DNA of 64,000 nt. Source: an uncultured virus (IMG/VR IMGVR_UViG_3300021400_005359). Lineage: Duplodnaviria > Heunggongvirae > Uroviricota > Caudoviricetes. The stretch is taken from the IMG/VR virus record IMGVR_UViG_3300021400_005359; one strand, 5' to 3'. The notes beneath the pieces are model-generated. The model was not told the origin of the DNA. It was given only the letters and a program-made list of their open reading frames with translations, and did not search any database. A program made the translations under genes and the position numbers. Below are positions 1-64,000 of the stretch, piece after piece (positions within the stretch are counted from its first letter, which is position 1; each line of letters begins with the position of its first letter).

Positions 1-496
1 TCATATTAGAGCCAAGAGTAGAAGAAATCTCTTGAGCTCTCTTCATATCTACATCAAAAGAATGTGAATCATTTTTATCTCTGTCATATGAAGGAAAACT
101 ATAAACAAGTCCAGTATCTGTAAGATTTTTACCACCAAATTTATCATCACCTTCAGCTATTGCATCATTTAATTTAAATGGGTCAGCTCCTGCTACTAAT
201 GCAGAATAAACTGTCCAGTCAAGATATTTTTGATTTCCCTTTGTTTTCTTTTTTAATTGTTTTGCTTCATAAGAATCTCCCATACTGTTAGAATCTTCGT
301 GAACATTAACATTTAATGTTCCAGTCGAATCCCAAGTAGATGTTATCATCCAGGAATCGTGACCACCAACTGCTGAACCTTGAATACCAGCATATACAGG
401 AGTTGGAGCCATAATATCTAATGGTAAAAATGAGAAGATAATTATAAAGCATACAATTTTAAAAAATATAGATTTTTTTAAATTATGAATCTTCAC
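1..496 (-). CDS. Secreted/membrane protein of the conjugation cluster (N-terminal part; runs off window edge)
   Basis: Not in the ORF track. GGAGG RBS, then GTG at 496, reading MKIHNLKKSIFFKIVCFIIIFSFLPLDIMAPTPVYA (signal peptide); frame appears open to the window start; directly downstream of virB4. Confidence 0.7.
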   Translation of the reverse strand, partial: MKIHNLKKSIFFKIVCFIIIFSFLPLDIMAPTPVYAGIQGSAVGGHDSWMITSTWDSTGTLNVNVHEDSNSMGDSYEAKQLKKKTKGNQKYLDWTVYSALVAGADPFKLNDAIAEGDDKFGGKNLTDTGLVYSFPSYDRDKNDSHSFDVDMKRAQEISSTLGSNM

Positions 497-603
497 ATTA
501 AAAACCCTCCTTAAAGATTTATTAAATATAAGAATAAACTTCTCTTATTTTTATGTTATGCTTTACTATTCTTTCTTATAAAAAATAAATCTTATATTTA
601 CTT

Positions 604-2631
604 TTAATAATATTTTTTAGTTATTAAATCCATTTCATACTTAAATGGATAAGCAAGAGCAACAGAAGATTCACCTTTACATCTAATAAGCATTTCTCCT
701 CTTTTAGCTGTAAGAAGGAATAACTTTTCACCTTCTGAAAGTCTAAATGTCTCTTTTACTGCTTCAATATCTGTTGAAGACTGCTGTAAGAAAATATTAA
801 CAACAGCGTTTGTAAGAACTGCCTTACCTTGAGGGTTGTCAGCAAATTCAATAAAGTTCTGTGAAGCAACTAAAAGTCCACCATTTCTTTTTCTTATACG
901 TCTTGATGTATTCTCAAGGAACTGAGCAGTAAATTCACATCCAGCCATATTCTTATTCATAAGCATCCAAGCTTCGTCACAAATAATTCTCTTCTTTATA
1001 TCAGGATTCTTCTTTATGAATTTCTCCCAAGTCCAAGTAAGAGAAATATACATTCCGATAGGTCTTAAGATAGATTCTTCAAGCTGTGATACATCAAATG
1101 AAATAATAGGCATATCAAAGAAACCTACAAGGTCTTTAGATGTTTGTCTATCAAATAAATCGTAAATACCACCCTTACAGAACATCTTCATAGTATTAGC
1201 AATTTTCTTAATACTATCATTGTTTTCTCTATCAGCATAAGCTGTTAAAAGTCTATTAAAATCGGATAAAGTAGGCATAGGTTTTTTAATATTATGAATC
1301 ATTTCACCTGTTTCAGGGTCAAAAGAAGCCTCATCACTCATAAGAGATTGAGGGTCTTCTGTGAAACCTTTTTCATCATACATCTGACCAAGAACAGAAG
1401 CAATAACTGATTTAGCTTCCTTATCAAGACCACCAACCATAACAGCTATAAGGTTTAAGTTATCAGCTATCTTAGATTTTATATCAACTCTCATAATCTT
1501 CATATCAGGGTCAAATTCTTCTTCAATATCAAAAGGATTAATACCTGTAGCTACGTTTGGAGCAAGTTTAATATAAGCTCCACCCATTTCACGAGTAAGG
1601 TTTTTATATTCACCTTCAGGGTCAATAATAACAGTTCTAATGTTCTTCAAAGCACTTCTTAAAGTAAGTAAACTTAAGAAGAATGATTTACCAGAACCAG
1701 CCTGTCCGAATACAGTAATGTTAGAGTTATTTAAAATACTTCTATCATAGAAGTCCATAAGTACAGGAGTAGCAGTTGCAGTATTTATTCCAAGGAAAAT
1801 TCCATCTTTGTGTGAAATTTCTGAATTGTAAAAAGGAAAGCAAGCTGTTAAAGCTCCTGTATTAAAGTTTCTAAGTCTATCTTTAATAAACATTTCTCCG
1901 ATAGGAAGAGTTGACTTATAACCTTCATCCTGTCTTAAATAAAGCTCATTAATATCAATTCTTCTACCTTTAAGTCTGTTAACTAAACGAGAAGATTGTT
2001 TGTTTAATTCTTCAAGAGAATTTTCATATAAAGAAGAGACAATCTGAATATGGAACAAGTTTTCATAATTTTGTTCCAAAGCTCTTCTTTGTGCATATAA
2101 CTGTTGAACAGTATCTTGTAATCTAGTAATATTCCTGATATTACCTTTTTGCTGTTCAACCATCAACTGTGCTTCGAACTGAGTAATTTTATTAGTTAAT
2201 TCATCAAGAGCTCCTCTTTCGTCAGCAGGAACAATAAACAAAGAAGTATCCATATTTCCATTAAAATTAAAGAGGTCATCGAGCCATCCAATTTGAACGA
2301 GTGATGGGAAACCATTAACACAGAAAGACCTAACATACTTATTAGATACAGTTATATGGTCTTCAGCAGACCTATCAAATCCAGATGGAGCAATGAAATC
2401 TTTAATCTTTCTTGAACCAGAAAGAAGAACTTCTTCTTCATCTTTTTCAAATTTCTTTTCAACTTCTTTTACAACTTTCTTTTGACCATTTCTAGTCATC
2501 TGAAGTTCTTCCTGAAGTTCTTTTTTAGTAAGTTGAGCTTCTCTAGTCTCATTATTATTTTTCTTTTGAGCCTTCTGAGGAACTTGATTTCCTGTTTGAG
2601 GCATATTCTTATTCTTTTTCATTCCAAACAT
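604..2631 (-). CDS. virB4: VirB4-family (TraE/TrsE-like) conjugation ATPase
   Basis: Walker A GQAGSGKS, IIDPEGEY, INPFD, Walker B ICDEAW, RIRKRNGGLLVASQ; follows a PrgI-like gene. Confidence 0.92.
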   Translation of the reverse strand: MFGMKKNKNMPQTGNQVPQKAQKKNNNETREAQLTKKELQEELQMTRNGQKKVVKEVEKKFEKDEEEVLLSGSRKIKDFIAPSGFDRSAEDHITVSNKYVRSFCVNGFPSLVQIGWLDDLFNFNGNMDTSLFIVPADERGALDELTNKITQFEAQLMVEQQKGNIRNITRLQDTVQQLYAQRRALEQNYENLFHIQIVSSLYENSLEELNKQSSRLVNRLKGRRIDINELYLRQDEGYKSTLPIGEMFIKDRLRNFNTGALTACFPFYNSEISHKDGIFLGINTATATPVLMDFYDRSILNNSNITVFGQAGSGKSFFLSLLTLRSALKNIRTVIIDPEGEYKNLTREMGGAYIKLAPNVATGINPFDIEEEFDPDMKIMRVDIKSKIADNLNLIAVMVGGLDKEAKSVIASVLGQMYDEKGFTEDPQSLMSDEASFDPETGEMIHNIKKPMPTLSDFNRLLTAYADRENNDSIKKIANTMKMFCKGGIYDLFDRQTSKDLVGFFDMPIISFDVSQLEESILRPIGMYISLTWTWEKFIKKNPDIKKRIICDEAWMLMNKNMAGCEFTAQFLENTSRRIRKRNGGLLVASQNFIEFADNPQGKAVLTNAVVNIFLQQSSTDIEAVKETFRLSEGEKLFLLTAKRGEMLIRCKGESSVALAYPFKYEMDLITKKYY

Positions 2632-3614
2632 TATTCTTCACCCTCCTCAGCAACAGCTTCTTTTAACTTAACAACGATTTCATCAAGTCTATCTATTACT
2701 GCCTTGTAAAGTTCTTCGTCTTCAGTTTCTTTAATATCATCTCTACTTAAAATTTCATTTGTAATAATATTCTTAGCAACAAAAAGTGCATTTTCTGTTT
2801 TTGAAACATCATCAGAATCTGCAAGTTTATTTTTATTTACATAAGTTACCATTTCACCATTTTCTTGAACTGTCTGCATACCAACAATTAAAGAAGTATA
2901 CTCTCCAGTTAAAAGATGTTCAAAATTAGAATAATCATCTCTATGATAAGTTGAATAAATAAGCTCTAAAAGTCCAGCAGTATCAAGCTCCCAAGCTTTA
3001 ATACCGAGTCCAGAAAGACCTTCAATAAGAGATTGAATTCTAATATTAATTTCACTAATAGCATAATCTCTCTTTTCATCATCATTAAGTTCATCCATAT
3101 CAACAGCTTCATCATAACCAACAATGATGTATTTATGCTTTTGTTTTGAATTACCTGTAAGTTCAGGTAAATGTCTCATTTCGTTATAAAAAATTTCTCC
3201 ATAATTTTTAAGTTGTGGAAAATTCGCAACTGTCTGATTAATACTTTCTTTAAGATTGTTTAAATAACTTTCCATATCAATTTCTCTTGTTTGAATATAA
3301 ATAGTAATAGGGAAAGAGAATGAGTTTAAGAATCTAGCAAAAGAAGCCTCAATCATTTCTTTTTCACCATCAGTTTTTAAGTGATAGTTAATAGAAGTAC
3401 ATTCAATTATCTTTCTATACTTATATCCACCAAGGTCAATCAAATTATCTCTAATTTCATCAAAAGGTAGATAATCCTGAGCACACTGAATTGTATCAGG
3501 ATTTTTTGCTACACCCTCTGCAGATTCATCTAAATTAGCCAGTGTTTTTTTAACCATAAATATTGCACCGCCAATAATAGCTGCAAATAATAAAATAACT
3601 ATAAAAAGTGCCAT
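2631..3614 (-). CDS. Membrane-anchored T4SS accessory protein (TrsD-like, between PrgI and VirB4)
   Basis: N-terminal TM; SINYHLK..EKE..F..FLNS..FPI.IYIQTR motif typical of genes preceding Gram-positive virB4; stop overlaps the virB4 start. Confidence 0.6.
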   Translation of the reverse strand: MALFIVILLFAAIIGGAIFMVKKTLANLDESAEGVAKNPDTIQCAQDYLPFDEIRDNLIDLGGYKYRKIIECTSINYHLKTDGEKEMIEASFARFLNSFSFPITIYIQTREIDMESYLNNLKESINQTVANFPQLKNYGEIFYNEMRHLPELTGNSKQKHKYIIVGYDEAVDMDELNDDEKRDYAISEINIRIQSLIEGLSGLGIKAWELDTAGLLELIYSTYHRDDYSNFEHLLTGEYTSLIVGMQTVQENGEMVTYVNKNKLADSDDVSKTENALFVAKNIITNEILSRDDIKETEDEELYKAVIDRLDEIVVKLKEAVAEEGEE

Positions 3615-3640
3615 AAAATTTTTCCTTTCTAAATTTATTT

Positions 3641-4078
3641 TTACATAATATGTCCAACTTCAAACATACCTTTTTTCTTGGACTTAGACATTGTCTTAGG
3701 TTGAGCTTTAATAGCTTGAACTCTTTTACTTACAGAATAATTCATTTCTGCAAGTTTATCTTTTTCTTCTTTTGTCATTCCTTCAAGTCTAATATTAGGA
3801 AGCTGTTTAGTTCTTGCTTTTTGCTGTCTTGAATACATAATAAACTGAAAAACAGTTAATTGATGTATCTTAACAAAACAAAAAATAAAAGCACCTATAA
3901 TCCCAGGAATGATACCTATTACAAGTCCTGCTTGTCCTAAAAAAAGTTTTAAGAAAAAGCCAAGTCCAACACCAAGAGCAAGACCAATTAATACCCAAAT
4001 AAGTTGAACAACGCTTAAAATACCTCCGATAACTTTTTCTTTTGCACTAGTATCGGGTGGTACAGGATAAGAAGCCAT
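3641..4078 (-). CDS. prgI: PrgI/VirB3-like membrane protein
   Basis: Y.VP.D...EKVIGG.LS..QL motif followed by two TM helices, upstream of virB4. Confidence 0.8.
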   Translation of the reverse strand: MASYPVPPDTSAKEKVIGGILSVVQLIWVLIGLALGVGLGFFLKLFLGQAGLVIGIIPGIIGAFIFCFVKIHQLTVFQFIMYSRQQKARTKQLPNIRLEGMTKEEKDKLAEMNYSVSKRVQAIKAQPKTMSKSKKKGMFEVGHIM

Positions 4079-4224
4079 AAATATTACCTCCTTTAGTGTG
4101 ATAACAATAAATGTTTAAATTTATCTCTCTTATATTACAAAACTAGACTCAAAAAAATTTTAAAAAAAGGCACTATAAAAGAGGAGTAGCTTCTAAAAGC
4201 GACTCCTCTTTTTGTATTTTTAAT

Positions 4225-4671
4225 TTATTTAAATAAGTTAAATCCAAACGAAACAAGTGTTAAAGTAGCTCCAGATATTACAGCTCCTATACCAGTCCAT
4301 AAGAGACCTGCTTGTACATTCTTTCTTGCTTGAGGATTTGCTGCAGTTGTTGAAAGTTTCATAAAAGCAAACATAAACATAAGGACAAATGTAAGTAAGG
4401 AAATTCCTGATATACCAATAATAAGTCCTTTATACTCTGTAAAAATTTTATTCCAAAATTTTTGTTCTGGATTACCAGAAGCTTCTGCTACGTGTAAATG
4501 CATATCTGTATTATCTAATAAACCAGACTCAGAAGATGCTTCAAATTTGAAAGAGTCTATAACATCTTCAACAGATGCTCCTGGAACAGGAGTAGCAAAA
4601 ACACTTCTTGGAAAGAATAATAAACAAAAAATTAAAAATATGAAACTTAATAAAATCTTTTTTGTATTCAT
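4225..4671 (-). CDS. VirB2/TrbC-like conjugative pilin precursor
   Basis: Signal peptide, then two TM helices joined by a basic loop (AANPQARKNV); paralogue of 40151..40636. Confidence 0.55.
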   Translation of the reverse strand: MNTKKILLSFIFLIFCLLFFPRSVFATPVPGASVEDVIDSFKFEASSESGLLDNTDMHLHVAEASGNPEQKFWNKIFTEYKGLIIGISGISLLTFVLMFMFAFMKLSTTAANPQARKNVQAGLLWTGIGAVISGATLTLVSFGFNLFK

Positions 4672-4752
4672 AAATAACTCCTTTTTTATTTTTTAATATT
4701 TTTTATTTATTAAATTATACTTTAAATGTGTATTTGTTATTCTAATAAATAA

Positions 4753-5232
4753 TTACATATATTCAGTTTTGTAAATCCAGAATCCAGAGAAAGAAGCTCT
4801 ATGAGACATATCATATCCACTACTTATTCCTGAAGTTACTCTTCTAGAAAAAATAGGACAATACGTAACATATCCAGTTACTACTCCCTGTTTATTAAAA
4901 TCAACAGCTCCAGGAAGGTCTACTCTTGCATTTGTAGCAATTGATGAAAATCTTGAAAAGCCTTGAGTAAAATAACTTTCACATTCTCCTCTTGTAATAT
5001 AACGCTGATTCATTACTTGTCCCCAGTCTGTTGGAGCTCCATTATTAAAACCACCTTGAACAGTAGCAATATTTGCTAAAACATCTACTCTATTTATTAA
5101 AGTTGTTCTAACCATAGTTAAATTCACTATGTCTAAAATTGCACAAATAGCAACAATAGTCATAAAAAGAATAGTTGTCCAAGTAAGACTAGAATAACCT
5201 CTATTATTGTTTTTTAATTTAAATAAAAACAT
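4753..5232 (-). CDS. TadE/TadG-like pseudopilin
   Basis: Short basic leader KLKNNNRG| followed by a hydrophobic helix (class III signal-like); within the tad cluster. Confidence 0.6.
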   Translation of the reverse strand: MFLFKLKNNNRGYSSLTWTTILFMTIVAICAILDIVNLTMVRTTLINRVDVLANIATVQGGFNNGAPTDWGQVMNQRYITRGECESYFTQGFSRFSSIATNARVDLPGAVDFNKQGVVTGYVTYCPIFSRRVTSGISSGYDMSHRASFSGFWIYKTEYM

Positions 5233-5247
5233 ATCTCTTATCCCTCC

Positions 5248-5778
5248 TTAACCATTCAAATATAAAGAATAAAATCTTTCCGACAAATTATAACTTCTTA
5301 CTCCTGAAAGGAAAGGAAAAACTCTTGAACTAAAAAACCAAGGTTGTTGAATATTTAAATTTATCTTATGTTCAACTCCATATCCATAACTTATACTTCC
5401 ATATCCTGTTTTTTCAGAATTTTTGTATCCATCATCACAACCATTAGTACCCATTATATTAGGAACATCATCACAAGATAAAGACCAAGTTCCCTTATTT
5501 CCATTAATACCAAATCTTCTAAGAGACCTTCCTATATAGTTGTAGAAATCTCTATTACTCCAAATTGTAGCTCCGTCACCACCTTGACCTCTGAAACCTC
5601 CTTGAAATGAAAGTTTTTCAGCCATATAAGCCATTTGATGAGACATAGTTAGCATTTCAATTCCAAGCATACAAACATCTAAAGCAAAGGTAAAAACACA
5701 AAAAAGAACAAGAAGCATCCAACCTCTTTGCCAACTTGTAAAAGCTCCTGTATTATTATTTTTTAATTTTCTAAGCAT
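5248..5778 (-). CDS. TadE-like pseudopilin
   Basis: Leader MLRKLKNNNTG|, hydrophobic helix, then a QGGF motif shared with the adjacent 4753..5232. Confidence 0.6.
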   Translation of the reverse strand: MLRKLKNNNTGAFTSWQRGWMLLVLFCVFTFALDVCMLGIEMLTMSHQMAYMAEKLSFQGGFRGQGGDGATIWSNRDFYNYIGRSLRRFGINGNKGTWSLSCDDVPNIMGTNGCDDGYKNSEKTGYGSISYGYGVEHKINLNIQQPWFFSSRVFPFLSGVRSYNLSERFYSLYLNG

Positions 5779-5892
5779 AATAATATACCTCGATTAATTA
5801 TTTTTTATATTAAATTATATTAAAAAGAAAAACCCTTAATAATAAAAACATTTTTAAACATAAAAAAATAGGAGTAAACACTCCTATTTTTA

Positions 5893-6834
5893 TTACATTG
5901 AAGGCATTCCGTTTCCAGAAAGCATATCCAAAGCATTCATAAGTGTTGGAAGAGCAAGGACAACCATATTTATAAGAAGCAAAGGCATCTGAATAATCTG
6001 TCCCATCATTTTTCTTTTACCAACTTTCATAACAAATTGGTTTTTCTGAAGTTCAGCAATTTTATCAGCCTGAGCAAGGAAACCATCTTTAGCATTACCA
6101 CCTTGTTCAAGAGTAAGTCTAATAAGAGATACGAATTCCTTAACATCAAACAAATCAACTGTATTCTTCATTCTTTCCAAAGCATAATCTACTGATTTAT
6201 TTTCACAATCAATAACGAATGTTTTAAGTATTGGATTCCAAGCTTCTCCTACATACTTAATAGAGTCTGTAATTGATTGAACAAGAGGAATATCTGCAGA
6301 AAGATATCCTGATACAATCCTGATAAAGTCAGGGAACTCAGAGAAAAGTTCATCGTTCAAATTTTTAACATTTGATTTAAGCCAAGCTTCAAGTCCAAAA
6401 GCCATAGCAGCGGCAATAACAATAAAAAATATGTTAATTGGAGTAGATTGTACAAGTCCAAATAAAAACATTGGAACAGCAATACACCTAAGACCCCAAA
6501 CAGCTCCTATGAAACTTTCAGGAGTAAAAGTATCATCCCATCCAACAAATTCCAAATCTTTTTTAACTTTTGCATAATCAAGTTTTATAAGACCAGGCAA
6601 AAGTCTTTGAAGTCTAGGTATAATATTTTTATTAGTAGTATCAGCAAGATTGTCCAAAAGACTTGAAGATTTAAGTTCCTGAGAATTCTTAAGTTTTTTA
6701 AACTGATTAAGTCTTCTTTGTTTGGCTGTATCATCGATAGTATCAAACAAAAGATTTATCATATTTTTACCAATACTAAAAAGTAAAAGTATTACAACTA
6801 AAACAAAAAACACACTATAAATTTTAAATCCCAT
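5893..6834 (-). CDS. tadC: TadC-like pilus platform protein (T2SS F domain)
   Basis: TM segments plus FPDFIRIVSGYLSADIPLVQSI...LEQGG; follows tadB. Confidence 0.8.
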   Translation of the reverse strand: MGFKIYSVFFVLVVILLLFSIGKNMINLLFDTIDDTAKQRRLNQFKKLKNSQELKSSSLLDNLADTTNKNIIPRLQRLLPGLIKLDYAKVKKDLEFVGWDDTFTPESFIGAVWGLRCIAVPMFLFGLVQSTPINIFFIVIAAAMAFGLEAWLKSNVKNLNDELFSEFPDFIRIVSGYLSADIPLVQSITDSIKYVGEAWNPILKTFVIDCENKSVDYALERMKNTVDLFDVKEFVSLIRLTLEQGGNAKDGFLAQADKIAELQKNQFVMKVGKRKMMGQIIQMPLLLINMVVLALPTLMNALDMLSGNGMPSM

Positions 6835-6845
6835 AAAAACCTCCC

Positions 6846-7859
6846 TTATTTCTTCCTATCTTGTGATTCAAGCGATTGCTTAGGTTTCGTATATTTCTTC
6901 TCCAAAGGAGCACCAATAACCTTATTAATAAACACAATAATACCTAAAATAGCAAGAGTACATATAGTAAGAACTACTTGCCCTAGTAGTTGATGGAACA
7001 TAAAATCTGTATATCCATCCATAAACACAACACCAAATCCTACAAATAAAGGATAAGCAAGAACCATCATATAACTATCACGAACAGGTTCAGAAATCTG
7101 TTCCTTAAGAAACATTTTTAACTTTCTATTTTCTTCGTATTGCTGATAAGCTTGTCCTAAAAGTTTTTTACGAACCTCATCAGTACCAAGTAAATAAGCA
7201 ATTTTATAGTAATCAGCTAAAAGACCCATATATTTATTAGATGTTCTAATAGCTAAATTGTCTAACGCTTCAGGAATAGAAAGACCTACACTAATTTCTG
7301 AAACAGTTTTTGAAAGTTCTGTATATAAAGGCTCTGTTCCGTAGAATTCTTTTGCAGTATTAATAATAGCTTTTTCAAAGTCTTCAGTATACTCATATCT
7401 TTTTATAACCATGTTCATAAATGGTCCAAGTTGAGTCTCTAACTTTTCTACTCTTTTTGTTTTTATCATTCCAAGAATTTGTTTAGGGAAATTATATCCA
7501 AGAACTGCAAATGCAATACCCATAAAAACATTTCCGATAAGGAAAGTAAAAATACTGAACATTATAAATGCTACACCAATAGAAATAAGGATAAAATCAC
7601 TATATCCCCAATCAAAACCTGCATTTTGACAAAGTATTTCTATTTCTTCTCTTTTTGTATATTCTATTTTCTTATCTGTGTAATCCTTAAATCTAAGTCT
7701 AAATGTGTTAGCTGAAAAATCTTTTGCTTGTTTTTTTCTAAGTTTAAATATTTCCGATTTTCCAGAAGACATAAATAGATTGGAATAAATAATTGTTCCA
7801 ATCATAAATAACATAAAAGGACCAACAGCTATTAAAGGAGCACTCAATACAATATCCAT
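6846..7859 (-). CDS. tadB: TadB-like pilus platform protein
   Basis: TM pair, EPLYTEL...EISVGLSIPEALDNLA, C-terminal TMs; follows cpaF. Confidence 0.8.
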   Translation of the reverse strand: MDIVLSAPLIAVGPFMLFMIGTIIYSNLFMSSGKSEIFKLRKKQAKDFSANTFRLRFKDYTDKKIEYTKREEIEILCQNAGFDWGYSDFILISIGVAFIMFSIFTFLIGNVFMGIAFAVLGYNFPKQILGMIKTKRVEKLETQLGPFMNMVIKRYEYTEDFEKAIINTAKEFYGTEPLYTELSKTVSEISVGLSIPEALDNLAIRTSNKYMGLLADYYKIAYLLGTDEVRKKLLGQAYQQYEENRKLKMFLKEQISEPVRDSYMMVLAYPLFVGFGVVFMDGYTDFMFHQLLGQVVLTICTLAILGIIVFINKVIGAPLEKKYTKPKQSLESQDRKK

Positions 7860-7967
7860 CCTTTCACAAAGATTAATCTCTCTTATAATATAACAATGAT
7901 ATTTCTTTAATTTAAAAATTAAGTTTTAACGACAAAAAAGGAAGCTTATAAAAGCTTCCTTTTATAT

Positions 7968-9635
7968 TTACTCAGAATCTTTATTATCTCCCTCTTCATT
8001 ATTTCTTTCATTTATAGAAACAAATTTCTGAAGCTTTTGAGTTCTTCTTTGCATATCTTCAATCTCTTTAACTTTATTAAGCTCACTTACAAGAGCAGCA
8101 TTCACAGAACTTGAAGTATTTTCTTCTCTCTTTTTCATTCTTGCAAGCTCTCTAGCTTTCATCTTCTCTTCGTGTTCCTTATTATATCTTTCTTGTCTTT
8201 CTGCTTTTTCTCTATAATAAGTTTCATTAAGTTCATCAATAGCCTTCTTCTCAACTTCAGGGTCATCAGTTTCCATCCATTTTATAACTCTTGACTTAGG
8301 AACACCTCTACGCATCAAGTTTCTACATTTTTCAGGAGCAATTCTCTTGTACCAAACCCAATCTTCTTTCATAAAGTCATAAAGCATAAGGTCAGTAAGT
8401 TTAGTACGCTTCTGTACATCATCGAACTCAACTTCTGTTATATAAGTAACTTTTCTTCCGATTCCTTCAATATTATCTTGAACAGCAATAAAGTCTACCG
8501 CTGAACCAATAATACGTTCTACAACGTCGATACCAAGAGCAGGCATCATCATAAGGTACTTAGTAACAAGACGGTTAATAGCGTTAATAGGTTTACCAGC
8601 ATGCATTGTAAAAATTGTACTGTGTCCAGTTTCCATACCTTCTACAGCAGCTTGAGCTTCCTCAGCACGAACTTCACCTACAACAATATACTTAGGCTTT
8701 AAACGAAGAGCTGTAATAATAAGTTTATAAAGAGGAATATCCGCTTTAGGGTCTTCAGCTCTACAGCTTACAAGTTCAAGTGTATGGTCATTCTTAGGGA
8801 AAAGTTCCTGTGTATCTTCACAAACAAGCATTCTCTTATTATTCAAAGTTACATAATGGTCAATAAGAGCACGAATAGTTGTTGTTTTACCTGTACCAGT
8901 AATTCCAGCATAAATAATATTTGATTCTCCGTCTATGGTAAGTCCAAAAAATTCAGAAATTTCTTCATTCAAAACTCCACCATATAAAAGGTCATCAAGC
9001 ATAATGTGGTCTTCTCTGTGTTTTCTTAATGTCATAGAATAATCTTTAGGACTAACAGCAGGGGAAGTAGCACATCCTCTATCTCCATAAAGCTCAAAGT
9101 CAACGATTTTACTATCACCGATATTAATTTCCTTACCAGCTTTTCTTATGAAACGCTCAACTACATCTTTATAATGTTCCTTACTTCTAAATGTTTTTTC
9201 ATACTTAACATTCTTTCCAGCTCTTTCAACATAAATTTTGTTCCAAGCAAGGCAATAAATATCATCTACATCTGGGTCATTAAAAGCATCTTCAAGAACA
9301 GAATAACCTGAATATTCACTAACCATATCATTAATGAAATCATTAAGTTTTTCTCCACTATAGCCTCTAACACTTATATTTTTTTGTAAAATACAGTCCG
9401 AAACAAACTTTCTACATCTTTCTTTCTCAGCTCTTAAATCTGCTTTAGTTAAGTTTCTATTAGAAGAAAGAGCTCCATCATTAACTGTCATTTCAAGGAT
9501 TTTTCTTTCAGAAAGGTAATCTACAACTATTTTCTCAGCTTCATCGTAATCAATAACTTCGTTTGCTTTAGAAGTATTATTATTAGATATTTTTACAATA
9601 TCTTTTCTATATGAAACAAATGATTTGTCTGTCAT
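7968..9635 (-). CDS. cpaF: CpaF/TadA pilus assembly ATPase
   Basis: Walker A GITGTGKTT, EDTQEL Asp box, ALRLKPKYIVVGEVR, TGH..TMHA His box. Confidence 0.92.
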   Translation of the reverse strand: MTDKSFVSYRKDIVKISNNNTSKANEVIDYDEAEKIVVDYLSERKILEMTVNDGALSSNRNLTKADLRAEKERCRKFVSDCILQKNISVRGYSGEKLNDFINDMVSEYSGYSVLEDAFNDPDVDDIYCLAWNKIYVERAGKNVKYEKTFRSKEHYKDVVERFIRKAGKEINIGDSKIVDFELYGDRGCATSPAVSPKDYSMTLRKHREDHIMLDDLLYGGVLNEEISEFFGLTIDGESNIIYAGITGTGKTTTIRALIDHYVTLNNKRMLVCEDTQELFPKNDHTLELVSCRAEDPKADIPLYKLIITALRLKPKYIVVGEVRAEEAQAAVEGMETGHSTIFTMHAGKPINAINRLVTKYLMMMPALGIDVVERIIGSAVDFIAVQDNIEGIGRKVTYITEVEFDDVQKRTKLTDLMLYDFMKEDWVWYKRIAPEKCRNLMRRGVPKSRVIKWMETDDPEVEKKAIDELNETYYREKAERQERYNKEHEEKMKARELARMKKREENTSSSVNAALVSELNKVKEIEDMQRRTQKLQKFVSINERNNEEGDNKDSE

Positions 9636-11335
9636 TATTCTCCTCCATTTTCATCTACAGAAGAACTTTCTTCTATTTGTTCAGTATCTTCTGTATCTTC
9701 TTCTTTAGTTTCTTCAATTTGTTCTTTATTATTAGAAGAAGTTATTCCAAAATTGTTTAAAGTATCACCAACAGCCTTTTTAACTTTATCAAAAATCTCA
9801 TTTACTGATTGGCTACTCTTACTATTTTTCAAACCTTCCTTAATTTCATCAACATCTTCATCTTCAAGACCTATTGTATCTTTAAGGAATTTAACAACTT
9901 TATTTTCTTTACCAGTAAGCTGTTTCTCTTCTTGTATAATTTCTTCTTTTCTATTAAAGATAGCTTCCATCTTTTGAGCAAGTCTATCAAAATTCTTTAT
10001 AGGCCAAATATCATTAGCTGTTTTCATAAGCTCATATCTGGTCTCTACAAAGTTTTTATTATTTACCATAATCACGAATTCTTCTTTAAAATCAACTTCA
10101 AACATATTTTTTCTAGGAATATCAGGAATTTTAGAAAGGAATTTGTAACCTAAGCTTGAACTAATTTCATCAGCAGTTATAGAAACTTCTTCATCAGGAA
10201 GTTTTCTATTTAAAACATACTTAAGCTTATTTTCACTAACATAATCTGTTATATGTCCAATCTGTCTCTTATGAGCATAGAAAGCTTTAAAATCCATATC
10301 TAAAATCATATAAATATCTCTTGACATTGAGAAAAGAGGGAAAACCTTAGAATATTCCCAGTCTGAGTTCATATCAACTAAGATAATATCATAATCTTCA
10401 ACAATAGATTCAATTATAAATACAATATCATTACTTGCAAATTCATAAGAGTCATTCTCATAGAATTCTCTCTCAGGAGCTCCAAGAACAAAGATATTTG
10501 AATATTTAGAAGTCTGTACAAACATCTTTCTAATTTTATCAATAACTTCAAGTTTTAAACTCTTGTTATCATTTAAAGTTCCATCCTTCTTAATGATTTT
10601 CTGAGCCTCAATAGAAGCCATTATAATATTTTTTTCTTTATTCTGAGTCTTAAATACATAAGAAGCTCCAAAACCTGCAAGGTCTAAGTCAATAATAGCT
10701 ATTCTTGGCTTACTTCCAGAAGGTGTACTAATACCAGTCTGTGAAAGAGCAACTGCAATATTAGATAAAATGAAAGTCTTTCCTACGCCACCCTTAGTTG
10801 ATACAAAAGTAGATAGATTTCTATAAACATTAGATTCTATCTTCATATCATTAATGCTATGAGTTACTGTAATATTAGGATGTCTCTTTCCGTGAATACT
10901 TTCTACGTTTTTAGCCTGCAAAAAGTCTACGTTTTCAATAGACCTAGGATTTTTTAAAACGAATTTAATAAGTTCTACTTCAATGGTATTTTCAGTAATA
11001 ATGTCATAAATACCAAGAGAAATAAGCATATTTAAACTTTTTAAACTAATTGTATCACCAAAATCAACTTTACCATAAAAATAGACAATTCTTATAGAAG
11101 GATTAGCTATTTTTATAGCTGCTAAAATTTCGTGGAGTGAAGATTTTCCACCAATATTATCAGATACAACTAAAATATCTGGAACCAAAGAAGCACAAGC
11201 TTCTTGAAGTTCTTCTCTATAATCAACTTTAGCTATAACATTAAATTCTTCAAAAGAAGCTATAACTGTATCCATATATTCTTGCCCTGAAGCAACTAAT
11301 ATGGTAGGTTTTTTTCTTTCTTCAACGTATTCCAT
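9635..11335 (-). CDS. TadZ/CpaE-like protein (pseudo-receiver plus MinD/ParA ATPase)
   Basis: Receiver-like N-terminus (PDILVVSD), STKGGVGKT, IIDLD, YDIILVD; translationally coupled to cpaF. Confidence 0.75.
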   Translation of the reverse strand: MEYVEERKKPTILVASGQEYMDTVIASFEEFNVIAKVDYREELQEACASLVPDILVVSDNIGGKSSLHEILAAIKIANPSIRIVYFYGKVDFGDTISLKSLNMLISLGIYDIITENTIEVELIKFVLKNPRSIENVDFLQAKNVESIHGKRHPNITVTHSINDMKIESNVYRNLSTFVSTKGGVGKTFILSNIAVALSQTGISTPSGSKPRIAIIDLDLAGFGASYVFKTQNKEKNIIMASIEAQKIIKKDGTLNDNKSLKLEVIDKIRKMFVQTSKYSNIFVLGAPEREFYENDSYEFASNDIVFIIESIVEDYDIILVDMNSDWEYSKVFPLFSMSRDIYMILDMDFKAFYAHKRQIGHITDYVSENKLKYVLNRKLPDEEVSITADEISSSLGYKFLSKIPDIPRKNMFEVDFKEEFVIMVNNKNFVETRYELMKTANDIWPIKNFDRLAQKMEAIFNRKEEIIQEEKQLTGKENKVVKFLKDTIGLEDEDVDEIKEGLKNSKSSQSVNEIFDKVKKAVGDTLNNFGITSSNNKEQIEETKEEDTEDTEQIEESSSVDENGGE

Positions 11336-11390
11336 AAAAATCTCCTTTAAAAAAATTTAGCTAGAGGGAAATTTCCCTCTAGCTAAGTAA

Positions 11391-12443
11391 TTATCTTACA
11401 TAATCAGTTCCGATAGAAGCTGAAACTTGAGTATCAGTTTCAGATTGATTATCGTTAGAGGAATTATTACTATCAGTTTCTGTTAAATTACCATCAGCAA
11501 TAACAGTAGACTTACTTTGTACCATTGCAGCTCCATCACCATCTTGAGTATTGTTATCTGTATCCTGAATTGTTGAAATAATCTGTAAGGAACCTGTCTC
11601 TGCATTAGCATTTCCAGCAAATACCTTACCATAGTTACCCATAACATAACCAAGAGACTCGTGAGTTTCAGATTGTTCAAATCTCTTAACAATTGTAATA
11701 CTTCCTTTAGACTGTCTAGTTTTAATCTCTTCTGCTTGTTCAGGAGTTACAATAATAAGTAATGTACTGATTCCGCCTGAATCTGGCTTAACAGACTCAT
11801 CAGAAGTATCCATTCCAGAGATTTGTTCTCCAGAAAATCTATCAGCTCTCTTAGTAGTTTTAAAACCTTCACTTGTGAGAGTTTTGTAAATAGTAACTTC
11901 CTGCATAAATATCTTTGAATATGTGAATCCAGAAGAAGAAGAGGAAGAACCACCTCCTGATTGTTCTCCGTCAGCTGAAACAGGATTAACAATAGTAGCC
12001 TGACCTTCAGCAGTAAACATCAAATCAATTTTATCACCTTCAGCAAAATCTGCACCAGCATCTGTGCCTACAGAACAAGGGATAGAAATAACTCTGGCAT
12101 TAGTCAAATCAAGATTTGCAAAATCGGTAGATGTAACATTAGCTTCACCTACTTGTTTGTAATAAACATACGTGTCAGGATAAACCTTACTTGTAGTATA
12201 GCTACCAATTAGGCTCTTTGAATTGGAAGCAAGAATCATATTAGCTGTATAATCTTGTGAAGAAACTTTACCAACTATTACATCAGATTCTTTTATCTGA
12301 ACATTTTCTCCAATTTCTCTAGCCCACATATAAACTTTAATGGGTTTCATAACCGTATCGGTATAAGATTTGTATGACATAACGAAGATTATAACTGCTA
12401 GAATTTGAATAGCAAGTATAATCATTTTCTTTTTATTTCTCAA
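11391..12443 (-). CDS. cpaB: CpaB/RcpC pilus assembly protein (SAF domain)
   Basis: N-terminal TM, SAF-like AREIGENVQIKESD, GDKIDL, LIIVTPEQAEEI. Confidence 0.8.
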   Translation of the reverse strand: MRNKKKMIILAIQILAVIIFVMSYKSYTDTVMKPIKVYMWAREIGENVQIKESDVIVGKVSSQDYTANMILASNSKSLIGSYTTSKVYPDTYVYYKQVGEANVTSTDFANLDLTNARVISIPCSVGTDAGADFAEGDKIDLMFTAEGQATIVNPVSADGEQSGGGSSSSSSGFTYSKIFMQEVTIYKTLTSEGFKTTKRADRFSGEQISGMDTSDESVKPDSGGISTLLIIVTPEQAEEIKTRQSKGSITIVKRFEQSETHESLGYVMGNYGKVFAGNANAETGSLQIISTIQDTDNNTQDGDGAAMVQSKSTVIADGNLTETDSNNSSNDNQSETDTQVSASIGTDYVR

Positions 12444-12567
12444 GATGAGCCTCCAATCTACAAAAAAAATATCGTCTAATATATCTAGAAATATAATACA
12501 CCCTAAAAAAATTAAATAAAATATTTTTGTGTTTTAAAGAATGTAAGTATGTGCTTAATAAATTATT

Positions 12568-14319
12568 TTATGTCTCGTCTTCTATGTTAGAAGCTATTAA
12601 AGCAATACTATCTACAAATTCTCTATTCCTACAAACTCTCATAATTGGTTGACATTTAAAAGAAAGTTCATTTATTTCTTCTGTATTTTCAGGAATTGTA
12701 AAAGTTCTATTTGTTTCGTACCATTCTCTTATGCTTTTTTCATTAAGAGAAAGTCTTCTAGAATACTTATTTATTATATAACTATTTTTCTCATTAATAG
12801 ATTTATTTCCATTTGTTTTAATAGTAAAATCAAGTCCACGTCTTGTTAAACTATCTAAGAATTGCTTACAATATCCGATAGACGATACATCTTGAGAAAC
12901 AAGTAAATAATTCTTATTAGAGAAAGTAAGAGCTTTTTCAATAATACTTAAACTAGTATTACTCTTCATATCTACGATAATATAGTTGTAGTTTAACTGT
13001 TGCATATAGTAAAGAAGTAATTGTGCAAAAGAGTTACTACTTATAGGAGTCTTATCTCTTCTTAAAATATAATCTTCAGAAAAGAAAAGCATATCTAAAG
13101 TCTTTGGATATTTTTTAAAAGCAGATAAAAGTTCTTCAGAGTTACATCCATTTACTAAATTTGCAAGAGTTGTAATAGAGTTATTAACATCTTGTAATGA
13201 ATTTGTTTCATATCCAAGAATAGCCTTATCTATTCCATCTTCATAATTAGTTGATTCATATACCCCAAGCCAATAAGCAATCATAGGATTAGTGTCATTA
13301 TATTCAATATATAAAACCTTATTCTTTCTAAGTGCAAGTTCCATTGCAACGCAATAAGCTGTAAGTGTTGTTCCAATTCCGTTTTTAGCACTATAAAAAG
13401 TAACTATTTTATCTTTACCTATATAAATACTTCCGCTATTTCTTTTAGGTCTAGTAACTCCACCAAACTTATTATTAGAAGAAGCATTTGACCCTGTATT
13501 AGAAAAAGGATTAGAAGAAGGAGTCTTTTTCTGAGTTTGTTTGTTTTGTGGAGAATTATGGCTATTTGAACTATCCACAGGTTTAACTAAAGGATTATCT
13601 TTAGTAAAATTACTTTTAGCAGCTCCACCTTTTTCCAATAAAGATTCAATTAAAGAAGGGATAACTGGAGTCTTCTTTCCACCACCTGTTTGATTAGTGG
13701 GAGCTACAATTATATCAGAACTAGGGGCTTGTTTAATTTCTTTTTCTTTATGTTCAACAGGAGTTTCTTCAACAATTTTTTCAACAGTAGTTGTAAGTTC
13801 TGTCTTTTTCTTTTCTTCTGGAGTATCAAAATCTTCTATTAAATCTCCATCTTTTGGAAGATATTTAGATACCTTATCAAAAGTTGTAGGATTGTCAATC
13901 ATATCTGCAACTTCATCAATAACAAGTTTGGAACCAGTTAAAATATCATAAATATTAAAAGCAACTAAATTTCCTAAATTTTTATCTCCAACTTTTCTAT
14001 CACCTGCAATAAAAACAATTCTTAAAGCAGGAAACATTCTTTTTAAATTTTTAGCAAATGTAAAAATTTCTGGAGCTTCATCAGTTATTGACCCTGGAAG
14101 GATTTTCTTAAATCCATCAAGACCTTCTCTTAAAACAATAACATCTGGACCACTACTTTTTACAAGGTCTAAAATATTATCCTTATGAACTGCATATCCT
14201 ACAAATTCATAATTCTTTTTTTGTTCTCCATTTTTTTCTCTTTCTTTATCTCTATCATTGAGAATAGATTCCAAATATGTTTCAGCATCTCTTACACCAA
14301 TAGCAAATAAAATTCTCAT
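12568..14319 (-). CDS. Second TadZ/CpaE-like protein with a degenerate Walker A
   Basis: Receiver-like N-terminus (PDVIVLRE, IYDIL), low-complexity linker, SAKNGIGTT, YNYIIVD. Confidence 0.7.
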   Translation of the reverse strand: MRILFAIGVRDAETYLESILNDRDKEREKNGEQKKNYEFVGYAVHKDNILDLVKSSGPDVIVLREGLDGFKKILPGSITDEAPEIFTFAKNLKRMFPALRIVFIAGDRKVGDKNLGNLVAFNIYDILTGSKLVIDEVADMIDNPTTFDKVSKYLPKDGDLIEDFDTPEEKKKTELTTTVEKIVEETPVEHKEKEIKQAPSSDIIVAPTNQTGGGKKTPVIPSLIESLLEKGGAAKSNFTKDNPLVKPVDSSNSHNSPQNKQTQKKTPSSNPFSNTGSNASSNNKFGGVTRPKRNSGSIYIGKDKIVTFYSAKNGIGTTLTAYCVAMELALRKNKVLYIEYNDTNPMIAYWLGVYESTNYEDGIDKAILGYETNSLQDVNNSITTLANLVNGCNSEELLSAFKKYPKTLDMLFFSEDYILRRDKTPISSNSFAQLLLYYMQQLNYNYIIVDMKSNTSLSIIEKALTFSNKNYLLVSQDVSSIGYCKQFLDSLTRRGLDFTIKTNGNKSINEKNSYIINKYSRRLSLNEKSIREWYETNRTFTIPENTEEINELSFKCQPIMRVCRNREFVDSIALIASNIEDET

Positions 14320-14423
14320 ATAAAAACTCCTTAAAAATAATTAAAATTAAAATATCTATTTTAAATCTATAAATTTTACACAAGTTTATAAAAAATATTA
14401 GAGCAATACAAAAGAAAGAGAGC

Positions 14424-15983
14424 TTAAAGCTCTCTTTCAATATTTACCATATTTTCTTTTTCTTTTAAAGCATTTTTCTGTTCATAGTAACTATCTACTT
14501 TATCAACAACTCTTAAGCAATAGTTTTCTTTGTCTATCTTTTTCTTTTTAGATATTTCAACGTTAGAATTAGCTTCTAATACTTTCTTTTCACAAAAAGC
14601 TAAAAGCTCTTCTTTATTATTTATAGAAGGATTATCAATAACTTCTTTTAAAAGAATTTTCTGCATTTCTTTAATTGCTGGACCACTGCATTTATAAATC
14701 TTATTATTTTTTTCTCTTTCAACATTCATAATATCATATCCATTTAAAGCAAGGTCTTTAAAAGTATGTGGTCCAGAAAGAATTTTATCTAACTCTTCTT
14801 TCATCTTATCAGTAACTTCAAATCTAGAACTAATAGATTCAAGACTTGTATTATGTCCAGCAAGGTCTAACTTTTTAATTTCAAAAAGCCTATTATAAAA
14901 TGTTTCATCAAATTCTGGGTTTTCAATAATAAAATCTCTTAAATGCTTATGAATCCTATCTTCTGAAGTATTGTTAAAAGCATCGTGATGCCTAACTAAG
15001 TCTGAAATATCTCTTACTTCATCAGCAGAAAATTTCAAATCTTGTAAAATATTTCTAGAAATATAATAAGAAGCTTCTTGATGGTCTATAAAATGGTCAT
15101 AGCCATCTTTACCAACAGTTTTCATAGAAGGCTTTCCAATATCGTGAAAAAGTATAGCAGTTCTAGTAATTAAATCTTTAGAGGAATCTTCTAAGACTTT
15201 CATTGTATGATTACCAACATCCCATAAATGATACTTAGAATTTTGAGGACATTCAAAAATCTCATTTAATTCAGGAGAAATATGTTTCAAAAGTCCAGTT
15301 TCATAAAACTTTTTAACAAATGTTGGATTATCAGTCATTAAAGTTTTGCAAAGCTCGTCTCTAATTCTCTCTTTAGATACTTTTGTAATATCACTAGAAT
15401 GATTTTTAATAGCTTCCCATAGAGAATCTTCTATTTCATATCCATATTTAGCAGAAAAACGAATAGCTCTCATCATTCTTAAAGCATCTTCTTCTATTCT
15501 TTTATTAGCATCACCAACAGCTCTAATCTTTTTATTTTCTAAATCACTAAGACCATTAAACTTATCTATAAATCCATCTCTTGGACTCCAAGCAAAAGCA
15601 TTTATAGTTAAATCTCTTCTTTCAAGGTCTTTTGTAATATCAGTTTCAAATTTTACACTATCAGGATGTCTTCCATCAGAATAATCTCCATCACTTCTGT
15701 AAGTAGTAATCTCAAAACCTTCTTTACCAACCATAACAGTAACAGTTCCGTGTTGAAGCCCAGTAGGAACTACATTATATCCAAGACCTTCAAAAAGATT
15801 AATAACTTCTTCAGGAGTAGCATTAGTAGTAACATCTTCATCTTTTGGAGTTATTCCAAGAAGAGCATCTCTAACACATCCACCAACAGCAAATGATTCA
15901 AAACCATTATCATTTAAAGTTTTAAGCATTAAAAGAGCGTTGTCAGATAAAGAATTTTGCATAATTTTATCAATGTTGTTCAT
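14424..15983 (-). CDS. cca: CCA tRNA nucleotidyltransferase with HD domain
   Basis: VGGCVRD, DEDVTT, DLERRDLTINA, EDALRMMRAIRF, HDIGKP. Confidence 0.9.
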   Translation of the reverse strand: MNNIDKIMQNSLSDNALLMLKTLNDNGFESFAVGGCVRDALLGITPKDEDVTTNATPEEVINLFEGLGYNVVPTGLQHGTVTVMVGKEGFEITTYRSDGDYSDGRHPDSVKFETDITKDLERRDLTINAFAWSPRDGFIDKFNGLSDLENKKIRAVGDANKRIEEDALRMMRAIRFSAKYGYEIEDSLWEAIKNHSSDITKVSKERIRDELCKTLMTDNPTFVKKFYETGLLKHISPELNEIFECPQNSKYHLWDVGNHTMKVLEDSSKDLITRTAILFHDIGKPSMKTVGKDGYDHFIDHQEASYYISRNILQDLKFSADEVRDISDLVRHHDAFNNTSEDRIHKHLRDFIIENPEFDETFYNRLFEIKKLDLAGHNTSLESISSRFEVTDKMKEELDKILSGPHTFKDLALNGYDIMNVEREKNNKIYKCSGPAIKEMQKILLKEVIDNPSINNKEELLAFCEKKVLEANSNVEISKKKKIDKENYCLRVVDKVDSYYEQKNALKEKENMVNIEREL

Positions 15984-16137
15984 ATTAAAAATCTCCTTTT
16001 TAAAATAACTCTTATATTATATAATAAAAAAGTTAGAATTTGAATAATTTTATTAAAAATTATTAAAAAATCATTGAAAAATTTTGAGAAAAATGATATT
16101 CTAATAATAAGCAAAACTATGTATAAAGGAGATATTT

Positions 16138-16821
16138 ATGGCAGAAAAATACGATTCCCAAATTATTAGATTTGATTCAGCAAGTTCCTTTTTTGAAGTT
16201 CTAAATTCTGCACTTCCTATTGGAAAGCTTCAAATCAATTTCATCAATTATGATAAGACAACAAATAAACAGAAGGATAAGCTTGAGATTTATATGGATA
16301 CTTGGAGAGCAGTAGCTCTTGCAGATGATATTTTGTCAGGAAGACTTGATGATTTTATTGCAAAATCAGAAGCTAAGGGAAGTTTTAATGACCCTTATAC
16401 AGGACAATTCCAGAAGGTTTCTCAGTATTCTTCATACTTTACTGATATGGGCGGTATTAAGTTCCATAAAGGTGGAAAGTTTGACGAAGCAAGATTTAAT
16501 AAATATAAGACTCAGTTTGCTTGGATGGAAAAAGATAAGGACATTTCAAGACAGCTCAAAATTCAGAAAAGTACAAAATATAAGTATGTTTTAAGAGCTG
16601 AATATGGTCTTGGACTCGAAAATGAGAATGGACTTGTAGTACCTGATGGAACGGCTAAGGTATCAGCACAGGTTCCTCTTACTCAGGGTAATGCAATTGA
16701 GTTTGCTATTGCAATTAAGATGAGTGTTGAAGCATATCTTAATCAGTATTATGCAAAGTTCAACAAGGACCTTTTCCCCAACCAGAAGGTTAATGTATAC
16801 AAGCCAACATCAAATACATAA
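16138..16821 (+). CDS. Hypothetical protein (frame stays open past the stop; see findings)
   Basis: AAGGAG RBS and sigma-A-like promoter upstream; no family recognised. Confidence 0.75.
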   Translation: MAEKYDSQIIRFDSASSFFEVLNSALPIGKLQINFINYDKTTNKQKDKLEIYMDTWRAVALADDILSGRLDDFIAKSEAKGSFNDPYTGQFQKVSQYSSYFTDMGGIKFHKGGKFDEARFNKYKTQFAWMEKDKDISRQLKIQKSTKYKYVLRAEYGLGLENENGLVVPDGTAKVSAQVPLTQGNAIEFAIAIKMSVEAYLNQYYAKFNKDLFPNQKVNVYKPTSNT

Positions 16822-16999
16822 AAAAAACAAAAAGAACTGTATGACAAATATGCAACTCCTGATTTTAAAAAACAGATAGAAATTATAGAAAATAAATATA
16901 ACATTATTTTAGAAACAGAATTTAACCTTAATTCTTGGTTAGATGATTATGATTCTTATAATGTATAAAAGAGAGGTTTTGAACCTCTCTTTTTTATTA

Positions 17000-17944
17000 T
17001 CATAGAATTTTCTTTCCTCTAAAATCAATTATCTTTTCTTTTGAAACAGTAATATCATACTCAAAATATTCTATATTTTCAAAATCTTTTAAAACAGTAA
17101 ATATTGACTCATTAAGTTTTGGAGACACAACAATCATTCTTACATTATCTAAAATTTTCTCAATTTTAAATTCTTTAGGATAATAAAGACTTTGCCATAC
17201 AACTCTAGAGTCATCAGGAACTATTTTCAGCTCAATAAGAACATATGTTTGGTTTTTATCTTTTGCTAAAATATCTATAACACCATCTTTTATTGCTTCT
17301 TGAGAAGAAATAAACTCCAAACCTTCTTCAATTTTATCTAAATGTCCTTTTAAATAATTTTCTAAATCTTTTTCAGTAATAAGAGCAGTTTGAGGTTCTT
17401 TCAATTTATAAAAATCTATAAAACTTTCTAATTTTTCTTCTCGAAATCTTTCAAATTCATTATAATCATTAGGATATTCAAGTCCTTCCATTTTCTCAAA
17501 AGAAGAAAAAGAAATATTAAACATTTTATTTAATAGATATAAAGACCCATACATTACTTTGTTAGAATATGTTAAAGTATTTCTAAATTTAGAATTAAAA
17601 CACATAGAATCTTTGCGAATTTTTTCATAGGTATTTTCTATAAAACCAATAATAAAATCCATACTGGACTCTTTAACTATTTCAAAAATTATATTTTGAG
17701 CAATATTGTTCATAGTAGATTTATCTATTTCAATACCTTTATAAACCAAAGGATAATTTAAGTTGTTTTCTGTAAGTAAAAATAAAGAAAACTCTTCTAT
17801 ATCAATATCTTTAAATTTTGGAACATCAAAAACAAGCATATATCTCAAAACTATATATCGATAAACATCCTTACTTATAGAATAATTTTTCTTAAATAAG
17901 TCTATTAAATTTTCTTCAAATTCACTCTCATAAATATTAGACAT
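17000..17944 (-). CDS. Protein with C-terminal NucS/EndoMS-like PD-(D/E)xK nuclease domain
   Basis: EKDLENYL...IEEGLEFI..Q...IDILAKDK...VLIELK...Q...Y. Confidence 0.75.
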   Translation of the reverse strand: MSNIYESEFEENLIDLFKKNYSISKDVYRYIVLRYMLVFDVPKFKDIDIEEFSLFLLTENNLNYPLVYKGIEIDKSTMNNIAQNIIFEIVKESSMDFIIGFIENTYEKIRKDSMCFNSKFRNTLTYSNKVMYGSLYLLNKMFNISFSSFEKMEGLEYPNDYNEFERFREEKLESFIDFYKLKEPQTALITEKDLENYLKGHLDKIEEGLEFISSQEAIKDGVIDILAKDKNQTYVLIELKIVPDDSRVVWQSLYYPKEFKIEKILDNVRMIVVSPKLNESIFTVLKDFENIEYFEYDITVSKEKIIDFRGKKIL

Positions 17945-18102
17945 TTAGAACCTCCAAAATATAGTACTATTATAGCATTTTAAACCAAAAAAGACAATTA
18001 GAAGATTCTGTTTCTTAAAAAATATTTAGAATAAAAGTAATCTGTATTAATTTTTTGTAATAAAATATATTATAAAAATTTTGTTTTAGGAGGAATATTA
18101 AA

Positions 18103-18684
18103 ATGACTATAGTTGATTATGATGATTATAAAAACAAAGACCCAGAAAGAATACATCACTTTATATGTAGTTTAAAATATTTCAATTGTGAATCCGTTTC
18201 AAACAGATATTGGAAAGACCATTCGTTACAACTTGCAAATATTTTAAATACAACTTTCTGCGGAGGAAAAATTTGTCTTGACACAAAACACAATATTGTA
18301 GTCTATAAAGATATAAATAATTACACGTATGATTTTCGGGGCTTAAGATGGGAAGACGATACTGAGGATTCAGATTTTGTTAATATAAAAAGACTTGGCT
18401 CTGCAGTTATAATGTATACTCCAGAACTACTTTTAGGAACAAATCCAATAGAAAGAAAAGCTTTTATGGTGAAAGAATACTACAGTCGCCATAAAAAAAA
18501 TGGTCTTGATTGGAATGAATTGGAAGACATTATAAAAGAATATGCTCCTAAAATTTTTGCAGAATATGATATTATCGTTGATGACCCATTCGAAGTTATG
18601 TATTATAAGCTTATAATGGATAAAGTAATAGCCCCAGATTTATACAAAAAAGATGATTACGAGGAACTTGCCTGGTTTAAATAA
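18103..18684 (+). CDS. Hypothetical protein
   Basis: AGGAGG RBS; followed by a terminator. Confidence 0.7.
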   Translation: MTIVDYDDYKNKDPERIHHFICSLKYFNCESVSNRYWKDHSLQLANILNTTFCGGKICLDTKHNIVVYKDINNYTYDFRGLRWEDDTEDSDFVNIKRLGSAVIMYTPELLLGTNPIERKAFMVKEYYSRHKKNGLDWNELEDIIKEYAPKIFAEYDIIVDDPFEVMYYKLIMDKVIAPDLYKKDDYEELAWFK

Positions 18685-18685
18685 T

Positions 18686-18715
18686 AAAAAAGAGAGCTTA
18701 AAAGCTCTCTTTTTT
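18686..18715. terminator. Bidirectional intrinsic terminator
   Basis: AAAAAAGAGAGCTT-AA-AAGCTCTCTTTTTT between convergent genes; representative of many similar hairpins in the window. Confidence 0.85.
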
Positions 18716-18720
18716 ATTTG

Positions 18721-20670
18721 TTAATTATCAGAAATAAGTTTTGAATTTTCCATAATAAATTTTCTTCTTGGAGGAACTTCGCTTCCCATAAGAAGAGAAA
18801 CTGTATCAGAAGCTTCTTTTACATCATCTATAGTAATTCTCTTTAAAATTCTAGTCTCAGGATTCATTGTTGTTTCCCAAAGTTGTTCAGCACTCATTTC
18901 TCCAAGTCCCTTAAATCTTTGAATAGAGAAATTCTTTTTTCCTTTTAGAAATTTATCAAGTTCTGGTTTAGTTTGTATATACTGAGATTTCTTATTGTAA
19001 GTAACTTTATATAATGGAGGACAAGAACAGTATACGTGACCTTCTTTGATAAGTTCTGGCATAAATCTATAAAAGAAAGTAAGCCATAAAGTTGCAATAT
19101 GTGCTCCATCAACGTCCGCATCACTCATAATGATAATTTTATCGTATTTAAGTTTTGTAATATCAAAATCATCACCAATTCCACATCCAATTGCAGTAAT
19201 AAAAGGAGCAATTTTTTCATTTGCATAAACACTTTCAACTGGACATTTTTCAGTATTTAAAATTTTTCCAAACACAGGAAGAATTGATTGAGTCTTTCTA
19301 TCTCTAGCAGTTTTAGCACTTCCAGCAGCACTATCACCTTCTACCAAAAAGATTTCAGTAGAAATTCCTTTACTTGGATTATTTGATAAACTACAACTAG
19401 CAAGTTTACTACTAATAGAATTTTGATTATTCTTTTTCATAAAAGCATCTCTAGCTTTTGTCTCATTTTTTCTAAGACCAGCCATTTTAAGAGATTGTTC
19501 AATTATTTTTTCTACAGTAGTTACGTTTTTATCAAAATAAATTGGAAGCCATTCAGTCATTATAGCTTCAACAGCAAGTTTAGCATCACTACTTCCAAGC
19601 TTAGATTTTGTTTGTCCTTCAAACTGAGGGTCGTGATGTTTCAAAGAAATTACTGCAGTAAGCCCATTTCTTAAATCCTTACCATCAATAGCTCCATCTT
19701 TTGCCTTTAAAAGTCCAAGGTCTTTAGCATACTTATTAACTATTTTTGTTAAAGCACTCTTAAAACCTGTTTCGTGAGTACCACCCTCTGGAGTAATAAC
19801 GTTGTTACAGAATGAATAAATGGTTTCTCCAAAATCATTTGTAAGCTGAAAAGCACACTCAAAATATTGTCCATTATTTTCACCTTCAATATAAACAATA
19901 TCATCGTGAATGGTTTCTTTATCTTTATTAAGGTCTGCTACAAATCCAATAATACCTCTGTCATCGTGAAAAATTTCAACTTCAGGTTCATCTTTTGTAT
20001 AATCTATAAACTTTAAAGTCAAATTTTTATTTAAATATGCAGTTTCTTTAAGTCTTTTTCTTATAGTATCTGATTTAAAATGAACTGTTTCAAAAATAGT
20101 GTTATCAGGAATGAAAGTAATTTTTGTTCCGTTCTTACTAGTATCTCCAATAGGAAGAAGTTCTCCTCCTTTAAGTTTAGTAATAGCAGCTCCACCATTT
20201 TGATATTCATCTTTATAGTGTTTGCCATCTTTAAATACTTCAACGCAAACATATTTAGATAAAGCATTTACTACAGATATACCAACACCGTGAAGACCTC
20301 CAGATACCTTATAAGCACCATCATCAAATTTACCACCAGAATGAAGTACAGTTAAAATAATTCTTTCTGTACAAATTCCATTTGGATATTTGCTTTTTGG
20401 ATAATCTCTTGTATTGGAATGTAAATCTATTGGCATTCCTCGTCCATTATCTTCAACAGAAACTGAACCATCCTTATTGAGAGAAACATTTATTTCATCA
20501 CAAAAACCTGCAAGACTTTCATCTACTGCATTATCTATAACTTCCCATATCAAATGATGAAGACCTCTTCTATCAGTAGAACCAATATACATTCCAGGTC
20601 TTTTTCTTACAGGGTCTAAACCTTCAAGAACTTGGATTTGTTCTCCAGTGTAATTATCTTTTTTTGGCAT
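18721..20670 (-). CDS. gyrB: Type IIA topoisomerase subunit B (GyrB/ParE)
   Basis: VRKRPGMYIG, EVIDNAVDE, GGLHGVG, VEGDSAAGS, DADVDG, RFKGLGEM. Confidence 0.95.
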   Translation of the reverse strand: MPKKDNYTGEQIQVLEGLDPVRKRPGMYIGSTDRRGLHHLIWEVIDNAVDESLAGFCDEINVSLNKDGSVSVEDNGRGMPIDLHSNTRDYPKSKYPNGICTERIILTVLHSGGKFDDGAYKVSGGLHGVGISVVNALSKYVCVEVFKDGKHYKDEYQNGGAAITKLKGGELLPIGDTSKNGTKITFIPDNTIFETVHFKSDTIRKRLKETAYLNKNLTLKFIDYTKDEPEVEIFHDDRGIIGFVADLNKDKETIHDDIVYIEGENNGQYFECAFQLTNDFGETIYSFCNNVITPEGGTHETGFKSALTKIVNKYAKDLGLLKAKDGAIDGKDLRNGLTAVISLKHHDPQFEGQTKSKLGSSDAKLAVEAIMTEWLPIYFDKNVTTVEKIIEQSLKMAGLRKNETKARDAFMKKNNQNSISSKLASCSLSNNPSKGISTEIFLVEGDSAAGSAKTARDRKTQSILPVFGKILNTEKCPVESVYANEKIAPFITAIGCGIGDDFDITKLKYDKIIIMSDADVDGAHIATLWLTFFYRFMPELIKEGHVYCSCPPLYKVTYNKKSQYIQTKPELDKFLKGKKNFSIQRFKGLGEMSAEQLWETTMNPETRILKRITIDDVKEASDTVSLLMGSEVPPRRKFIMENSKLISDN

Positions 20671-20819
20671 TTTTTAAGAAACTCCTTTATTTTTCAAAAT
20701 TACGAGATTATATTTAATAAATACAAAAAATATTCATTTCTAGTCTAATCAATATATTTTAACTTAAATTTTTCAATTTTTCAACAATAAAAAAAGCCCA
20801 TATTTGTGGGCTTTTTAAA

Positions 20820-21131
20820 TTAAACTTTAAGATGAAACTCTTCCTTTTTTACTGAACCAAGTTCTAAAGCTTTTACGAGCTGAGAAATTTCCTCAAGTCT
20901 TTTTTCTGCTTTAGTCTTGATAATATAAAGAGATTCATTCTGAATATCTGTTGGAGTAGTTGCAACAATTTTATTTTTAGCAATTCCAATAAAATTGCAA
21001 GTAAGTTCAAATTCATCTCTTCTATTTCTAGAAACACTTGCTTCAAAGTTCTTACCACCAACATTAATAATAATTCTTGCTCCAAGATATTTTCCAGACT
21101 TATCAATTCTCTCTCTGTAAATAACTTCCAT
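20820..21131 (-). CDS. Hypothetical protein
   Basis: AGGAGG RBS; terminator downstream. Confidence 0.65.
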   Translation of the reverse strand: MEVIYRERIDKSGKYLGARIIINVGGKNFEASVSRNRRDEFELTCNFIGIAKNKIVATTPTDIQNESLYIIKTKAEKRLEEISQLVKALELGSVKKEEFHLKV

Positions 21132-21251
21132 TTTAAATTTCCTCCTAAAAATAGAAACATTCTATATAAAATTATATACAAAGTTTAAAACTTTAAAATA
21201 AAAAACAAAAAAAAGCTTATAATAAATAAGAATATTTTTTAGGAGGAAAGT

Positions 21252-21995
21252 ATGTTTAGAGAGGAAGAAAAAATCGATACAAAATTTAGATTAGAGCGTG
21301 ATTATGAAAATCACACAGACATAATCTATGCAGATTCTTTCTTTTCATCAAGAAGAATAGACCCTAAAGACTTTTTTCAAATGCAAAGGAATATGTTTAA
21401 AAAAGATGGTAGTTACCAACTTTTTCCAAACCTTACAAATGGAAAAATGGATAAAGTAGAATATCTAAAAGAGAAATCACTTTTTACAAGACTTAATAAT
21501 CTAGAACCAGATTTTGGAGATAGGGTAGATGTTAAAGTAAAATTCCTTAACTATGAGGAATTAAAAAAAATGAATTCTTTCCCATATTTTCTTGATTTAG
21601 AAGTAAGAATTTTTAAAGAAAATACTTTTAAAGAAATATATACAACTCCATTTAAAACAAGAGTTTGGCTCCCTATAGATAATTATGAAAGTTGTAATTA
21701 TTCAGAAGAAATGTGGGCATTAATGTTCAAAAATTCTATGAATGGCAATCGTCAAACAATGGAAGATATCGAAAAGCTTTTAAAACAAAGAAATTTAGAT
21801 ATTTACTTAGAAGAAGGTTGGGAAATTTTCAAGTGTGATGAATGCGGAAAAAAATTTACATCACTTAGACAATTTCTTTGTCATTTGGCAAATGAAGGAC
21901 ATTATGATTCTTTCTTAGACGAGTTCCCAAATACAAGACGAATAGAACAGCTTAAATACATAATTAGTGAAAGAAAGAAAGGAATTATAGTCTAA
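21252..21995 (+). CDS. Hypothetical protein with a C-terminal C2H2 zinc finger
   Basis: FKCDECGKKFTSLRQFLCHLANEGH; AGGAGG RBS. Confidence 0.7.
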   Translation: MFREEEKIDTKFRLERDYENHTDIIYADSFFSSRRIDPKDFFQMQRNMFKKDGSYQLFPNLTNGKMDKVEYLKEKSLFTRLNNLEPDFGDRVDVKVKFLNYEELKKMNSFPYFLDLEVRIFKENTFKEIYTTPFKTRVWLPIDNYESCNYSEEMWALMFKNSMNGNRQTMEDIEKLLKQRNLDIYLEEGWEIFKCDECGKKFTSLRQFLCHLANEGHYDSFLDEFPNTRRIEQLKYIISERKKGIIV

Positions 21996-22111
21996 AAACT
22001 AAATATACTAAAAAGAGGTGCTTTTTCGCATCTCTTTTTTTTATTTAATATTGAAAACAAGCAAAGAAAAAAGTATAATAAATATATAAAAAAGTAAAGA
22101 AAGGATATAAA

Positions 22112-22450
22112 ATGTTTGTAAAATATAATTTGTCTTTAAACAATACAAATGAAAAAATATTAGAAATAGGAGAATTTAAATCAATATATTATAGTAATGA
22201 TTACGAATCACTTGTAATAAAAATTAAGAGTTTACTACCAATATATTTACCTATTAATAGCACATATGAAATGAACTCTTTTACAGAAGAACTTGCAAAT
22301 AAAATTAAGAACAATGAAGCAATAATTGAAATTGAAGGACTTGTTTTTAATATTGAAGACGATGAAGATTATGATGACTATGTAAGTCCAGAAGAATTCA
22401 AAGAAATAAGAGAGAATTTAAAAGGATATACAAGATATTCAATTAAATGA
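22112..22450 (+). CDS. Hypothetical protein
   Basis: TTGAAA/TATAAT promoter and AAGGA RBS upstream. Confidence 0.65.
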   Translation: MFVKYNLSLNNTNEKILEIGEFKSIYYSNDYESLVIKIKSLLPIYLPINSTYEMNSFTEELANKIKNNEAIIEIEGLVFNIEDDEDYDDYVSPEEFKEIRENLKGYTRYSIK

Positions 22451-22533
22451 AATTTAACAAAACTCTTTAAAAGAAAGATACTTTATGATATAATAATAGT
22501 ATCTTTCTTATTTTATTTGAAAAGGAGATTTAA

Positions 22534-23655
22534 ATGTTAAAAATCTGTTTAACTGGTGGTCCTTGTGCTGGCAAAAGTTCAGCATTCAAAATCTTAGATA
22601 GAACTCTATCTGAAAGAGGTTACAAAATTCTTTTCTGTCCAGAGACAGCATCTGAATTAATTCTAAATGGAATAATTCCTGGAGACAAAATATCTTTATT
22701 AGAATTTCAAAAATTTGTTCTTTCAAAACAGATATCCAAAGAAAACTTATATAATGAAATGGCAAACTATTATGACAAAGATAAATTAATTATCTTTTAT
22801 GATAGAGGTATTTTAGACCAGCTTGCTTATATAGACAAAGAAGATTTTGAAGAAATGCTTGAAAAGGAAAAACTTACAATTGCAGATACTTATAATAGAT
22901 ATGACGCAGTTTTACATCTTGTAACTGCTGCCGATGGTGCAGAAAAATTCTATGAATGGAATGACCCATCAAAAGAAACAACAGGAAACAATGCAGCAAG
23001 AAGCGAAACTCCTGAAGAAGCAAGAATTAAAGATAAAAAGACTTTAAATGGATGGATTGGACATCCTCATTTAAGAGTTTTTGATAATAAAGTAGATTTC
23101 AACACTAAGATTCAGAATGTAATAGAAGAGGTTTACAATCTTCTTGGAGAACCTATTCCTAGAGAGCTTGAAAGAAAATATTTAATAAAATATCCTACAG
23201 AAGAAACGCTTAAAAGTATAGGAGAATATTCTGTTTCAGAAATAATCCAAACATACTTAAAAAGTGATTCTAATATAGAAAGAAGAGTAAGACAAAGAGG
23301 TTCTCAAAAAGACGGATTTTCATTCTACTATACAGAAAAGACAAAAATATCGGAACTTGAAAGAATTGAAAACGAAACAAGAATAGACCAAAATAAATAC
23401 ATTTCATATTTAGCTGAAGCAGACACATCTATTCATCAGATTTCTAAAACAAGATATTGTTTCGTATATAATAGGAAATATTTTGAAATGGACATCTATC
23501 CATTCTCAAAAGATTATGCAATATTAGAAATAGAACTTTCAGACAAAAATGAAGAAATAAAACTTCCTCCTTATTTAGATATTATAAGAGAAGTAACTTT
23601 TGAAAAAGAATTTAAAAATTATGAACTTGCTAAAGAAGGCAATTTTAAGATATAA
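22534..23655 (+). CDS. AAA_28 (NadR/Ttd14-like) kinase fused to a CYTH domain
   Basis: LTGGPCAGKS, PETA, DRG..D; C-terminal ELERKYL, IIQTYL, RVRQRG, KTRY, EMDIY, LEIE. Confidence 0.85.
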   Translation: MLKICLTGGPCAGKSSAFKILDRTLSERGYKILFCPETASELILNGIIPGDKISLLEFQKFVLSKQISKENLYNEMANYYDKDKLIIFYDRGILDQLAYIDKEDFEEMLEKEKLTIADTYNRYDAVLHLVTAADGAEKFYEWNDPSKETTGNNAARSETPEEARIKDKKTLNGWIGHPHLRVFDNKVDFNTKIQNVIEEVYNLLGEPIPRELERKYLIKYPTEETLKSIGEYSVSEIIQTYLKSDSNIERRVRQRGSQKDGFSFYYTEKTKISELERIENETRIDQNKYISYLAEADTSIHQISKTRYCFVYNRKYFEMDIYPFSKDYAILEIELSDKNEEIKLPPYLDIIREVTFEKEFKNYELAKEGNFKI

Positions 23656-23667
23656 AAAAGAAGAGGA

Positions 23668-24186
23668 TTATTCCTCTTCTTTTTTTTCTTCTGTGTTATC
23701 CGAAACAGTTTTTTCAGGAGAAGTATTTTTTTCTTCATCTCCTAAAGCTTCTTTCTTTTTAATTTCTTCTTCAAGTGTTGTACTATCAACTTTCTTAATT
23801 TTATTTTCTTTAGCACTCTTTTCTGCACTGTTAAGCTGATTTTTCAAAAAATCTGTAATAATAATAGAATCTTTCTTTGAAATATCGAAATCAGCTATTT
23901 CATCAGTAAGGTCATTTAAAATATAACAACAAACAAAAGTAGATATTAAAGGAATAATAATTCTAAGTTCTAGAACACTTGAAATTATTGATAATAAACT
24001 TAAGAAGAGACCTCCTCCAGAAACTAAAACATACTTTTGTAAAACTTTTAGATATTTAATTCTCTCTTCTGTAGAAATAATATTTTCAGGCAAATCTTTT
24101 ATTTTCAAATATCTTGCAGAACAACAATAAAAAACATACCCACAAAAAGCAACTCCTAATAATATAAAACCAAATTTTAAAAGCAT
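23668..24186 (-). CDS. Membrane protein
   Basis: Three hydrophobic segments and an acidic tail; AAGGAG RBS. Confidence 0.65.
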   Translation of the reverse strand: MLLKFGFILLGVAFCGYVFYCCSARYLKIKDLPENIISTEERIKYLKVLQKYVLVSGGGLFLSLLSIISSVLELRIIIPLISTFVCCYILNDLTDEIADFDISKKDSIIITDFLKNQLNSAEKSAKENKIKKVDSTTLEEEIKKKEALGDEEKNTSPEKTVSDNTEEKKEEE

Positions 24187-24289
24187 ATAAAAAAACTCCT
24201 TTAAAAATTTTATAAAACGTGTTAAGATTTATTTGTATTATATTTTTAATCTAACTTATATACAATATTTTAGATGTTGAATATAATTA

Positions 24290-24460
24290 GCATTGTTAGT
24301 TAGAGCAGAAAAATGTTGTTTAACTCAAAAAGTATTTTATAATAGTAAAGTAGTATATGATAAATTCTTTTTAACAAAGTTTCCCAGGACCAAGTTAATA
24401 AGAAAAAGTATATTATGAAAAGTACTTTTGAAAAAGGAAGTGGACGCACTTCCTTTTTTT
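24290..24460 (+). ncRNA. Candidate small structured RNA (long rod with internal bubble) ending in an intrinsic terminator
   Basis: TATAAT at 24282-24287; long imperfect stem 24325-24431; terminator AAAAAGGAAGTG-GACG-CACTTCCTTTTTTT with no ORF to terminate. Confidence 0.45.
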
Positions 24461-24582
24461 CGTGTAATAAAATATTGTAATGGTTTATAAAATCAGATTA
24501 AGTATAATAAAAAAGATTAATATAGTTTTTTAAAAAAAATTATGTTAAACTAATAAGGACAAAAATAAAAAGGAGCTTTAAT

Positions 24583-26829
24583 ATGTCCAAAAGAAAAAAA
24601 GAAGTTGAAGAAATTATTGAAAAGATAATAGAAGCTGACTTCAAAGAAACAATGGAACAAAGCTATATAGATTATTCTATAGAAGTTATTACAGAACGTG
24701 CTTTGCCAGATATTAGAGATGGATTAAAACCTGTTCAAAGAAAAAGTATATATACTTTTGAAGAACTTGGAATAACAAAAGATAAGCCATATAAAAAATC
24801 AGCTCGTCTTGTTGGTGAAACTATGGGTAAATATCATCCACACGGAGATTCATCAATCTATGAAGCAATAGTAAGGATGACACAGCCTTTTATGCTTAAC
24901 TATCCATTAATTGATGGTCACGGAAACTGGGGTTCTATAGATGGAGATTCAGCTGCAGCTATGAGATACTCAGAATGTAGATTAGAAAAAATATCAAATG
25001 AACTAATTGATGGTTTAAAAAGCGGAACAGTAAAATTCGTTCCAAACTTTGATGAAGAAGAAACAGAACCTTTAGTTTTACCAGCAAGATTTCCAAATCT
25101 TTTAGTAAATGGAACCGAAGGTATTGCTGTTGGATTGGTTTCTTCCATACCAACTCACAATTTAAGAGATACTATAAATATGATTATTCATTATATGAAA
25201 AAATCATCAAAAAAAGGTGTAAATACATCAGAACTTTTAGACATACTAAAAGGTCCTGATTTCCCAACAGGTGGAATTATTACAAATGTAGAAGAACTCC
25301 TTGATATATACAAGACAGGAGAAGGAAAAATTTCAATAAGAGCAAAACTTGTTGAAGAAAATATAAACGGAAAACCTTGCCTTATTGTTACTGAAATTCC
25401 ATACACTTATTCTGGAAGAAAAGCATCTTTAGTAGATAAAATTTCTAAAGTTATTTTATCAAAGAAAATTGATGAACTTGTAGAGATTAAAGATGAATCT
25501 TCAAAAGAAGGAATTAGAATAGTTATTGAATGTAAAAAAGGAAGTGACCTTGAAAAAGTTGCTAATAAGCTATACAAATTTACTCCTCTTCAAGATTCAA
25601 TGGTTGTAAGATTTAATGGAACAATTGGAAAAGAACTTATTCCTTTCAATTTAATAGACTATTGTAAGTATTTTACAGACTTCCAAGAAGAAATTTATAC
25701 TAAAGAATATATAACTAAAAAATCAAAACTTGACAAAAAGAAAGAAATTTATGAAGGTCTTGTCAAATCAATAGATTTTATAGACACTATAATTGATTTA
25801 ATTAGACACGCAGAAAAAGTTGAATTTGCTAAAAGATGTTTAATGACAGGAAATATAAACAATATTCACTTTGCTTTAAAGAAAAATGAACAAATTGCAA
25901 AAAAATTCAGCTTTACAGAACTTCAAGCTGAAGCAATACTAGAAACTACTCTTAGAAAATTAAATACACTTGAAGTAGAAACACTTATAAATACTTTAAA
26001 AGAAATTGAAAATGAAATTTCTATTTGCAATAAAATTCTTTCATCTAAGGAAGAATTACACAAAGTAATAATCAATAGACTTACAAAAATTGCAAAAGAA
26101 TATGGAAGAGATAGACTTACAGAACTTAAAAATGCAACAATTATCGAATATGAAGAAGAAGTTAAAGTCTACGAAACAAATGTTGTGTACGATAAGTACG
26201 GATATATAAAGATGTTTGATGAAAAAACAATTGGAAAAGTTGATGACGTAACTTTTGAAAATTGTAAGCTAAACAAAAAGACAGATTCAACAGATATATT
26301 ATGGGCATTCTCAAACGAAGGAAATATGTATCAAATAAAACTTTCAAGTCTTCCATTTAATAAACAAAATGATAGAGGAACATTACTTGAAGTAAAAGTT
26401 GGAAAGAAAATTGATGGAGACATCATATATGTAACAACTCAAAATAGTGAAGGTAGGTTAATATTTGTAACTGAAAAAGGATTTATAAAAATAGTTAATA
26501 AGAAAGAATTTATAAGCACAAGAACAATAACAAATTCAACAAAGTTAAGTTCTGATGATAAAATCCTAAAGATAATTGAAATAAATGGTGAAGACTCAAT
26601 AATTGTAACAACAGATACAAATTACTTAAACTTCTCAATATCTGAAATATCGGAATTAAAGAAAACTTCAGTTGGAGTTGTTTCAATAAAAGTACCAGAA
26701 AATGTAAAGATAAAAGACGTTGTAATTTATAAAAAAGAAACAACAGAAGAAATTATATTAAACAATAAACCTTTCAAAGTAGAAGAATTAAAAGTACAAA
26801 AAAGAGGTAGTAAAGGTACTAAATTTTAA
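24583..26829 (+). CDS. gyrA: Type IIA topoisomerase subunit A (GyrA/ParC; no canonical GyrA-box at the CTD start)
   Basis: [21 protein letters not shown], catalytic [15 protein letters not shown], beta-pinwheel repeats. Confidence 0.93.
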
Positions 26830-26870
26830 AAAGAAGAGCATTAGCTCTTCTTTTTTTATAAAAAACACAC

Positions 26871-26903
26871 AAAAAGGGACTCCCTACCAAGGAGCCCCTT
26901 TTT
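26871..26903 (-). terminator. Intrinsic terminator of the large ncRNA
   Basis: Minus strand GGGGCTCC-TTGGTAG-GGAGTCCC-TTTTT; the stem has a G-U pair on the minus strand but an A-C mismatch on the plus strand. Confidence 0.8.
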
Positions 26904-26904
26904 A

Positions 26905-27820
26905 ATAATTAGGCTGAGATTATACCTTCATCCGATAGAACTTTATTTTCCGTATGTTTTAGAAAATTATCCACCTTAAACCCTTTCGGCATCTAAAGTA
27001 TTCTATCATAGCCGCCTTTTTGAATGGGAAGCTTTACCCATCTGCTATATAGTTACTCAACATTTCATATTCCGTCTGCCTTGCGAGCAATAAAGGTTTG
27101 CGGACCACCGTGCAATTCCGTGTTAAAAACTTTAAGTCTTGCGAGACTTATTGTTCTCTTCATTAAGATTACTCTTTGAAGAATTAGGCTATTTTCACTA
27201 TATAGGGACACAGACTTTCGCTGTGTTGTATAAAATAAAAATTTTTTTATCCTTATTATATAAAAAATTTTTATAATATGGAAAACCAATCCAATTTGGA
27301 AAACCAATCCATAAAATAACTAATAATCTCTACAGAAGATGTGCTGTGTCAGTGCCTTCACTTCCTTTTGGGATGCGAAATAGCACACACCTTCAATACC
27401 TTTCCCCTGTTTAGGTACTTAGTTCTTCATAAGAAAAGTGTTTCTCCACCTTCTTAATCTATGACTTGTGCCTTCGAGTAACAAGCTCTCAGACTGCAAA
27501 TCTCCCGATTCGCTTTCGTTTTTTAATTAGTTTGCGTGTCCTATTAGTCTTGCGGACTAAAATTGCATTTCAGCGAGTACGCCCTGATACAACTTATTAG
27601 ACCTAATGTCTAAAACTATTTCCAAGGAGGATTTACCTTCACACCGCCCTGAAAAGCATCCTTTTGAGATGCAAGCCTGTCGGTTTTGCTTGAATTGACT
27701 GCTTTCGCAGCGGTATGTTGTAGAAAATACATACCTTTACTACTCTCACAAATAGCTATCAGCGTCAAGCCGCTACATATCTCTGTCTAAAAGAAGCAAG
27801 CTCCTTTTTTCAAGAGGTGT
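26905..27820 (-). ncRNA. Giant structured ncRNA, GOLLD-like (GOLLD/ROOL class)
   Basis: ~1.1 kb gene-free gap, GC-richer than its flanks; many hairpins with GAAA/GCAA loops on the minus strand; long-range pairings; 3' end GUUGAGUA...GGUAUAAUCUCAGCCU resembling, from memory, the GOLLD 3' domain; own promoter and terminator. Confidence 0.75.
27279..27311. repeat. Tandem direct repeat TGGAAAACCAATCCA x2 (18-bp period) in the AT-rich linker of the large RNA
   Basis: Copies at 27279-27293 and 27297-27311. Confidence 0.85.
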
Positions 27821-27826
27821 ATTATA

Positions 27827-27854
27827 ATTATATCATTAATTTTTTTTATTACAA
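27827..27854 (-). promoter_or_regulatory. Sigma-A-type promoter of the large ncRNA
   Basis: Minus strand TTGTAA (27854-27849), 16-nt spacer, TATAAT (27832-27827) with extended -10 TG. Confidence 0.7.
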
Positions 27855-27955
27855 TAGTTTTTGTCGTATATTTTTCAAAAAAATGTTTTATATATATTTT
27901 TTACTAATAATAACTAAAAAAAATAGACCCTTTGTATAAAGGGTCTATAAAATAG

Positions 27956-28900
27956 TTAACAGGTAACTTTCGGATATTCAACAAACTTACAAAGAAGATT
28001 ATCATTATCTTTGAAATATAGATAACTTGGAAGAATTTCCTTATCATATAAAGAACATAAAACAAAAGTTGTATTTATAGCACTAACACCACAAATATCA
28101 ATTCTCTTTTCATTCGTCTTAATGTCTGTGATATGCTTTAAAAATCCCTTTGAAATTCCATTTATCTTTGTAAGATAAAACTCTTCTTCATCAAAAACAA
28201 TTCCAGATGTAAGTGAAAGAGTTTTTATGTCTGCCAAAATCTTTTCTGCATTATCTGTTTTATAAAAGATAACTTCATCAGAATTAAAGCAAACAATCTT
28301 TGAAATATCCTCATAGTTAAGAACAATATCTACAACTTTTCTCGTAATAAATTTTTCGATTTTATAAATCTGTTTATTACAAGTCTTTCCAAAATTAGTA
28401 GACCTAATTCTCTTATTGTCAAAATACTTATAATCTGTAAGCATTTTAACGTAAGATGGATAATCAACAGCATTTCTTACAATTTCAGGATTAAAAAGCT
28501 TAAGAGCCTGAAAAGAAGCAGATTTCAAATCAACACTAATTAAAGTCTTGTTAAGATTTGATTCGTTATAAATAGCTGCAGATGAAATATTGTCCTGAGA
28601 AATTTTATATTCATCCAAAGAATTCCCTTTAAGTCCAAACTTATCCTGTCTTTCTTCCTGGTCAGAAATAAGACTGTTTACAAAGTTGTTCCTTTGAACA
28701 TAATACTCATCCATAGTCTTAAAATTATCAGAAACATAATCTTTAAACTCATTATACTTTTGAATAAGACCAGGTCTGTGAGCATCATAAAGAGAAAGTC
28801 TTTCATCAAAAAACTCAGTAGAACCAATACCAACATCCATCTTTATTCCAAAGTCTTTAATAAATCTCTCATTTAATCTAAAAATATCTGTTTTATTCAT
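27956..28900 (-). CDS. Hypothetical protein with polymerase-palm-like motifs
   Basis: ISVDLKSASF (motif A-like), KRIRSTNFG (motif B-like), FNSDEVIF (motif C-like) in the right order; product call is inference. Confidence 0.5.
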   Translation of the reverse strand: MNKTDIFRLNERFIKDFGIKMDVGIGSTEFFDERLSLYDAHRPGLIQKYNEFKDYVSDNFKTMDEYYVQRNNFVNSLISDQEERQDKFGLKGNSLDEYKISQDNISSAAIYNESNLNKTLISVDLKSASFQALKLFNPEIVRNAVDYPSYVKMLTDYKYFDNKRIRSTNFGKTCNKQIYKIEKFITRKVVDIVLNYEDISKIVCFNSDEVIFYKTDNAEKILADIKTLSLTSGIVFDEEEFYLTKINGISKGFLKHITDIKTNEKRIDICGVSAINTTFVLCSLYDKEILPSYLYFKDNDNLLCKFVEYPKVTC

Positions 28901-29297
28901 TTGCTTCCTCCTTTAAATACTTCGAAAATTGACTATTCATATCAATAGATATATCAAAAACAACATTTCCAAGATAATTTTCAAAATCAAAAACTTCGTC
29001 AATATCATCTGATGAACAAAGGATTATTTTAGAATCTTTAAAATACTCCGAAACACCAGAACCTCTTTCAAGTCTTTTTAAAATTGAGATACCAAGGTCT
29101 TTCTTTATCTCTCTTGAATCATCGTAAATAGGGAAATTATTATCAAGAACAACAAGTGAGAATTCATTATCCTTCAAAGACTTTACCATTGAGCCCCTTG
29201 TTCTTACTTTCTCTATATCTAAATAACCAAAAGATTTAAGAATGTCTTCAATACAGTCTGCTTTGATATTATCGTCATCAACAATTAAAGCATTCAT
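28893..29297 (-). CDS. Stand-alone response-regulator receiver domain
   Basis: LIVDDD, LVVLDNNFP, IILCSS; overlaps the start of the next gene. Confidence 0.8.
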   Translation of the reverse strand: MNALIVDDDNIKADCIEDILKSFGYLDIEKVRTRGSMVKSLKDNEFSLVVLDNNFPIYDDSREIKKDLGISILKRLERGSGVSEYFKDSKIILCSSDDIDEVFDFENYLGNVVFDISIDMNSQFSKYLKEEANE

Positions 29298-29384
29298 ATT
29301 ATTCCTCCTATATATAAATATATAAATATTATATTACAAAAAATAAAAAAAACAAAAAAGGAGAGAAAATTCTCTCCTTTTTTA

Positions 29385-30068
29385 TCACTTCAAAACTCCA
29401 AGTCCAATCATTTCAGAAAGCTTAAGAAGGAAAGCAATTTCTTCATCGCTATCCGTATAAGCAATTCTATCCTGAATTGAATTCTCAAGAGCTTCCTTTT
29501 CCTCTCTGGAAATAACCAAGGAATCATTTGGAACTTTTTTCATATAGCTTGCATCTTCTGGAGCAATAAAAGGAATCTTTTCAGGATGTCTCTTAGGTCT
29601 AACTCCATCTTCAGTAATCTTTTCAACCCAAAATACAAAATTTGTAATATCTTCAGGTACAAGCTTATATTCTCCAGTTAAATAAGAAGAATCAAGAGTA
29701 TATAAAGAAAAGAAAACTTCTCTTCTTAGATGGTCCTGAGAAACAACCATTTCAGAAAACATATATTCCAAAATATGCATTGCTTTTTCATTGTCACACT
29801 CAGCCTGACTCATAATGTGAGGAATAAAATCAAGCCACCTTACTTTGGTAAAAGGGCTTTTCTTAAATTTCTCTGTCTTGGAAATGTACCACTGAGTCGA
29901 ACGAGCATAAGCTGTTAAGTAATCAGCAAATCCCTGATAATTAAACTTTTTCAAGGGAACTGTCTCCAGATAATTCTTACCTGTAATATTCTTATAATTT
30001 TCAAGCAAATTATAGACGATTATAGGGTCTGACAAATCCTTATGACAAATAACTGAAAATCTAGACAT
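29385..30068 (-). CDS. Hypothetical protein
   Basis: AGGAGG RBS; terminator downstream. Confidence 0.7.
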   Translation of the reverse strand: MSRFSVICHKDLSDPIIVYNLLENYKNITGKNYLETVPLKKFNYQGFADYLTAYARSTQWYISKTEKFKKSPFTKVRWLDFIPHIMSQAECDNEKAMHILEYMFSEMVVSQDHLRREVFFSLYTLDSSYLTGEYKLVPEDITNFVFWVEKITEDGVRPKRHPEKIPFIAPEDASYMKKVPNDSLVISREEKEALENSIQDRIAYTDSDEEIAFLLKLSEMIGLGVLK

Positions 30069-30211
30069 TTTATGTTTCCTCCTACAAAAAAATTATCTCC
30101 TATATTATAGTTGTTTTTGATATTTTTTATTAAACTTTTTAAAAAATAAAATAATTGTTTTTTAGTATAAATATGCTAAACTATAAGAAGATTAATAAAA
30201 AGGAGCTTTTT

Positions 30212-30748
30212 ATGAAAAAGAAAATTTTCTTAATCCCATTAATTCTAATGGTTTTACTTACAGCTTGTGGACAACAAAAAAATTATAACTATAACAGATT
30301 AAATGTAAAAACTATAATAAATAATGAATATATAAACGAAGATTTTAATGAAGAATACAGTACAGTTTATTTTAAATCAAAAGAAAATACAAAATCTTAC
30401 GAATACATCATTAAAGAAGAAGATAAAGAAGAATACTCATTAGATTCAGCAAGTACATACCTTCTTTCAATGAAAGACATTTTAAAACAAAGCTATCAAA
30501 TGTCAAAGAAAGAAACAAAAACAACAAAGAAATCTAAAGGTCAATTTATTTGTACTTATGAATATTCAGCAATAGACAATGACAACACAATTTATACTGT
30601 AAAAACAAAATACATTTATGATACAAAAACTAAAGAAGCAGTAATGGTAATTGCTTTTATTGATGACAGTGATAAAAAAGAAATAAAAGAATCATTAAAT
30701 CAAATATTTGATGAGACAGTTTTAAAAACAGATGAGGAGCTTAAATAG
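30212..30748 (+). CDS. Lipoprotein
   Basis: Start reassigned to ATG 30212 after AAGGAG; lipobox LLTA|C. Confidence 0.75.
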   Translation: MKKKIFLIPLILMVLLTACGQQKNYNYNRLNVKTIINNEYINEDFNEEYSTVYFKSKENTKSYEYIIKEEDKEEYSLDSASTYLLSMKDILKQSYQMSKKETKTTKKSKGQFICTYEYSAIDNDNTIYTVKTKYIYDTKTKEAVMVIAFIDDSDKKEIKESLNQIFDETVLKTDEELK

Positions 30749-30752
30749 CTCC

Positions 30753-32039
30753 TCATATTTTTATAATTCCATATTCTATTTGTTTTGTAAAATATTCATC
30801 TTCAAAAGAATACATAGTACCATCTTCTGTAAGTGAAAAGATAGCTTTGTGAATTTTTAGACCAACAAGTCTTTGTTTAGTTGTAAAAAGTGCTCCCTTT
30901 AGTTCGAAAACACTATAAAGTCTAAAAGCTTCTGTTTCGTTGTCACAAATAAAAACAGGTCTTATATCTTGTTTTTGACTTTCAACAAACTTTCTTGTAA
31001 TATTCTGAAAAAATACACCCTTATAAGTAGAAGACATTGGACAATATGTAAAATCTTCAAATAAGAAATTTAAAGTTCTCTGTCCTTCTTTTCTTGCAAA
31101 AAATGAAAAAGGAGATGTAAAGATTTTTTCCAATGTCAAACTATCTTCAATAATTCTGTATCCATTTTTAAGAAGAGCTTCTTTTTGAGCTTTCAAAGTA
31201 TCGTCATAATTCAAAATTCTATTTTCAATAGTATCCATAAGCTCTTCTGGAGTATTTACAAAAATCTCAATATCTTTATCAAAACAATCTACGAAATTTG
31301 AATAAATAGTATTTTTTATAAGAGAAATTCTTTGATTAATTCTAACTATTCCATCAACGATAAATAGTACAACTATTTTTCTTTCTCTTAAAATAAATTC
31401 ATTGGAAGACAAAAACTTACGATAGTGGTCCCACTTTTCTTTTAACTGCTTATCATTTTCAGTTCCCATATCCATTTCTAAGAAAAATACAATATTATTT
31501 AAAGTAAAAACTCCATCAGGTCTAATTCCAACAAAACTTTCAAGATGTTTTTCATCTTCATATTTAAAATTTTGACCTCTAAAAAAGTTTTCTAAATTAA
31601 TTACAAATTTGTTCAAATTGTATTGGTGAGCCATAAATCTTTCTTTTACATTAAGTTCTGACTCAATAAGATAACCTTTTGAATAAACTTTTTTGTGTTC
31701 ATCATATAAATTATCAGGCCAATTTCTATATTTTCTAAGAATGTTTATTCCTTGAGTAGTAAGTTGATACATAGGAGGAATATCTTTATCATAAAGCATA
31801 ACTTCTGTTACAAGTTTTGCTTCTAAGAATTTTTTTAATTTTCTTTTAGAATATGTTTCACTGTTAATTTCACCAGTTTTAGGATTATATTTATAAACAA
31901 GTTCATAAATTTGATTATAAGTAAGACATCTAAAATCGTATATAGCATTTAAAGCATCATAGTCTCTCTCACTAAAAGTATCTACAACTTGATTTATTTT
32001 ATATTTACTTAAATCTCGAATTTCTTTCTTTCGTGGCAT
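30753..32039 (-). CDS. Replication-relaxation (Replic_Relax) family protein
   Basis: wHTH N-terminus (ERD..L..IY.FRCLT..QI, YQLT.QG), H, RPDG, FLEMDMGTE...K...Y; start moved to MPRKK after AAGGAG. Confidence 0.8.
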   Translation of the reverse strand: MPRKKEIRDLSKYKINQVVDTFSERDYDALNAIYDFRCLTYNQIYELVYKYNPKTGEINSETYSKRKLKKFLEAKLVTEVMLYDKDIPPMYQLTTQGINILRKYRNWPDNLYDEHKKVYSKGYLIESELNVKERFMAHQYNLNKFVINLENFFRGQNFKYEDEKHLESFVGIRPDGVFTLNNIVFFLEMDMGTENDKQLKEKWDHYRKFLSSNEFILRERKIVVLFIVDGIVRINQRISLIKNTIYSNFVDCFDKDIEIFVNTPEELMDTIENRILNYDDTLKAQKEALLKNGYRIIEDSLTLEKIFTSPFSFFARKEGQRTLNFLFEDFTYCPMSSTYKGVFFQNITRKFVESQKQDIRPVFICDNETEAFRLYSVFELKGALFTTKQRLVGLKIHKAIFSLTEDGTMYSFEDEYFTKQIEYGIIKI

Positions 32040-32185
32040 AATAAAACTCCTTATATAAATTCTCAATTATATTTATAATAGACATTTTTTCAGTATTTAC
32101 AAAAAAAATTTAAAGAAAAACACAAAAAAAAGAAGCTATAATAGCTTCTTTTTTTATTTTCTGCAGAAAAGTTTAAATATGTTAA

Positions 32186-32476
32186 TTACTCAGCTTCTTC
32201 TTCGTCATCAACTGCATTAGAAGAGAAATCTGACTCTTTTGAATGCTTATACATATAAGTATCAATTGCATCAAGGATATCTCCAGTTGTTTCAAGATTC
32301 ATTCTTGAAAGTTGATATGTAAGAGTATCGCCTGTAAATCTTTCTTCTAATTCTTCACAAATAATACTGCATAAATCGTATCTGTTTGTTACTTTGTGCT
32401 CCTTGATAGTATCCTTAATAAGCTTCTTTGTACCTCTTGTTAACTCCTTAAACTTGTCATCTTTTAAACTGTGCAT
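32186..32476 (-). CDS. Small hypothetical protein
   Basis: Start reassigned to MHSLKDD after GGAGG. Confidence 0.65.
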   Translation of the reverse strand: MHSLKDDKFKELTRGTKKLIKDTIKEHKVTNRYDLCSIICEELEERFTGDTLTYQLSRMNLETTGDILDAIDTYMYKHSKESDFSSNAVDDEEEAE

Positions 32477-32655
32477 TGTTATAAAACCTCCTAAAATTTT
32501 CTTAGGAGAGGTGCTACCCTTTGCACCTCTCACTAATAAGATATATTATTTTTTGGAAAATTATAACAACTTTTTAAAATTTCTCTCATATTTTTTATAT
32601 CATATTAAAAATAAAAAAACAAGAGAGAGATAAATTTTTATCTCTCTCTTAGTTT

Positions 32656-34959
32656 TTATCTAAATAAACCTTCACTATCCATCAATTTAAAGATAAGTTC
32701 TGCAGCATCTTCTCTAGTTCCATTTTCTCTTGGATATAAAAGTCCATCTTCAGGAATAAATCCAAGTTTAGCAGCAATAGCAACTTTATTCTTAGCCCAA
32801 GCACTAATATCTTCTTTATCTTGGAAATAAAGTGCAGCTCCATAAGCTCTAGGATTTAGACTGTTTACTTCATAAGCTCTAACAGTCATATAAATCATCT
32901 CTTCAATAGTTATCTTTTTATCTATATCTATATTATTTGTCCAAGTAGGAGGTGTTATGCTAAGTTCATATAAACCGTTAACAGCTCCAGCATAACTACT
33001 TCCATTTAATCCATTAAAGTAATTTGTAGAAGAATTTGCTCCAAGTTTTCTAGCAAGATACATTGAGAATTCTCCTCTACTCATTGTAAACTTAGGATTA
33101 AATGTTCCACCATTTGCATCCATAATTCCCTTAGAAACAACTATTTCCGCATATCTCTTATAAGTATTATCATAGAAATTAGAATCATTTAAGCTTGTAT
33201 AAATTTCTCTAGCTACATAAATTCCTTCTCCATAATAATTAGAAATAAATGCTTTCATATTTTCACTAACAGTAGTATTAAGACAAGTGCTATTATTTAA
33301 ATAATTACTTACAAATCTTAAATCTCTAATGTTAGATGTTCCATCAGAATTATAATGAAGAGCAACTTTAGATTTTGTTCCAAAACTGTAAGCTGCATCA
33401 ACATTGCTTACTTTAATAGAAACATTATAAGCACCAGTAGCTTTATTAGAAATCATAGCAATTGTTTCATTAGTTGAAACAACATAATCTCCAACAGCAT
33501 TTAAAGTACCAAAATCTGATTCAATCTTTAAGTAACTTGTATCAAGAACTAAAGTTACATTATTATCTCTTAAAAGCTGAACAATATTTGCAGGAACAGT
33601 GAACTTAATATTGCTTCCAAGAGTATCTCCTCTTACAATAATAACCTTCTTAGTATCATTTCTCATATTATTAATTACATTAGATACACTATCATAATCA
33701 TTTAATACATAGTTGTATTTGTAAGAAGCTCCTTCATATCCTTCACTCTCTAAAGCCCAATCAATAACAGAACTGTTTCCATTGTACATCATTAAGTTAA
33801 GAGTATATACACCATTGTCATTAACATAAGGATTCCAAATAGCATACTCAACAGATTCAGTATATCCTTGTTCTGTAGGAGTTGTCTGTCCTTCAGTTGG
33901 AGTAATAGAAGGAACAATTATATCAGGATTATTTTCTTTTTCTCCAGTAGAATCTCCAACAGTATTACCTATTGTTTCTGGTTGATAATAATAGAAGGAA
34001 TAAGTATTTAAAGGCTTATTATTTTTATCATAGAAATAAAGGTCAAAGTCAGCATTATACTTATTCTTTAAGTTATCAGCATACTGTTTTGCATATTTCT
34101 CAAGGTCTGCCAAAGAAGAATTCATCCAAACATCGTCTTCTTTTGCAAAGTTTCCAACAAATTTAATCTTTATATATTTATTTGTAGAATCACCCATAAT
34201 AGATGCTGTAAATGATAAGTTATTACCATTTGAAGAATAAGAACCATCACTTGCAGATGTTGGAACAGTATTTCCACCAGGAGCAGTTATTGTTTTAGGA
34301 TAAGTATCAACTGCATTTCCATTTTTATCAAAAACAGAAATAGAAATACTCTTCCCTGAAATTTCTTTAGCTATCTTAGAAATAGCACTTAAATAACCAT
34401 TCCAATCTGAAGCATCTTTACCAGTAAATAAAGTATCTCCAGAAGTAAAGTTTGTTCCTGTTAAAATAACATTACCAGCAACATTGCTTTGCTCATAAGT
34501 AAATACAAACTGCATTGCATACTTAGAATTCTTATCCTTGTAATACTTATAGTCTTGTAAAGCTTTTAAAATCTTATATTCATCACTTTCATCTCTTGAT
34601 GAAAAATCTGTTGAATAATAATATTTTTTACTAAAAGCAAGGTCACCTGAAATATTTATATTTAAATAACCATCATTTGTCATATTCATAGGAACAAAAA
34701 AGCTTGTAAAAGATGAATTAGAAACTACTGCGTCATCAAAAAACTGTAAATTACCATAATCATCTAAAACTTTTATAAGAACTTTCATATCGGAGGTAAA
34801 ACCAGAAGTCTTACCTTCGATATAAACAGTATCTCCACTTCTATAAACATCAAGAGAAGTTATTTTTCCTGGCATATAAGCAGCAAAAACTGTTATAGCA
34901 GTTGCAAAAAGAACAAATAAAGGAATTATAATCATTAAAAATTTCTTATTTATTTTCAT
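32656..34959 (-). CDS. S-layer homology (SLH) domain surface protein
   Basis: Signal peptide; C-terminal SLH repeats (GIMD..GGTFNP..TMSRGEF; FQDKEDISAWAK..V..AAKLG...TREDAA). Confidence 0.85.
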   Translation of the reverse strand: MKINKKFLMIIIPLFVLFATAITVFAAYMPGKITSLDVYRSGDTVYIEGKTSGFTSDMKVLIKVLDDYGNLQFFDDAVVSNSSFTSFFVPMNMTNDGYLNINISGDLAFSKKYYYSTDFSSRDESDEYKILKALQDYKYYKDKNSKYAMQFVFTYEQSNVAGNVILTGTNFTSGDTLFTGKDASDWNGYLSAISKIAKEISGKSISISVFDKNGNAVDTYPKTITAPGGNTVPTSASDGSYSSNGNNLSFTASIMGDSTNKYIKIKFVGNFAKEDDVWMNSSLADLEKYAKQYADNLKNKYNADFDLYFYDKNNKPLNTYSFYYYQPETIGNTVGDSTGEKENNPDIIVPSITPTEGQTTPTEQGYTESVEYAIWNPYVNDNGVYTLNLMMYNGNSSVIDWALESEGYEGASYKYNYVLNDYDSVSNVINNMRNDTKKVIIVRGDTLGSNIKFTVPANIVQLLRDNNVTLVLDTSYLKIESDFGTLNAVGDYVVSTNETIAMISNKATGAYNVSIKVSNVDAAYSFGTKSKVALHYNSDGTSNIRDLRFVSNYLNNSTCLNTTVSENMKAFISNYYGEGIYVAREIYTSLNDSNFYDNTYKRYAEIVVSKGIMDANGGTFNPKFTMSRGEFSMYLARKLGANSSTNYFNGLNGSSYAGAVNGLYELSITPPTWTNNIDIDKKITIEEMIYMTVRAYEVNSLNPRAYGAALYFQDKEDISAWAKNKVAIAAKLGFIPEDGLLYPRENGTREDAAELIFKLMDSEGLFR

Positions 34960-37889
34960 TAATTTACACCTCCTCTATTTGTAATAGTTTTTGAATAAGT
35001 ATAAAACCTATTGGCTTTATTTAAATCATCGCCATTTATGAAGAAAGATTTTACTTTAATATTGTTAACATCTGCAGGCATTAAAAGTCTTGTTTTGAAT
35101 GCCTTCTCTTCAAATTTATTAACTGTCTGAGAATGTAAAACCTTATCTACAATCTTATTGTTTTTATCGTAAATAACTGTTACAAGAGAAACTGTTACAG
35201 GATTCTCTTCATAGTTAACAAATACACCATCTGTAGTAAATGAAGAATTCTTTACAATTGAATTTGTTTCAAACTCAATGTAACAATCATATTCATCAGG
35301 CTTTGCAGCAACAACAGGCAAACTTAAAATACTAGAGCCTTTTGATGTAACATTTATATAGAAATTTTTATTAGCTCCATATAAACCATTTGCATAAATT
35401 CTAACAGTCTTCATTTCATAATTTGGCTCAACTAAAATTCCTTCACTTTCTTTACCACCAGAAATTTCAATAATAGGATTCTTAATTTCATTCCCATTTT
35501 CATCATAGCATTTATAAGAAATATCCTTATAAGTTCCAGAATTATCGTCAAAAGTTAAAACTTTTACCTGACTTCTATCTGAATCAAATCCTGAAAATAC
35601 AATAGAAGAGAAAGTCTTATTTGAATCATCAGGAGTTCCAGTAGGAATAACAGTAGGGGTATCATCGGAAACTTCAGTTCCTTCACCTGAACCATCTTTT
35701 ACAAGAGTAAATGTCTTAGAAGTTGAAGCTCCTTCGTAACTAAAGTTTACAACAACCTTATCTCCTTCTTTTGCATTTGACTTAACAGAAAGAGTAGAAC
35801 CTTGTAAAGAAACACCTTCTACACTATTTGCAAGTACAAAAGTTCCTTTACCATCCTCAACTTTGCCATCTCTAGTAATTCTAGTCTTTAATTCTACATC
35901 TGTTCTATATCCTTCAGAAGGAATCTTTATATTATTTCCATTAGTAATTTCAACAATCAAATCAGAAATATCTGACTTATCAACGATTGAAAAAGTCTTA
36001 CTAACTGAAACATCATAATCATTTAAACTAACTTTTACAGTATACTTACCTTTTTCTGCACCAGGTAAAATATTAATAACATCTCCTGAACTCTTTATTT
36101 CTGCAAAAACATAATTAGGATTAGTAAGAACGTTTCCTTGATAAATTTCATAACTATAAGGAATTTTAACAACTTCTCCATTTCTAGTAATTATAGGAGT
36201 AGCAATAATAGTTCTTTGGTCTTTTTCAGGAAGAGCAACTTTATCATTAGATAAAGTCAAAGTTATTTCAAATTCATTAGTTTCTTCTGTTACAATAGGT
36301 TTCAAAACATATTCGTGTTTAGCTTCGTTGGAATCAACAGAAATTATAAACGATTCAAACTCTGTAGTATCTAAACATAACAAACCGCCAAATAATTTAT
36401 CAAAACCTGTATGATAAGAAGATTGTTCACCAAGATTTATTCCAAGTTCATAATTTGTAAGTCCTTCTAATTTTCTATCTCCAATCATAGAAACCCTATC
36501 AATTAAAACATAATCATAAGATTTATTTAAATAAACCTCATTATAATCTTTTACATCTTGAAGAACTGTTCCATTTCCATAAGTATAAACTGTATCAACA
36601 GTAGTAACATCATAAGGCTCAAAATAGAAACTATATGATGCTGCTGGATTATTCTCATCATAATTACAATAGAAAAGAATTGTATATCTACCTTCCTTTA
36701 AATCTCTAAATGTTGTCTTAATTCTGTTAGAACCAGAAACATCAATTTTTGATTCATCTGTGATATCGTTTAAATCAGAATCTAATAGACTAAGTCCATC
36801 AAAAACAAATGAAGTAGAGAAATTAAGGTTAAGTTCTCCAGAAGAAGATGCTTTATATACCAAGTTGTTCTCTTTTACAATAGAATTTTCTTGTAAAGAG
36901 CTATCTCCTGAATTCTCATCATAGACAAATCTCTTATACTGTAAATAATTAACAGAAAGAATTTTAACATATTCATTTCCGTAAATATCCATCAAACGAA
37001 GTTCGTATTTATAAGTTTTCTTAGGCATAGCAAGTGAAGAAGTTCTATCAAATTCTAATACAAGTTTAAGACCAGAAAGGTCAGTGTCTCCAATTTTAGA
37101 AGCAAGATAAGCCTTTAAAACAGGAGAATTTTCTTCAACAGGATTTATCTTCACATAATTTGCATCTGTGCTATAAGGTCTAATATCTCTCTTAGGTAAA
37201 GAATTATCAAAGATATTATAATTAAATACATAATACTTGTTATCTTCCCAAGAACCCATAACAGTATCAATATTATAACCTTCAGTACCATAATCATCAA
37301 ATTCCTCTAAATAAGTATAAGGAATTGTTGTGTCAGCATATACATTTCCATAAGGAGACAAATTAATTTCAGTTTGTCTTGAACCATCGAAGCTAGTATT
37401 TATTGAAACTTCTCTAGTAGCAACTATTCTTTCATCTCCACCAATATTTGTATAAACTTCTAAATTAAATTTAGTAGGAAAAGAAGTATCTCCTCCTGAT
37501 AAAGAAGTATCTGTCTCTATAAAATCTAAATAATTTTTATAGTTTATAGCAAGTTGGAAAGTATCAGCATATTCACCAGGATATAATACTCTGATACAGC
37601 TATTCATCATATTTTCATCATAGTTTACATCGCTAGTAATTCTTACTTTTAAAGCAGAATCAGTAATTTTGCTAAATCCATCCAAAATGGTGTAATTAAT
37701 TACTAAAACATTATTTTTATCAAAGTATTTTCCATCAATAACATCTTTTTCTGAACTACTGTTAACATAACTACTATTACTAACTGCTTTTAAAGTAATT
37801 GTATTAGCAGCTTTTACAATAAGAAATCCAAAAACAGCAAAGATTATTGAGAAAACTATACTTATTTTTACAATCTTATCTTTATTCAT
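34959..37889 (-). CDS. Large secreted beta-rich (Ig-like repeat) surface protein
   Basis: Signal peptide, 976 aa, beta-strand-rich repeats, Pro/Thr linker; coupled to the SLH gene. Confidence 0.65.
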   Translation of the reverse strand: MNKDKIVKISIVFSIIFAVFGFLIVKAANTITLKAVSNSSYVNSSSEKDVIDGKYFDKNNVLVINYTILDGFSKITDSALKVRITSDVNYDENMMNSCIRVLYPGEYADTFQLAINYKNYLDFIETDTSLSGGDTSFPTKFNLEVYTNIGGDERIVATREVSINTSFDGSRQTEINLSPYGNVYADTTIPYTYLEEFDDYGTEGYNIDTVMGSWEDNKYYVFNYNIFDNSLPKRDIRPYSTDANYVKINPVEENSPVLKAYLASKIGDTDLSGLKLVLEFDRTSSLAMPKKTYKYELRLMDIYGNEYVKILSVNYLQYKRFVYDENSGDSSLQENSIVKENNLVYKASSSGELNLNFSTSFVFDGLSLLDSDLNDITDESKIDVSGSNRIKTTFRDLKEGRYTILFYCNYDENNPAASYSFYFEPYDVTTVDTVYTYGNGTVLQDVKDYNEVYLNKSYDYVLIDRVSMIGDRKLEGLTNYELGINLGEQSSYHTGFDKLFGGLLCLDTTEFESFIISVDSNEAKHEYVLKPIVTEETNEFEITLTLSNDKVALPEKDQRTIIATPIITRNGEVVKIPYSYEIYQGNVLTNPNYVFAEIKSSGDVINILPGAEKGKYTVKVSLNDYDVSVSKTFSIVDKSDISDLIVEITNGNNIKIPSEGYRTDVELKTRITRDGKVEDGKGTFVLANSVEGVSLQGSTLSVKSNAKEGDKVVVNFSYEGASTSKTFTLVKDGSGEGTEVSDDTPTVIPTGTPDDSNKTFSSIVFSGFDSDRSQVKVLTFDDNSGTYKDISYKCYDENGNEIKNPIIEISGGKESEGILVEPNYEMKTVRIYANGLYGANKNFYINVTSKGSSILSLPVVAAKPDEYDCYIEFETNSIVKNSSFTTDGVFVNYEENPVTVSLVTVIYDKNNKIVDKVLHSQTVNKFEEKAFKTRLLMPADVNNIKVKSFFINGDDLNKANRFYTYSKTITNRGGVN

Positions 37890-37903
37890 ATAAAACTCCT
37901 TAA

Positions 37904-38644
37904 TTATTTAAAAAATTCGTGACCACCGTGCTTAAAAAGATATGTAAGGGCTGTATCAAACCAAGTAACAGCTCCTCTATGAGCAGCACTTCTAGCCATA
38001 AAGTAAAGTGCTCCATCAGAATAATCGACTCCATTCAAAGCCTGTTCAACAGCTTGCTTTGTTTCATCTGATACTTTACAAGAGTAAAAGCTTCCATTAG
38101 AAACAGGAGAAAACTGACCAGGAGAAAGAATAACAGAAGATACATCATTTGGAAACTTAGAACTAGCAACTCTATTAAAGATTACATTAGCTATCAAAAC
38201 TTTTCCAACCATATCTTGGTTACCAGCTTCTGTTTGAACTATTCTACATAAATTTTCATATTCTTCTTCAGTAACAGCTTTAGCATCTCCGATAACAAAT
38301 CTAACAGTGTTGTTAGACGTTAAAGAAATTCGTTCTACATTTAAAATAACTTCAGAAGAAAGTTGTCTCAAGTCTCCATCTTTGTTTTCAGCAACTAATT
38401 TATTAGGAATAATAGTTGAAGAAACATCGCCTATTTGATTGGATAGTTCAACAAATTGAACTATATTACAAACACTATCACTAATAAAAACTTCACCAGT
38501 TTCTTGTACTTCTTGAACTTCTTCAGTTTCACTCTTGTTAGGAGCAAAATCAACAAGTCCATCACTTAATACACTTAAAGCTTTAACTGGCAAAGAAAAA
38601 AGAAATAAAGAGGAAATTAATCCGATTAAAACCTTTTTATACAT
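37904..38644 (-). CDS. Cell wall hydrolase, SleB/Hydrolase_2 family
   Basis: LCRIVQTEAG, VIFNRV, FPN.V..VI..PGQFSPV, GALYF, GGHEF. Confidence 0.9.
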   Translation of the reverse strand: MYKKVLIGLISSLFLFSLPVKALSVLSDGLVDFAPNKSETEEVQEVQETGEVFISDSVCNIVQFVELSNQIGDVSSTIIPNKLVAENKDGDLRQLSSEVILNVERISLTSNNTVRFVIGDAKAVTEEEYENLCRIVQTEAGNQDMVGKVLIANVIFNRVASSKFPNDVSSVILSPGQFSPVSNGSFYSCKVSDETKQAVEQALNGVDYSDGALYFMARSAAHRGAVTWFDTALTYLFKHGGHEFFK

Positions 38645-38798
38645 ATAGCCACCTTTTCTCATAATTATTAAATCTATAAAATATCTTATTCTTAAATTTA
38701 AGTAATAAAAGAAAAAATAACCTTATATAAAACAAAAAAGGTTGTTATCCTCTTAAATAATATATATACTAAAAACAGAAAAATAAAAAGGAGTTTTT

Positions 38799-39146
38799 AT
38801 GATGACAGATTTTCACATAGACCATTTAAGCAATCCTAGAAATAGTGGAAAGCTAAAAGACTATGATAAAATAATAGAAGCAAAAAGTGATTATTGCGGA
38901 GATATGATAAGATTTTATATAAAATTTAATGGGGACAAGATAGAAAATGTAGGATATGAAGTCTTTGGATGCTGGGCAATAATTAGTGCTTGTAGTATAA
39001 TGTCAGAATATATGGAAGGAAAGACAATAGAAGAATTAAGAGATTTAACAGAAGAAGATGTTGAAAGAATTTGTCAAGTAGATAAAGTTCCTGAAATTAA
39101 AAGGCATTGTTTTCTTCTTCCTATAAAAATTTTAAAAGAAATCTAA
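38799..39146 (+). CDS. iscU: IscU/NifU-like Fe-S cluster scaffold
   Basis: H..NPRN.G, CGD, FGC, K.HC (three conserved Cys). Confidence 0.85.
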   Translation: MMTDFHIDHLSNPRNSGKLKDYDKIIEAKSDYCGDMIRFYIKFNGDKIENVGYEVFGCWAIISACSIMSEYMEGKTIEELRDLTEEDVERICQVDKVPEIKRHCFLLPIKILKEI

Positions 39147-39169
39147 AAAAGACCCTTAAAGGGTCTTTT

Positions 39170-39535
39170 TTAATGTTTAAGGTCTATAGTGGAATCTTTT
39201 ACATTCTCTATAACACTTTCAAAAGTTATAACATCTCCACCTGTTTTTTCTTGTAAATAATTATATCTTGAAACAGAAAAGATTAAAAAACAAAGTATAA
39301 AAAGAAAAATTACCTTACAAATAAATAAAATTATTTTTAAAGGAATATTAACTGGAGTAGAAGTTTTAGTTATTTCAATTTCTTGTTTTCTTTTCTTCTC
39401 TTTTTTAACTTTTTTAATTTCTTTAGGTTTATCTTCTTTCTTTTCTATATTATCAAAATGAACATCATCTAAATATTCTCTTTTAGTATGTTCAAACTGC
39501 TTATTTATCTTTTTATAATCCAAATTATCACTCAT
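39170..39535 (-). CDS. Single-pass membrane protein
   Basis: Charged N-terminus, one TM. Confidence 0.6.
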   Translation of the reverse strand: MSDNLDYKKINKQFEHTKREYLDDVHFDNIEKKEDKPKEIKKVKKEKKRKQEIEITKTSTPVNIPLKIILFICKVIFLFILCFLIFSVSRYNYLQEKTGGDVITFESVIENVKDSTIDLKH

Positions 39536-40049
39536 TATTTAAAATCCTCTCAATTTTTAATGAAGCAGGGGAAATATTATAAATTGGTTTATTTTTTATT
39601 TCAGCATAGTCAAGACAATTTGCTGTACCTCCTTTAGTTCCGTTCCAAACAGAAAGAACGATATCAGCCTTATCTACCATATATTTATTTCTAACTTGCA
39701 TTAAATATGGTTTGTAACTTTCTTTAGATACAATATCTACAAAATCAGCTTCTTTCAAAATAGAATTGTATCTATCAATATCTGACTTGTTATACCAATT
39801 AGATGAATGATTTAAACAAGGAATAGCACATCTAAGCTTAATATCAAAGCCTTCTTTCTTTAATTCCAAAACAGCCAGAGCAAAAACAGTATCAACTCCA
39901 AGAGCCATTCCAGAAATAGCTTCACTACAATTATTTTCTATTAAAAACTGTTTAAAAACTTTTTTAAGTTCACCATACCTTTTATCAGATAAATTATATC
40001 CATAAAGTTTGTCTGGTCTATGACCTGTAACGCAAATAATATTTCCCAT
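39528..40049 (-). CDS. SLOG-family (YspA/DUF1273) protein
   Basis: VTGHRP, ISGMALGVD, RNKYMVD, WNG.KGGT. Confidence 0.88.
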   Translation of the reverse strand: MGNIICVTGHRPDKLYGYNLSDKRYGELKKVFKQFLIENNCSEAISGMALGVDTVFALAVLELKKEGFDIKLRCAIPCLNHSSNWYNKSDIDRYNSILKEADFVDIVSKESYKPYLMQVRNKYMVDKADIVLSVWNGTKGGTANCLDYAEIKNKPIYNISPASLKIERILNNE

Positions 40050-40150
40050 AAAAATTCCTTTATTTTTTATTCTATATACTATATATTATATCATTTTTTA
40101 TAAAAAAAGAGAACCCGTTAAAAGAGTTCTCTCTAAAAATTATTTTAAAT

Positions 40151-40636
40151 TTAACGCTTACCAAACAAACCATAAGAATAAGCAAATACCATAGAAAGTG
40201 AACCAAGAAGACCAGCTGAAACAAGGAATGCACCAATCCACTTGAATACGTTTGCTCTTTCCTGAGGATTTGAAGCAGTAGCAGCAAGTTTAGTAAAGAG
40301 AAGCATAGCAACTAACAAAAGTGTCAAAGTTGCAATACCTAAGATAGCAAGAATAAGAATTTTGTATCTCTGAATTACTTCATTCCAAACCGCACCTTTA
40401 GTAGTTCCTGAACCAAGCTTATTATTTTTATCTTTAATTTTCATCTGGAACTGAGTAACAGTGCCGTCTGTAGTTGTATTTGACCCAGCAGTTGTCTGAA
40501 TTTCAAATTGCCAACCATCAAATGGGTCAGCTTTTACTTCATTTAGGAAAGCAGAAGCAGGAAAAAGAAAAATAAAAACAAAAATCAATACAATATATTT
40601 AAGATAAAATTCTTTTAAATGATTTAAAATTTTCAT
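40151..40636 (-). CDS. VirB2/TrbC-like pilin precursor (paralogue of 4225..4671)
   Basis: Signal peptide, W..V...YK, TM, KLAATASNPQERA, TM. Confidence 0.55.
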   Translation of the reverse strand: MKILNHLKEFYLKYIVLIFVFIFLFPASAFLNEVKADPFDGWQFEIQTTAGSNTTTDGTVTQFQMKIKDKNNKLGSGTTKGAVWNEVIQRYKILILAILGIATLTLLLVAMLLFTKLAATASNPQERANVFKWIGAFLVSAGLLGSLSMVFAYSYGLFGKR

Positions 40637-40756
40637 AAATAAACTCCTTTGTAATTTTTTATAAAGAATAACTTTTTATATTATATTATTAAATTCTTTT
40701 TATTATATAAAAAATAGGAGCTTTTTTAAAAAAAGCTCCTATCTAATGCATTTTTA

Positions 40757-42136
40757 TTAAAGTTTTTTAGAACCAAAGGTAGAAAGTTTACCTCTCTTAG
40801 AATTCCCTTTATCAATATCAAAAGTTATATGACCGATAAAATCTTCATCTTTTCCTTGTTCAATTAAATGAGACAAACCATTGTTATATTCATTAAGTTT
40901 AGAATCATCAATCTGTTCAATATCTCCTGAAACAATAAGTTTTGATTCATCTGTAAGTCTAGAAACTAAAGTTTTTATTGTATGTTTCTTTGTATTTTGT
41001 GCTTCATCTAAAAGTACTATCTTTTGGAAAATGTTCATACCTCTAATTCCAGCAAGAGGTAATGTTCCAAGTTCTTCTCTTTGCATAAGTTCTTCAACTT
41101 TTTCTGATACAGTTTTCTTTTTATTTGGTCCTACAAGTTCTTCTTTAAACAAATACTCAATAGTTGTAAAAAGTGCTTTTATATGAACTGTAAATTTTTC
41201 TTCTTCCGTTCCTTTATTATATCCCATATACTCATCATTATCCATAGGAGTAATACTCTTTGTATATAAGAATTCATTAAAAAGACCTTTTTTTACTTGA
41301 CTTAAAGCATAATCACAAGAAAGAAGAGTTTTTCCTTTTCCTGAAATTCCAGCTACAGTAACACATAAAATATCAGGGTCTTGAAGAAGATATAAGAACA
41401 TTTTCTGTTCCAAATTTACAGGTTTAGTTTTCATATTCGAAAGATTAAGTTCTTTATCAAAATTTACAGGTTTAACAAAACCATTCTTTTTAATACCAAT
41501 TCCTTTATGGTCAGGATTTATATCATCAACAATAATAATAAACTCATTTGGATATAATCCCCACTTATCTTCAAGTTTAGTTTCCTTATCATATAAATCT
41601 TCTATAACAGATGCATTTTCAGTAACAAATCTATAACCCTTATATAAAGTTTTACCTTTTATCTGTCCAGCTTTATATTCTTCAGCTTTAACGAAATCTT
41701 TAGCTATTCCAAGAAGAGGGAAATCACAAGTTACTAAAATAGCATCATTATTTTTCGCACAGCCAATAATTTTATAATCATTCTTCTTTTTTCTAAAAGA
41801 AGAATCCACTTCCTCATTATCAATATGATAATCAATTCTAATAAGAGTCTGAATATCTTTAGCTTCATTATAATAAGAAGATGTTTCAGAAATTTCGTTT
41901 AGTCTAACACCCTCTCTTAAAGGTCTAACATCAGATAAATCATTTAAAACCTTTAAAACTTTTCTAGAAAGAAAATTAACCGAAGGGTCATAAGATTCCT
42001 TATCATCTTTCTTATCGTTAAGTTCTTCCCAAACAATCGATGGTATAATAAGCTCGTTGTCTCCAAATTTAAAAATCGCTTCCTCATCACTCATAAACAC
42101 ACTTGAGTCAACTACAAACTTTTTAGAATTTGACAA
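40757..42136 (-). CDS. phoH: PIN-PhoH protein (PhoH2/YlaK-like)
   Basis: PIN: VVDSSV, EEL, D.KII, LVTCD; PhoH: GISGKGKT, IRG, LDEAQN, GDIEQID. Confidence 0.88.
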   Translation of the reverse strand: MSNSKKFVVDSSVFMSDEEAIFKFGDNELIIPSIVWEELNDKKDDKESYDPSVNFLSRKVLKVLNDLSDVRPLREGVRLNEISETSSYYNEAKDIQTLIRIDYHIDNEEVDSSFRKKKNDYKIIGCAKNNDAILVTCDFPLLGIAKDFVKAEEYKAGQIKGKTLYKGYRFVTENASVIEDLYDKETKLEDKWGLYPNEFIIIVDDINPDHKGIGIKKNGFVKPVNFDKELNLSNMKTKPVNLEQKMFLYLLQDPDILCVTVAGISGKGKTLLSCDYALSQVKKGLFNEFLYTKSITPMDNDEYMGYNKGTEEEKFTVHIKALFTTIEYLFKEELVGPNKKKTVSEKVEELMQREELGTLPLAGIRGMNIFQKIVLLDEAQNTKKHTIKTLVSRLTDESKLIVSGDIEQIDDSKLNEYNNGLSHLIEQGKDEDFIGHITFDIDKGNSKRGKLSTFGSKKL

Positions 42137-42414
42137 TATAAAATTACCAACCTTTCTATTTAATTTTGAAAGAATTTTTCATTCTTTATATATTATATTA
42201 ATCGTTTAAAAATTTGAAAACAATAATAAGAATGTAGAATTTTGTCAGTTTAATGTTCTAAAGTTTTTTTTGAATATAAAAATTACAATTGAATAAAATA
42301 TATGCATATGGGATAAAACCATTTTCTTCACAAATTAAACACAAATTTTATTGCCATAAAATATTAAACGATTTATTATTTATTTGTAATCGTTATTATT
42401 CTTGGAGGTGAAAA

Positions 42415-43347
42415 TTGAATAAAGCAGAAATCCTTAACAAGATTTCAGAAAAAATGTATTCACAATACAAAACTGAAATCGAAGATACTTATGTATCAAA
42501 GGAGGACTTTTTGAAGAGTTTGGAGGAACTCTACGACATCGTAGTGGATAGATATGATGAAGAAGTAGACGAAATGCCTCTTGATGTTTTTGTGGAGAAA
42601 TCTCTTGAAGAAGACCTTTTATCAGATATAGGTAAGCTTGACCTTGATGAAACAATCGACACATCAGACCTCGATGAGTCTGAACAGCATACCTATATTA
42701 GTTATACTGAAAAGTATAACAACATTGAAAGAATTATTAGTAAAGAAAAAGGCTCACTAACAGATGAGCAAAAAGACATCTTAGCTGCGAAAAATATTCC
42801 ATTAATTCATTCAATCGTTAAGAAATTTTCAAACACAGGTATTGAGTATTCTGAACTTTTAAGTACAGGTTATGTAGGATATGCAAAAGCCTTAGATACT
42901 TATCAAAAAGGAAAGAATGTAAAATTTTCCACATATGCTTACAGATGTATAAAGAATGAAATCTTGTATTTCTTAAGAAGAGAAAAAAGACACAAAGATA
43001 ATGACGTTTCTCTCTTTAAACCTTTGTCAACTGACAAAAACGGAAACGTTATGACAGTAGAATCTACTGTATCTGAAACAAGTATGGGAAAAAGAAGTCT
43101 TGAAGAAGACATTGAAATGAATGAAACAGTAAAAATCCTTCTTGAGATTATTGATACTCATTTGACAAAAAATGAAGCATACATAATCAAGAACAGATAT
43201 GGATTAAATGGAACAAAGCCTAAAACACAAAAGGAAATTGCTGACGAAATTGATATGAGTCAAGCTAATGTTTCAAAGCTTGAAAAAGGAATTAATGATA
43301 AAATTAAGAAAATAATGGGCAGCAAATATAAAATTAAGAATATTTAA
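42415..43347 (+). CDS. Sigma-70 family factor, sporulation (SigE/SigK)-like, with an acidic N-terminal extension
   Basis: NIPLIHSIVKKF, KFSTYAYRCIKNEILYFLR, RYGL...TQKEIA....SQANVSKLEK. Confidence 0.88.
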   Translation: MNKAEILNKISEKMYSQYKTEIEDTYVSKEDFLKSLEELYDIVVDRYDEEVDEMPLDVFVEKSLEEDLLSDIGKLDLDETIDTSDLDESEQHTYISYTEKYNNIERIISKEKGSLTDEQKDILAAKNIPLIHSIVKKFSNTGIEYSELLSTGYVGYAKALDTYQKGKNVKFSTYAYRCIKNEILYFLRREKRHKDNDVSLFKPLSTDKNGNVMTVESTVSETSMGKRSLEEDIEMNETVKILLEIIDTHLTKNEAYIIKNRYGLNGTKPKTQKEIADEIDMSQANVSKLEKGINDKIKKIMGSKYKIKNI

Positions 43348-43475
43348 AAAAGAGGAGCTTTTGCTCCTCTTTTTTAATCTGTTTTTTTGTGAAAATTTTT
43401 AACACAACAACATATTGAAAAAATTGTCAAAAAGGAATACAATATAAGTGAAATAAAAATTGGAGGTAATAAAAT

Positions 43476-44684
43476 TTGAGTTTAACTTGTGAATTTTGTG
43501 GTCGTCCAGAAAGTAAAAAGCTTAAAATCATTGCAGGTAATAAAATTAATATCTGTAAAGATTGCTTTGATAAAATGAAGGACATTTTAGAAGATGGATT
43601 TGAGGAACTTCAGAATGTAGAGAGTTCTAAAGATTTATTAAAACCTCATCAGATAAAAGAAAAATTAGATGAATATATTATTGGACAGGAAAAAGCTAAA
43701 AAGATTCTTTCAGTAGCTGTATATAACCACTATAAAAGAATTTCTTTAAAATCAGCTTCAAATGTTAAAAAGACCAATGTTATGTTAATTGGTCCAACTG
43801 GAAGTGGAAAAACATATTTAATGCAAACTCTTGCAAATATTCTAAATGTTCCACTCGTAATCGTTGATGCTACTTCTTTTACAGAAGCAGGATATGTTGG
43901 AGATAATGTTGAAGATATCCTAAAAAGACTTTATTTAAAAGCTGGAAAAAATTTAAAACTTGCTGAAAAAGGTATTGTATATATAGATGAAGTAGATAAA
44001 CTTTTATCTAAATCAGATGACACTTCAAAAAGAGATGTAAATGGAATGGGAGTGCAACAAGCTCTACTCAAAATATTGGAAGATTGTGAAGTTACTTTTG
44101 AGTTAAAAGAAAGTGAACTTGTAAAAAAAGATATTGAAATGAAAACTAAAAATATCCTTTTTGTTGCTGGCGGTTCTTTTATTGGTTTAGATAAAATTGT
44201 AGAAAAAAGAATTAAAAATGCAACAGCTTCATCTATAGGATTTAGTACAAATAAAGAACAAAAGACAGTAAATACATCTAAAAATGTTCAATCTGAAGAT
44301 ATTATTAAATATGGAATGATTCCTGAATTTGTTGGAAGAATTCCAGTATTTGTACAGCTTAATAAGCTTACAGACGAAGAGCTTGAAACAATCCTTACTA
44401 AGCCAAAGGATGCTATTACTAAACAATACAAGTCACTTCTTAAGATAGATGGAGTAAAACTTACTTTCGATAAAGACAGTTTAAAATACATTGTTGAAGA
44501 AGCTCAGAAAAAGAAAATAGGAGCTAGAGGTCTTCGTGGAATAATTGATATGCAAATGAATGCATTAATGTATGAGCTTCCAAAACACGAAAATATAAAA
44601 GATTTAAAGATTACTAAAGAACTTTTGACTTACAGCGATGAAGAAATCGAAGAATATCTAAATAAAAAAGAAGCATCAGAATAA
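43476..44684 (+). CDS. clpX: ClpX ATP-binding subunit
   Basis: C4 zinc finger, AVYNHYKR, GPTGSGKT, TEAGYVG, IDEVDK, GVQQALLK, IGF loop, GARGLR. Confidence 0.95.
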   Translation: MSLTCEFCGRPESKKLKIIAGNKINICKDCFDKMKDILEDGFEELQNVESSKDLLKPHQIKEKLDEYIIGQEKAKKILSVAVYNHYKRISLKSASNVKKTNVMLIGPTGSGKTYLMQTLANILNVPLVIVDATSFTEAGYVGDNVEDILKRLYLKAGKNLKLAEKGIVYIDEVDKLLSKSDDTSKRDVNGMGVQQALLKILEDCEVTFELKESELVKKDIEMKTKNILFVAGGSFIGLDKIVEKRIKNATASSIGFSTNKEQKTVNTSKNVQSEDIIKYGMIPEFVGRIPVFVQLNKLTDEELETILTKPKDAITKQYKSLLKIDGVKLTFDKDSLKYIVEEAQKKKIGARGLRGIIDMQMNALMYELPKHENIKDLKITKELLTYSDEEIEEYLNKKEASE

Positions 44685-44797
44685 GGGCTTTTAAAGCCCT
44701 TATTCTTTTTTTGCATAAAAACAATCAACAATAATATTGAAAAAAACAAAGATGTATAATATATTATAAATATAAAGAACGAAAGAGGTATTTGTAA

Positions 44798-45169
44798 ATG
44801 GAATTGAAATATTTTATTAATTTTAATGACCTCCGAGATTTAGATTCAAGTGAGAGGATTGCGGGTCTTAGATTTGACAAAAGAGTACAAGAAAAAAATG
44901 CAGATGGTAGCTTTTCAACAGTATTTAAGACAAAATATATTTCTGAAGTTGAAGCAGACCAATATGCAAAATCTGAAGACTTAAAAATTCAGTTTTTAGA
45001 TATTGAAAAAAATGATGAAAATAAAAAGAATAAAATTGAAGAAATTGCAAAGCAGTTAAATGGTTTAAGAATGGAAAGAAAATCAAGACCTATTCCAAAT
45101 CTTTCAAAAGAGCTGTATAAACTAAAAACTGAAATAGAAAAACAAAATTCTTTTGATGTAGAAATATAA
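44798..45169 (+). CDS. Hypothetical protein
   Basis: TTGAAA/TATAAT promoter, GAGG RBS, terminator. Confidence 0.65.
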   Translation: MELKYFINFNDLRDLDSSERIAGLRFDKRVQEKNADGSFSTVFKTKYISEVEADQYAKSEDLKIQFLDIEKNDENKKNKIEEIAKQLNGLRMERKSRPIPNLSKELYKLKTEIEKQNSFDVEI

Positions 45170-45204
45170 AAAGAGTCTCTAAAACAGGGACTCTTTTTGT
45201 TTTT

Positions 45205-45462
45205 TTAAAAAGAAATAGAGAAGCTAGCTTCAACAGCTTCCAAATCACTTTCATTGTAATGCTTTCCAAGTTTGGTTTCATCCTGATAAAAATAAGAATC
45301 CTTAAAGCCAGCTTCAGCTTTACCTTTTGAAGCATAAGTCAAAATTCTCTTCTTATCATTCTTATCATCAATTGAGATAAGATATCTGTTCCTTGGAACT
45401 CCTTTTGCAATAACCTTTCTATCCTTAGAAACAATAACCCAAACACTCTCTTTTACTTCCAT
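45205..45462 (-). CDS. Small hypothetical protein (paralogue of the upstream gene)
   Basis: GGAGG RBS; similar to 45466..45720. Confidence 0.7.
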   Translation of the reverse strand: MEVKESVWVIVSKDRKVIAKGVPRNRYLISIDDKNDKKRILTYASKGKAEAGFKDSYFYQDETKLGKHYNESDLEAVEASFSISF

Positions 45463-45465
45463 AAT

Positions 45466-45720
45466 TTAAACCTCCAAAAAATATTTAGCTTCAACAATCA
45501 TTAAATTATTTCTGTCATAAGAAGTATTATTTGTAAAATGACCATTTTTGAGGAAATTTTCTGCACTATTTTTTGTTCCCCAAACAGATGGCTTATGTTT
45601 ATCTTTCTCATCAGCAACAGAAATAAGAATTGGGTAACAACTCTTTCTATCACCTTTCAAAATATATTTCTTATCAAAAGTCATTATTACAAAGGTCTTT
45701 TTATCATATAATTTCATCAA
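45466..45720 (-). CDS. Small hypothetical protein
   Basis: AGGAGG RBS; similar to 45205..45462. Confidence 0.7.
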   Translation of the reverse strand: MMKLYDKKTFVIMTFDKKYILKGDRKSCYPILISVADEKDKHKPSVWGTKNSAENFLKNGHFTNNTSYDRNNLMIVEAKYFLEV

Positions 45721-45890
45721 TTTCCTCCTAAAAACAAGCTTTGTTTATTATATACAAATTATCCAGTTTAATTTATAATTTTATTTTTTTATTTCGCCTG
45801 CCATCATAATATTTTTTTATTTAATATTTTGTTGTAGAACATATTATTGAGCAAAAAAATAGAAGAGAACAAGTCTCTTCTATAAAAAAT

Positions 45891-46181
45891 TTAGTCTTCA
45901 ATAAGAACCTTATATTTTTTCTTAAGGTCTTTACTTAGAACTGAATAGCACATTCTAATAAGTTCCTTATAAAAATCATCAATTTCTTCTAAAGCTTTCT
46001 CAAAAATCATATATTTTTCGAGAAGTTTAACAAGGTCTTCTTTCAGAATTGCTTCAACAGTTTCCTGTTCATCAACCATTTGTTGAACATCATCGTAATT
46101 AATCTCTTCAAAAGAACTTCTATGTTCACAATCAATAACCTTATCAAGATTATCTGCATTTATAAGTCTACTCATAATCAT
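45891..46181 (-). CDS. Small phage-type hypothetical protein (RLIDAD-like N-terminus)
   Basis: SRLINADNL...I/V.EQ.TVEA pattern common in Firmicutes phage genes. Confidence 0.6.
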   Translation of the reverse strand: MIMSRLINADNLDKVIDCEHRSSFEEINYDDVQQMVDEQETVEAILKEDLVKLLEKYMIFEKALEEIDDFYKELIRMCYSVLSKDLKKKYKVLIED

Positions 46182-46342
46182 TTTCCTCCTACAAAAAATG
46201 AAAAAAATTATTTACTTATATATATTATAATTTTTCTATAAAATTTATTTACAAAAATTATGAAATTAATTCTATATTAGTGGATTTTTTTGTAAAAAAA
46301 TGATACTATAATAGTGATTATAGTTTTAAAAAAGGAGTCTTT

Positions 46343-48823
46343 ATGAAATTTTTATATTTTGGAGATAGACATTACTCAGCAAATAAAATTCCTCCTAATA
46401 GATTAGATGATTTTCTAGAAACTACAAAGAAAAAAGATTTAGAAATTATGGAAATTGCAAAAAACAATGATGTTAAAGCATTTTTGCAACCAGGAGATTT
46501 CGTAAACGAAAAAGATGTAAGAGGTGAAAACGAATTTATTTCTGAGATAGTAAACAGATGGAACTTGTTATCACCAAATAGAATTCCAATTATTGGAGTT
46601 GCTGGAAATCACGATTTAATAGGAAACAGTATAGACACTTTAAATGATACAACTTTAGGACTTTTAAATAATCTCGGACTTATTAATTTAGTAGACAAAG
46701 ACCATCCTATATTTTTTATTACAGAAGATGGGTTAAAAGTTGCAATAACAGGAACAAGTTATCATTTAGAGCAAGATGAAAAAGATTATGTAGATGATTA
46801 TATCGTTAAAGAAAAATTAGGAGATATCCATATTCATATAACTCACGGTATGCTGTCAGACAAAGATATGGGTAAACTCATAAAGCATACTTTAATAGAC
46901 GATATATTAGACACAAAAGCAGACATAACTCTTTGCGGTCACAATCATATAGGCTTTGGAATTAAGCATATTAATGGAAAGTATTTTATAAACATCGGAA
47001 GTGTAACAAGGTACACTGGAGATTTAAAAGAAATTACAAGAAAGCCTTCTATTGCTTTAATTGATATTTCAAAAAGCGGAATTAAAATAGAAGAAATTCC
47101 TTTAAAGTCAGCCCCTGAAGGAATAGATGTTATAGACAGAAGTGTAATAGACGAAGAAAGAAAAAAGAAGGCAGCTATTGCTAAGTTTAGAAAAGAAGCT
47201 GAGTCTATGAAGACGAAAACAAAGCCTGATATGTCAGATTTTGTAGAAAGCATTGCTAAGAACGAAGCTATTCCTGATGAAATCAAAAACGACATATTAG
47301 ACAGACTTGTTTTAAAAGAAAAAGAAAACGCAAGGATTAAGACAGTTGCTACAAAACAAACCATAAAAAAGATTGTTTTAGAAAACTTTCAGTCTCATAA
47401 ATACAATGAATTTGAATTAAATGATGGTTTAAATGTTTTTGTAGGAGAAACAAGACAAGGTAAAAGTGCTATTTTAAGAGCTTTTTACTGGGTATATGAA
47501 AATAAGCCTTCAGGAAAAAGTTTTATTAAAAGAGGAGAGCTTTACGCTAAAGTTTCTATTTATCTATCAGACGGAACAATCATTTCTAGATTTGTAGAAG
47601 AAAAAAGAAATGGAAAAAACGGATACGAAATTACTTATCCAGATGGAACAACTGAAACTGGAAATACAAAGCTTATAGATAAAGTTCAAAAACTTCTTGG
47701 TTTTAACAATTTTAGAATTGACCAAAAATTATCACTTCCTGTAAACTTCTATAAACAAGGAGAAAGTTGGTATTTAATAGGGAATAACCAAACAAATACA
47801 GACAAAGCAAGAATCATAGGAGCTCTTGCAGGAACAAATAATGCTGATGCTATAATAAGAGATTTAGATACAGAAAATACAAGGAAGCTTGTTTCTTATA
47901 AAGCAGCTAAGCAAAATAAAGAAGATATTGAAAAAGAATTAGAAAATTTAGAGTATTTAAAAGATTTAAAAATAAATCTAGATAAAATAGATATTCTCTT
48001 AAAGAATTACGAATTATTAAAAACAAAGAAAGAATCTTTAGAACAAAACAAAGAGAAATATCAAAAATTACAAGAATCTTTAAAAGAAAAAGAAGAAATT
48101 TTAAAAGAACTTGTAAATCTAGATAAGGCAAATAAAAAGGTCTTTGAAGTAAAAGAAAAAGATAGAGAAGAAGAAAGACTTGTTGAAAAGAAAAATCTTT
48201 ATAAGAAAGTAAAAGATTCTATAAATACACAAAACGAAATAATTAGTGCTTTATCAAATATAGAAGATTTAAAGAACAAAACAAACAAGTTAAAAACTTT
48301 AGATACTATTCAAAATTCTTTAAATTTAAATTCTAAGAAAATAAAAGATACAAAAACTTTGCTCAAAGAAAAAGAAGAGATAATAGAAAAAACTAAAGAT
48401 GTTGAATTTTTAGCAGATGCTTGTAAGATGTTAAAAGACGCAGAAATTGAATTAAAAGACCTTAATTTAACTAAAAAGAACATAAGTTCTAACTTAGAAA
48501 AGAAAGCAATCTTAACAAAAAATATCTTGGAAAATGATAAGAAAATAAAGGAAATGGACAAGGTATTGTCTTACAAAGCAAACATAACATATTTAAAAGA
48601 AAAAGAAAAAATGTTAGAATTAATAGAAGATAAGAAAAAAGAGTATGTTCAAGCAAAAGAAAAGAACGAAAAAGAAAATGCAAAGTTAAAGATGCTTGAA
48701 AAATCTTTAGAAGAAAAAAGAGAAAATTATTCTAACATTTTGGAAGAAGTACAGATATGTCCTATTTGTAAAGAACCTTTAAGTAAAGATAAAATTCATA
48801 AAATTGTTTATAAGGAGAAGTAA
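46343..48823 (+). CDS. Fusion of SbcD/Mre11 nuclease to the N-terminal half of SbcC/Rad50, ending at the zinc hook
   Basis: GDRH, GD, GNHD, HG, GHNH phosphoesterase motifs; LENFQSH, Walker A GETRQGKS, coiled coil, terminal CPIC. Confidence 0.88.
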   Translation: MKFLYFGDRHYSANKIPPNRLDDFLETTKKKDLEIMEIAKNNDVKAFLQPGDFVNEKDVRGENEFISEIVNRWNLLSPNRIPIIGVAGNHDLIGNSIDTLNDTTLGLLNNLGLINLVDKDHPIFFITEDGLKVAITGTSYHLEQDEKDYVDDYIVKEKLGDIHIHITHGMLSDKDMGKLIKHTLIDDILDTKADITLCGHNHIGFGIKHINGKYFINIGSVTRYTGDLKEITRKPSIALIDISKSGIKIEEIPLKSAPEGIDVIDRSVIDEERKKKAAIAKFRKEAESMKTKTKPDMSDFVESIAKNEAIPDEIKNDILDRLVLKEKENARIKTVATKQTIKKIVLENFQSHKYNEFELNDGLNVFVGETRQGKSAILRAFYWVYENKPSGKSFIKRGELYAKVSIYLSDGTIISRFVEEKRNGKNGYEITYPDGTTETGNTKLIDKVQKLLGFNNFRIDQKLSLPVNFYKQGESWYLIGNNQTNTDKARIIGALAGTNNADAIIRDLDTENTRKLVSYKAAKQNKEDIEKELENLEYLKDLKINLDKIDILLKNYELLKTKKESLEQNKEKYQKLQESLKEKEEILKELVNLDKANKKVFEVKEKDREEERLVEKKNLYKKVKDSINTQNEIISALSNIEDLKNKTNKLKTLDTIQNSLNLNSKKIKDTKTLLKEKEEIIEKTKDVEFLADACKMLKDAEIELKDLNLTKKNISSNLEKKAILTKNILENDKKIKEMDKVLSYKANITYLKEKEKMLELIEDKKKEYVQAKEKNEKENAKLKMLEKSLEEKRENYSNILEEVQICPICKEPLSKDKIHKIVYKEK

Positions 48824-48827
48824 TTAT

Positions 48828-49165
48828 GTCAATAACCCCAACCTAAGCTAACGCTTAGAGGTTGGAGCTTGTAAAAGCTCATATTGACTAGCTTAAGGTC
48901 TTTGGGACCTACGTTATTTACGTTTTGAATAGCAGTAATTAATTTTATTTATTACTTACTATTCAAATTGAAAAGTAAATTATATATATACAGTATAATT
49001 GCTTTTCATTATCTCACCCACTGGCGTTTGACCTAACTGGTGGCTCTGAGCAGGCTCTGTAAACAGTTCTGTGAGGTAGGAACAGTCAACCTGATGTGTT
49101 GGTTTACTAACAAGCGTTTATAACTTTGGCGAAGGTCAACTTACTGGAGATTTTTTCTCTAGCGT
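48828..49165 (+). ncRNA. HEARO / omega-RNA scaffold
   Basis: Nested hairpins GTCAATA/TATTGAC, CCAACCT/AGGTTGG, GAGCTT-GTAA-AAGCTC; long-range TTGACCT (49028-34) with AGGTCAA (49133-39). Confidence 0.8.
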
Positions 49166-49284
49166 TATGTATTAATTTACATTATTACCAAAAAATCATA
49201 TTTAATAGAAAGGAGTAATGGCAATTCCTCTCCGACTTAAATACTTTGTAATTTGAAGTCTGAGTACCCTTGCCAGTTTTTAAA
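48828..49284 (+). mobile_element. Non-autonomous IS200/IS605 (IscB-type) element carrying a HEARO/omega-RNA but no iscB
   Basis: Left end GTCAATAACCCC...TATTGACTAGC; CTACGTT; CTCTGTAAACAGTTCTGTGAGGTAGGAACAGT; GGCGAAGG; right-end hairpin GCAATTCCTCTCCGACTT...AAGTCTGAGTACCCTTGC. Confidence 0.85.
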
Positions 49285-49557
49285 ATGGAATTAACAAAAG
49301 AACAGAGAACTAAAAAGATAGAAGATGCAGAAAAGATGGTAAGAGAGGCTGAAGCTTTAAGAACAGCTTCTCTTACAATGAAAGCTCAATATGAGAAAGA
49401 TTTAAAAGCTTGTGAAGAAGAGCTTGCAAAGCTTGGAACAACTCCAGAAGAAGTTGATAATAAAATTAAAGAAGTTTCTGAAGAAATGGATACTCTTTTG
49501 AAAGAAGTAGAAGAGAACTTACCTATAGATTTATTAAGAAAAATGGGAAAGATTTAA
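49285..49557 (+). CDS. Small coiled-coil protein of the split-Rad50 operon
   Basis: MELTKEQ...LG.TPEE...I; ATG sits immediately after the IS right end. Confidence 0.75.
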   Translation: MELTKEQRTKKIEDAEKMVREAEALRTASLTMKAQYEKDLKACEEELAKLGTTPEEVDNKIKEVSEEMDTLLKEVEENLPIDLLRKMGKI

Positions 49558-49560
49558 AAT

Positions 49561-49983
49561 ATGTCTAGAACAAAAGATTTTAAAAAGATGAAAGAACTCA
49601 AAAAAGAAATAAATACATATTCAAAAGGAAAGAAGGAACAAGACCAAAAGATTTTAGATAGTATGAATTATAGGAAAGCTTTAGCTACAACAAGTAAATG
49701 GGTAATTCTAATATCTGTAATCCTTTGTATTGTTGCTTTAATTGTTATGTGGTTTATTACAAAAACAAATATCCTTGCCTTAAAAGAAGGAACTCTTAAA
49801 GGATATTTAAATGTAGTTGATTATGTATTTTTATTCTTTTTATTTGATGTCGGTCTTAGCTTTACAATCACTGGTTTTAGAAAAATTCCTAAAGCCTATA
49901 AGAAAAAGACAATTATTACAGGTATAGAAGTTATTGTTTTTACAATATTTCTAGGTCTTATATTTACAGGAGTTTTGTTATGA
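49561..49983 (+). CDS. Three-TM membrane protein
   Basis: Three hydrophobic segments; tightly packed in the operon. Confidence 0.7.
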   Translation: MSRTKDFKKMKELKKEINTYSKGKKEQDQKILDSMNYRKALATTSKWVILISVILCIVALIVMWFITKTNILALKEGTLKGYLNVVDYVFLFFLFDVGLSFTITGFRKIPKAYKKKTIITGIEVIVFTIFLGLIFTGVLL

Positions 49984-50642
49984 ATATAGAAGAATTAAAC
50001 AATTTATATCAAGAACTAAATAAAGAATATATAGAAAAAACAGCTATTCAAAAGAAACTAAAGAAAGACTTAGAAGACGAAACAGAAAAAATAAAATCTT
50101 TTGAAAAAGACATTGAAATCTATGAAAAGAAAAAGAAATTAATTCAAGATGCTGCATCAGAAGCTAGAAAGTTCTCAAAAGAAATGTTTGAAGAAACATC
50201 TACAGAAGCTCTCCAAACAATTCTTGGAGATAATTTATCTGTAGAAATAAAGCTTGGAGAAACAGCAGGAACTCAAACTGCAGACTTTTTAGTAAAAGCA
50301 AAATATGAAGATGACAGCGAAGTAATTGTTGACCCAACGAATGAAGATGGTGGAGGAGTAGCAGATATTATTGCTCTTGCTTCTCTTATAAGTATGAATT
50401 CATTCGTTTCAGATGAGAATTCAGCACCACTCGTTCTTGATGAACCAACTAAATATGTTTCAAAAGGAAATGCAAAAGATGTAGCTCTTTTCCTTTCAGA
50501 AACAAGTAAAAATATGGGTAAACAAATTATAATGGTAACACACGATGGAGTTTCAAAAGATTATGCTGATAAAGCATATAGAATAGCTCTTGATGAAAAT
50601 GGAAATAGTAAATCAGAAGATATAACAAAAAAAGAGGCTTAA
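49980..50642 (+). CDS. C-terminal half of an SbcC/Rad50-like ABC ATPase
   Basis: Coiled coil, signature-like EDGGG, Walker B LVLDEP, H-loop VTHD; no Walker A. Confidence 0.85.
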   Translation: MNIEELNNLYQELNKEYIEKTAIQKKLKKDLEDETEKIKSFEKDIEIYEKKKKLIQDAASEARKFSKEMFEETSTEALQTILGDNLSVEIKLGETAGTQTADFLVKAKYEDDSEVIVDPTNEDGGGVADIIALASLISMNSFVSDENSAPLVLDEPTKYVSKGNAKDVALFLSETSKNMGKQIIMVTHDGVSKDYADKAYRIALDENGNSKSEDITKKEA

Positions 50643-50653
50643 AAGCCTCTTTT

Positions 50654-50797
50654 TTAATTGTCAAATTGGCTATATACAGAAGAATAATCAGAGCCCTGTG
50701 AATTTGTAAAATCACTGGAAGTATCTCTTAATAAATATCCTCTAATAGCAAACCAACATATGAAAATTATAGCCAAAAATATCATAACCTTTTTCAT
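50654..50797 (-). CDS. Small membrane protein (47 aa, below the ORF-track cutoff)
   Basis: GGAG RBS; MKKVMIFLAIIFICWFAIRGYLLRDTSSDFTNSQGSDYSSVYSQFDN; ends at the shared terminator. Confidence 0.6.
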   Translation of the reverse strand: MKKVMIFLAIIFICWFAIRGYLLRDTSSDFTNSQGSDYSSVYSQFDN

Positions 50798-50894
50798 AAC
50801 AATCTCCAAATCTAAAAATCAATAAGTTTATATAAGTTATTATATAATATATAAACACAAAAAGAAAATATTAAATTAAGGAGATTTAAAAAAT

Positions 50895-51605
50895 ATGGCT
50901 TTAATGATTTTAATAATTTTTCTTATATCAACAATTGGCTTTATATTTATGATTAAAAACACATTAAACAACTTTAATACAATAAAAAATATGGAAATAG
51001 AAAATTTCTTAAAAGACCAAAAAGAAGTCTTAGATTTCGATTTAACATCAATTAAAAATATAGACGAGTATTATAACAAAGGAATTCTTCCATATTCTGA
51101 TTATTCTCATTCTGAAGGTATTGTACAATATAAAATAAATGATACAATGTGTGTTTCTTCAAATGTTTTGTTGCAATATAAACAAAACGAACATTTAGAG
51201 GATGGTTTCTACACAGATATTTTAAAAGGTCAAATATATATAATCTATAAAGAAACAGAAATAGAAGACTCTATAAAGATAACTTCAAACGAGTATACTA
51301 AACTGTTTAACAATGTGAAAAATTTTGAAAACGAAGAAAAAATTGATACTTCAAGTATAAATTTATCTCAAAATTTTAATATATATACAGGAAATAAAAT
51401 AGAAGCCTTTAAATATTTAAGTCCTGAAAAAATAGAAATTTTAAACAACATAGAAACAAAATATGGATTTGCAAATATATTAATTGAAAAAGATGAAATA
51501 ACTGTTCTTATAAAATCAAATAAATATATGTTAAATTCAGAAAACGACTATATAAATGACTTTCAACAAATAAAAGAAATTTTAAATGATTTAACAAGAT
51601 TATAA
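50895..51605 (+). CDS. Membrane-anchored protein, DUF3137-like
   Basis: N-terminal TM; F..Y..N.IEAFKYLSP..IE motif. Confidence 0.55.
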   Translation: MALMILIIFLISTIGFIFMIKNTLNNFNTIKNMEIENFLKDQKEVLDFDLTSIKNIDEYYNKGILPYSDYSHSEGIVQYKINDTMCVSSNVLLQYKQNEHLEDGFYTDILKGQIYIIYKETEIEDSIKITSNEYTKLFNNVKNFENEEKIDTSSINLSQNFNIYTGNKIEAFKYLSPEKIEILNNIETKYGFANILIEKDEITVLIKSNKYMLNSENDYINDFQQIKEILNDLTRL

Positions 51606-51633
51606 AAAAAGAAGAGCCAAAAGGCTCTTCTTT

Positions 51634-51972
51634 TTATCTAAAGAAAAAATTATCTTTGTAATTTTCTTCAAGCTCTCTCATATTCTTTTCAATTTCCCTA
51701 TTTTTCTCAATTTCTAAAATTAAAGAATCAGGAGAAAAACCTGTCTCAGCTTTTTTATTAATTAAAGATTCTCTTTCACTTAAAAAATCTAAAACTTCAG
51801 ACTTCTTAAATAAAGAATCTTTAATCTCTTCAAAAGGAAGAGTATTTAGTACAATTTTCTTATCATCATCAAAAACAATAGCATCAGTAAAATAAGCCCT
51901 ACCCATTACATCTACTTCTAAAAGCATTTTAAATTTTAATTCGTCTTTCTTAAAAAAAATTCTTTTTTCCAT
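51634..51972 (-). CDS. Hypothetical protein downstream of herA
   Basis: AAGGAG RBS; co-oriented with the HerA-like gene. Confidence 0.65.
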   Translation of the reverse strand: MEKRIFFKKDELKFKMLLEVDVMGRAYFTDAIVFDDDKKIVLNTLPFEEIKDSLFKKSEVLDFLSERESLINKKAETGFSPDSLILEIEKNREIEKNMRELEENYKDNFFFR

Positions 51973-51983
51973 ATAAAAACTCC

Positions 51984-53876
51984 TTAATTAAAATCCATCT
52001 CTTCAGCAAAATCATCAAGATTTGCATCAGACACTTCTTTATTTTTAATACTATATTCTACTGAAAAACCAAAGCCAACTTCACTAATAATGCCCTCATC
52101 AACAAGTTTTTTAAGCTCAGCCTTAATTTCTTTCGTACTCTTTAATGTTCCCGAAATTGAAGAATAATTAGATGAAAGAGTATTAAAATCTGCACTCTTA
52201 AAAGGAAGAGCAGAAATTAAAAAGTCTCTAAATGTATCTTTTGTGTCAGCAGCTTTCAAAGTTTTAAGTTCATCAAATACATTTATAACAGTCTTAGGCT
52301 TTGTATAATTAGACCTAAATTTAATAGACATAGCTGATTTAGTTTTAAGGATTGGACTAACAATATAACCTGTACCAGTTTCAAGAAGATGAAGTCTATT
52401 AAGCTCAGCTTCTGAAAGTCCACATTCTGTCTCAATAATCTTTTTATCAGATTCTTGAGTTATCCTTAGAATAACTTTAGTAGACATCTGAGAAAGAATA
52501 GTTGTATCAAGCTCTGAAACCCTCTGAGTTGCAATAATCAAAAACATACCATATTTTCTACCTTCTCTAGCTATATCAGATAAAGGCTTTTTAAGAGGTG
52601 TCTTGTTTTCATTAGAAAATTTAGGACAATAAATATGGGCCTCATCAATAATTGTAACCATAGGAGGAAATTCTTCAGGAGAAATACCATCTTTAAAATC
52701 TTTTCTCTTCTTCCATAAAGCTCCAATTATATATGCCATAATAGGAGCAACCATATCATATTCTCCACGTACAATTACAACATTTTTATTCTTAATTGCA
52801 TTAATTATGCAATCAAAATCTTTTCTAAAATACCCTCTTTTACTAAAAGCGTGAAGCTTAGCATTTAGAGCAGTTACAACAGATGCTGAGGATATTCTAT
52901 TCCCAAATCTATCAATAAGAGTTTGTTCGTCTGGGGTATAAGTAACCTTTCCTCCATTTTTTGCATCTCTTTTCTGAAGAGCAGAAGCAAGCTTTTCAAC
53001 ATTGTTTACAAAAGTTTCAAAAGATTCTGCTTGAGAAACTCTTATTTCATCTATAGCAAGCTCCTGTGGTTCAGAAAGTGTAGAAACATTTCTCATAAAA
53101 GCCTTAAAGTTTTCATTAGAAAGGTCTGTAAATCTTAAACCGAAATCTTTACCAGCTTCAAAAACCTTTACATTACTTGCAAAATCATATTTATATTCAT
53201 TTGGAAGACCATCAATAAAATCTGAAAAATCAAATTCATTATGTGGGTCAAAAAGAATACCAGGAATCCCGTGAATAATAAGTTCTTCAACAAAAGTCTT
53301 TAAAGTAAAACTTTTACCAGAACCAGAATTTCCGAAAATTCCAATATTAGGATTTTGCTGCATTTTCTTATAGTCAAAAAGAATAGGGAGATTTGCCTGA
53401 GCAGTAAGCTTCCAATCTTTACTCATATATAATACATTTTTATACTTATTTTGAGTAAGTTTCGAATAATTTTCTTCTGTTCCTCTAATTTCTCCTAAAA
53501 TCAAATTATCATCAGAATTTGTATACAAATAATCATACATTTCGTCTTCTGTCGCAGGAATTGCAACAGCAGTTGGAGAAATGGATGTAATAAGTTCTTT
53601 TTCTATTTCAACATCGGCATAATAAAAAACCCCATCAGGAGAGAAATTACAAGATTCTGCAGCCTTAAAAATAGCTACATTATCAATATCTCTTAATTTT
53701 CTACAAGAATAAGTTGTAGAAATTTTACAAATAGGGTTAGAATTCTCTTCATCTAAAATTTTATAGAAAGCATACTTTTTAAAGGATTTTGAGTTGTTTA
53801 TAAGAATAACTCTGTCACTTCCTTTTAATTTACTTTCTATTGAAATTACATATATTGGTGTATTTTTTTCTTCCAT
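51984..53876 (-). CDS. HerA/FtsK-superfamily ATPase (DUF87)
   Basis: GNSGSGKS, FDPHNEF, IIDEAH, IAREGRKYG, IATQR..ELD.TILSQ; N-terminal barrel-like region and wHTH-like tail. Confidence 0.85.
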   Translation of the reverse strand: MEEKNTPIYVISIESKLKGSDRVILINNSKSFKKYAFYKILDEENSNPICKISTTYSCRKLRDIDNVAIFKAAESCNFSPDGVFYYADVEIEKELITSISPTAVAIPATEDEMYDYLYTNSDDNLILGEIRGTEENYSKLTQNKYKNVLYMSKDWKLTAQANLPILFDYKKMQQNPNIGIFGNSGSGKSFTLKTFVEELIIHGIPGILFDPHNEFDFSDFIDGLPNEYKYDFASNVKVFEAGKDFGLRFTDLSNENFKAFMRNVSTLSEPQELAIDEIRVSQAESFETFVNNVEKLASALQKRDAKNGGKVTYTPDEQTLIDRFGNRISSASVVTALNAKLHAFSKRGYFRKDFDCIINAIKNKNVVIVRGEYDMVAPIMAYIIGALWKKRKDFKDGISPEEFPPMVTIIDEAHIYCPKFSNENKTPLKKPLSDIAREGRKYGMFLIIATQRVSELDTTILSQMSTKVILRITQESDKKIIETECGLSEAELNRLHLLETGTGYIVSPILKTKSAMSIKFRSNYTKPKTVINVFDELKTLKAADTKDTFRDFLISALPFKSADFNTLSSNYSSISGTLKSTKEIKAELKKLVDEGIISEVGFGFSVEYSIKNKEVSDANLDDFAEEMDFN

Positions 53877-54015
53877 TAAAAAAACTCCTTTTTCATTAAT
53901 TCTAAAATATCATAAAATACATAAAAAAACAATAAATAATACAAAAATTTATAATTGTAAACAGTTAAAATTATCGTACTCATAAGAAAATTATATTAAA
54001 ATAAAAGAAAAAAAT

Positions 54016-54768
54016 TTGAAAAAAGGAAAAATTATGACAACTTTTTTATTGAAATTTTTAGCACTTATTTTTATGGTTGTAGACCACGTAGGATACTTTT
54101 TTATGGGGGCAACAGAATATTACGAAACATTTAGATGTTTAGGAAGAATAGCTTTTCCCATATTTATGTTTTTAGTAATTGTTGGAGCAATAAAAACCTC
54201 AAATAAAAAGAAGTATTTAACACGTCTTGCAATATTTTCAGGTATAACATTTATTGGAAATCATTTATTAATGCTATGGTTTAATAACTCTTGGAAAATA
54301 GATAGCAATATTTTCTTAACTATGTTTTTAAATGCGTTTATTGTTTGTTTGATTGAAAATAGAAAGAATATAAAGAAAATTTTAATAGTTTTAGGAATTA
54401 TTATAAGCACAGTTTTAATTCACTTTGTTGACTATGGATATTTATCTTTAACAATATCTATTGCTTATTATTTATACATAAAAAATCCAAAGAATTTATC
54501 AAAAGTAAAAAACAATTTATTATTCCTAATATATGGAAGCTTATCAATGATAATTGGAACATTTATTAATTATTGGGGAAGCGAAACTGTAATTGCTATG
54601 CAACTCTTTATGCTTTTAAGCCTTCCTCTTATAATGATGTATAATGGAAAACTTGGATTAGAAAAGAATACATTCTTTTATAAATTTCAAAAATATTTCT
54701 TTTATATTTTTTATATAACACACATATGGATATTCTATATAATAAATTTTGTAAGACTTGGAGGTTAA
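54016..54768 (+). CDS. traX: TraX-family membrane protein (pilin acetyltransferase-like)
   Basis: LK.LALIFMVVDH, GRIAFPIF, Y..RL, NIFLT, DYG, YNGK.G, KYFFY.FY..H. Confidence 0.88.
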   Translation: MKKGKIMTTFLLKFLALIFMVVDHVGYFFMGATEYYETFRCLGRIAFPIFMFLVIVGAIKTSNKKKYLTRLAIFSGITFIGNHLLMLWFNNSWKIDSNIFLTMFLNAFIVCLIENRKNIKKILIVLGIIISTVLIHFVDYGYLSLTISIAYYLYIKNPKNLSKVKNNLLFLIYGSLSMIIGTFINYWGSETVIAMQLFMLLSLPLIMMYNGKLGLEKNTFFYKFQKYFFYIFYITHIWIFYIINFVRLGG

Positions 54769-54769
54769 T

Positions 54770-55477
54770 ATGTCTTTATTACCAAAAAATATAGATAAAA
54801 GTTGGAACAACTTTTTAACAGAAGATGTTCTAAAAGAATTAGACATTATAGAAGAAAAAATAGGAACAGAATTTTTTCCTAGAAAAGAAGAAATTTTAAG
54901 ATTTATGTCAATTGATTTAAATAATTTAAAATATATAATAGTTGGAATGGAACCTTATCCATCAAGTTTTGAAAAGGATGGAATTATCTACCCAGAAGCA
55001 ACTGGTAGAAGTTTTGAAGTAAGAAACTTACTTGATAAAACTTGGAGTGATAAATTCAAACAATCATCCCTTAGAAACATTTTAAAAACTATTTATTATA
55101 ATGAAACAGGAGAAATAATTTCTCTTGAAGAATTAAGAAAAAAGATAGAAGATAAATCATTTAAAATATATAATCCAAAAGATTTCTTTGAAAACATAGA
55201 ATCTCAAGGAGTTATGTTTTTAAATGCAACTCTAACTGTAAAACCTTACACAGTAGATTCTCATAAGAAAATATGGGAAACATTTATGATAAAACTAATA
55301 AACTATATAGAAGAAAACTCAAAATGCGTTTGGGTATTATGGGGAAAACCTGCACAAGATAGATTTATCCCTGTAATAAAAAACAAATACATAACAAGTT
55401 GTCATCCAAGACTTAATGATTTTATAAAAGAAAATTCTCTTGGAAAAATGGAAGGCATTAGATTTGTTAAAAGTTAA
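54770..55477 (+). CDS. ung: Uracil-DNA glycosylase family 1-like
   Basis: GMEPYP, ATG..F, SLRNI, QGV.FLN..LTV, SH...W, LWG..AQ, HP. Confidence 0.82.
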   Translation: MSLLPKNIDKSWNNFLTEDVLKELDIIEEKIGTEFFPRKEEILRFMSIDLNNLKYIIVGMEPYPSSFEKDGIIYPEATGRSFEVRNLLDKTWSDKFKQSSLRNILKTIYYNETGEIISLEELRKKIEDKSFKIYNPKDFFENIESQGVMFLNATLTVKPYTVDSHKKIWETFMIKLINYIEENSKCVWVLWGKPAQDRFIPVIKNKYITSCHPRLNDFIKENSLGKMEGIRFVKS

Positions 55478-55539
55478 TATTTAAAATTATAAGCATATTA
55501 TATTAATATAAAAATATTGTCCTGAAAGGAGTAAATAAT

Positions 55540-56073
55540 ATGTTTTTAATTTTATTAATTATTATTGCTCTCATTATTTTCTTTGTTGTAGTGATGAACA
55601 CAATAAAGAGATATGAAGTAAAAGTAAAAGAATCTCAAGCTGATTTAGAAGTTTATTTAATAAAAAGATATGATGTTTTAACAGAATCTTTAAAGGTTGC
55701 TAAGGGATATGCAAAACACGAGTCCGAACTTATGGTAAAACTTCTTGAAACAAGAAAAGGAATGACTGTAAAAGAAACTCAAGATGTTTTAAATAACCAA
55801 ATAGAAGTTTTTGATAAACTTTTTGCTGTTGCTGAAAATTATCCAGACCTTTATTCTAATGAACTATATCAAAATCTTCAAAGTCAGATTGAATCAACAA
55901 ATGCAGATGTTGCGGCTTCTAAAAGACTTTACAATGCAAATGTTTCAATTTATAATCAGACAATTGTAACTTTCCCAAATTCAATTGTTGCAAAAATTTT
56001 AAGGAAAAATGAAAAAGAATTCTTAAAAGAAGATAAGATAAAAGAAAAAGAAGATGTTTCTTTAGACGTATAA
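55540..56073 (+). CDS. lemA: LemA family protein
   Basis: N-terminal TM, L.KRYD, KGYAKHE, AVAENYPDL, R.YN..V..YN....FP. Confidence 0.92.
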   Translation: MFLILLIIIALIIFFVVVMNTIKRYEVKVKESQADLEVYLIKRYDVLTESLKVAKGYAKHESELMVKLLETRKGMTVKETQDVLNNQIEVFDKLFAVAENYPDLYSNELYQNLQSQIESTNADVAASKRLYNANVSIYNQTIVTFPNSIVAKILRKNEKEFLKEDKIKEKEDVSLDV

Positions 56074-56095
56074 AAAATAGAGAGGTTTAACCTCT

Positions 56096-57463
56096 CTATT
56101 TTTTTGCCATTTTATCAATTAATGCAAATATTTGTTTTTCTGTAAGTTTTCTTCTATTTGAAACAAGTTCTAAAGATTCTAAAGGATTTGTTTCAAACAT
56201 ATCAAGGAATAACTCAACTTTTTGTTCTGGGAGCTTATATTCACTAGCCATAAGCTTATTTGTTGTAATCCAATTATAATTTTTTATTTTAAAATTATCT
56301 GCTTTTACTGGAATTCCAAGGTCTTTCATTTTCCTAAGTCTTTCAATATAAAGATAAGGAAGAAGTCCTTTTTCTTCTACTATTGAAACATTTTCTTTTA
56401 AGAAGATATGGAAAAACTCCAAATATTCAACTCTAAAGAAATCTTTCAAAATAGGGTCCTTTTCTTTATGATAATAAGTATCGAAATATTTATAATCATA
56501 AGGAAAATCCTTAGGTCTTGTAGGATTGTCAATTATACTATTTAAAAGTTTTAAAATACTTAAAGCCTCAGCAATTGTAAGCATATGATTAGAAACATAA
56601 TGTTTTATAAGATTTACGCTTTCTTCAATGTAACTACCTTCATAAGAAAGAGATATTACTTTAATGTAATCACAAAGAAGATTGGTTGCAGATGTTCTAT
56701 ACCCATATGAATATAAATCCTTTTGCCCTTTTTCTTTTTCATATATAGTATAAAGATAATAATTTAATATATCCATATGAGAAATATCTTTAGAAACTCT
56801 ATCTAAAAAATAATCTTTAAAACTTTTATAAGAAGAAAATCTTGTTTCATCTAAACAATAAGCTATTAAATATGGATATTGAAAAATTGTTGGGTCTTTA
56901 TATATTTGAGGATATTTATACTCAAAATTTAAAGTCATCTCAACAGCAGAAATATCCGAATGAAAAACTTCTAACTTTTCAAACCAAAAAGAATATTCTT
57001 TGTAAAAAACCCACTCTTTAAAACATTTCTTTATGAATTTATAAAAACCAAAATCATTGTATCTAAAAGGAAATCCAGATATTTTTTCAAAGCCATCTTT
57101 AGAAATAATAAAAGAATCATTTTTATAATATTCTGCTACCATCTCCTTTGGATATCCTTTTGATGTATCAAATTTTAAATATTCATATCCAACAATAAGT
57201 TTTCCATCTTTATTTCCTTCTCTGTCAACTTCCTTTTTACAAAAGAACTTAATATTTTGAGCAGAATTATCATATTCAAAATGTTCTGTTACAGGGTTTC
57301 CGCATTCACACCTATCCTTTATCCCAGCATAAGCTTTTCCGCAAGAACAATATGTTCTGCTAAGAGTTTTGTTTATAAAAAGACTAAAAGCAGGGACTTT
57401 ACAGCCTTTAAATTTCTCTATTTTATCATAACTATTTATTTTTCTATAATTTTGAACAGCCAT
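56096..57463 (-). CDS. Hypothetical protein with an N-terminal Cys cluster, partner of the PcfJ-like gene
   Basis: CSCG...CECG; GAGGAG RBS overlapping the upstream stop. Confidence 0.7.
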   Translation of the reverse strand: MAVQNYRKINSYDKIEKFKGCKVPAFSLFINKTLSRTYCSCGKAYAGIKDRCECGNPVTEHFEYDNSAQNIKFFCKKEVDREGNKDGKLIVGYEYLKFDTSKGYPKEMVAEYYKNDSFIISKDGFEKISGFPFRYNDFGFYKFIKKCFKEWVFYKEYSFWFEKLEVFHSDISAVEMTLNFEYKYPQIYKDPTIFQYPYLIAYCLDETRFSSYKSFKDYFLDRVSKDISHMDILNYYLYTIYEKEKGQKDLYSYGYRTSATNLLCDYIKVISLSYEGSYIEESVNLIKHYVSNHMLTIAEALSILKLLNSIIDNPTRPKDFPYDYKYFDTYYHKEKDPILKDFFRVEYLEFFHIFLKENVSIVEEKGLLPYLYIERLRKMKDLGIPVKADNFKIKNYNWITTNKLMASEYKLPEQKVELFLDMFETNPLESLELVSNRRKLTEKQIFALIDKMAKK

Positions 57464-57474
57464 AAATTATCTCC

Positions 57475-58875
57475 TCATTTTTTAATTTCCTTAAGCCACT
57501 TATCAATAGCTTTCTTAGGAATTCCATCAACATCTTCGTTAAAAGCTTTTTTAGCTTCAATTAGATTATAGTTTTCATCTATATCAATAGTTATAAAAGA
57601 TTTATTGGGACTTTCTTTTTCTCTTAAAAATACAACTCTAGACAATTCATTAATAATTCTATCAGAATAACTCCCTACGCAGTGATGAAGGTCTGTTCCT
57701 TCCTCAACTATATCTTTAATACAAGTAGGAACTTTAAATATGTACTCTTTTATAATATCTTCTCCCTTTTCATTTTTATCTTTTACAGTAATAAGTTTCT
57801 CAACATTTTTATACTTGTTGACACTCGCCATAAATTTCTTTTCAAGCTCAGGAGAATCTACAGATAAAGATAAAACATTCTTAGACAAAATATCGTGTTG
57901 TCTTTTAAGCTGAGAAGGATATTTATCTATTTTTACTCCATACTTATCTGCCATCTTAATATAATCAGCAAGAAACATAGCTTCGTTATAAGGAAAACCA
58001 AAAGGCGGATTTTCTGTAAAATACAAATTCTGTCTAAGAAGATAATTTAAAAGGTCTGTAATCTTATAGCCTCTTTCTAGACAATCACTAATATCTGATA
58101 AAAACTTCTTCATAACGGCTGGTCTATCTTTAACAGGAACATTGTGTTTAAAAATTATTGATAATTTATCAATAAAACTAAAAATAATCTTTAAACTATT
58201 TCCATCTATCTTTTTAGATATATTCTTTATCTCAGAAATACTTCCTTCAAGGTCTAAATCCTTAATAATAGGAAGAGCAAATTTAGGAATACCAAGAGAA
58301 ACACTAAGTTTAGAAGCTTCTTCCATAGAAAAACTCTTAGAAGACAAATTTGCCTCTAAAATAGAACAGGAATCACTTGTAATAATTTTTTCATATTCCA
58401 AATAATTAAAAACAAGCAAATTATAAAAATTTGTCATAGTAGTTCTATACAAAACACCTGTATCTATATGGACTTTTAAATACTTTGGAGTATCTTTTAG
58501 ATGATTCGAAATATTTTCATTAAGAGAAATAATCTTTTCAAAAAACTTGAAAAACTCATAATAAAAATTATCGTCACCTTTTATAAAATCATCTGAAATA
58601 AATTTATCTCCAAAACCCTTAAAAGTCTTTTTATTAAAAGAAACTCTCTTACTGAATTTTTCAGTAAATACAGCCTCTTCTTCATTTAAATCAAAAATAA
58701 TATGACCTAAATCTATATGATAAAAATCTTCATCTTCACTAAATTTACAAATATCCAAAACATCTTGAGGAATAGAAGAAACATCTTTAATTGGAATTTT
58801 TACTGTATCAACAGAAAAAGGATATTTATTTGAGGAATAAAATTTTCCATTATAATTTACTTTTAATAATTTCAA
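57475..58875 (-). CDS. PcfJ-like domain protein
   Basis: DYIKMA...YPSQLKRQHD...EEG..LHHCVGSY...FLR....P..SFITI. Confidence 0.85.
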   Translation of the reverse strand: MKLLKVNYNGKFYSSNKYPFSVDTVKIPIKDVSSIPQDVLDICKFSEDEDFYHIDLGHIIFDLNEEEAVFTEKFSKRVSFNKKTFKGFGDKFISDDFIKGDDNFYYEFFKFFEKIISLNENISNHLKDTPKYLKVHIDTGVLYRTTMTNFYNLLVFNYLEYEKIITSDSCSILEANLSSKSFSMEEASKLSVSLGIPKFALPIIKDLDLEGSISEIKNISKKIDGNSLKIIFSFIDKLSIIFKHNVPVKDRPAVMKKFLSDISDCLERGYKITDLLNYLLRQNLYFTENPPFGFPYNEAMFLADYIKMADKYGVKIDKYPSQLKRQHDILSKNVLSLSVDSPELEKKFMASVNKYKNVEKLITVKDKNEKGEDIIKEYIFKVPTCIKDIVEEGTDLHHCVGSYSDRIINELSRVVFLREKESPNKSFITIDIDENYNLIEAKKAFNEDVDGIPKKAIDKWLKEIKK

Positions 58876-59029
58876 TGAGTTTTACCTCCAATTTTTATAA
58901 ATATATTATACCATAAAACCACTAAAAATCAAAGAAAAACAACTAAAATCATAGAATATCAATATTAAAATATTGAAAAATTTTCAAAAAAAATATAAAC
59001 TATAGATATAGAATGAAAGGATTTTTTTT

Positions 59030-59860
59030 ATGAATAAATTTGATGAACAAAAAGTTTTAAGAACCGAAGCATTTCTTGACACTTTAAAGCTTTTAGAAAA
59101 AGAAGACATAAAGAAAAAGTTAGAAAATTCAAGAACAAAGCTTTATAGAGAAGACAAAGAAATAGAAATAGAAAAGCAAAATAGAAGAGGAGAAATCTTA
59201 GTTTTAAAAACATCCACCCTAAATGCTTCTAAAAATTTCAAAGATAAAGTATGCATATTAAACTTTGCATCTGCAACAAATCCAGGTGGTGGAGTTAAGA
59301 ATGGTTCAAATGCTCAAGAAGAATCAATTTGCAGAGTAACATCTCTATATAAAGAACTTTCAACTCAATTTCTTTTTGACAATTTCTATATGTATCACAG
59401 AGAAAGAAAGAACACTTTATATACAAACAGAATAATCTATTCAGAAAATGTATTAGTTTTAAAAGAGGATTTTGCTCCATACAACGCTTTTAGTGAAGAT
59501 AGTCAAAGATTTATTAATGTAATTACATCTCCAGCCCCAAATATTAGAAATTTACAAGGAATAAAAGAAGAAGAGCTATTAGATATTCTAACTTCAAGAA
59601 TTATAAGAATATTAGAAGTCGCAATAGAAAATAAAAATACAAACATAGTTTTGGGAGCTTTTGGATGCGGAGCTTTTGGCAATCCTCCTAAAATCGTAGC
59701 AAAAGCTTTTAAAAACGTTTTGTTTGATAAAAATTATAGAAGATATTTTGATACAATCATATTTGCAATTCTTGATAGTAAAAATACAAATAATTTTGAA
59801 ATTTTCGAGTCAATACTTAGAGACCCACAGCTTATAGATTGTAGACCAGAAATTTTATAA
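59030..59860 (+). CDS. TIGR02452 / DUF2263 bacterial PARG-like macrodomain protein
   Basis: LNFASATNPGGG..NG..AQEES, LGAFGCGAFGNPP. Confidence 0.9.
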   Translation: MNKFDEQKVLRTEAFLDTLKLLEKEDIKKKLENSRTKLYREDKEIEIEKQNRRGEILVLKTSTLNASKNFKDKVCILNFASATNPGGGVKNGSNAQEESICRVTSLYKELSTQFLFDNFYMYHRERKNTLYTNRIIYSENVLVLKEDFAPYNAFSEDSQRFINVITSPAPNIRNLQGIKEEELLDILTSRIIRILEVAIENKNTNIVLGAFGCGAFGNPPKIVAKAFKNVLFDKNYRRYFDTIIFAILDSKNTNNFEIFESILRDPQLIDCRPEIL

Positions 59861-59866
59861 GGACTA

Positions 59867-59994
59867 ACTGTTAAGTAATCAAAAACATAGAAATATGTAG
59901 TCAAACATACTCAAAAGTGGACACAATTAAGCCTTTTGAGTATGGACTTAACAGTAGGTTTCGAGCCCGAATTTGAGCATATTTGTATACAAAT
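59867..59994 (+). ncRNA. Candidate structured RNA or IS-end remnant (three-way junction)
   Basis: Perfect stems ACTGTTAAGT/ACTTAACAGT and CATACTCAAAAG/CTTTTGAGTATG, ACATA-GAAA-TATGT hairpin, downstream palindrome ATTTGTATACAAAT. Confidence 0.5.
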
Positions 59995-60019
59995 GACATT
60001 GTTTTATAAGGAGATTTTT

Positions 60020-60280
60020 ATGTTTAAAATAGTTTTATTAACAATTCTAGCTGCAACTTCAATTAATTTGCAAGTTCCAAAAGAAAATAAAGTCATAATA
60101 GAAAAAAAAGACCCTGCAGTTTTTACTTTTAGAGATGATGGTTTTACTATCAAAGCTCCAGAACATATAGACGATAAAATAATTATAAAACCAAAATATA
60201 ATTTTGATTATGACTACGATTTAAAAGAAAACGAATATAAATTTATTTTATTGAGCAATGAAAAAATTTACGATTTGTAA
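60020..60280 (+). CDS. Small exported hypothetical protein
   Basis: Start reassigned to ATG 60020 after AAGGAG; hydrophobic N-terminus. Confidence 0.6.
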   Translation: MFKIVLLTILAATSINLQVPKENKVIIEKKDPAVFTFRDDGFTIKAPEHIDDKIIIKPKYNFDYDYDLKENEYKFILLSNEKIYDL

Positions 60281-60387
60281 TAGAAAGAGGGTATTTCCCT
60301 CTTTCTATTTTTGTCATAAAAAGTTTTAAATGAATTAAAAGATTTAAAAGAAAATATAATATCTTATAAAGATATATCCTTTTAGAG

Positions 60388-60588
60388 GTGATTAATATGA
60401 CAAATTTAAAAAATATGATTAAATATTCGCTTGACAATGAAGTTGGAGGAGCAAATGCTCAAACAATCTTCATAATTGGAGCAAGCTGTGCAGTTATTGT
60501 TGTAGCTTACGGTATAAGAACAAGAGTATATAACTGGATTAAAATGGTTGAAAAAAGAGAATCTCTAACTCTTAATAAAGCAGAATAA
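60388..60588 (+). CDS. Flp-like type IVb pilin 1
   Basis: Leader ..SLDNEVG|GANAQ followed by a hydrophobic helix. Confidence 0.65.
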   Translation: MINMTNLKNMIKYSLDNEVGGANAQTIFIIGASCAVIVVAYGIRTRVYNWIKMVEKRESLTLNKAE

Positions 60589-60593
60589 AGGAG

Positions 60594-60809
60594 TTGATAT
60601 ATATGAAATTAATAAAACATTGTTTAAATAATGAAAATGGAGGACCTCATTTAGATGCTATTATAGCTCTAACAGTAGGATTCATTATCACATCTGGAAT
60701 ATGGGCTGTTGGAAGAATGATTTGGTTCTTATATTACGATACTCCAAAAGCACCAGTTATTGATAGAGTTGGTGAAGGTGCTCAATCTGTAATCGTTGGA
60801 ACACAGTAA
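60594..60809 (+). CDS. Flp-like type IVb pilin 2
   Basis: Leader ..CLNNENG|GPHLD followed by a hydrophobic helix; probable ATG start at 60603. Confidence 0.65.
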   Translation: MIYMKLIKHCLNNENGGPHLDAIIALTVGFIITSGIWAVGRMIWFLYYDTPKAPVIDRVGEGAQSVIVGTQ

Positions 60810-60827
60810 TAAGGAGGGATAAATAAA

Positions 60828-61028
60828 ATGAATTTAAAAAATAAAATATTATATTCTTTAGATAATGAAAATGGTGGACCATCACTTGAAGTTTTATTCT
60901 TATGTATAGTGTCCCTCGGAGCATTTGCAGCTGTTTTAACCTTAATAAAACCAAGAGTCCACGAATTAAACAGAAAAACTATCAATTTCCTAGCAAAAGG
61001 AAATGGTTTTCAAAATACTGGAGCATAA
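60828..61028 (+). CDS. Flp-like type IVb pilin 3
   Basis: Leader ..SLDNENG|GPSLE with canonical Glu+5, followed by a hydrophobic helix. Confidence 0.72.
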   Translation: MNLKNKILYSLDNENGGPSLEVLFLCIVSLGAFAAVLTLIKPRVHELNRKTINFLAKGNGFQNTGA

Positions 61029-61063
61029 AAATAAGAGGGTTTAAAACCCTCTTATTTTTTTCA

Positions 61064-61870
61064 TTACTTTTGAGTATTAAAATACTTATTAATAAAAGTA
61101 TTAATTGAATCCATATCTTCTCCCATTTCTGAAGAAGTATCAATACTTCCTTCTGGAAGGAAAAGATAATTTTTGTTTTCATCAATAATAAGATTTCCAT
61201 CTTTATCTCTTTGAACAGGTTCTTGTTCAAAGTCACCAGTAATAATTCCAAACATATCAGTAGCTGAATATTTATAGTAATAGTCAGTACCCCTAATATC
61301 ATTAACTATTGGATTGTATTCAATAATAAAGTTACCAACAAGTTTTGTTACTGATTCTCCAAGAGTAAATCTTTCATTGTCAATACCTTCTGCTGTCTGA
61401 TAAATATATTCAAGTTCCATTGATTGTCCTTGAATATATAAAGCATAAGACTTAAGCATATTAGTATAAAGTTCTTCATAGTCAGCATTTTTATCACTAG
61501 GAGCATTATTTTCCATTCTAGAAATAATTTCTCCTTCAGCAACAATTATATTAGAAAGTTCTTTCTTTTCTGCTTCAGAATAAGAAGAATAATCTCTAGA
61601 AATTTTTGCTGTATTATCAAAAGCTACCATATTTTCAATAAATGCATCATTTTGTTCTATTAAAAATCTCCCATATTCATTTTCATAATTATAATCATAA
61701 AAATAAATAGTAAAACCAGTAGTATAGTTAAAATACTTGTAGATGGCAAGTAAAAGTAAGAAAATAGTAACAATTACAAGACATATAATTCCTAAAACTT
61801 TTAAAATTTTTTTAGTTTTAGAAGGTTTCTTTTCTTTAACTTTTAGCTCTTTAGTTAGTTTATTACTCAT
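61064..61870 (-). CDS. Single-pass membrane protein with helical ectodomain
   Basis: Basic N-terminus, TM, GGAGG RBS. Confidence 0.7.
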   Translation of the reverse strand: MSNKLTKELKVKEKKPSKTKKILKVLGIICLVIVTIFLLLLAIYKYFNYTTGFTIYFYDYNYENEYGRFLIEQNDAFIENMVAFDNTAKISRDYSSYSEAEKKELSNIIVAEGEIISRMENNAPSDKNADYEELYTNMLKSYALYIQGQSMELEYIYQTAEGIDNERFTLGESVTKLVGNFIIEYNPIVNDIRGTDYYYKYSATDMFGIITGDFEQEPVQRDKDGNLIIDENKNYLFLPEGSIDTSSEMGEDMDSINTFINKYFNTQK

Positions 61871-61881
61871 AAAAAACCTCC

Positions 61882-62739
61882 TTACTCAACTTTTTCAACA
61901 AGACCATATTGTCCAAGTATTTCAACAGAATCTTCATAATTTAAAGGAAGTACAGTCATTTTAATGTAATTTAAATTATCTCCTGAACCAAAAGCATCTC
62001 CATTTAATCTACTTAAATCAACAAGCCAATTCCAATCATTTGAATAAACAAGAACTAAGAATCTATCACCATAATCATTTAAAATATCACATTGAATTTT
62101 ATCCTGACATAACCATTTCAAAGAATTCCAAGCTCTATCAAAAACTTCTGTATCTGAAAATACTTCACTGTACCAAATAGCATTATCAACACCAATAAGA
62201 CCATCTTTATACATATGATAAGTAAATTTCCAAGCATTTGAAGCAGTTTTTACGTTTTCTTTTGTTAAAGTCTTAGGAACTGTAATTGTTAAAGTTTTAT
62301 TTCCATCAATTTTTTCTCCATTAGAATCAACATAATCGCCTCTTTCAATTGTAGCAACATCTTCTAATGCAAGATATTTTTCACTTGTAGTATTTTCTGA
62401 AATATTCAAAGTAGTATCTAAAAGATTTTCATTATCTTCTTCTTTAACAAGGTCTTGATTCATAAGTCCTTCATAATAATAAGTAATAACATTTTCATTT
62501 ACTCCATATGAAAAGATAGAACCAAGAGATAAATACTGAAGTCCAAGAGCCTCTAAATAAGTAACTCCCCCTTCAGGTTCTTTATATCCGTAAAGCCTAT
62601 TTATAGTATCTTGATTAAAAGAAATGTCTGATATTGTATCTTTCTGGAATCCTAAAAATACTACTAAAAATAAGACTATTAAAGACAATATAGAATATTT
62701 AAAATTAGAATCCTTTAAAGATTTTAAAAAACTTTTCAC
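61882..62739 (-). CDS. Membrane-anchored exported protein
   Basis: GTG start after GAGG; N-terminal TM; acidic ectodomain. Confidence 0.7.
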   Translation of the reverse strand: MKSFLKSLKDSNFKYSILSLIVLFLVVFLGFQKDTISDISFNQDTINRLYGYKEPEGGVTYLEALGLQYLSLGSIFSYGVNENVITYYYEGLMNQDLVKEEDNENLLDTTLNISENTTSEKYLALEDVATIERGDYVDSNGEKIDGNKTLTITVPKTLTKENVKTASNAWKFTYHMYKDGLIGVDNAIWYSEVFSDTEVFDRAWNSLKWLCQDKIQCDILNDYGDRFLVLVYSNDWNWLVDLSRLNGDAFGSGDNLNYIKMTVLPLNYEDSVEILGQYGLVEKVE

Positions 62740-62862
62740 TAAAATAACCTCTTTTCTTTTTGAATTTTTTTATAATAATCTATATATTATATAAAGAATA
62801 CTACAAAAAAAGAACATTTAAAATAAAAAATTTGCTTAACTAAAAAAGAAAGGATTTTTTAT

Positions 62863-64000
62863 ATGGATTATTTCAATAATACGTTAAAAACAGACTTCAA
62901 AGAAGTCACTTTTGATTTTCCTATAAAAGAAGTAGTTCTCTATAAAGGAATGTACATTGTACTTATATCCCCTTTAGATAACCTTGAGTATCCATTAAAT
63001 GTATATGGAGTAAATAATCAAGGAGATATAATGTGGAAAATTAAGTCTTTTAATGGAGAACAAATAATCTTTGATAAAATAGAAATAAATATTTCTAATG
63101 GAAAATTATATTTAAAGGATATGAATCACTTTAAATATGTTGTAGATGCAGAAACAGGAGAAATCTTGTCAGGTAAAATCAGACCTTTAGAAGAAGATTC
63201 TTTTCAAGAGGATAAAAAATCTCCTATAAGTAAAGTAAAATCTGCAGCAACTTCATCAAAAAATATGATTGATAAAGCATCTTCATTTAACCCTAAAACA
63301 ATTCTCATAATTTCTTTTATAATAATTGTATTTTTGTTATTTAAATTAATGGGAAAAAGTATTGAGATAAACTCTCTTAATAAAAAGAACACAGAACTTT
63401 CAAATCAAATAACAGCCTATGAAGAAGCTTTAGTTTTACAGGAACAAAAACTTAAAACTTATGAAGATTTAATTCTTAATTTAAGAGAAAATTCATCTGG
63501 TCTACAATCTTCTCAAACTCAAAATGGAGTAACAATTATAGATAGTAACCAAACACAAGAAACTCAAGAAGCACAAGAGACACAAGAAACTACTCCTACA
63601 AGAGAAAAGCAAGTAAATAGCGGAGTTTCAACAGTAATTGATGTAATTGATTCAATTATTGGAAATGTTTCATCTGGAACTCCTACAACAATAGAAGATG
63701 TAAACAAACCTAAATATCAAGAAGGTTACGCAGTAGAAAGTATTATAGATGGACAGAGAATGACTATTTCAGATGGTGTGGAGACAATTAATGTTAAACT
63801 TATAAGTGTTTCAGAATGTAAAAAAGAAACATTAGAAGCATTATTCCCTGTTGGAAGTCAAGTATTTGTAGAAACTGATTCTAAAAAGTACGACGAAGAT
63901 GGATATCTTCTTGCTTATGTTTGGTCAACAGAACCAAATCCAAATAATATGAATACTATGGCAAATTACGTAATATTGAAAAACGGTTATGGAAAATTTG
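62863..64000 (+). CDS. Multidomain membrane protein with a C-terminal degenerate thermonuclease (SNase-like) domain; truncated by the window
   Basis: Not in the ORF track. AAAGGA RBS, ATG 62863; beta-rich N-domain, TM (ILIISFIIIVFLLF), coiled coil, QET linker, then IIDGQRM..VKLISV..DEDGYLLAYVW..N..ILKNGYG. Confidence 0.75.
   Translation, partial: MDYFNNTLKTDFKEVTFDFPIKEVVLYKGMYIVLISPLDNLEYPLNVYGVNNQGDIMWKIKSFNGEQIIFDKIEINISNGKLYLKDMNHFKYVVDAETGEILSGKIRPLEEDSFQEDKKSPISKVKSAATSSKNMIDKASSFNPKTILIISFIIIVFLLFKLMGKSIEINSLNKKNTELSNQITAYEEALVLQEQKLKTYEDLILNLRENSSGLQSSQTQNGVTIIDSNQTQETQEAQETQETTPTREKQVNSGVSTVIDVIDSIIGNVSSGTPTTIEDVNKPKYQEGYAVESIIDGQRMTISDGVETINVKLISVSECKKETLEALFPVGSQVFVETDSKKYDEDGYLLAYVWSTEPNPNNMNTMANYVILKNGYGKF

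Follow-up and report, generated by a model that had tools for sequence, protein, structure and literature searches.

Few bacterial non-coding RNAs are as large as GOLLD; its cages have been solved and its job is unknown. The env-38 GOLLD is described as a 14-mer cage with bridges B1-B10 (PDB 9MEE, PMC12286853). The Streptococcus agalactiae GOLLD is a 12-mer (PDB 9L0R) and its 3' domain a 10-mer, while another ornate RNA, ROOL, forms a hexamer (PMC12990946). On a Lactobacillus salivarius megaplasmid, ROOL is described as abundant and patchy, with no clear function revealed by its deletion (PMC5643018). GOLLD is found in mycobacterial tRNA arrays (PMC6582537, PMC9569102), tRNA arrays occur on mycobacterial megaplasmids in a report that does not name GOLLD (PMC5966550), and copies of GOLLD outside prophages are already known (PMC5737381).

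The copy described here lies on the minus strand of the window, by which we mean the whole 64-kb stretch of DNA that was analyzed, and all coordinates are positions in that window. On the evidence of its sequence, the gene-free stretch encodes GOLLD in full length; this giant folded RNA and cage builder is already known and is not a new class of RNA. It is GOLLD by every defining feature that we tested and departs only in the usual context: what looks unusual is a GOLLD that stands alone on an apparent conjugative megaplasmid and not among phage tRNA genes. A search of the literature on GOLLD together with plasmids, the rumen or ribosomes found no such copy in titles and abstract openings, with subscription papers thinly covered. 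Morgado 2020 is said to place GOLLD on mycobacterial megaplasmids.

With the env-38 and S. agalactiae GOLLDs, the window copy shares the 3' domain from P14 to P27, the P2-P5 junction, the position of the linker, the B6, B7, B8 and B9 motifs, the L22 pseudoknot, a length of ~0.9 kb and a mobile-element host. Unlike them, it stands alone with its own promoter, an added 5' hairpin and a terminator, it has no tRNA in the linker or in the 64 kb, and it is accompanied by conjugative-plasmid genes. It differs further from env-38 in that a UCAAAAG loop, almost identical to L14, caps the hairpin after P5 in place of the B2 loop, and in that the middle helices of the 5' domain are, by eye, in another order. 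The gut-phage GOLLD clade (for example MT835469.1, our locus L003, and L060-L125) has the same type of 5' domain and the same long, AU-rich, tRNA-free linker, and is the sister of the window copy in the 3'-domain tree; however, its members are at most 64% identical to the window copy and are flanked by tRNAs, whereas the window copy is not. The ROOL of L. salivarius sets a precedent, as an ornate, cage-forming RNA carried by a Firmicutes megaplasmid, although it belongs to an unrelated family that has no match in the window. Mycobacterial GOLLD resembles the window copy in being horizontally transferred and expressed outside lytic growth, but it lies inside tRNA arrays, often with a tRNA, and the window copy has neither.

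Family membership and folding of the RNA

The interval between a convergent gyrA/parC-type gene (24583-26829, plus strand, assigned with Pfam) and a gene for a 314-aa protein (27956-28900, minus strand) contains no long ORF. An Rfam scan matches the conserved 3' domain of GOLLD (RF02032) to positions 26911-27395 on the minus strand, over the whole model (1-416), with 190.8 bits and an E value of 3.4e-52. This is the sole Rfam match at gathering score across the 64-kb window, and it clears the gathering cut-off of 150 bits by 40 bits. At the same score there is no match in the window to ROOL, OLE, group I or II introns or tmRNA, and a permissive scan of 25500-30200 with E values up to 5 returned no intron, ROOL or OLE and nothing near the cut-offs. 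The RNA measures 898 nt from 27808 to the end of the Rfam match at 26911, or ~940 nt including the terminator, and its GC content is 37%, or 40% if the linker is left out, whereas the window as a whole has 28%. Its fold has a z of -6.84 against 20 shuffles, and folding energy favors the minus over the plus strand (-245 versus -202 kcal/mol). Small ORFs of 50-80 aa across the RNA were judged spurious by inference, the homologues being full of non-triplet indels.

These results bear out the original prediction, made from the letters of the DNA, of a ~920-nt RNA in a GC-enriched, gene-free region. That prediction had also wavered between a GOLLD-like RNA and a new class; the first half stands, on the RF02032 match and the 5' domain, and the second falls with the presence of an Rfam hit. 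Among the GOLLD, ROOL, OLE and intron models that it had named for comparison, GOLLD alone scores above its cut-off.

The Rfam model of GOLLD spans the 3' domain only. Upstream of it, the 5' 400 nt of the RNA match the 5' halves of gut-clade GOLLDs with E values of 1e-16 to 1e-25, and this gut-type 5' half is common to 70 of the 160 sequences that have an upstream stretch (12 when non-redundant), the 70 including the window copy and its two plasmid relatives. RNAalifold, applied to 18 chosen rows, gives 105 pairs, 57 of which have compensatory changes on both sides, G-U changes typical of RNA included. In the alignment of the 5' domain 98.2% of cells are paired, a value equaled by none of 500 shuffles, with slid controls at 43% or less. 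The covariation of these predicted pairs is strong but not independent evidence, since the rows are kin (about 11 lineages plus the window copy) and the structure was derived from the same alignment. The window copy can form 88 of the 102 consensus 5' pairs for which it has bases; the misses cluster at 27465-27390, where a similar hairpin is present with its register shifted from the consensus. We built a covariance model from the first 154 positions, which hold the P2-P5 junction; of 74 other GOLLD loci (hand-picked, near-duplicates excluded), 25 have a match to it ahead of the 3' domain, including loci of Streptococcus and aquatic GOLLDs. Because the 5' half covaries within the gut clade and its P2-P5 junction is common to other GOLLD loci, we assign it to the GOLLD 5' domain. 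The total length of the RNA and its structured, variable 5' domain fit GOLLD (about 700-900 nt), with middle helices that have no one-to-one map. Comparison of homologues thus shows both GOLLD halves to be present, with a predicted fold of covarying helices.

Read along the minus strand, the 5' domain begins with a putative P2-P5-like four-way junction (27688-27770), identified by alignment, covariation and the covariance model, in which the P3 loop is GUGA, a GNRA, and the P5 loop is GAAA. The middle of the domain (27464-27683), delineated by alignment and covariation, is predicted to contain closing helices (27683-27673/27515-27505), a hairpin with a UCAAAAG loop (27672-27656), a hairpin with a UAAAUCC loop (27654-27620), a nested domain (27616-27518) that includes a CGCAA hairpin at 27560-27544, and a further helix (27502-27464). 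The domain ends in a long hairpin followed by a purine loop (27396-27463), and here the fit to the consensus register is poor. The purine loop itself (27409-27400, with GGGGA) is a candidate partner of the UAAAUCC loop by analogy with the published B4 bridge; a B4-like pairing of the UAAAUCC loop with this purine loop before P14, with one pair lost, is plausible.

The 3' domain can be compared across many relatives. We scanned viral, metagenome and genome contigs with sequence patterns and obtained at least 363 loci, and an iterated profile identified 203 of 364 sequences among the matches listed (window included) as GOLLD 3' domains, 86 of them non-redundant. The domain opens with P14 (27335-27394), formed by the strands GAAGGUGUG/CACAUCUUC and closed by a CAAAA loop at 27372-27364, the putative A-minor donor of bridge B6. 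P14 is followed by a variable linker of 105 nt (27230-27334) that has 17% GC, is among the longest in the 86 homologues, and folds no better than chance (z -1.5). The linker contains one 15-nt direct repeat (27311-27297 and 27293-27279), and a tRNA scan of it, the place where some GOLLDs carry a tRNA, found none, hence no tRNA cargo there. Downstream of the linker, an AGC box (GC at 27221-27220) and the loop L20, CGCAA (GC at 27142-27141), would make the kissing bridge B7 (27136-27224), with the 5' strand of P15 at 27205-27196. The two B7 columns are Watson-Crick in 72 and 70 of the 86 homologues, with four pair types at the first and G-C at the second, and none of 300 partner shuffles equals the observed pairing. 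The P21a and P21b hairpins (27078-27104) have CGCAA loops that carry the self-complementary GC of bridges B8 and B9. The L22 pseudoknot (27024-27041), AUGGG at 27041-27037 with CCCAU at 27028-27024, has five pairs in the window copy and a mean of 3.9 pairs against 2.7 when shuffled (85 rows, 0 of 500 shuffles). The remainder of the domain (26911-27007), placed by the Rfam match and by pairing in homologues, consists of P23 (27007-27001/26940-26934), P24 with its GAAA loop, the GUGGAUAA box at 26974-26967 and the terminal P27 hairpin at 26927-26911.

Every hairpin named in the original prediction was found in place, and several correspond to known GOLLD elements: CUGC-GAAA-GCAG (27699-27710) is the P5-like helix, the GGUAUG/CAUACC of its GGUAUGU/ACAUACC is P4-like, its stem at 27335-27394 is P14, and its long-range pair GAUAGAA/UUCUAUC is P23, with at least five pairs in 84 of the 86 homologues. 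Two of its pairings did not hold up. The hairpin CACAG-CGAAAGU-CUGUG is formable only in the window copy (1 of 86); the family otherwise keeps this stretch unpaired as the AGC box, which kisses L20, and the hairpin would bury the B7 box. For the proposed long-range pair GUUGAG/CUCAGC, no more than 7 of 86 attain five pairs. GUUGA is instead the 3' strand of P17 (48 of 86; 0 of 300 partner shuffles), and CUCAGC is invariant, so covariation cannot judge the proposed pair.

Most of the loops that bridge the published cages are kept in the window copy, as judged by sequence presence with motifs mapped by eye and by alignment columns. At matching places are GNRA loops at P3 and P24 (B1 and B10 type), the CAAAA of L14 (B6) and the GC of L21a and L21b (B8 and B9). 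The by-eye comparison revealed no counterpart in the window copy of the B2 daisy-chain loop of env-38, and B3 and B5 of env-38 have no mapped counterpart. Since no B2 counterpart is seen and the order of the middle 5' helices is unlike that of env-38, the size of the cage and the number of its chains are not predictable.

Promoter, terminators and RNA ends

A predicted sigma-A-type promoter precedes the RNA on the minus strand (27821-27854). Its -35 box is TTGTAA (27854-27849), separated by a 16-nt spacer from a TG-extended TATAAT (27832-27827), with a second TATAAT at 27826-27821. Promoter-like sites in a scan numbered 26 versus 20.5 ± 4.4 in shuffles, which by itself is at the level of chance; the boxes of the RNA gene are unchanged, letter for letter, in the sister element L119. 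A putative intrinsic terminator of the RNA gene lies at 26870-26904 on the minus strand (z -4.8), and RNA contigs reach 26896-26898. The extended -10/-35 promoter and the strand-specific terminator had both been foreseen in the original prediction. A second minus-strand intrinsic terminator (27923-27948), also found in L119, is predicted to end the upstream 314-aa gene and parts that gene from the RNA gene. At the 5' end of the RNA is a hairpin of 8 pairs with a CUUG loop (27789-27808, minus strand), which is absent at this place from the 8 phage-clade rows of our alignment A1. A promoter-like site inside the linker (27284-27255, 10 of 12 positions) was rejected, as no contig end falls there; as a source of an RNA of the 3' domain only, it was likewise discounted, such matches being at chance level in AT-rich DNA.

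Among 22 sequencing runs listed, 20 contain the RNA stretch, 16 of them RNA libraries, which derive from one possible source study, five studies from 2017 (perhaps a single campaign), a bovine study from 2022 and a sheep study from 2024. Four of the 22 runs, selected for containing the stretch, were mapped: the RNA runs X3, X5 (possibly from the window's own source sample) and X12, and the DNA run X6. RNA contigs from three studies cover 26896-27808, with no gap and no difference in X3 and no listed piece at 27252-27392 in X12. Position 27808, where pairing of the 5' hairpin begins, is the end of the contigs in all three RNA runs, and X5 shows adapter there; the DNA run continues past this point. 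This position sits 6-12 nt downstream of the start expected from the two TATAAT boxes, and the end is consistent either with trimming back to the base of a protective stem or with an effect of the hairpin on the library. The flanking genes are represented in X5 by three short exact contigs with a depth of 2.5-3.4, against 28-102 on the RNA, although contigs cannot rank genes; X3 and X12 have no RNA contigs over the flanking genes, which says nothing on level. The contigs carry neither strand nor level, and they hint at a discrete RNA from this gene.

The carrying element and relatives of the RNA

Pfam searches of 56 window proteins identified a VirB4/TraG ATPase, PrgI, a type IV secretion system pilin, a Tad-type ATPase, CpaB and a replication-relaxation protein, as well as gyrase-type A and B subunits, an SbcCD-like nuclease, a sigma factor, ClpX and a CCA-type tRNA nucleotidyltransferase. 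NucS-, PARG- and SLOG-family genes are also encoded. The VirB4 protein (54-66% identity) and the relaxase family (28-34% identity) are related to the same 11 plasmid records, which are from Bacilli and Clostridia, are 127-722 kb long and are of the pSC2 / BTB_502p / pJFP838A type; Tad/Cpa genes are present in the window and in its plasmid relatives. From its gene content, the window looks like a Firmicutes conjugative megaplasmid known from 64 kb only. The plasmid-like context and the missing adjacent tRNA of the original prediction are both confirmed: there are conjugation genes, plasmid relatives and no virion genes, and no tRNA occurs in the 64-kb window, while the remaining replicon may carry tRNAs, raiA or phage genes. 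All five related plasmids tested for tRNAs have them (2-54 each). RaiA/HPF is encoded on nine of ten related plasmids and beside the relaxase gene in four, roughly where the window element has GOLLD; RaiA was found in none of five GOLLD phage records and among none of the 56 window proteins. The phage status of these five records rests mainly on IMG/VR and INPHARED labels and on PHROG neighbors, with a terminase match in one of five.

In a tree of the 86 non-redundant 3' domains, the long branch of the window copy joins that of nine gut rows, its sister clade (support 100/98); the tree is midpoint-rooted, and the direction of transfer is not readable from it. Among the matches listed, the closest other lineage is 64% identical in the 3' domain. 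Within the gut-phage clade, a tRNA lies no more than 200 nt downstream at all 64 loci with enough flank (3 of 67 were dropped), and at 46 of the 64 one abuts upstream, in a redundant set of about 11 lineages. Of other GOLLD loci, 31 of 77 have no tRNA in 1 kb or more on each side. Members of the gut clade may already be contained in the published GOLLD alignment.

The metagenome pattern scan also identified, among the matches listed, two loci (L116 and L123) that are the same element as the window and one, L119, that is a sister with the same gene order. Searches of genome and viral contigs with the relaxase family and the 314-aa protein gave no useful further plasmid relatives with flanks. 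The neighboring 314-aa protein (27956-28900), which lies outside the RNA unit, belongs to an unnamed, mainly viral family with a predicted polymerase-palm-like fold, on the basis of alignment; a weak PDB match, 8URE, is a designed protein and was dropped. Its profile matches only this element and L119 and no other GOLLD locus (56 loci of at least 5 kb), and its family occurs in none of the five GOLLD phage genomes. As a partner of GOLLD this protein was rejected, given the absence of its family from other GOLLD loci and the terminator between the two genes.

Proposed role and competing explanations

Taken jointly, the first four steps of our model describe a stand-alone, full-length, cage-forming GOLLD gene on a conjugative plasmid of a gut Firmicute, and we regard this description as very probably correct. 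The first step, that both halves are GOLLD and would fold by covarying helices, is shown by the comparisons above. In the second, which is supported but unproven, host sigma-A polymerase would start at the extended -10 promoter and transcribe the gene as far as the terminator, and the RNA would persist at ~0.9 kb with its 5' end at the foot of the added hairpin (27808). In the third, the 5' hairpin and the terminator would define and protect the ends of the RNA, a job that tRNA processing can do in phage copies wedged between tRNA genes. By comparison with the family, the kissing and A-minor loops would then link about 10-14 copies into a protein-free, hollow cage that encloses the AU-rich linker. 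The fifth step is a tentative guess, which may well prove wrong: as an accessory of translation, the cage could bind or shield host ribosomes or cargo of tRNA size, and the mobile element would thereby keep translation capacity in slow growth or under defense. We make this guess because of the family's link with tRNAs, the report that GOLLD bound ribosomes in a pull-down (cited in PMC12286853), the tRNAs of the plasmid family, RaiA and the CCA enzyme.

A different role, as a decoy or sponge in phage-host conflict that occupies a nuclease, an immune sensor or an RNA-binding protein, seems doubtful to us, yet it is the best of the alternatives. The GOLLD family is reportedly enriched on phages and rises during lysis (PMC12286853), a very stable multivalent particle would suit such a role, and the element has NucS-, PARG- and SLOG-family genes; however, no defense gene is linked to GOLLD across the loci examined.

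It is unlikely that the RNA is a passenger, that is, a true GOLLD captured from a phage and transcribed with no present benefit to the plasmid. Its nearest relatives are on IMG/VR virus contigs, the adjoining gene is of a mainly viral family, and GOLLD is absent from all ten related megaplasmids searched, also when our own 5' model was used, in a search whose control recovered three of three known copies (the omitted eleventh record, a 510-kb P. polymyxa plasmid, is likely a duplicate of pSC2). A weak match of the 5' model in CP009417.1 (E 0.039) was set aside, with neither profile supporting it. GOLLD is therefore dispensable for this plasmid family. Against a passenger stands the conservation of the RNA in the sister element L119, where it is identical at 380 of the 385 nt present (98.7%) and its promoter boxes are unchanged, while three neighboring genes are 75-78% identical. 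Of seven substitutions in L119 and X12, four are in consensus pairs, all still pairing, and three are unpaired. Purifying selection on the RNA would be the simplest reading; recombination, if it recently moved the RNA gene from one element to the other, could account for the high identity as well. The RNA has, moreover, its own promoter, 5' hairpin and terminator, and its long branch outside the phage clade argues against a recent capture from those phages.

We think it very unlikely that the element is a phage-plasmid or a prophage region, which would give the RNA an ordinary phage context. Only 64 kb of it are seen, its GOLLD relatives are phage-borne, and PcfJ, PhoH and tRNA nucleotidyltransferase also occur in large phages. 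However, Pfam and PHROG scans of window proteins turned up no capsid, portal or tail family, and the two PHROG 'terminase' matches fall on VirB4 and HerA-type ATPases. In addition, the plasmid records that share its VirB4 also share its relaxase family, and none of the five GOLLD phages has this VirB4.

A new class of giant ornate RNA that merely resembles GOLLD is extremely improbable. The best identity elsewhere is 64% in the 3' domain, a blastn search of 72,556 plasmids with the RNA stretch found no match, and the middle of the 5' domain is unlike that of env-38; but the full-model Rfam match is 40 bits over its cut-off, the RNA is sister to the gut-phage GOLLDs with support of 100/98, and its 5' junction is also present in Streptococcus and aquatic GOLLDs. 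Lastly, a replication origin or decayed intron, which the original prediction had named as what might refute it, can practically be discarded: the region is gene-free, partly AT-rich and beside a topoisomerase gene, but it has no iteron array, no DnaA box and no intron model at E values up to 5, and its covariation includes the G-U changes of an RNA.

Returning to the stand-alone, cage-forming GOLLD gene, we can state what it means for the family. The window copy is a natural experiment, a GOLLD with defined ends that is apart from tRNA genes and apparently from the phage life cycle, and its strong conservation between diverged elements speaks against explanations in which lysis or a tRNA cargo is required. 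As a self-contained cassette it is ready for use in expression and cryo-EM work, and the gut clade of about 70 loci, with its covarying 5' domain, extends the 3'-only model of Rfam. A bolder proposal, which we rate as improbable, is that a GOLLD lineage has been domesticated by conjugative megaplasmids of ruminant-gut Firmicutes: freed from tRNA arrays and phage lysis, it would have its own promoter and protective hairpins, be steadily made in the gut and be selected harder than the neighboring proteins, and it would act as an RNA-only particle for the storage of ribosomes or tRNAs. If this is true, a domesticated GOLLD would be the RNA counterpart of the RaiA/HPF factor, and the function of GOLLD would need neither phage lysis nor an embedded tRNA.

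Hairpins, repeats and a promoter-like site within the GOLLD RNA

When we compared the 5'-domain hairpin at 27672-27659 (-) with the apical hairpin of P14, the helix of the 3' domain whose loop is an A-minor donor, at 27376-27363 (-), the two were found to be 93% identical across 14 nt. The gut-phage clade of GOLLD RNAs keeps the UCAAAAG loop of the 5'-domain hairpin, and this loop may be a second A-minor donor. The AU-rich linker contains a 15-nt sequence in two copies (27311-27279, -), each of which can fold as a hairpin of four pairs. The linker also holds a promoter-like site at 27284-27255 (-), scoring 10 of 12, that could yield an RNA consisting of the 3' domain only. We looked for contig ends at this site and found none there.

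Further copies of GOLLD

Two bovine gut sequencing runs, the RNA library X12 and the DNA run X6, contain contigs that match the 3' end of the RNA (window 26941-27094) with an identity of about 87% and show additional GOLLD variants of the window copy's lineage. The gut GOLLD clade comprises about 67 virus and metagenome loci (L060-L125, L248, L258, L273 and others), in which the 5' domain, a region outside the coverage of Rfam's model, is well conserved. These loci usually have a tRNA on one or both flanks, with phrog_8308, PhoH and a Clp-type protease as frequent neighbors. Roseobacter phage DSS3P8 (L004, KT870145.1) carries a GOLLD at 8467-8900 that is missing from its annotation and adjoins a permuted tmRNA and tRNAs.

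Other genes of the element and its relatives

A gene for a tRNA nucleotidyltransferase with an HD domain lies at 14424-15983 (-), its CCA-type assignment scoring just below the NCBIfam cut-off; there are no tRNA genes within the 64-kb window. The element also encodes a sigma factor (42415-43347, +) whose nearest models are sporulation SigK/SigE, with scores under those models' cut-offs. The gyrase/topo IV B (18721-20670, -) and A (24583-26829, +) subunit genes are split and divergent, with 4 kb between them. T4SS genes followed immediately by a Tad/Flp pilus module occupy 604-14319 (-), and the Tad module is also present in related plasmids. Nine of ten related megaplasmids (L364-L373) carry a RaiA/HPF ribosome-hibernation gene, which in four adjoins the gene for the replication-relaxation protein. 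In the tenth megaplasmid, this position is occupied by a gene annotated with an S30EA C-terminal domain.

The 314-aa neighbor protein

The gene at 27956-28900 (-) encodes a 314-aa protein without a Pfam, PHROG or NCBIfam name. Its predicted model is confident (pLDDT 91.6) and has a polymerase-palm-like fold, a separate exonuclease domain being absent at such a size. The closest fold is that of a Klosneuvirus R3H-domain protein (TM 0.80), and family B polymerases reach a Z of only about 7. Residues D124 and D208-E209 are conserved in 99% of 135 homologues. Relatives form 1140 clusters (E up to 1e-3) and, where known, are mostly viral. The protein belongs to a large unnamed family that is predicted to be nucleotidyltransferase-like.

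Follow-up and report, generated by a model that had tools for sequence, protein, structure and literature searches.

A probable protein-less ISC/IS605-type element with an IscB omega-RNA scaffold separates a Shine-Dalgarno sequence from its start codon in DNA recorded as an uncultured virus

Transposons of the ISC type begin with 5′-GTCA and insert at N|ATGA (or GT|GR) without target-site duplication; they also carry subterminal hairpins, and a Y1 transposase acting in trans has been proposed for them (Kapitonov, Makarova and Koonin 2016; PMC4810608). According to work on Geobacillus stearothermophilus (Meers et al. 2023; 10.1101/2023.03.14.532601), the HEARO RNA of its IscB is delimited by the right end (RE) of the transposon, this nuclease (GstIscB) has the TAM TTCAT, IscB elements are co-oriented with the upstream gene, and PATEs, which contain no protein gene, “often encode omega RNAs” that serve in trans. 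The TAM of OgeuIscB is reported as NWRRNA (PMC12660989). IStrons, which join a group I intron to IS605, are known in Clostridia (PMC13565253).

The element described here occupies 457 nt of the + strand (48828..49284) of the window, i.e., the whole stretch of 64,000 nt that was analyzed. It starts with GTCAATAACC at 48828, so that its 5′ terminus is GTCA, and ends with ...GTTTTTAAA at 49284, directly followed by ATGGAA from 49285. Its extent follows from the exact skip in an empty-allele contig, from contig depth, and from the lack of any ORF above 30 codons. A sequence-only reading of the window had placed a protein-less omega-RNA element between the AAGGAG at 48812-48817 and the start codon at 49285, with boundaries that proved exact to the base. 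It had also predicted that deletion of the element restores a Shine-Dalgarno sequence (SD), 10 nt, and ATG. This arrangement is found in a public rumen contig of 209 nt (X16), in which 48661-48827 is joined straight to 49285-49326; exactly 457 nt are skipped, the skipped ends are GT..AA, and the joint contains no ambiguous letters. One letter differs over 48661-48827, and none is listed within 48812-48827. This empty allele is represented by one contig of low depth (3.1) from an RNA library (metatranscriptome). A second, divergent contig, from DNA (X3), has an SD and 8 nt immediately ahead of 49285 and no element, and both filled junctions are present in independent X3 and X5 contigs. Insertion was precise and left no target-site duplication.

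The locus shares with ISC transposons the GTCA terminus, the lack of a duplication, and an ATGR directly downstream, and subterminal hairpins, strong here at the 5′ end but not at the 3′ end, and mobilization by a Y1 transposase in trans, as proposed for ISC elements, may be further likenesses; it differs in that the target is ATGG rather than ATGA and in that the element has no IscB (PMC4810608). Like the PATEs of G. stearothermophilus (Meers et al. 2023), it is protein-less, has IS605-type ends, is co-oriented with the upstream gene, and would need its nuclease in trans, whereas the host and the replicon are different. In comparison with the HEARO family (RF02033), the match is full-length and starts with GUCAA at the transposon boundary, but an adjacent HNH/RuvC (iscB) ORF is missing and 90 nt are inserted. 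The likeness noted to OgeuIscB is the fit of ATGGAA to NWRRNA (PMC12660989). IStrons are also IS605-type mobile elements within a transcription unit, whose presence there could be neutralized; in contrast to them, the element gives no intron match, and its nuclease type is IscB, not TnpB (PMC13565253). Since the GTCA end, the scarless site before ATGG, the co-orientation, and the lack of a protein gene all fit published ISC/IS605 biology, the element is of a known type.

The omega-RNA module is defined by a covariance-model match and by compensatory pairs. In a scan of 901 nt, the whole HEARO model (positions 1-211 of 211) aligned with 48828-49144 of the + strand, with 77.5 bits and an E-value of 9.4e-16. 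The matched region, which corresponds to the right end in the canonical IS605 orientation, makes up the first 317 nt of the element, and all HEARO helices can be aligned in it. The score lies 5.5 bits under the Rfam gathering score of 83 bits, and the copy is unlisted in a whole-window scan at that threshold, because a copy-specific AT-rich insert of 90 nt (48918..49007, + strand), which folds into two hairpins, separates model positions 88 and 89 within a scaffold junction. A sister copy without this insert (L004) reaches 115.8 bits, above the gathering score, and the insert, missing from most sister copies, is also lacking in L003 and is skipped in four sister contigs; its depth is lower than that of the remainder of the element. 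The junction that holds it is variable in the sister copies as well. The scaffold of the window copy may thus be impaired by the insert. Over the first 90 nt, the 33 predicted pairs show three changes on both sides, one on one side only, and one broken pair among three copies, so the base-paired architecture is kept by covariation in this set, in which three sequences fit RNA and single-stranded DNA hairpins equally. Both features by which the sequence-only reading had proposed to be judged, a HEARO match and an empty allele with the predicted junction, were found.

Past the 3′ end of the Rfam model, a pair of small hairpins (49144..49183, + strand), recognized by folding and by contig ends, forms the tail of the omega-RNA module; a terminator-like hairpin lies at 49144-49162. 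Beyond 49183, sister contigs part from the window sequence (loose ends in X3 and X5), and some contigs of these DNA runs go on with an SD and ATGATG. The other terminal module (49191..49284, + strand; the left end in canonical orientation), delimited by contigs and by its DNA fold, contains an imperfect hairpin and a short ORF and is common to other family members; some contigs match 49191-49282 alone, with different sequence ahead of 49191. In five X5 contigs, a minus-strand SD comes after the 49191-49282 module, the only hint as to a Y1 (HUH) TnpA. Of the hairpins claimed for both ends, the 5′ one is strong in both the DNA and the RNA fold (z −4.5 to −5.2), while the one at the 3′ end (z −1.2 to −1.3) is no better than in shuffled sequences. 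The internal AAGGAG (49210-49215), followed by an ATG at 49218 that opens 12 codons before TGA, is as had been described.

The absence of iscB was likewise borne out. No ORF of 31 codons or more exists within the element, in which the longest has 30 codons. Pfam domains of IscB or TnpA (RRXRR, HNH, Y1_Tnp) were found in 0 of the 57 ORFs scanned in the 64-kb window, and next to the HEARO scaffold there is no iscB or isrB ORF; the element is therefore a protein-less derivative.

Sister copies, for which the earlier reading had suggested a search, show that the family is multi-copy and has members in gut metagenomes of sheep and cattle. The summed contig depth in the element rises to 186 (X3) and 266 (X5) against about 9-15 in the flanks, i.e., up to about 19 times flank depth, and contigs break off within it. 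Independent copies, flanked by other sequence, are L003, the left part of L004, in which the flank switches inside the element, and one contig of the RNA library X15, where family contigs occur. The genes flanking L003 are unrelated to the Mre11-Rad50N gene upstream of the window copy, and L003 therefore represents an independent site. The family thus has multiple copies at unrelated loci with unrelated neighbors. Within the window, BLAST of the element gave no second copy, and exact-pattern scans of viral_contigs and genome_contigs gave no sister copies; a candidate from a 19-mer scan of viral_contigs (L005) was rejected as a chance match inside a 984-aa ORF, without a HEARO hit. A distant DNA search with the element returned only a 57-nt match of 82.5% in a Nostoc plasmid and a 63-nt match of 80% in a Staphylococcus phage.

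Given the HEARO start and the published architecture of IscB RNAs, the guide would be the segment directly 5′ of the scaffold (48812..48827, + strand), for which a length of 16 nt is assumed. The hexamer at the target or TAM position is ATGGAA (49285..49290, + strand; TTCCAT on the canonical top strand), as judged from the junction and from published motifs; it is known from one independent right flank, since L004 shares the site by descent. ATGGAA does fit NWRRNA, as had been pointed out, but since 8.4% of hexamer positions in the window match this motif, the fit counts for little. Better comparators are the ISC target N|ATGA and the GstIscB TAM TTCAT, the latter from 10.1101/2023.03.14.532601; on the omega-RNA strand it reads ATGAA, one letter off the ATGGA found here. 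With up to 3 mismatches allowed, the guide-plus-NWRRNA pattern occurs in the window at the locus itself and at one 3-mismatch site (57746-57767), against 0.34 expected by chance, which is no evidence for other guide targets in the window. The geometry of an OMEGA system, a guide taken from the flank and then ATGGAA, would fit the locus.

The element was also said to target start codons. It does sit at one; the motif, however, is ATGR, and 495 of the 530 ATGRA sites in the window are inside genes, while gene starts account for 19 of the remaining 35. An ATGR target motif together with purifying selection against in-gene insertions is therefore enough to explain the placement between SD and ATG.

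The upstream gene (46343..48823, + strand) encodes an 826-aa fusion of an Mre11-like phosphoesterase and the N-terminal half of a Rad50/SbcC ATPase (Pfam Metallophos at 1-203 and AAA_23 at 343-550; PHROG 16465, “exonuclease,” at 340-819). The protein is 36% identical to the product of a gene of C. perfringens pJFP838A and has a CPIC (CxxC) motif 19 residues before its C-terminus; confirmed relatives were found neither in viral_contigs nor in genome_contigs. Its stop codon occupies 48821-48823. The element has the same orientation, and read-through from this gene is the likely source of its transcription. No terminator-like site was seen between the upstream stop codon and the element, and the promoter scan gave no + strand site inside the element. 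A promoter-like site with 9 of 12 matches is located just upstream (48766-48795); over the region, the scan gave 8 sites versus 3.5 in shuffles, a weak excess. Promoter-like sites on the minus strand are present at both ends of the element. The contig as a whole is low-GC, of rumen origin, and resembles a conjugative megaplasmid, and a near-identity DNA search with 48000-50100 against phages and plasmids gave no match.

Downstream lies a gene for a 90-aa coiled-coil protein (49285..49557, + strand), recognized from its sequence and from a homologue in pJFP838A (27% identity, E 2e-10) that begins 15 nt after the fused Mre11-Rad50N homologue there. The element splits the SD of this gene (AAGGAG, 48812..48817, + strand; evident in the sequence and in the empty-allele contig) from its ATG, increasing the distance from 10 nt in the empty allele to 467 nt, and no SD-like motif exists within the 20 nt preceding the ATG at 49285. 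The insertion also creates an ATG from AT of the flank and G1 of the element; this ATG, 8 nt past the SD, opens a 6-codon ORF (48826..48846, + strand) that enters the first omega-RNA stem. With the SD now serving the junction ORF, lowered translation of the 90-aa gene would be a reasonable expectation. In the X3 and X5 contigs of the locus, base 48828 is T, which abolishes the junction ATG. The filled locus occurs in at least two further studies, with a flank identity of about 98%.

Taken together, 48828-49284 is very probably best explained overall as a non-autonomous, PATE-type derivative of a transposon of the ISC/IS200-IS605 superfamily, and there is little doubt about its identity as an ISC-type omega-RNA PATE. 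Such an element would retain one end with its IscB omega-RNA module complete, together with the opposite transposon end; iscB would have been lost by an internal deletion between 49183 and 49191. By analogy with published IS605/IscB work, a Y1 TnpA provided in trans would have placed it 3′ of TTCCAT on the bottom strand. Transcription running on from the co-oriented Mre11-Rad50N gene would yield the omega RNA, whose 5′ guide would thus be the last ~16 nt of the flank. With IscB in trans, the ribonucleoprotein would cut the empty allele, where the guide match is followed by ATGGAA, and the element would be re-copied by recombination; the filled allele would be spared because GTCAAT occupies the TAM position. 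The activity of a trans guide on the empty allele, which the sequence-only reading had proposed, is thus consistent with published work. We think it somewhat less likely than not that a functional guide still comes from this copy, since 90 nt interrupt its scaffold, the first base of the element varies between populations, and iscB was not found in the window. In the two RNA runs (X15 and X16), no contig could be traced to the omega-RNA copy of this locus and none covers 49116-49268, with almost none on the element in X16; the uncovered stretch says nothing on expression or splicing.

The alternatives differ mainly in what became of the element after its insertion. The same ISC-type PATE origin would also be compatible with an immobile copy that has no usable guide and is tolerated, lowering the expression of a dispensable gene, and we give this view appreciable credence, if somewhat less than half. 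A scaffold interrupted by 90 nt, with a HEARO score under the gathering threshold, a first base that is T rather than G in the X3 and X5 locus contigs, a change that affects the first base pair as well as the site of cleavage, and a window without iscB and tnpA agree with such a fossil, and the several occurrences of the filled locus at about 98% flank identity suggest long residence. Against this, every helix of the HEARO model is still alignable, the junction with the insert varies in sister copies too, the family is abundant and has contigs in an RNA library, and the existence of a population with the empty allele implies a recent gain or loss. Domestication of the structured RNA, either as a 5′ UTR with a regulatory role in cis or as a small RNA that controls the downstream operon, is hardly probable: stable occupation of one site in several populations, the separation of SD and ATG, which makes expression depend on the RNA of the element, and the minus-strand promoter-like sites at both ends could be read in this sense, yet copies reside at unrelated loci beside unrelated genes, a plain SD-ATG suffices both in the empty allele and in the distant pJFP838A homologue, and no new SD has appeared near 49285.

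Two further explanations concern the evidence for insertion itself. The joint is seen in exact form solely in a contig of a metatranscriptome, and chimeras of IS605 and introns are known in Clostridia (PMC13565253); an intron-like element whose spliced mRNA is mistaken for an empty DNA allele is nonetheless very improbable. The four matches listed up to an E-value of 10 for 48600-49500 include no intron family, the boundaries (5′-GTCA, N|ATGG) are those of an ISC transposon rather than of a group I or II intron, the divergent X3 DNA contig likewise lacks the element at 49285, and DNA can be present in RNA libraries. To a repeat wrongly joined into the contig we assign almost no weight: multi-copy families do break assemblies, and the flank of L004 switches inside the element, but both junctions recur in independent X3 and X5 contigs, and the flanks are contiguous in the empty allele and syntenic in pJFP838A.

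A broader interpretation, which we regard as unlikely, would hold that the rumen PATE family is preferentially kept between SD and ATG of co-oriented operon genes and exploits the operon transcripts to obtain guides from the SD leader; each insertion would act as a translational off-switch, reversed by scarless TnpA excision that restores the SD, 10 nt, and ATG, and an IscB acting in trans would bring the element back into the empty alleles of conjugative megaplasmids.

The literature already covers PATEs that have an omega RNA but no protein gene, the N|ATGA target, and homing directed by a guide, and the locus adds no new mechanism to them. It provides a natural derivative of IS605/ISC transposons that consists of an omega RNA only and has base-exact filled and empty alleles in public data, and it illustrates how such elements, through an ATGR target motif, come to lie between the ribosome-binding site and the start codon of a gene. 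The locus also draws attention to an abundant, undescribed IscB-type family in the microbiomes of the ruminant gut.

On re-reading the sequence, every position given by the sequence-only reading proved correct. The upstream 826-aa ORF stops at 48821–48823, a Shine-Dalgarno (SD) sequence AAGGAG lies at 48812–48817, the element begins with GTCAATAACC at 48828 and ends at 49284, and the ATGGAA directly 3' of it runs from 49285; inside the element, a further AAGGAG (49210–49215) is followed by an ATG at 49218 that opens 12 codons. Two results bear out the proposal of a protein-less IscB omega-RNA mini-transposon sitting between an SD and its ATG, namely, a match over the full length of the HEARO covariance model (RF02033) and an exact empty allele, in which 48827 is joined directly to 49285. 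In a permissive scan of 48600–49500, HEARO model positions 1–211 of 211 matched 48828–49144 (+) with 77.5 bits (E = 9.4e-16), which falls below the RF02033 gathering score of 83 bits; the remaining three matches, all with E > 1, are noise. At gathering thresholds, the Rfam scan of the whole window had a GOLLD RNA elsewhere as its sole entry and did not list HEARO.

In the covariance alignment, about 90 nt of AT-rich sequence form an insertion between HEARO model positions 88 and 89. This insert (48918–49007) contains two predicted hairpins, and sister copies on run contigs have 4–7 other letters in its place; the omega-RNA junction holding it seems prone to variation or expansion. The element region folds better than shuffles on both strands (z of -3.8 and -4.5), and 3' of the scaffold there is a terminator-like hairpin (49144–49162) with a poor T tail. 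Promoter-like sites in the region number 8 against 3.5 in shuffles, a weak signal. One such site at 49224–49195 (-), with 10 of 12 matches, is situated within the canonical left-end module and directed into the element, at the place expected of a tnpA promoter; another at 48832–48803 (-), also with 10 of 12 matches, is directed outwards, and the first bases of the element make up its -35 TTGACA.

Sequencing runs that contain the stretch come from 12 studies of gut metagenomes, ruminant and other. Window 48300–49800 was compared with the contigs of four of these runs, X3 and X5 (DNA) and X15 and X16 (RNA). The predicted junction 48827|49285 was found in one low-depth contig of an RNA library (X16; 209 nt, depth 3.1), which covers 48661–48827 with one other letter and then 49285–49326 with none, skipping exactly 457 nt with ends GT..AA and zero ambiguous letters. 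The skip and the HEARO match, computed independently, agree on the left edge, both starting at the same base. An X3 contig aligns from 49285 on, and the unlike sequence before that point has an SD (AAGGAGG) and 8 further nt at its end; this contig is a divergent relative, likewise without the element. The left (48300–48893) and right (49253–49800) junctions are each crossed by one contig in X3 and in X5 at about 98% identity, so the filled allele is present in at least two further studies. In the contigs crossing the left junction, the element's first base (48828) is T, not G. This T entails loss of the ATG formed at the junction, of the scaffold's first base pair and of the conserved terminal G, and may mark decay of the copy at the window locus.

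The element belongs to a multi-copy family. Summed contig depth within it reaches 186 (X3) and 266 (X5), while the flanks stand at about 9–15, and run contigs break within it. Exact-pattern scans, carried out in search of sister copies, yielded two metagenome loci, L003 and L004, and an X15 contig holds a further copy with a different left flank and without the 90-nt insert. The L004 copy, also lacking this insert, scores 115.8 bits with HEARO, above the gathering score. L004 1–2064 equals window 51068–49005 at 99.95% identity, whereas identity to the window copy is only 90% over the initial ~100 nt of the L004 element (L004 1925–2230 (-) against window 48824–49005), and the left flank of L004, with DUF6033, HSP20 and radical-SAM activase genes, is unrelated to that of the window. 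Two copies may have recombined, or the repeat may have given rise to a chimeric metagenome assembly; we lean towards the chimera. The L003 copy is truncated by the contig end and preceded by unrelated genes. The first 90 nt contain 33 predicted pairs, 3 of which differ on both sides among three aligned copies with pairing kept. No sister copy was found in viral_contigs or genome_contigs, none at near identity in phages or plasmids, and no second copy within the 64-kb window; locus L005, from a pattern scan of viral_contigs, is a chance match and not a family copy. A stretch of 57 nt in the element's 5' stem region matches Nostoc flagelliforme plasmid NZ_CP024789.1 83502–83558 (82.5% identity), a site without a listed gene and probably another HEARO copy.

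That iscB is missing, as first read, agrees with the ORFs: the longest inside the element has 30 codons, and RRXRR, HNH-type IscB and Y1_Tnp domains occur in none of the 57 window ORFs scanned with Pfam. These (14 + 43) comprise most ORFs of at least 100 aa, the 90-aa gene and one open-ended ORF, six overlapping shadow ORFs among the 61 listed being left out. The 30 letters shown per sister contig past 49183 contain an SD and then ATGATG, which may be an iscB start. Five X5 contigs match 49191–49282 only, and the 30 letters shown for each have a minus-strand SD before 49191, which may belong to a gene in canonical left-end orientation, e.g., tnpA. Since the sisters diverge after 49183 and the module starts at 49191, the deletion joint of the mini-element is placed at 49184–49190.

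The upstream gene encodes an Mre11-like phosphoesterase fused to the N-terminal ATPase half of Rad50/SbcC. By tblastn, it has relatives on large plasmids of Bacillota (16 plasmid and 6 phage records, none reaching 60% identity). On C. perfringens pJFP838A, the next gene, 15 nt behind a 36%-identical fused gene, encodes a 96-aa homologue of the window's 90-aa protein (27% identity, E = 2e-10); the tight pair is thus ancestral and the window's 461-nt spacer the exception. The fused ORF (46343–48823) stops directly after a CxxC hook-like motif, and the three genes 3' of it (49285–50642) encode the 90-aa coiled-coil protein, a 140-aa protein containing a hydrophobic stretch and an ATPase of 220 aa (PHROG 15167) with weak SbcC C-terminal likeness; together, these genes may constitute a split Rad50. 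With the element in place, the ATG at 49285 follows ...CCCTTGCCAGTTTTTAAA, in which no SD-like motif occurs. The orphaned SD (48812–48817) is now 8 nt before the junction-made ATG (48826–48828), which opens a 6-codon ORF (48826–48846) into the first omega-RNA stem. Judging from this arrangement, translation of the 90-aa gene should be reduced, and perhaps that of the coupled genes behind it. At L003 162–136 (-), flank AT and the element's first G likewise make a new ATG at SD distance, opening an 8-codon ORF; the upstream 418-aa ORF there extends 2 codons into the element before TAA.

ISC transposons have 5'-GTCA termini and insert at GT|GR or N|ATGA with no duplication, mobilisation in trans by Y1 transposases having been proposed (PMC4810608). 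In G. stearothermophilus, GstIscB and TnpA have in common the TAM TTCAT, located 5' of the left end; on the omega-RNA strand, this is an ATGAA behind the element. Guide-directed cleavage at the donor joint leads to restoration of the element, co-orientation with the upstream gene is preferred, and PATEs "often encode omega RNAs", used necessarily in trans (10.1101/2023.03.14.532601). The window element has the same anatomy, its ATGGAA being one letter apart from ATGAA. The mechanism put forward earlier, a putative trans-acting guide against the empty allele, is the published homing model applied to the window site, the geometry of which fits. ATGGAA does fit the NWRRNA TAM given for OgeuIscB (PMC12660989), but this says little, since NWRRNA is matched at 8.4% of window positions (10,622 of about 127,150). 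Self-cleavage of the filled allele would be avoided because GTCAAT, which stands there at the TAM position after the guide-matching flank, does not fit NWRRNA. The window copy itself may be impaired.

As to the claim that the element targets start codons, an SD-like motif is present in the left flank of 3 of 4 independent copies, judged by a pattern list partly drawn up after these four flanks had been seen: AAGGAG in the window copy (10 nt to the insertion point), AAGGAGG in L004 (8 nt) and AGGGGTG in L003 (6 nt), the X15 left flank having none. By comparison, such a motif precedes 46 (8.8%) of the 524 ATGRA sites counted across the window. With 65 genes taken as a rough set, the window's 530 ATGRA sites divide into 495 within genes, 19 at gene starts and 16 elsewhere between genes. 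On the assumption that intragenic insertions are lost, roughly half of the survivors are thus expected at start codons (19 of the 35 remaining sites), and the SD|ATG placement would need no targeting beyond the known ATGR motif.

The contig resembles a section of a large conjugative megaplasmid from a low-GC (28%) member of the rumen Bacillota, with genes for VirB4/TraG-type ATPases, PrgI, T4SS pilin, Replic_Relax, PcfJ, TraX and gyrase A and B, and for a CCA-adding enzyme, a sigma factor, ClpX, PhoH, NucS and PARG; ARAGORN found no tRNA gene in the whole window, and the contig was not found in phage, plasmid, viral and species-genome collections. The GOLLD RNA (RF02032) is full-length (26911–27395 (-), 190.8 bits, E = 3.4e-52) and lies just downstream of a gyrA-like gene (24583–26829).

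Element type, target motif and trans-dependence are already published (PMC4810608; 10.1101/2023.03.14.532601). The main value of the window element is that of a clean filled/empty allele example of an omega-RNA-only element, and it points to an abundant, as yet unassigned IscB-type family in ruminant gut microbiomes.
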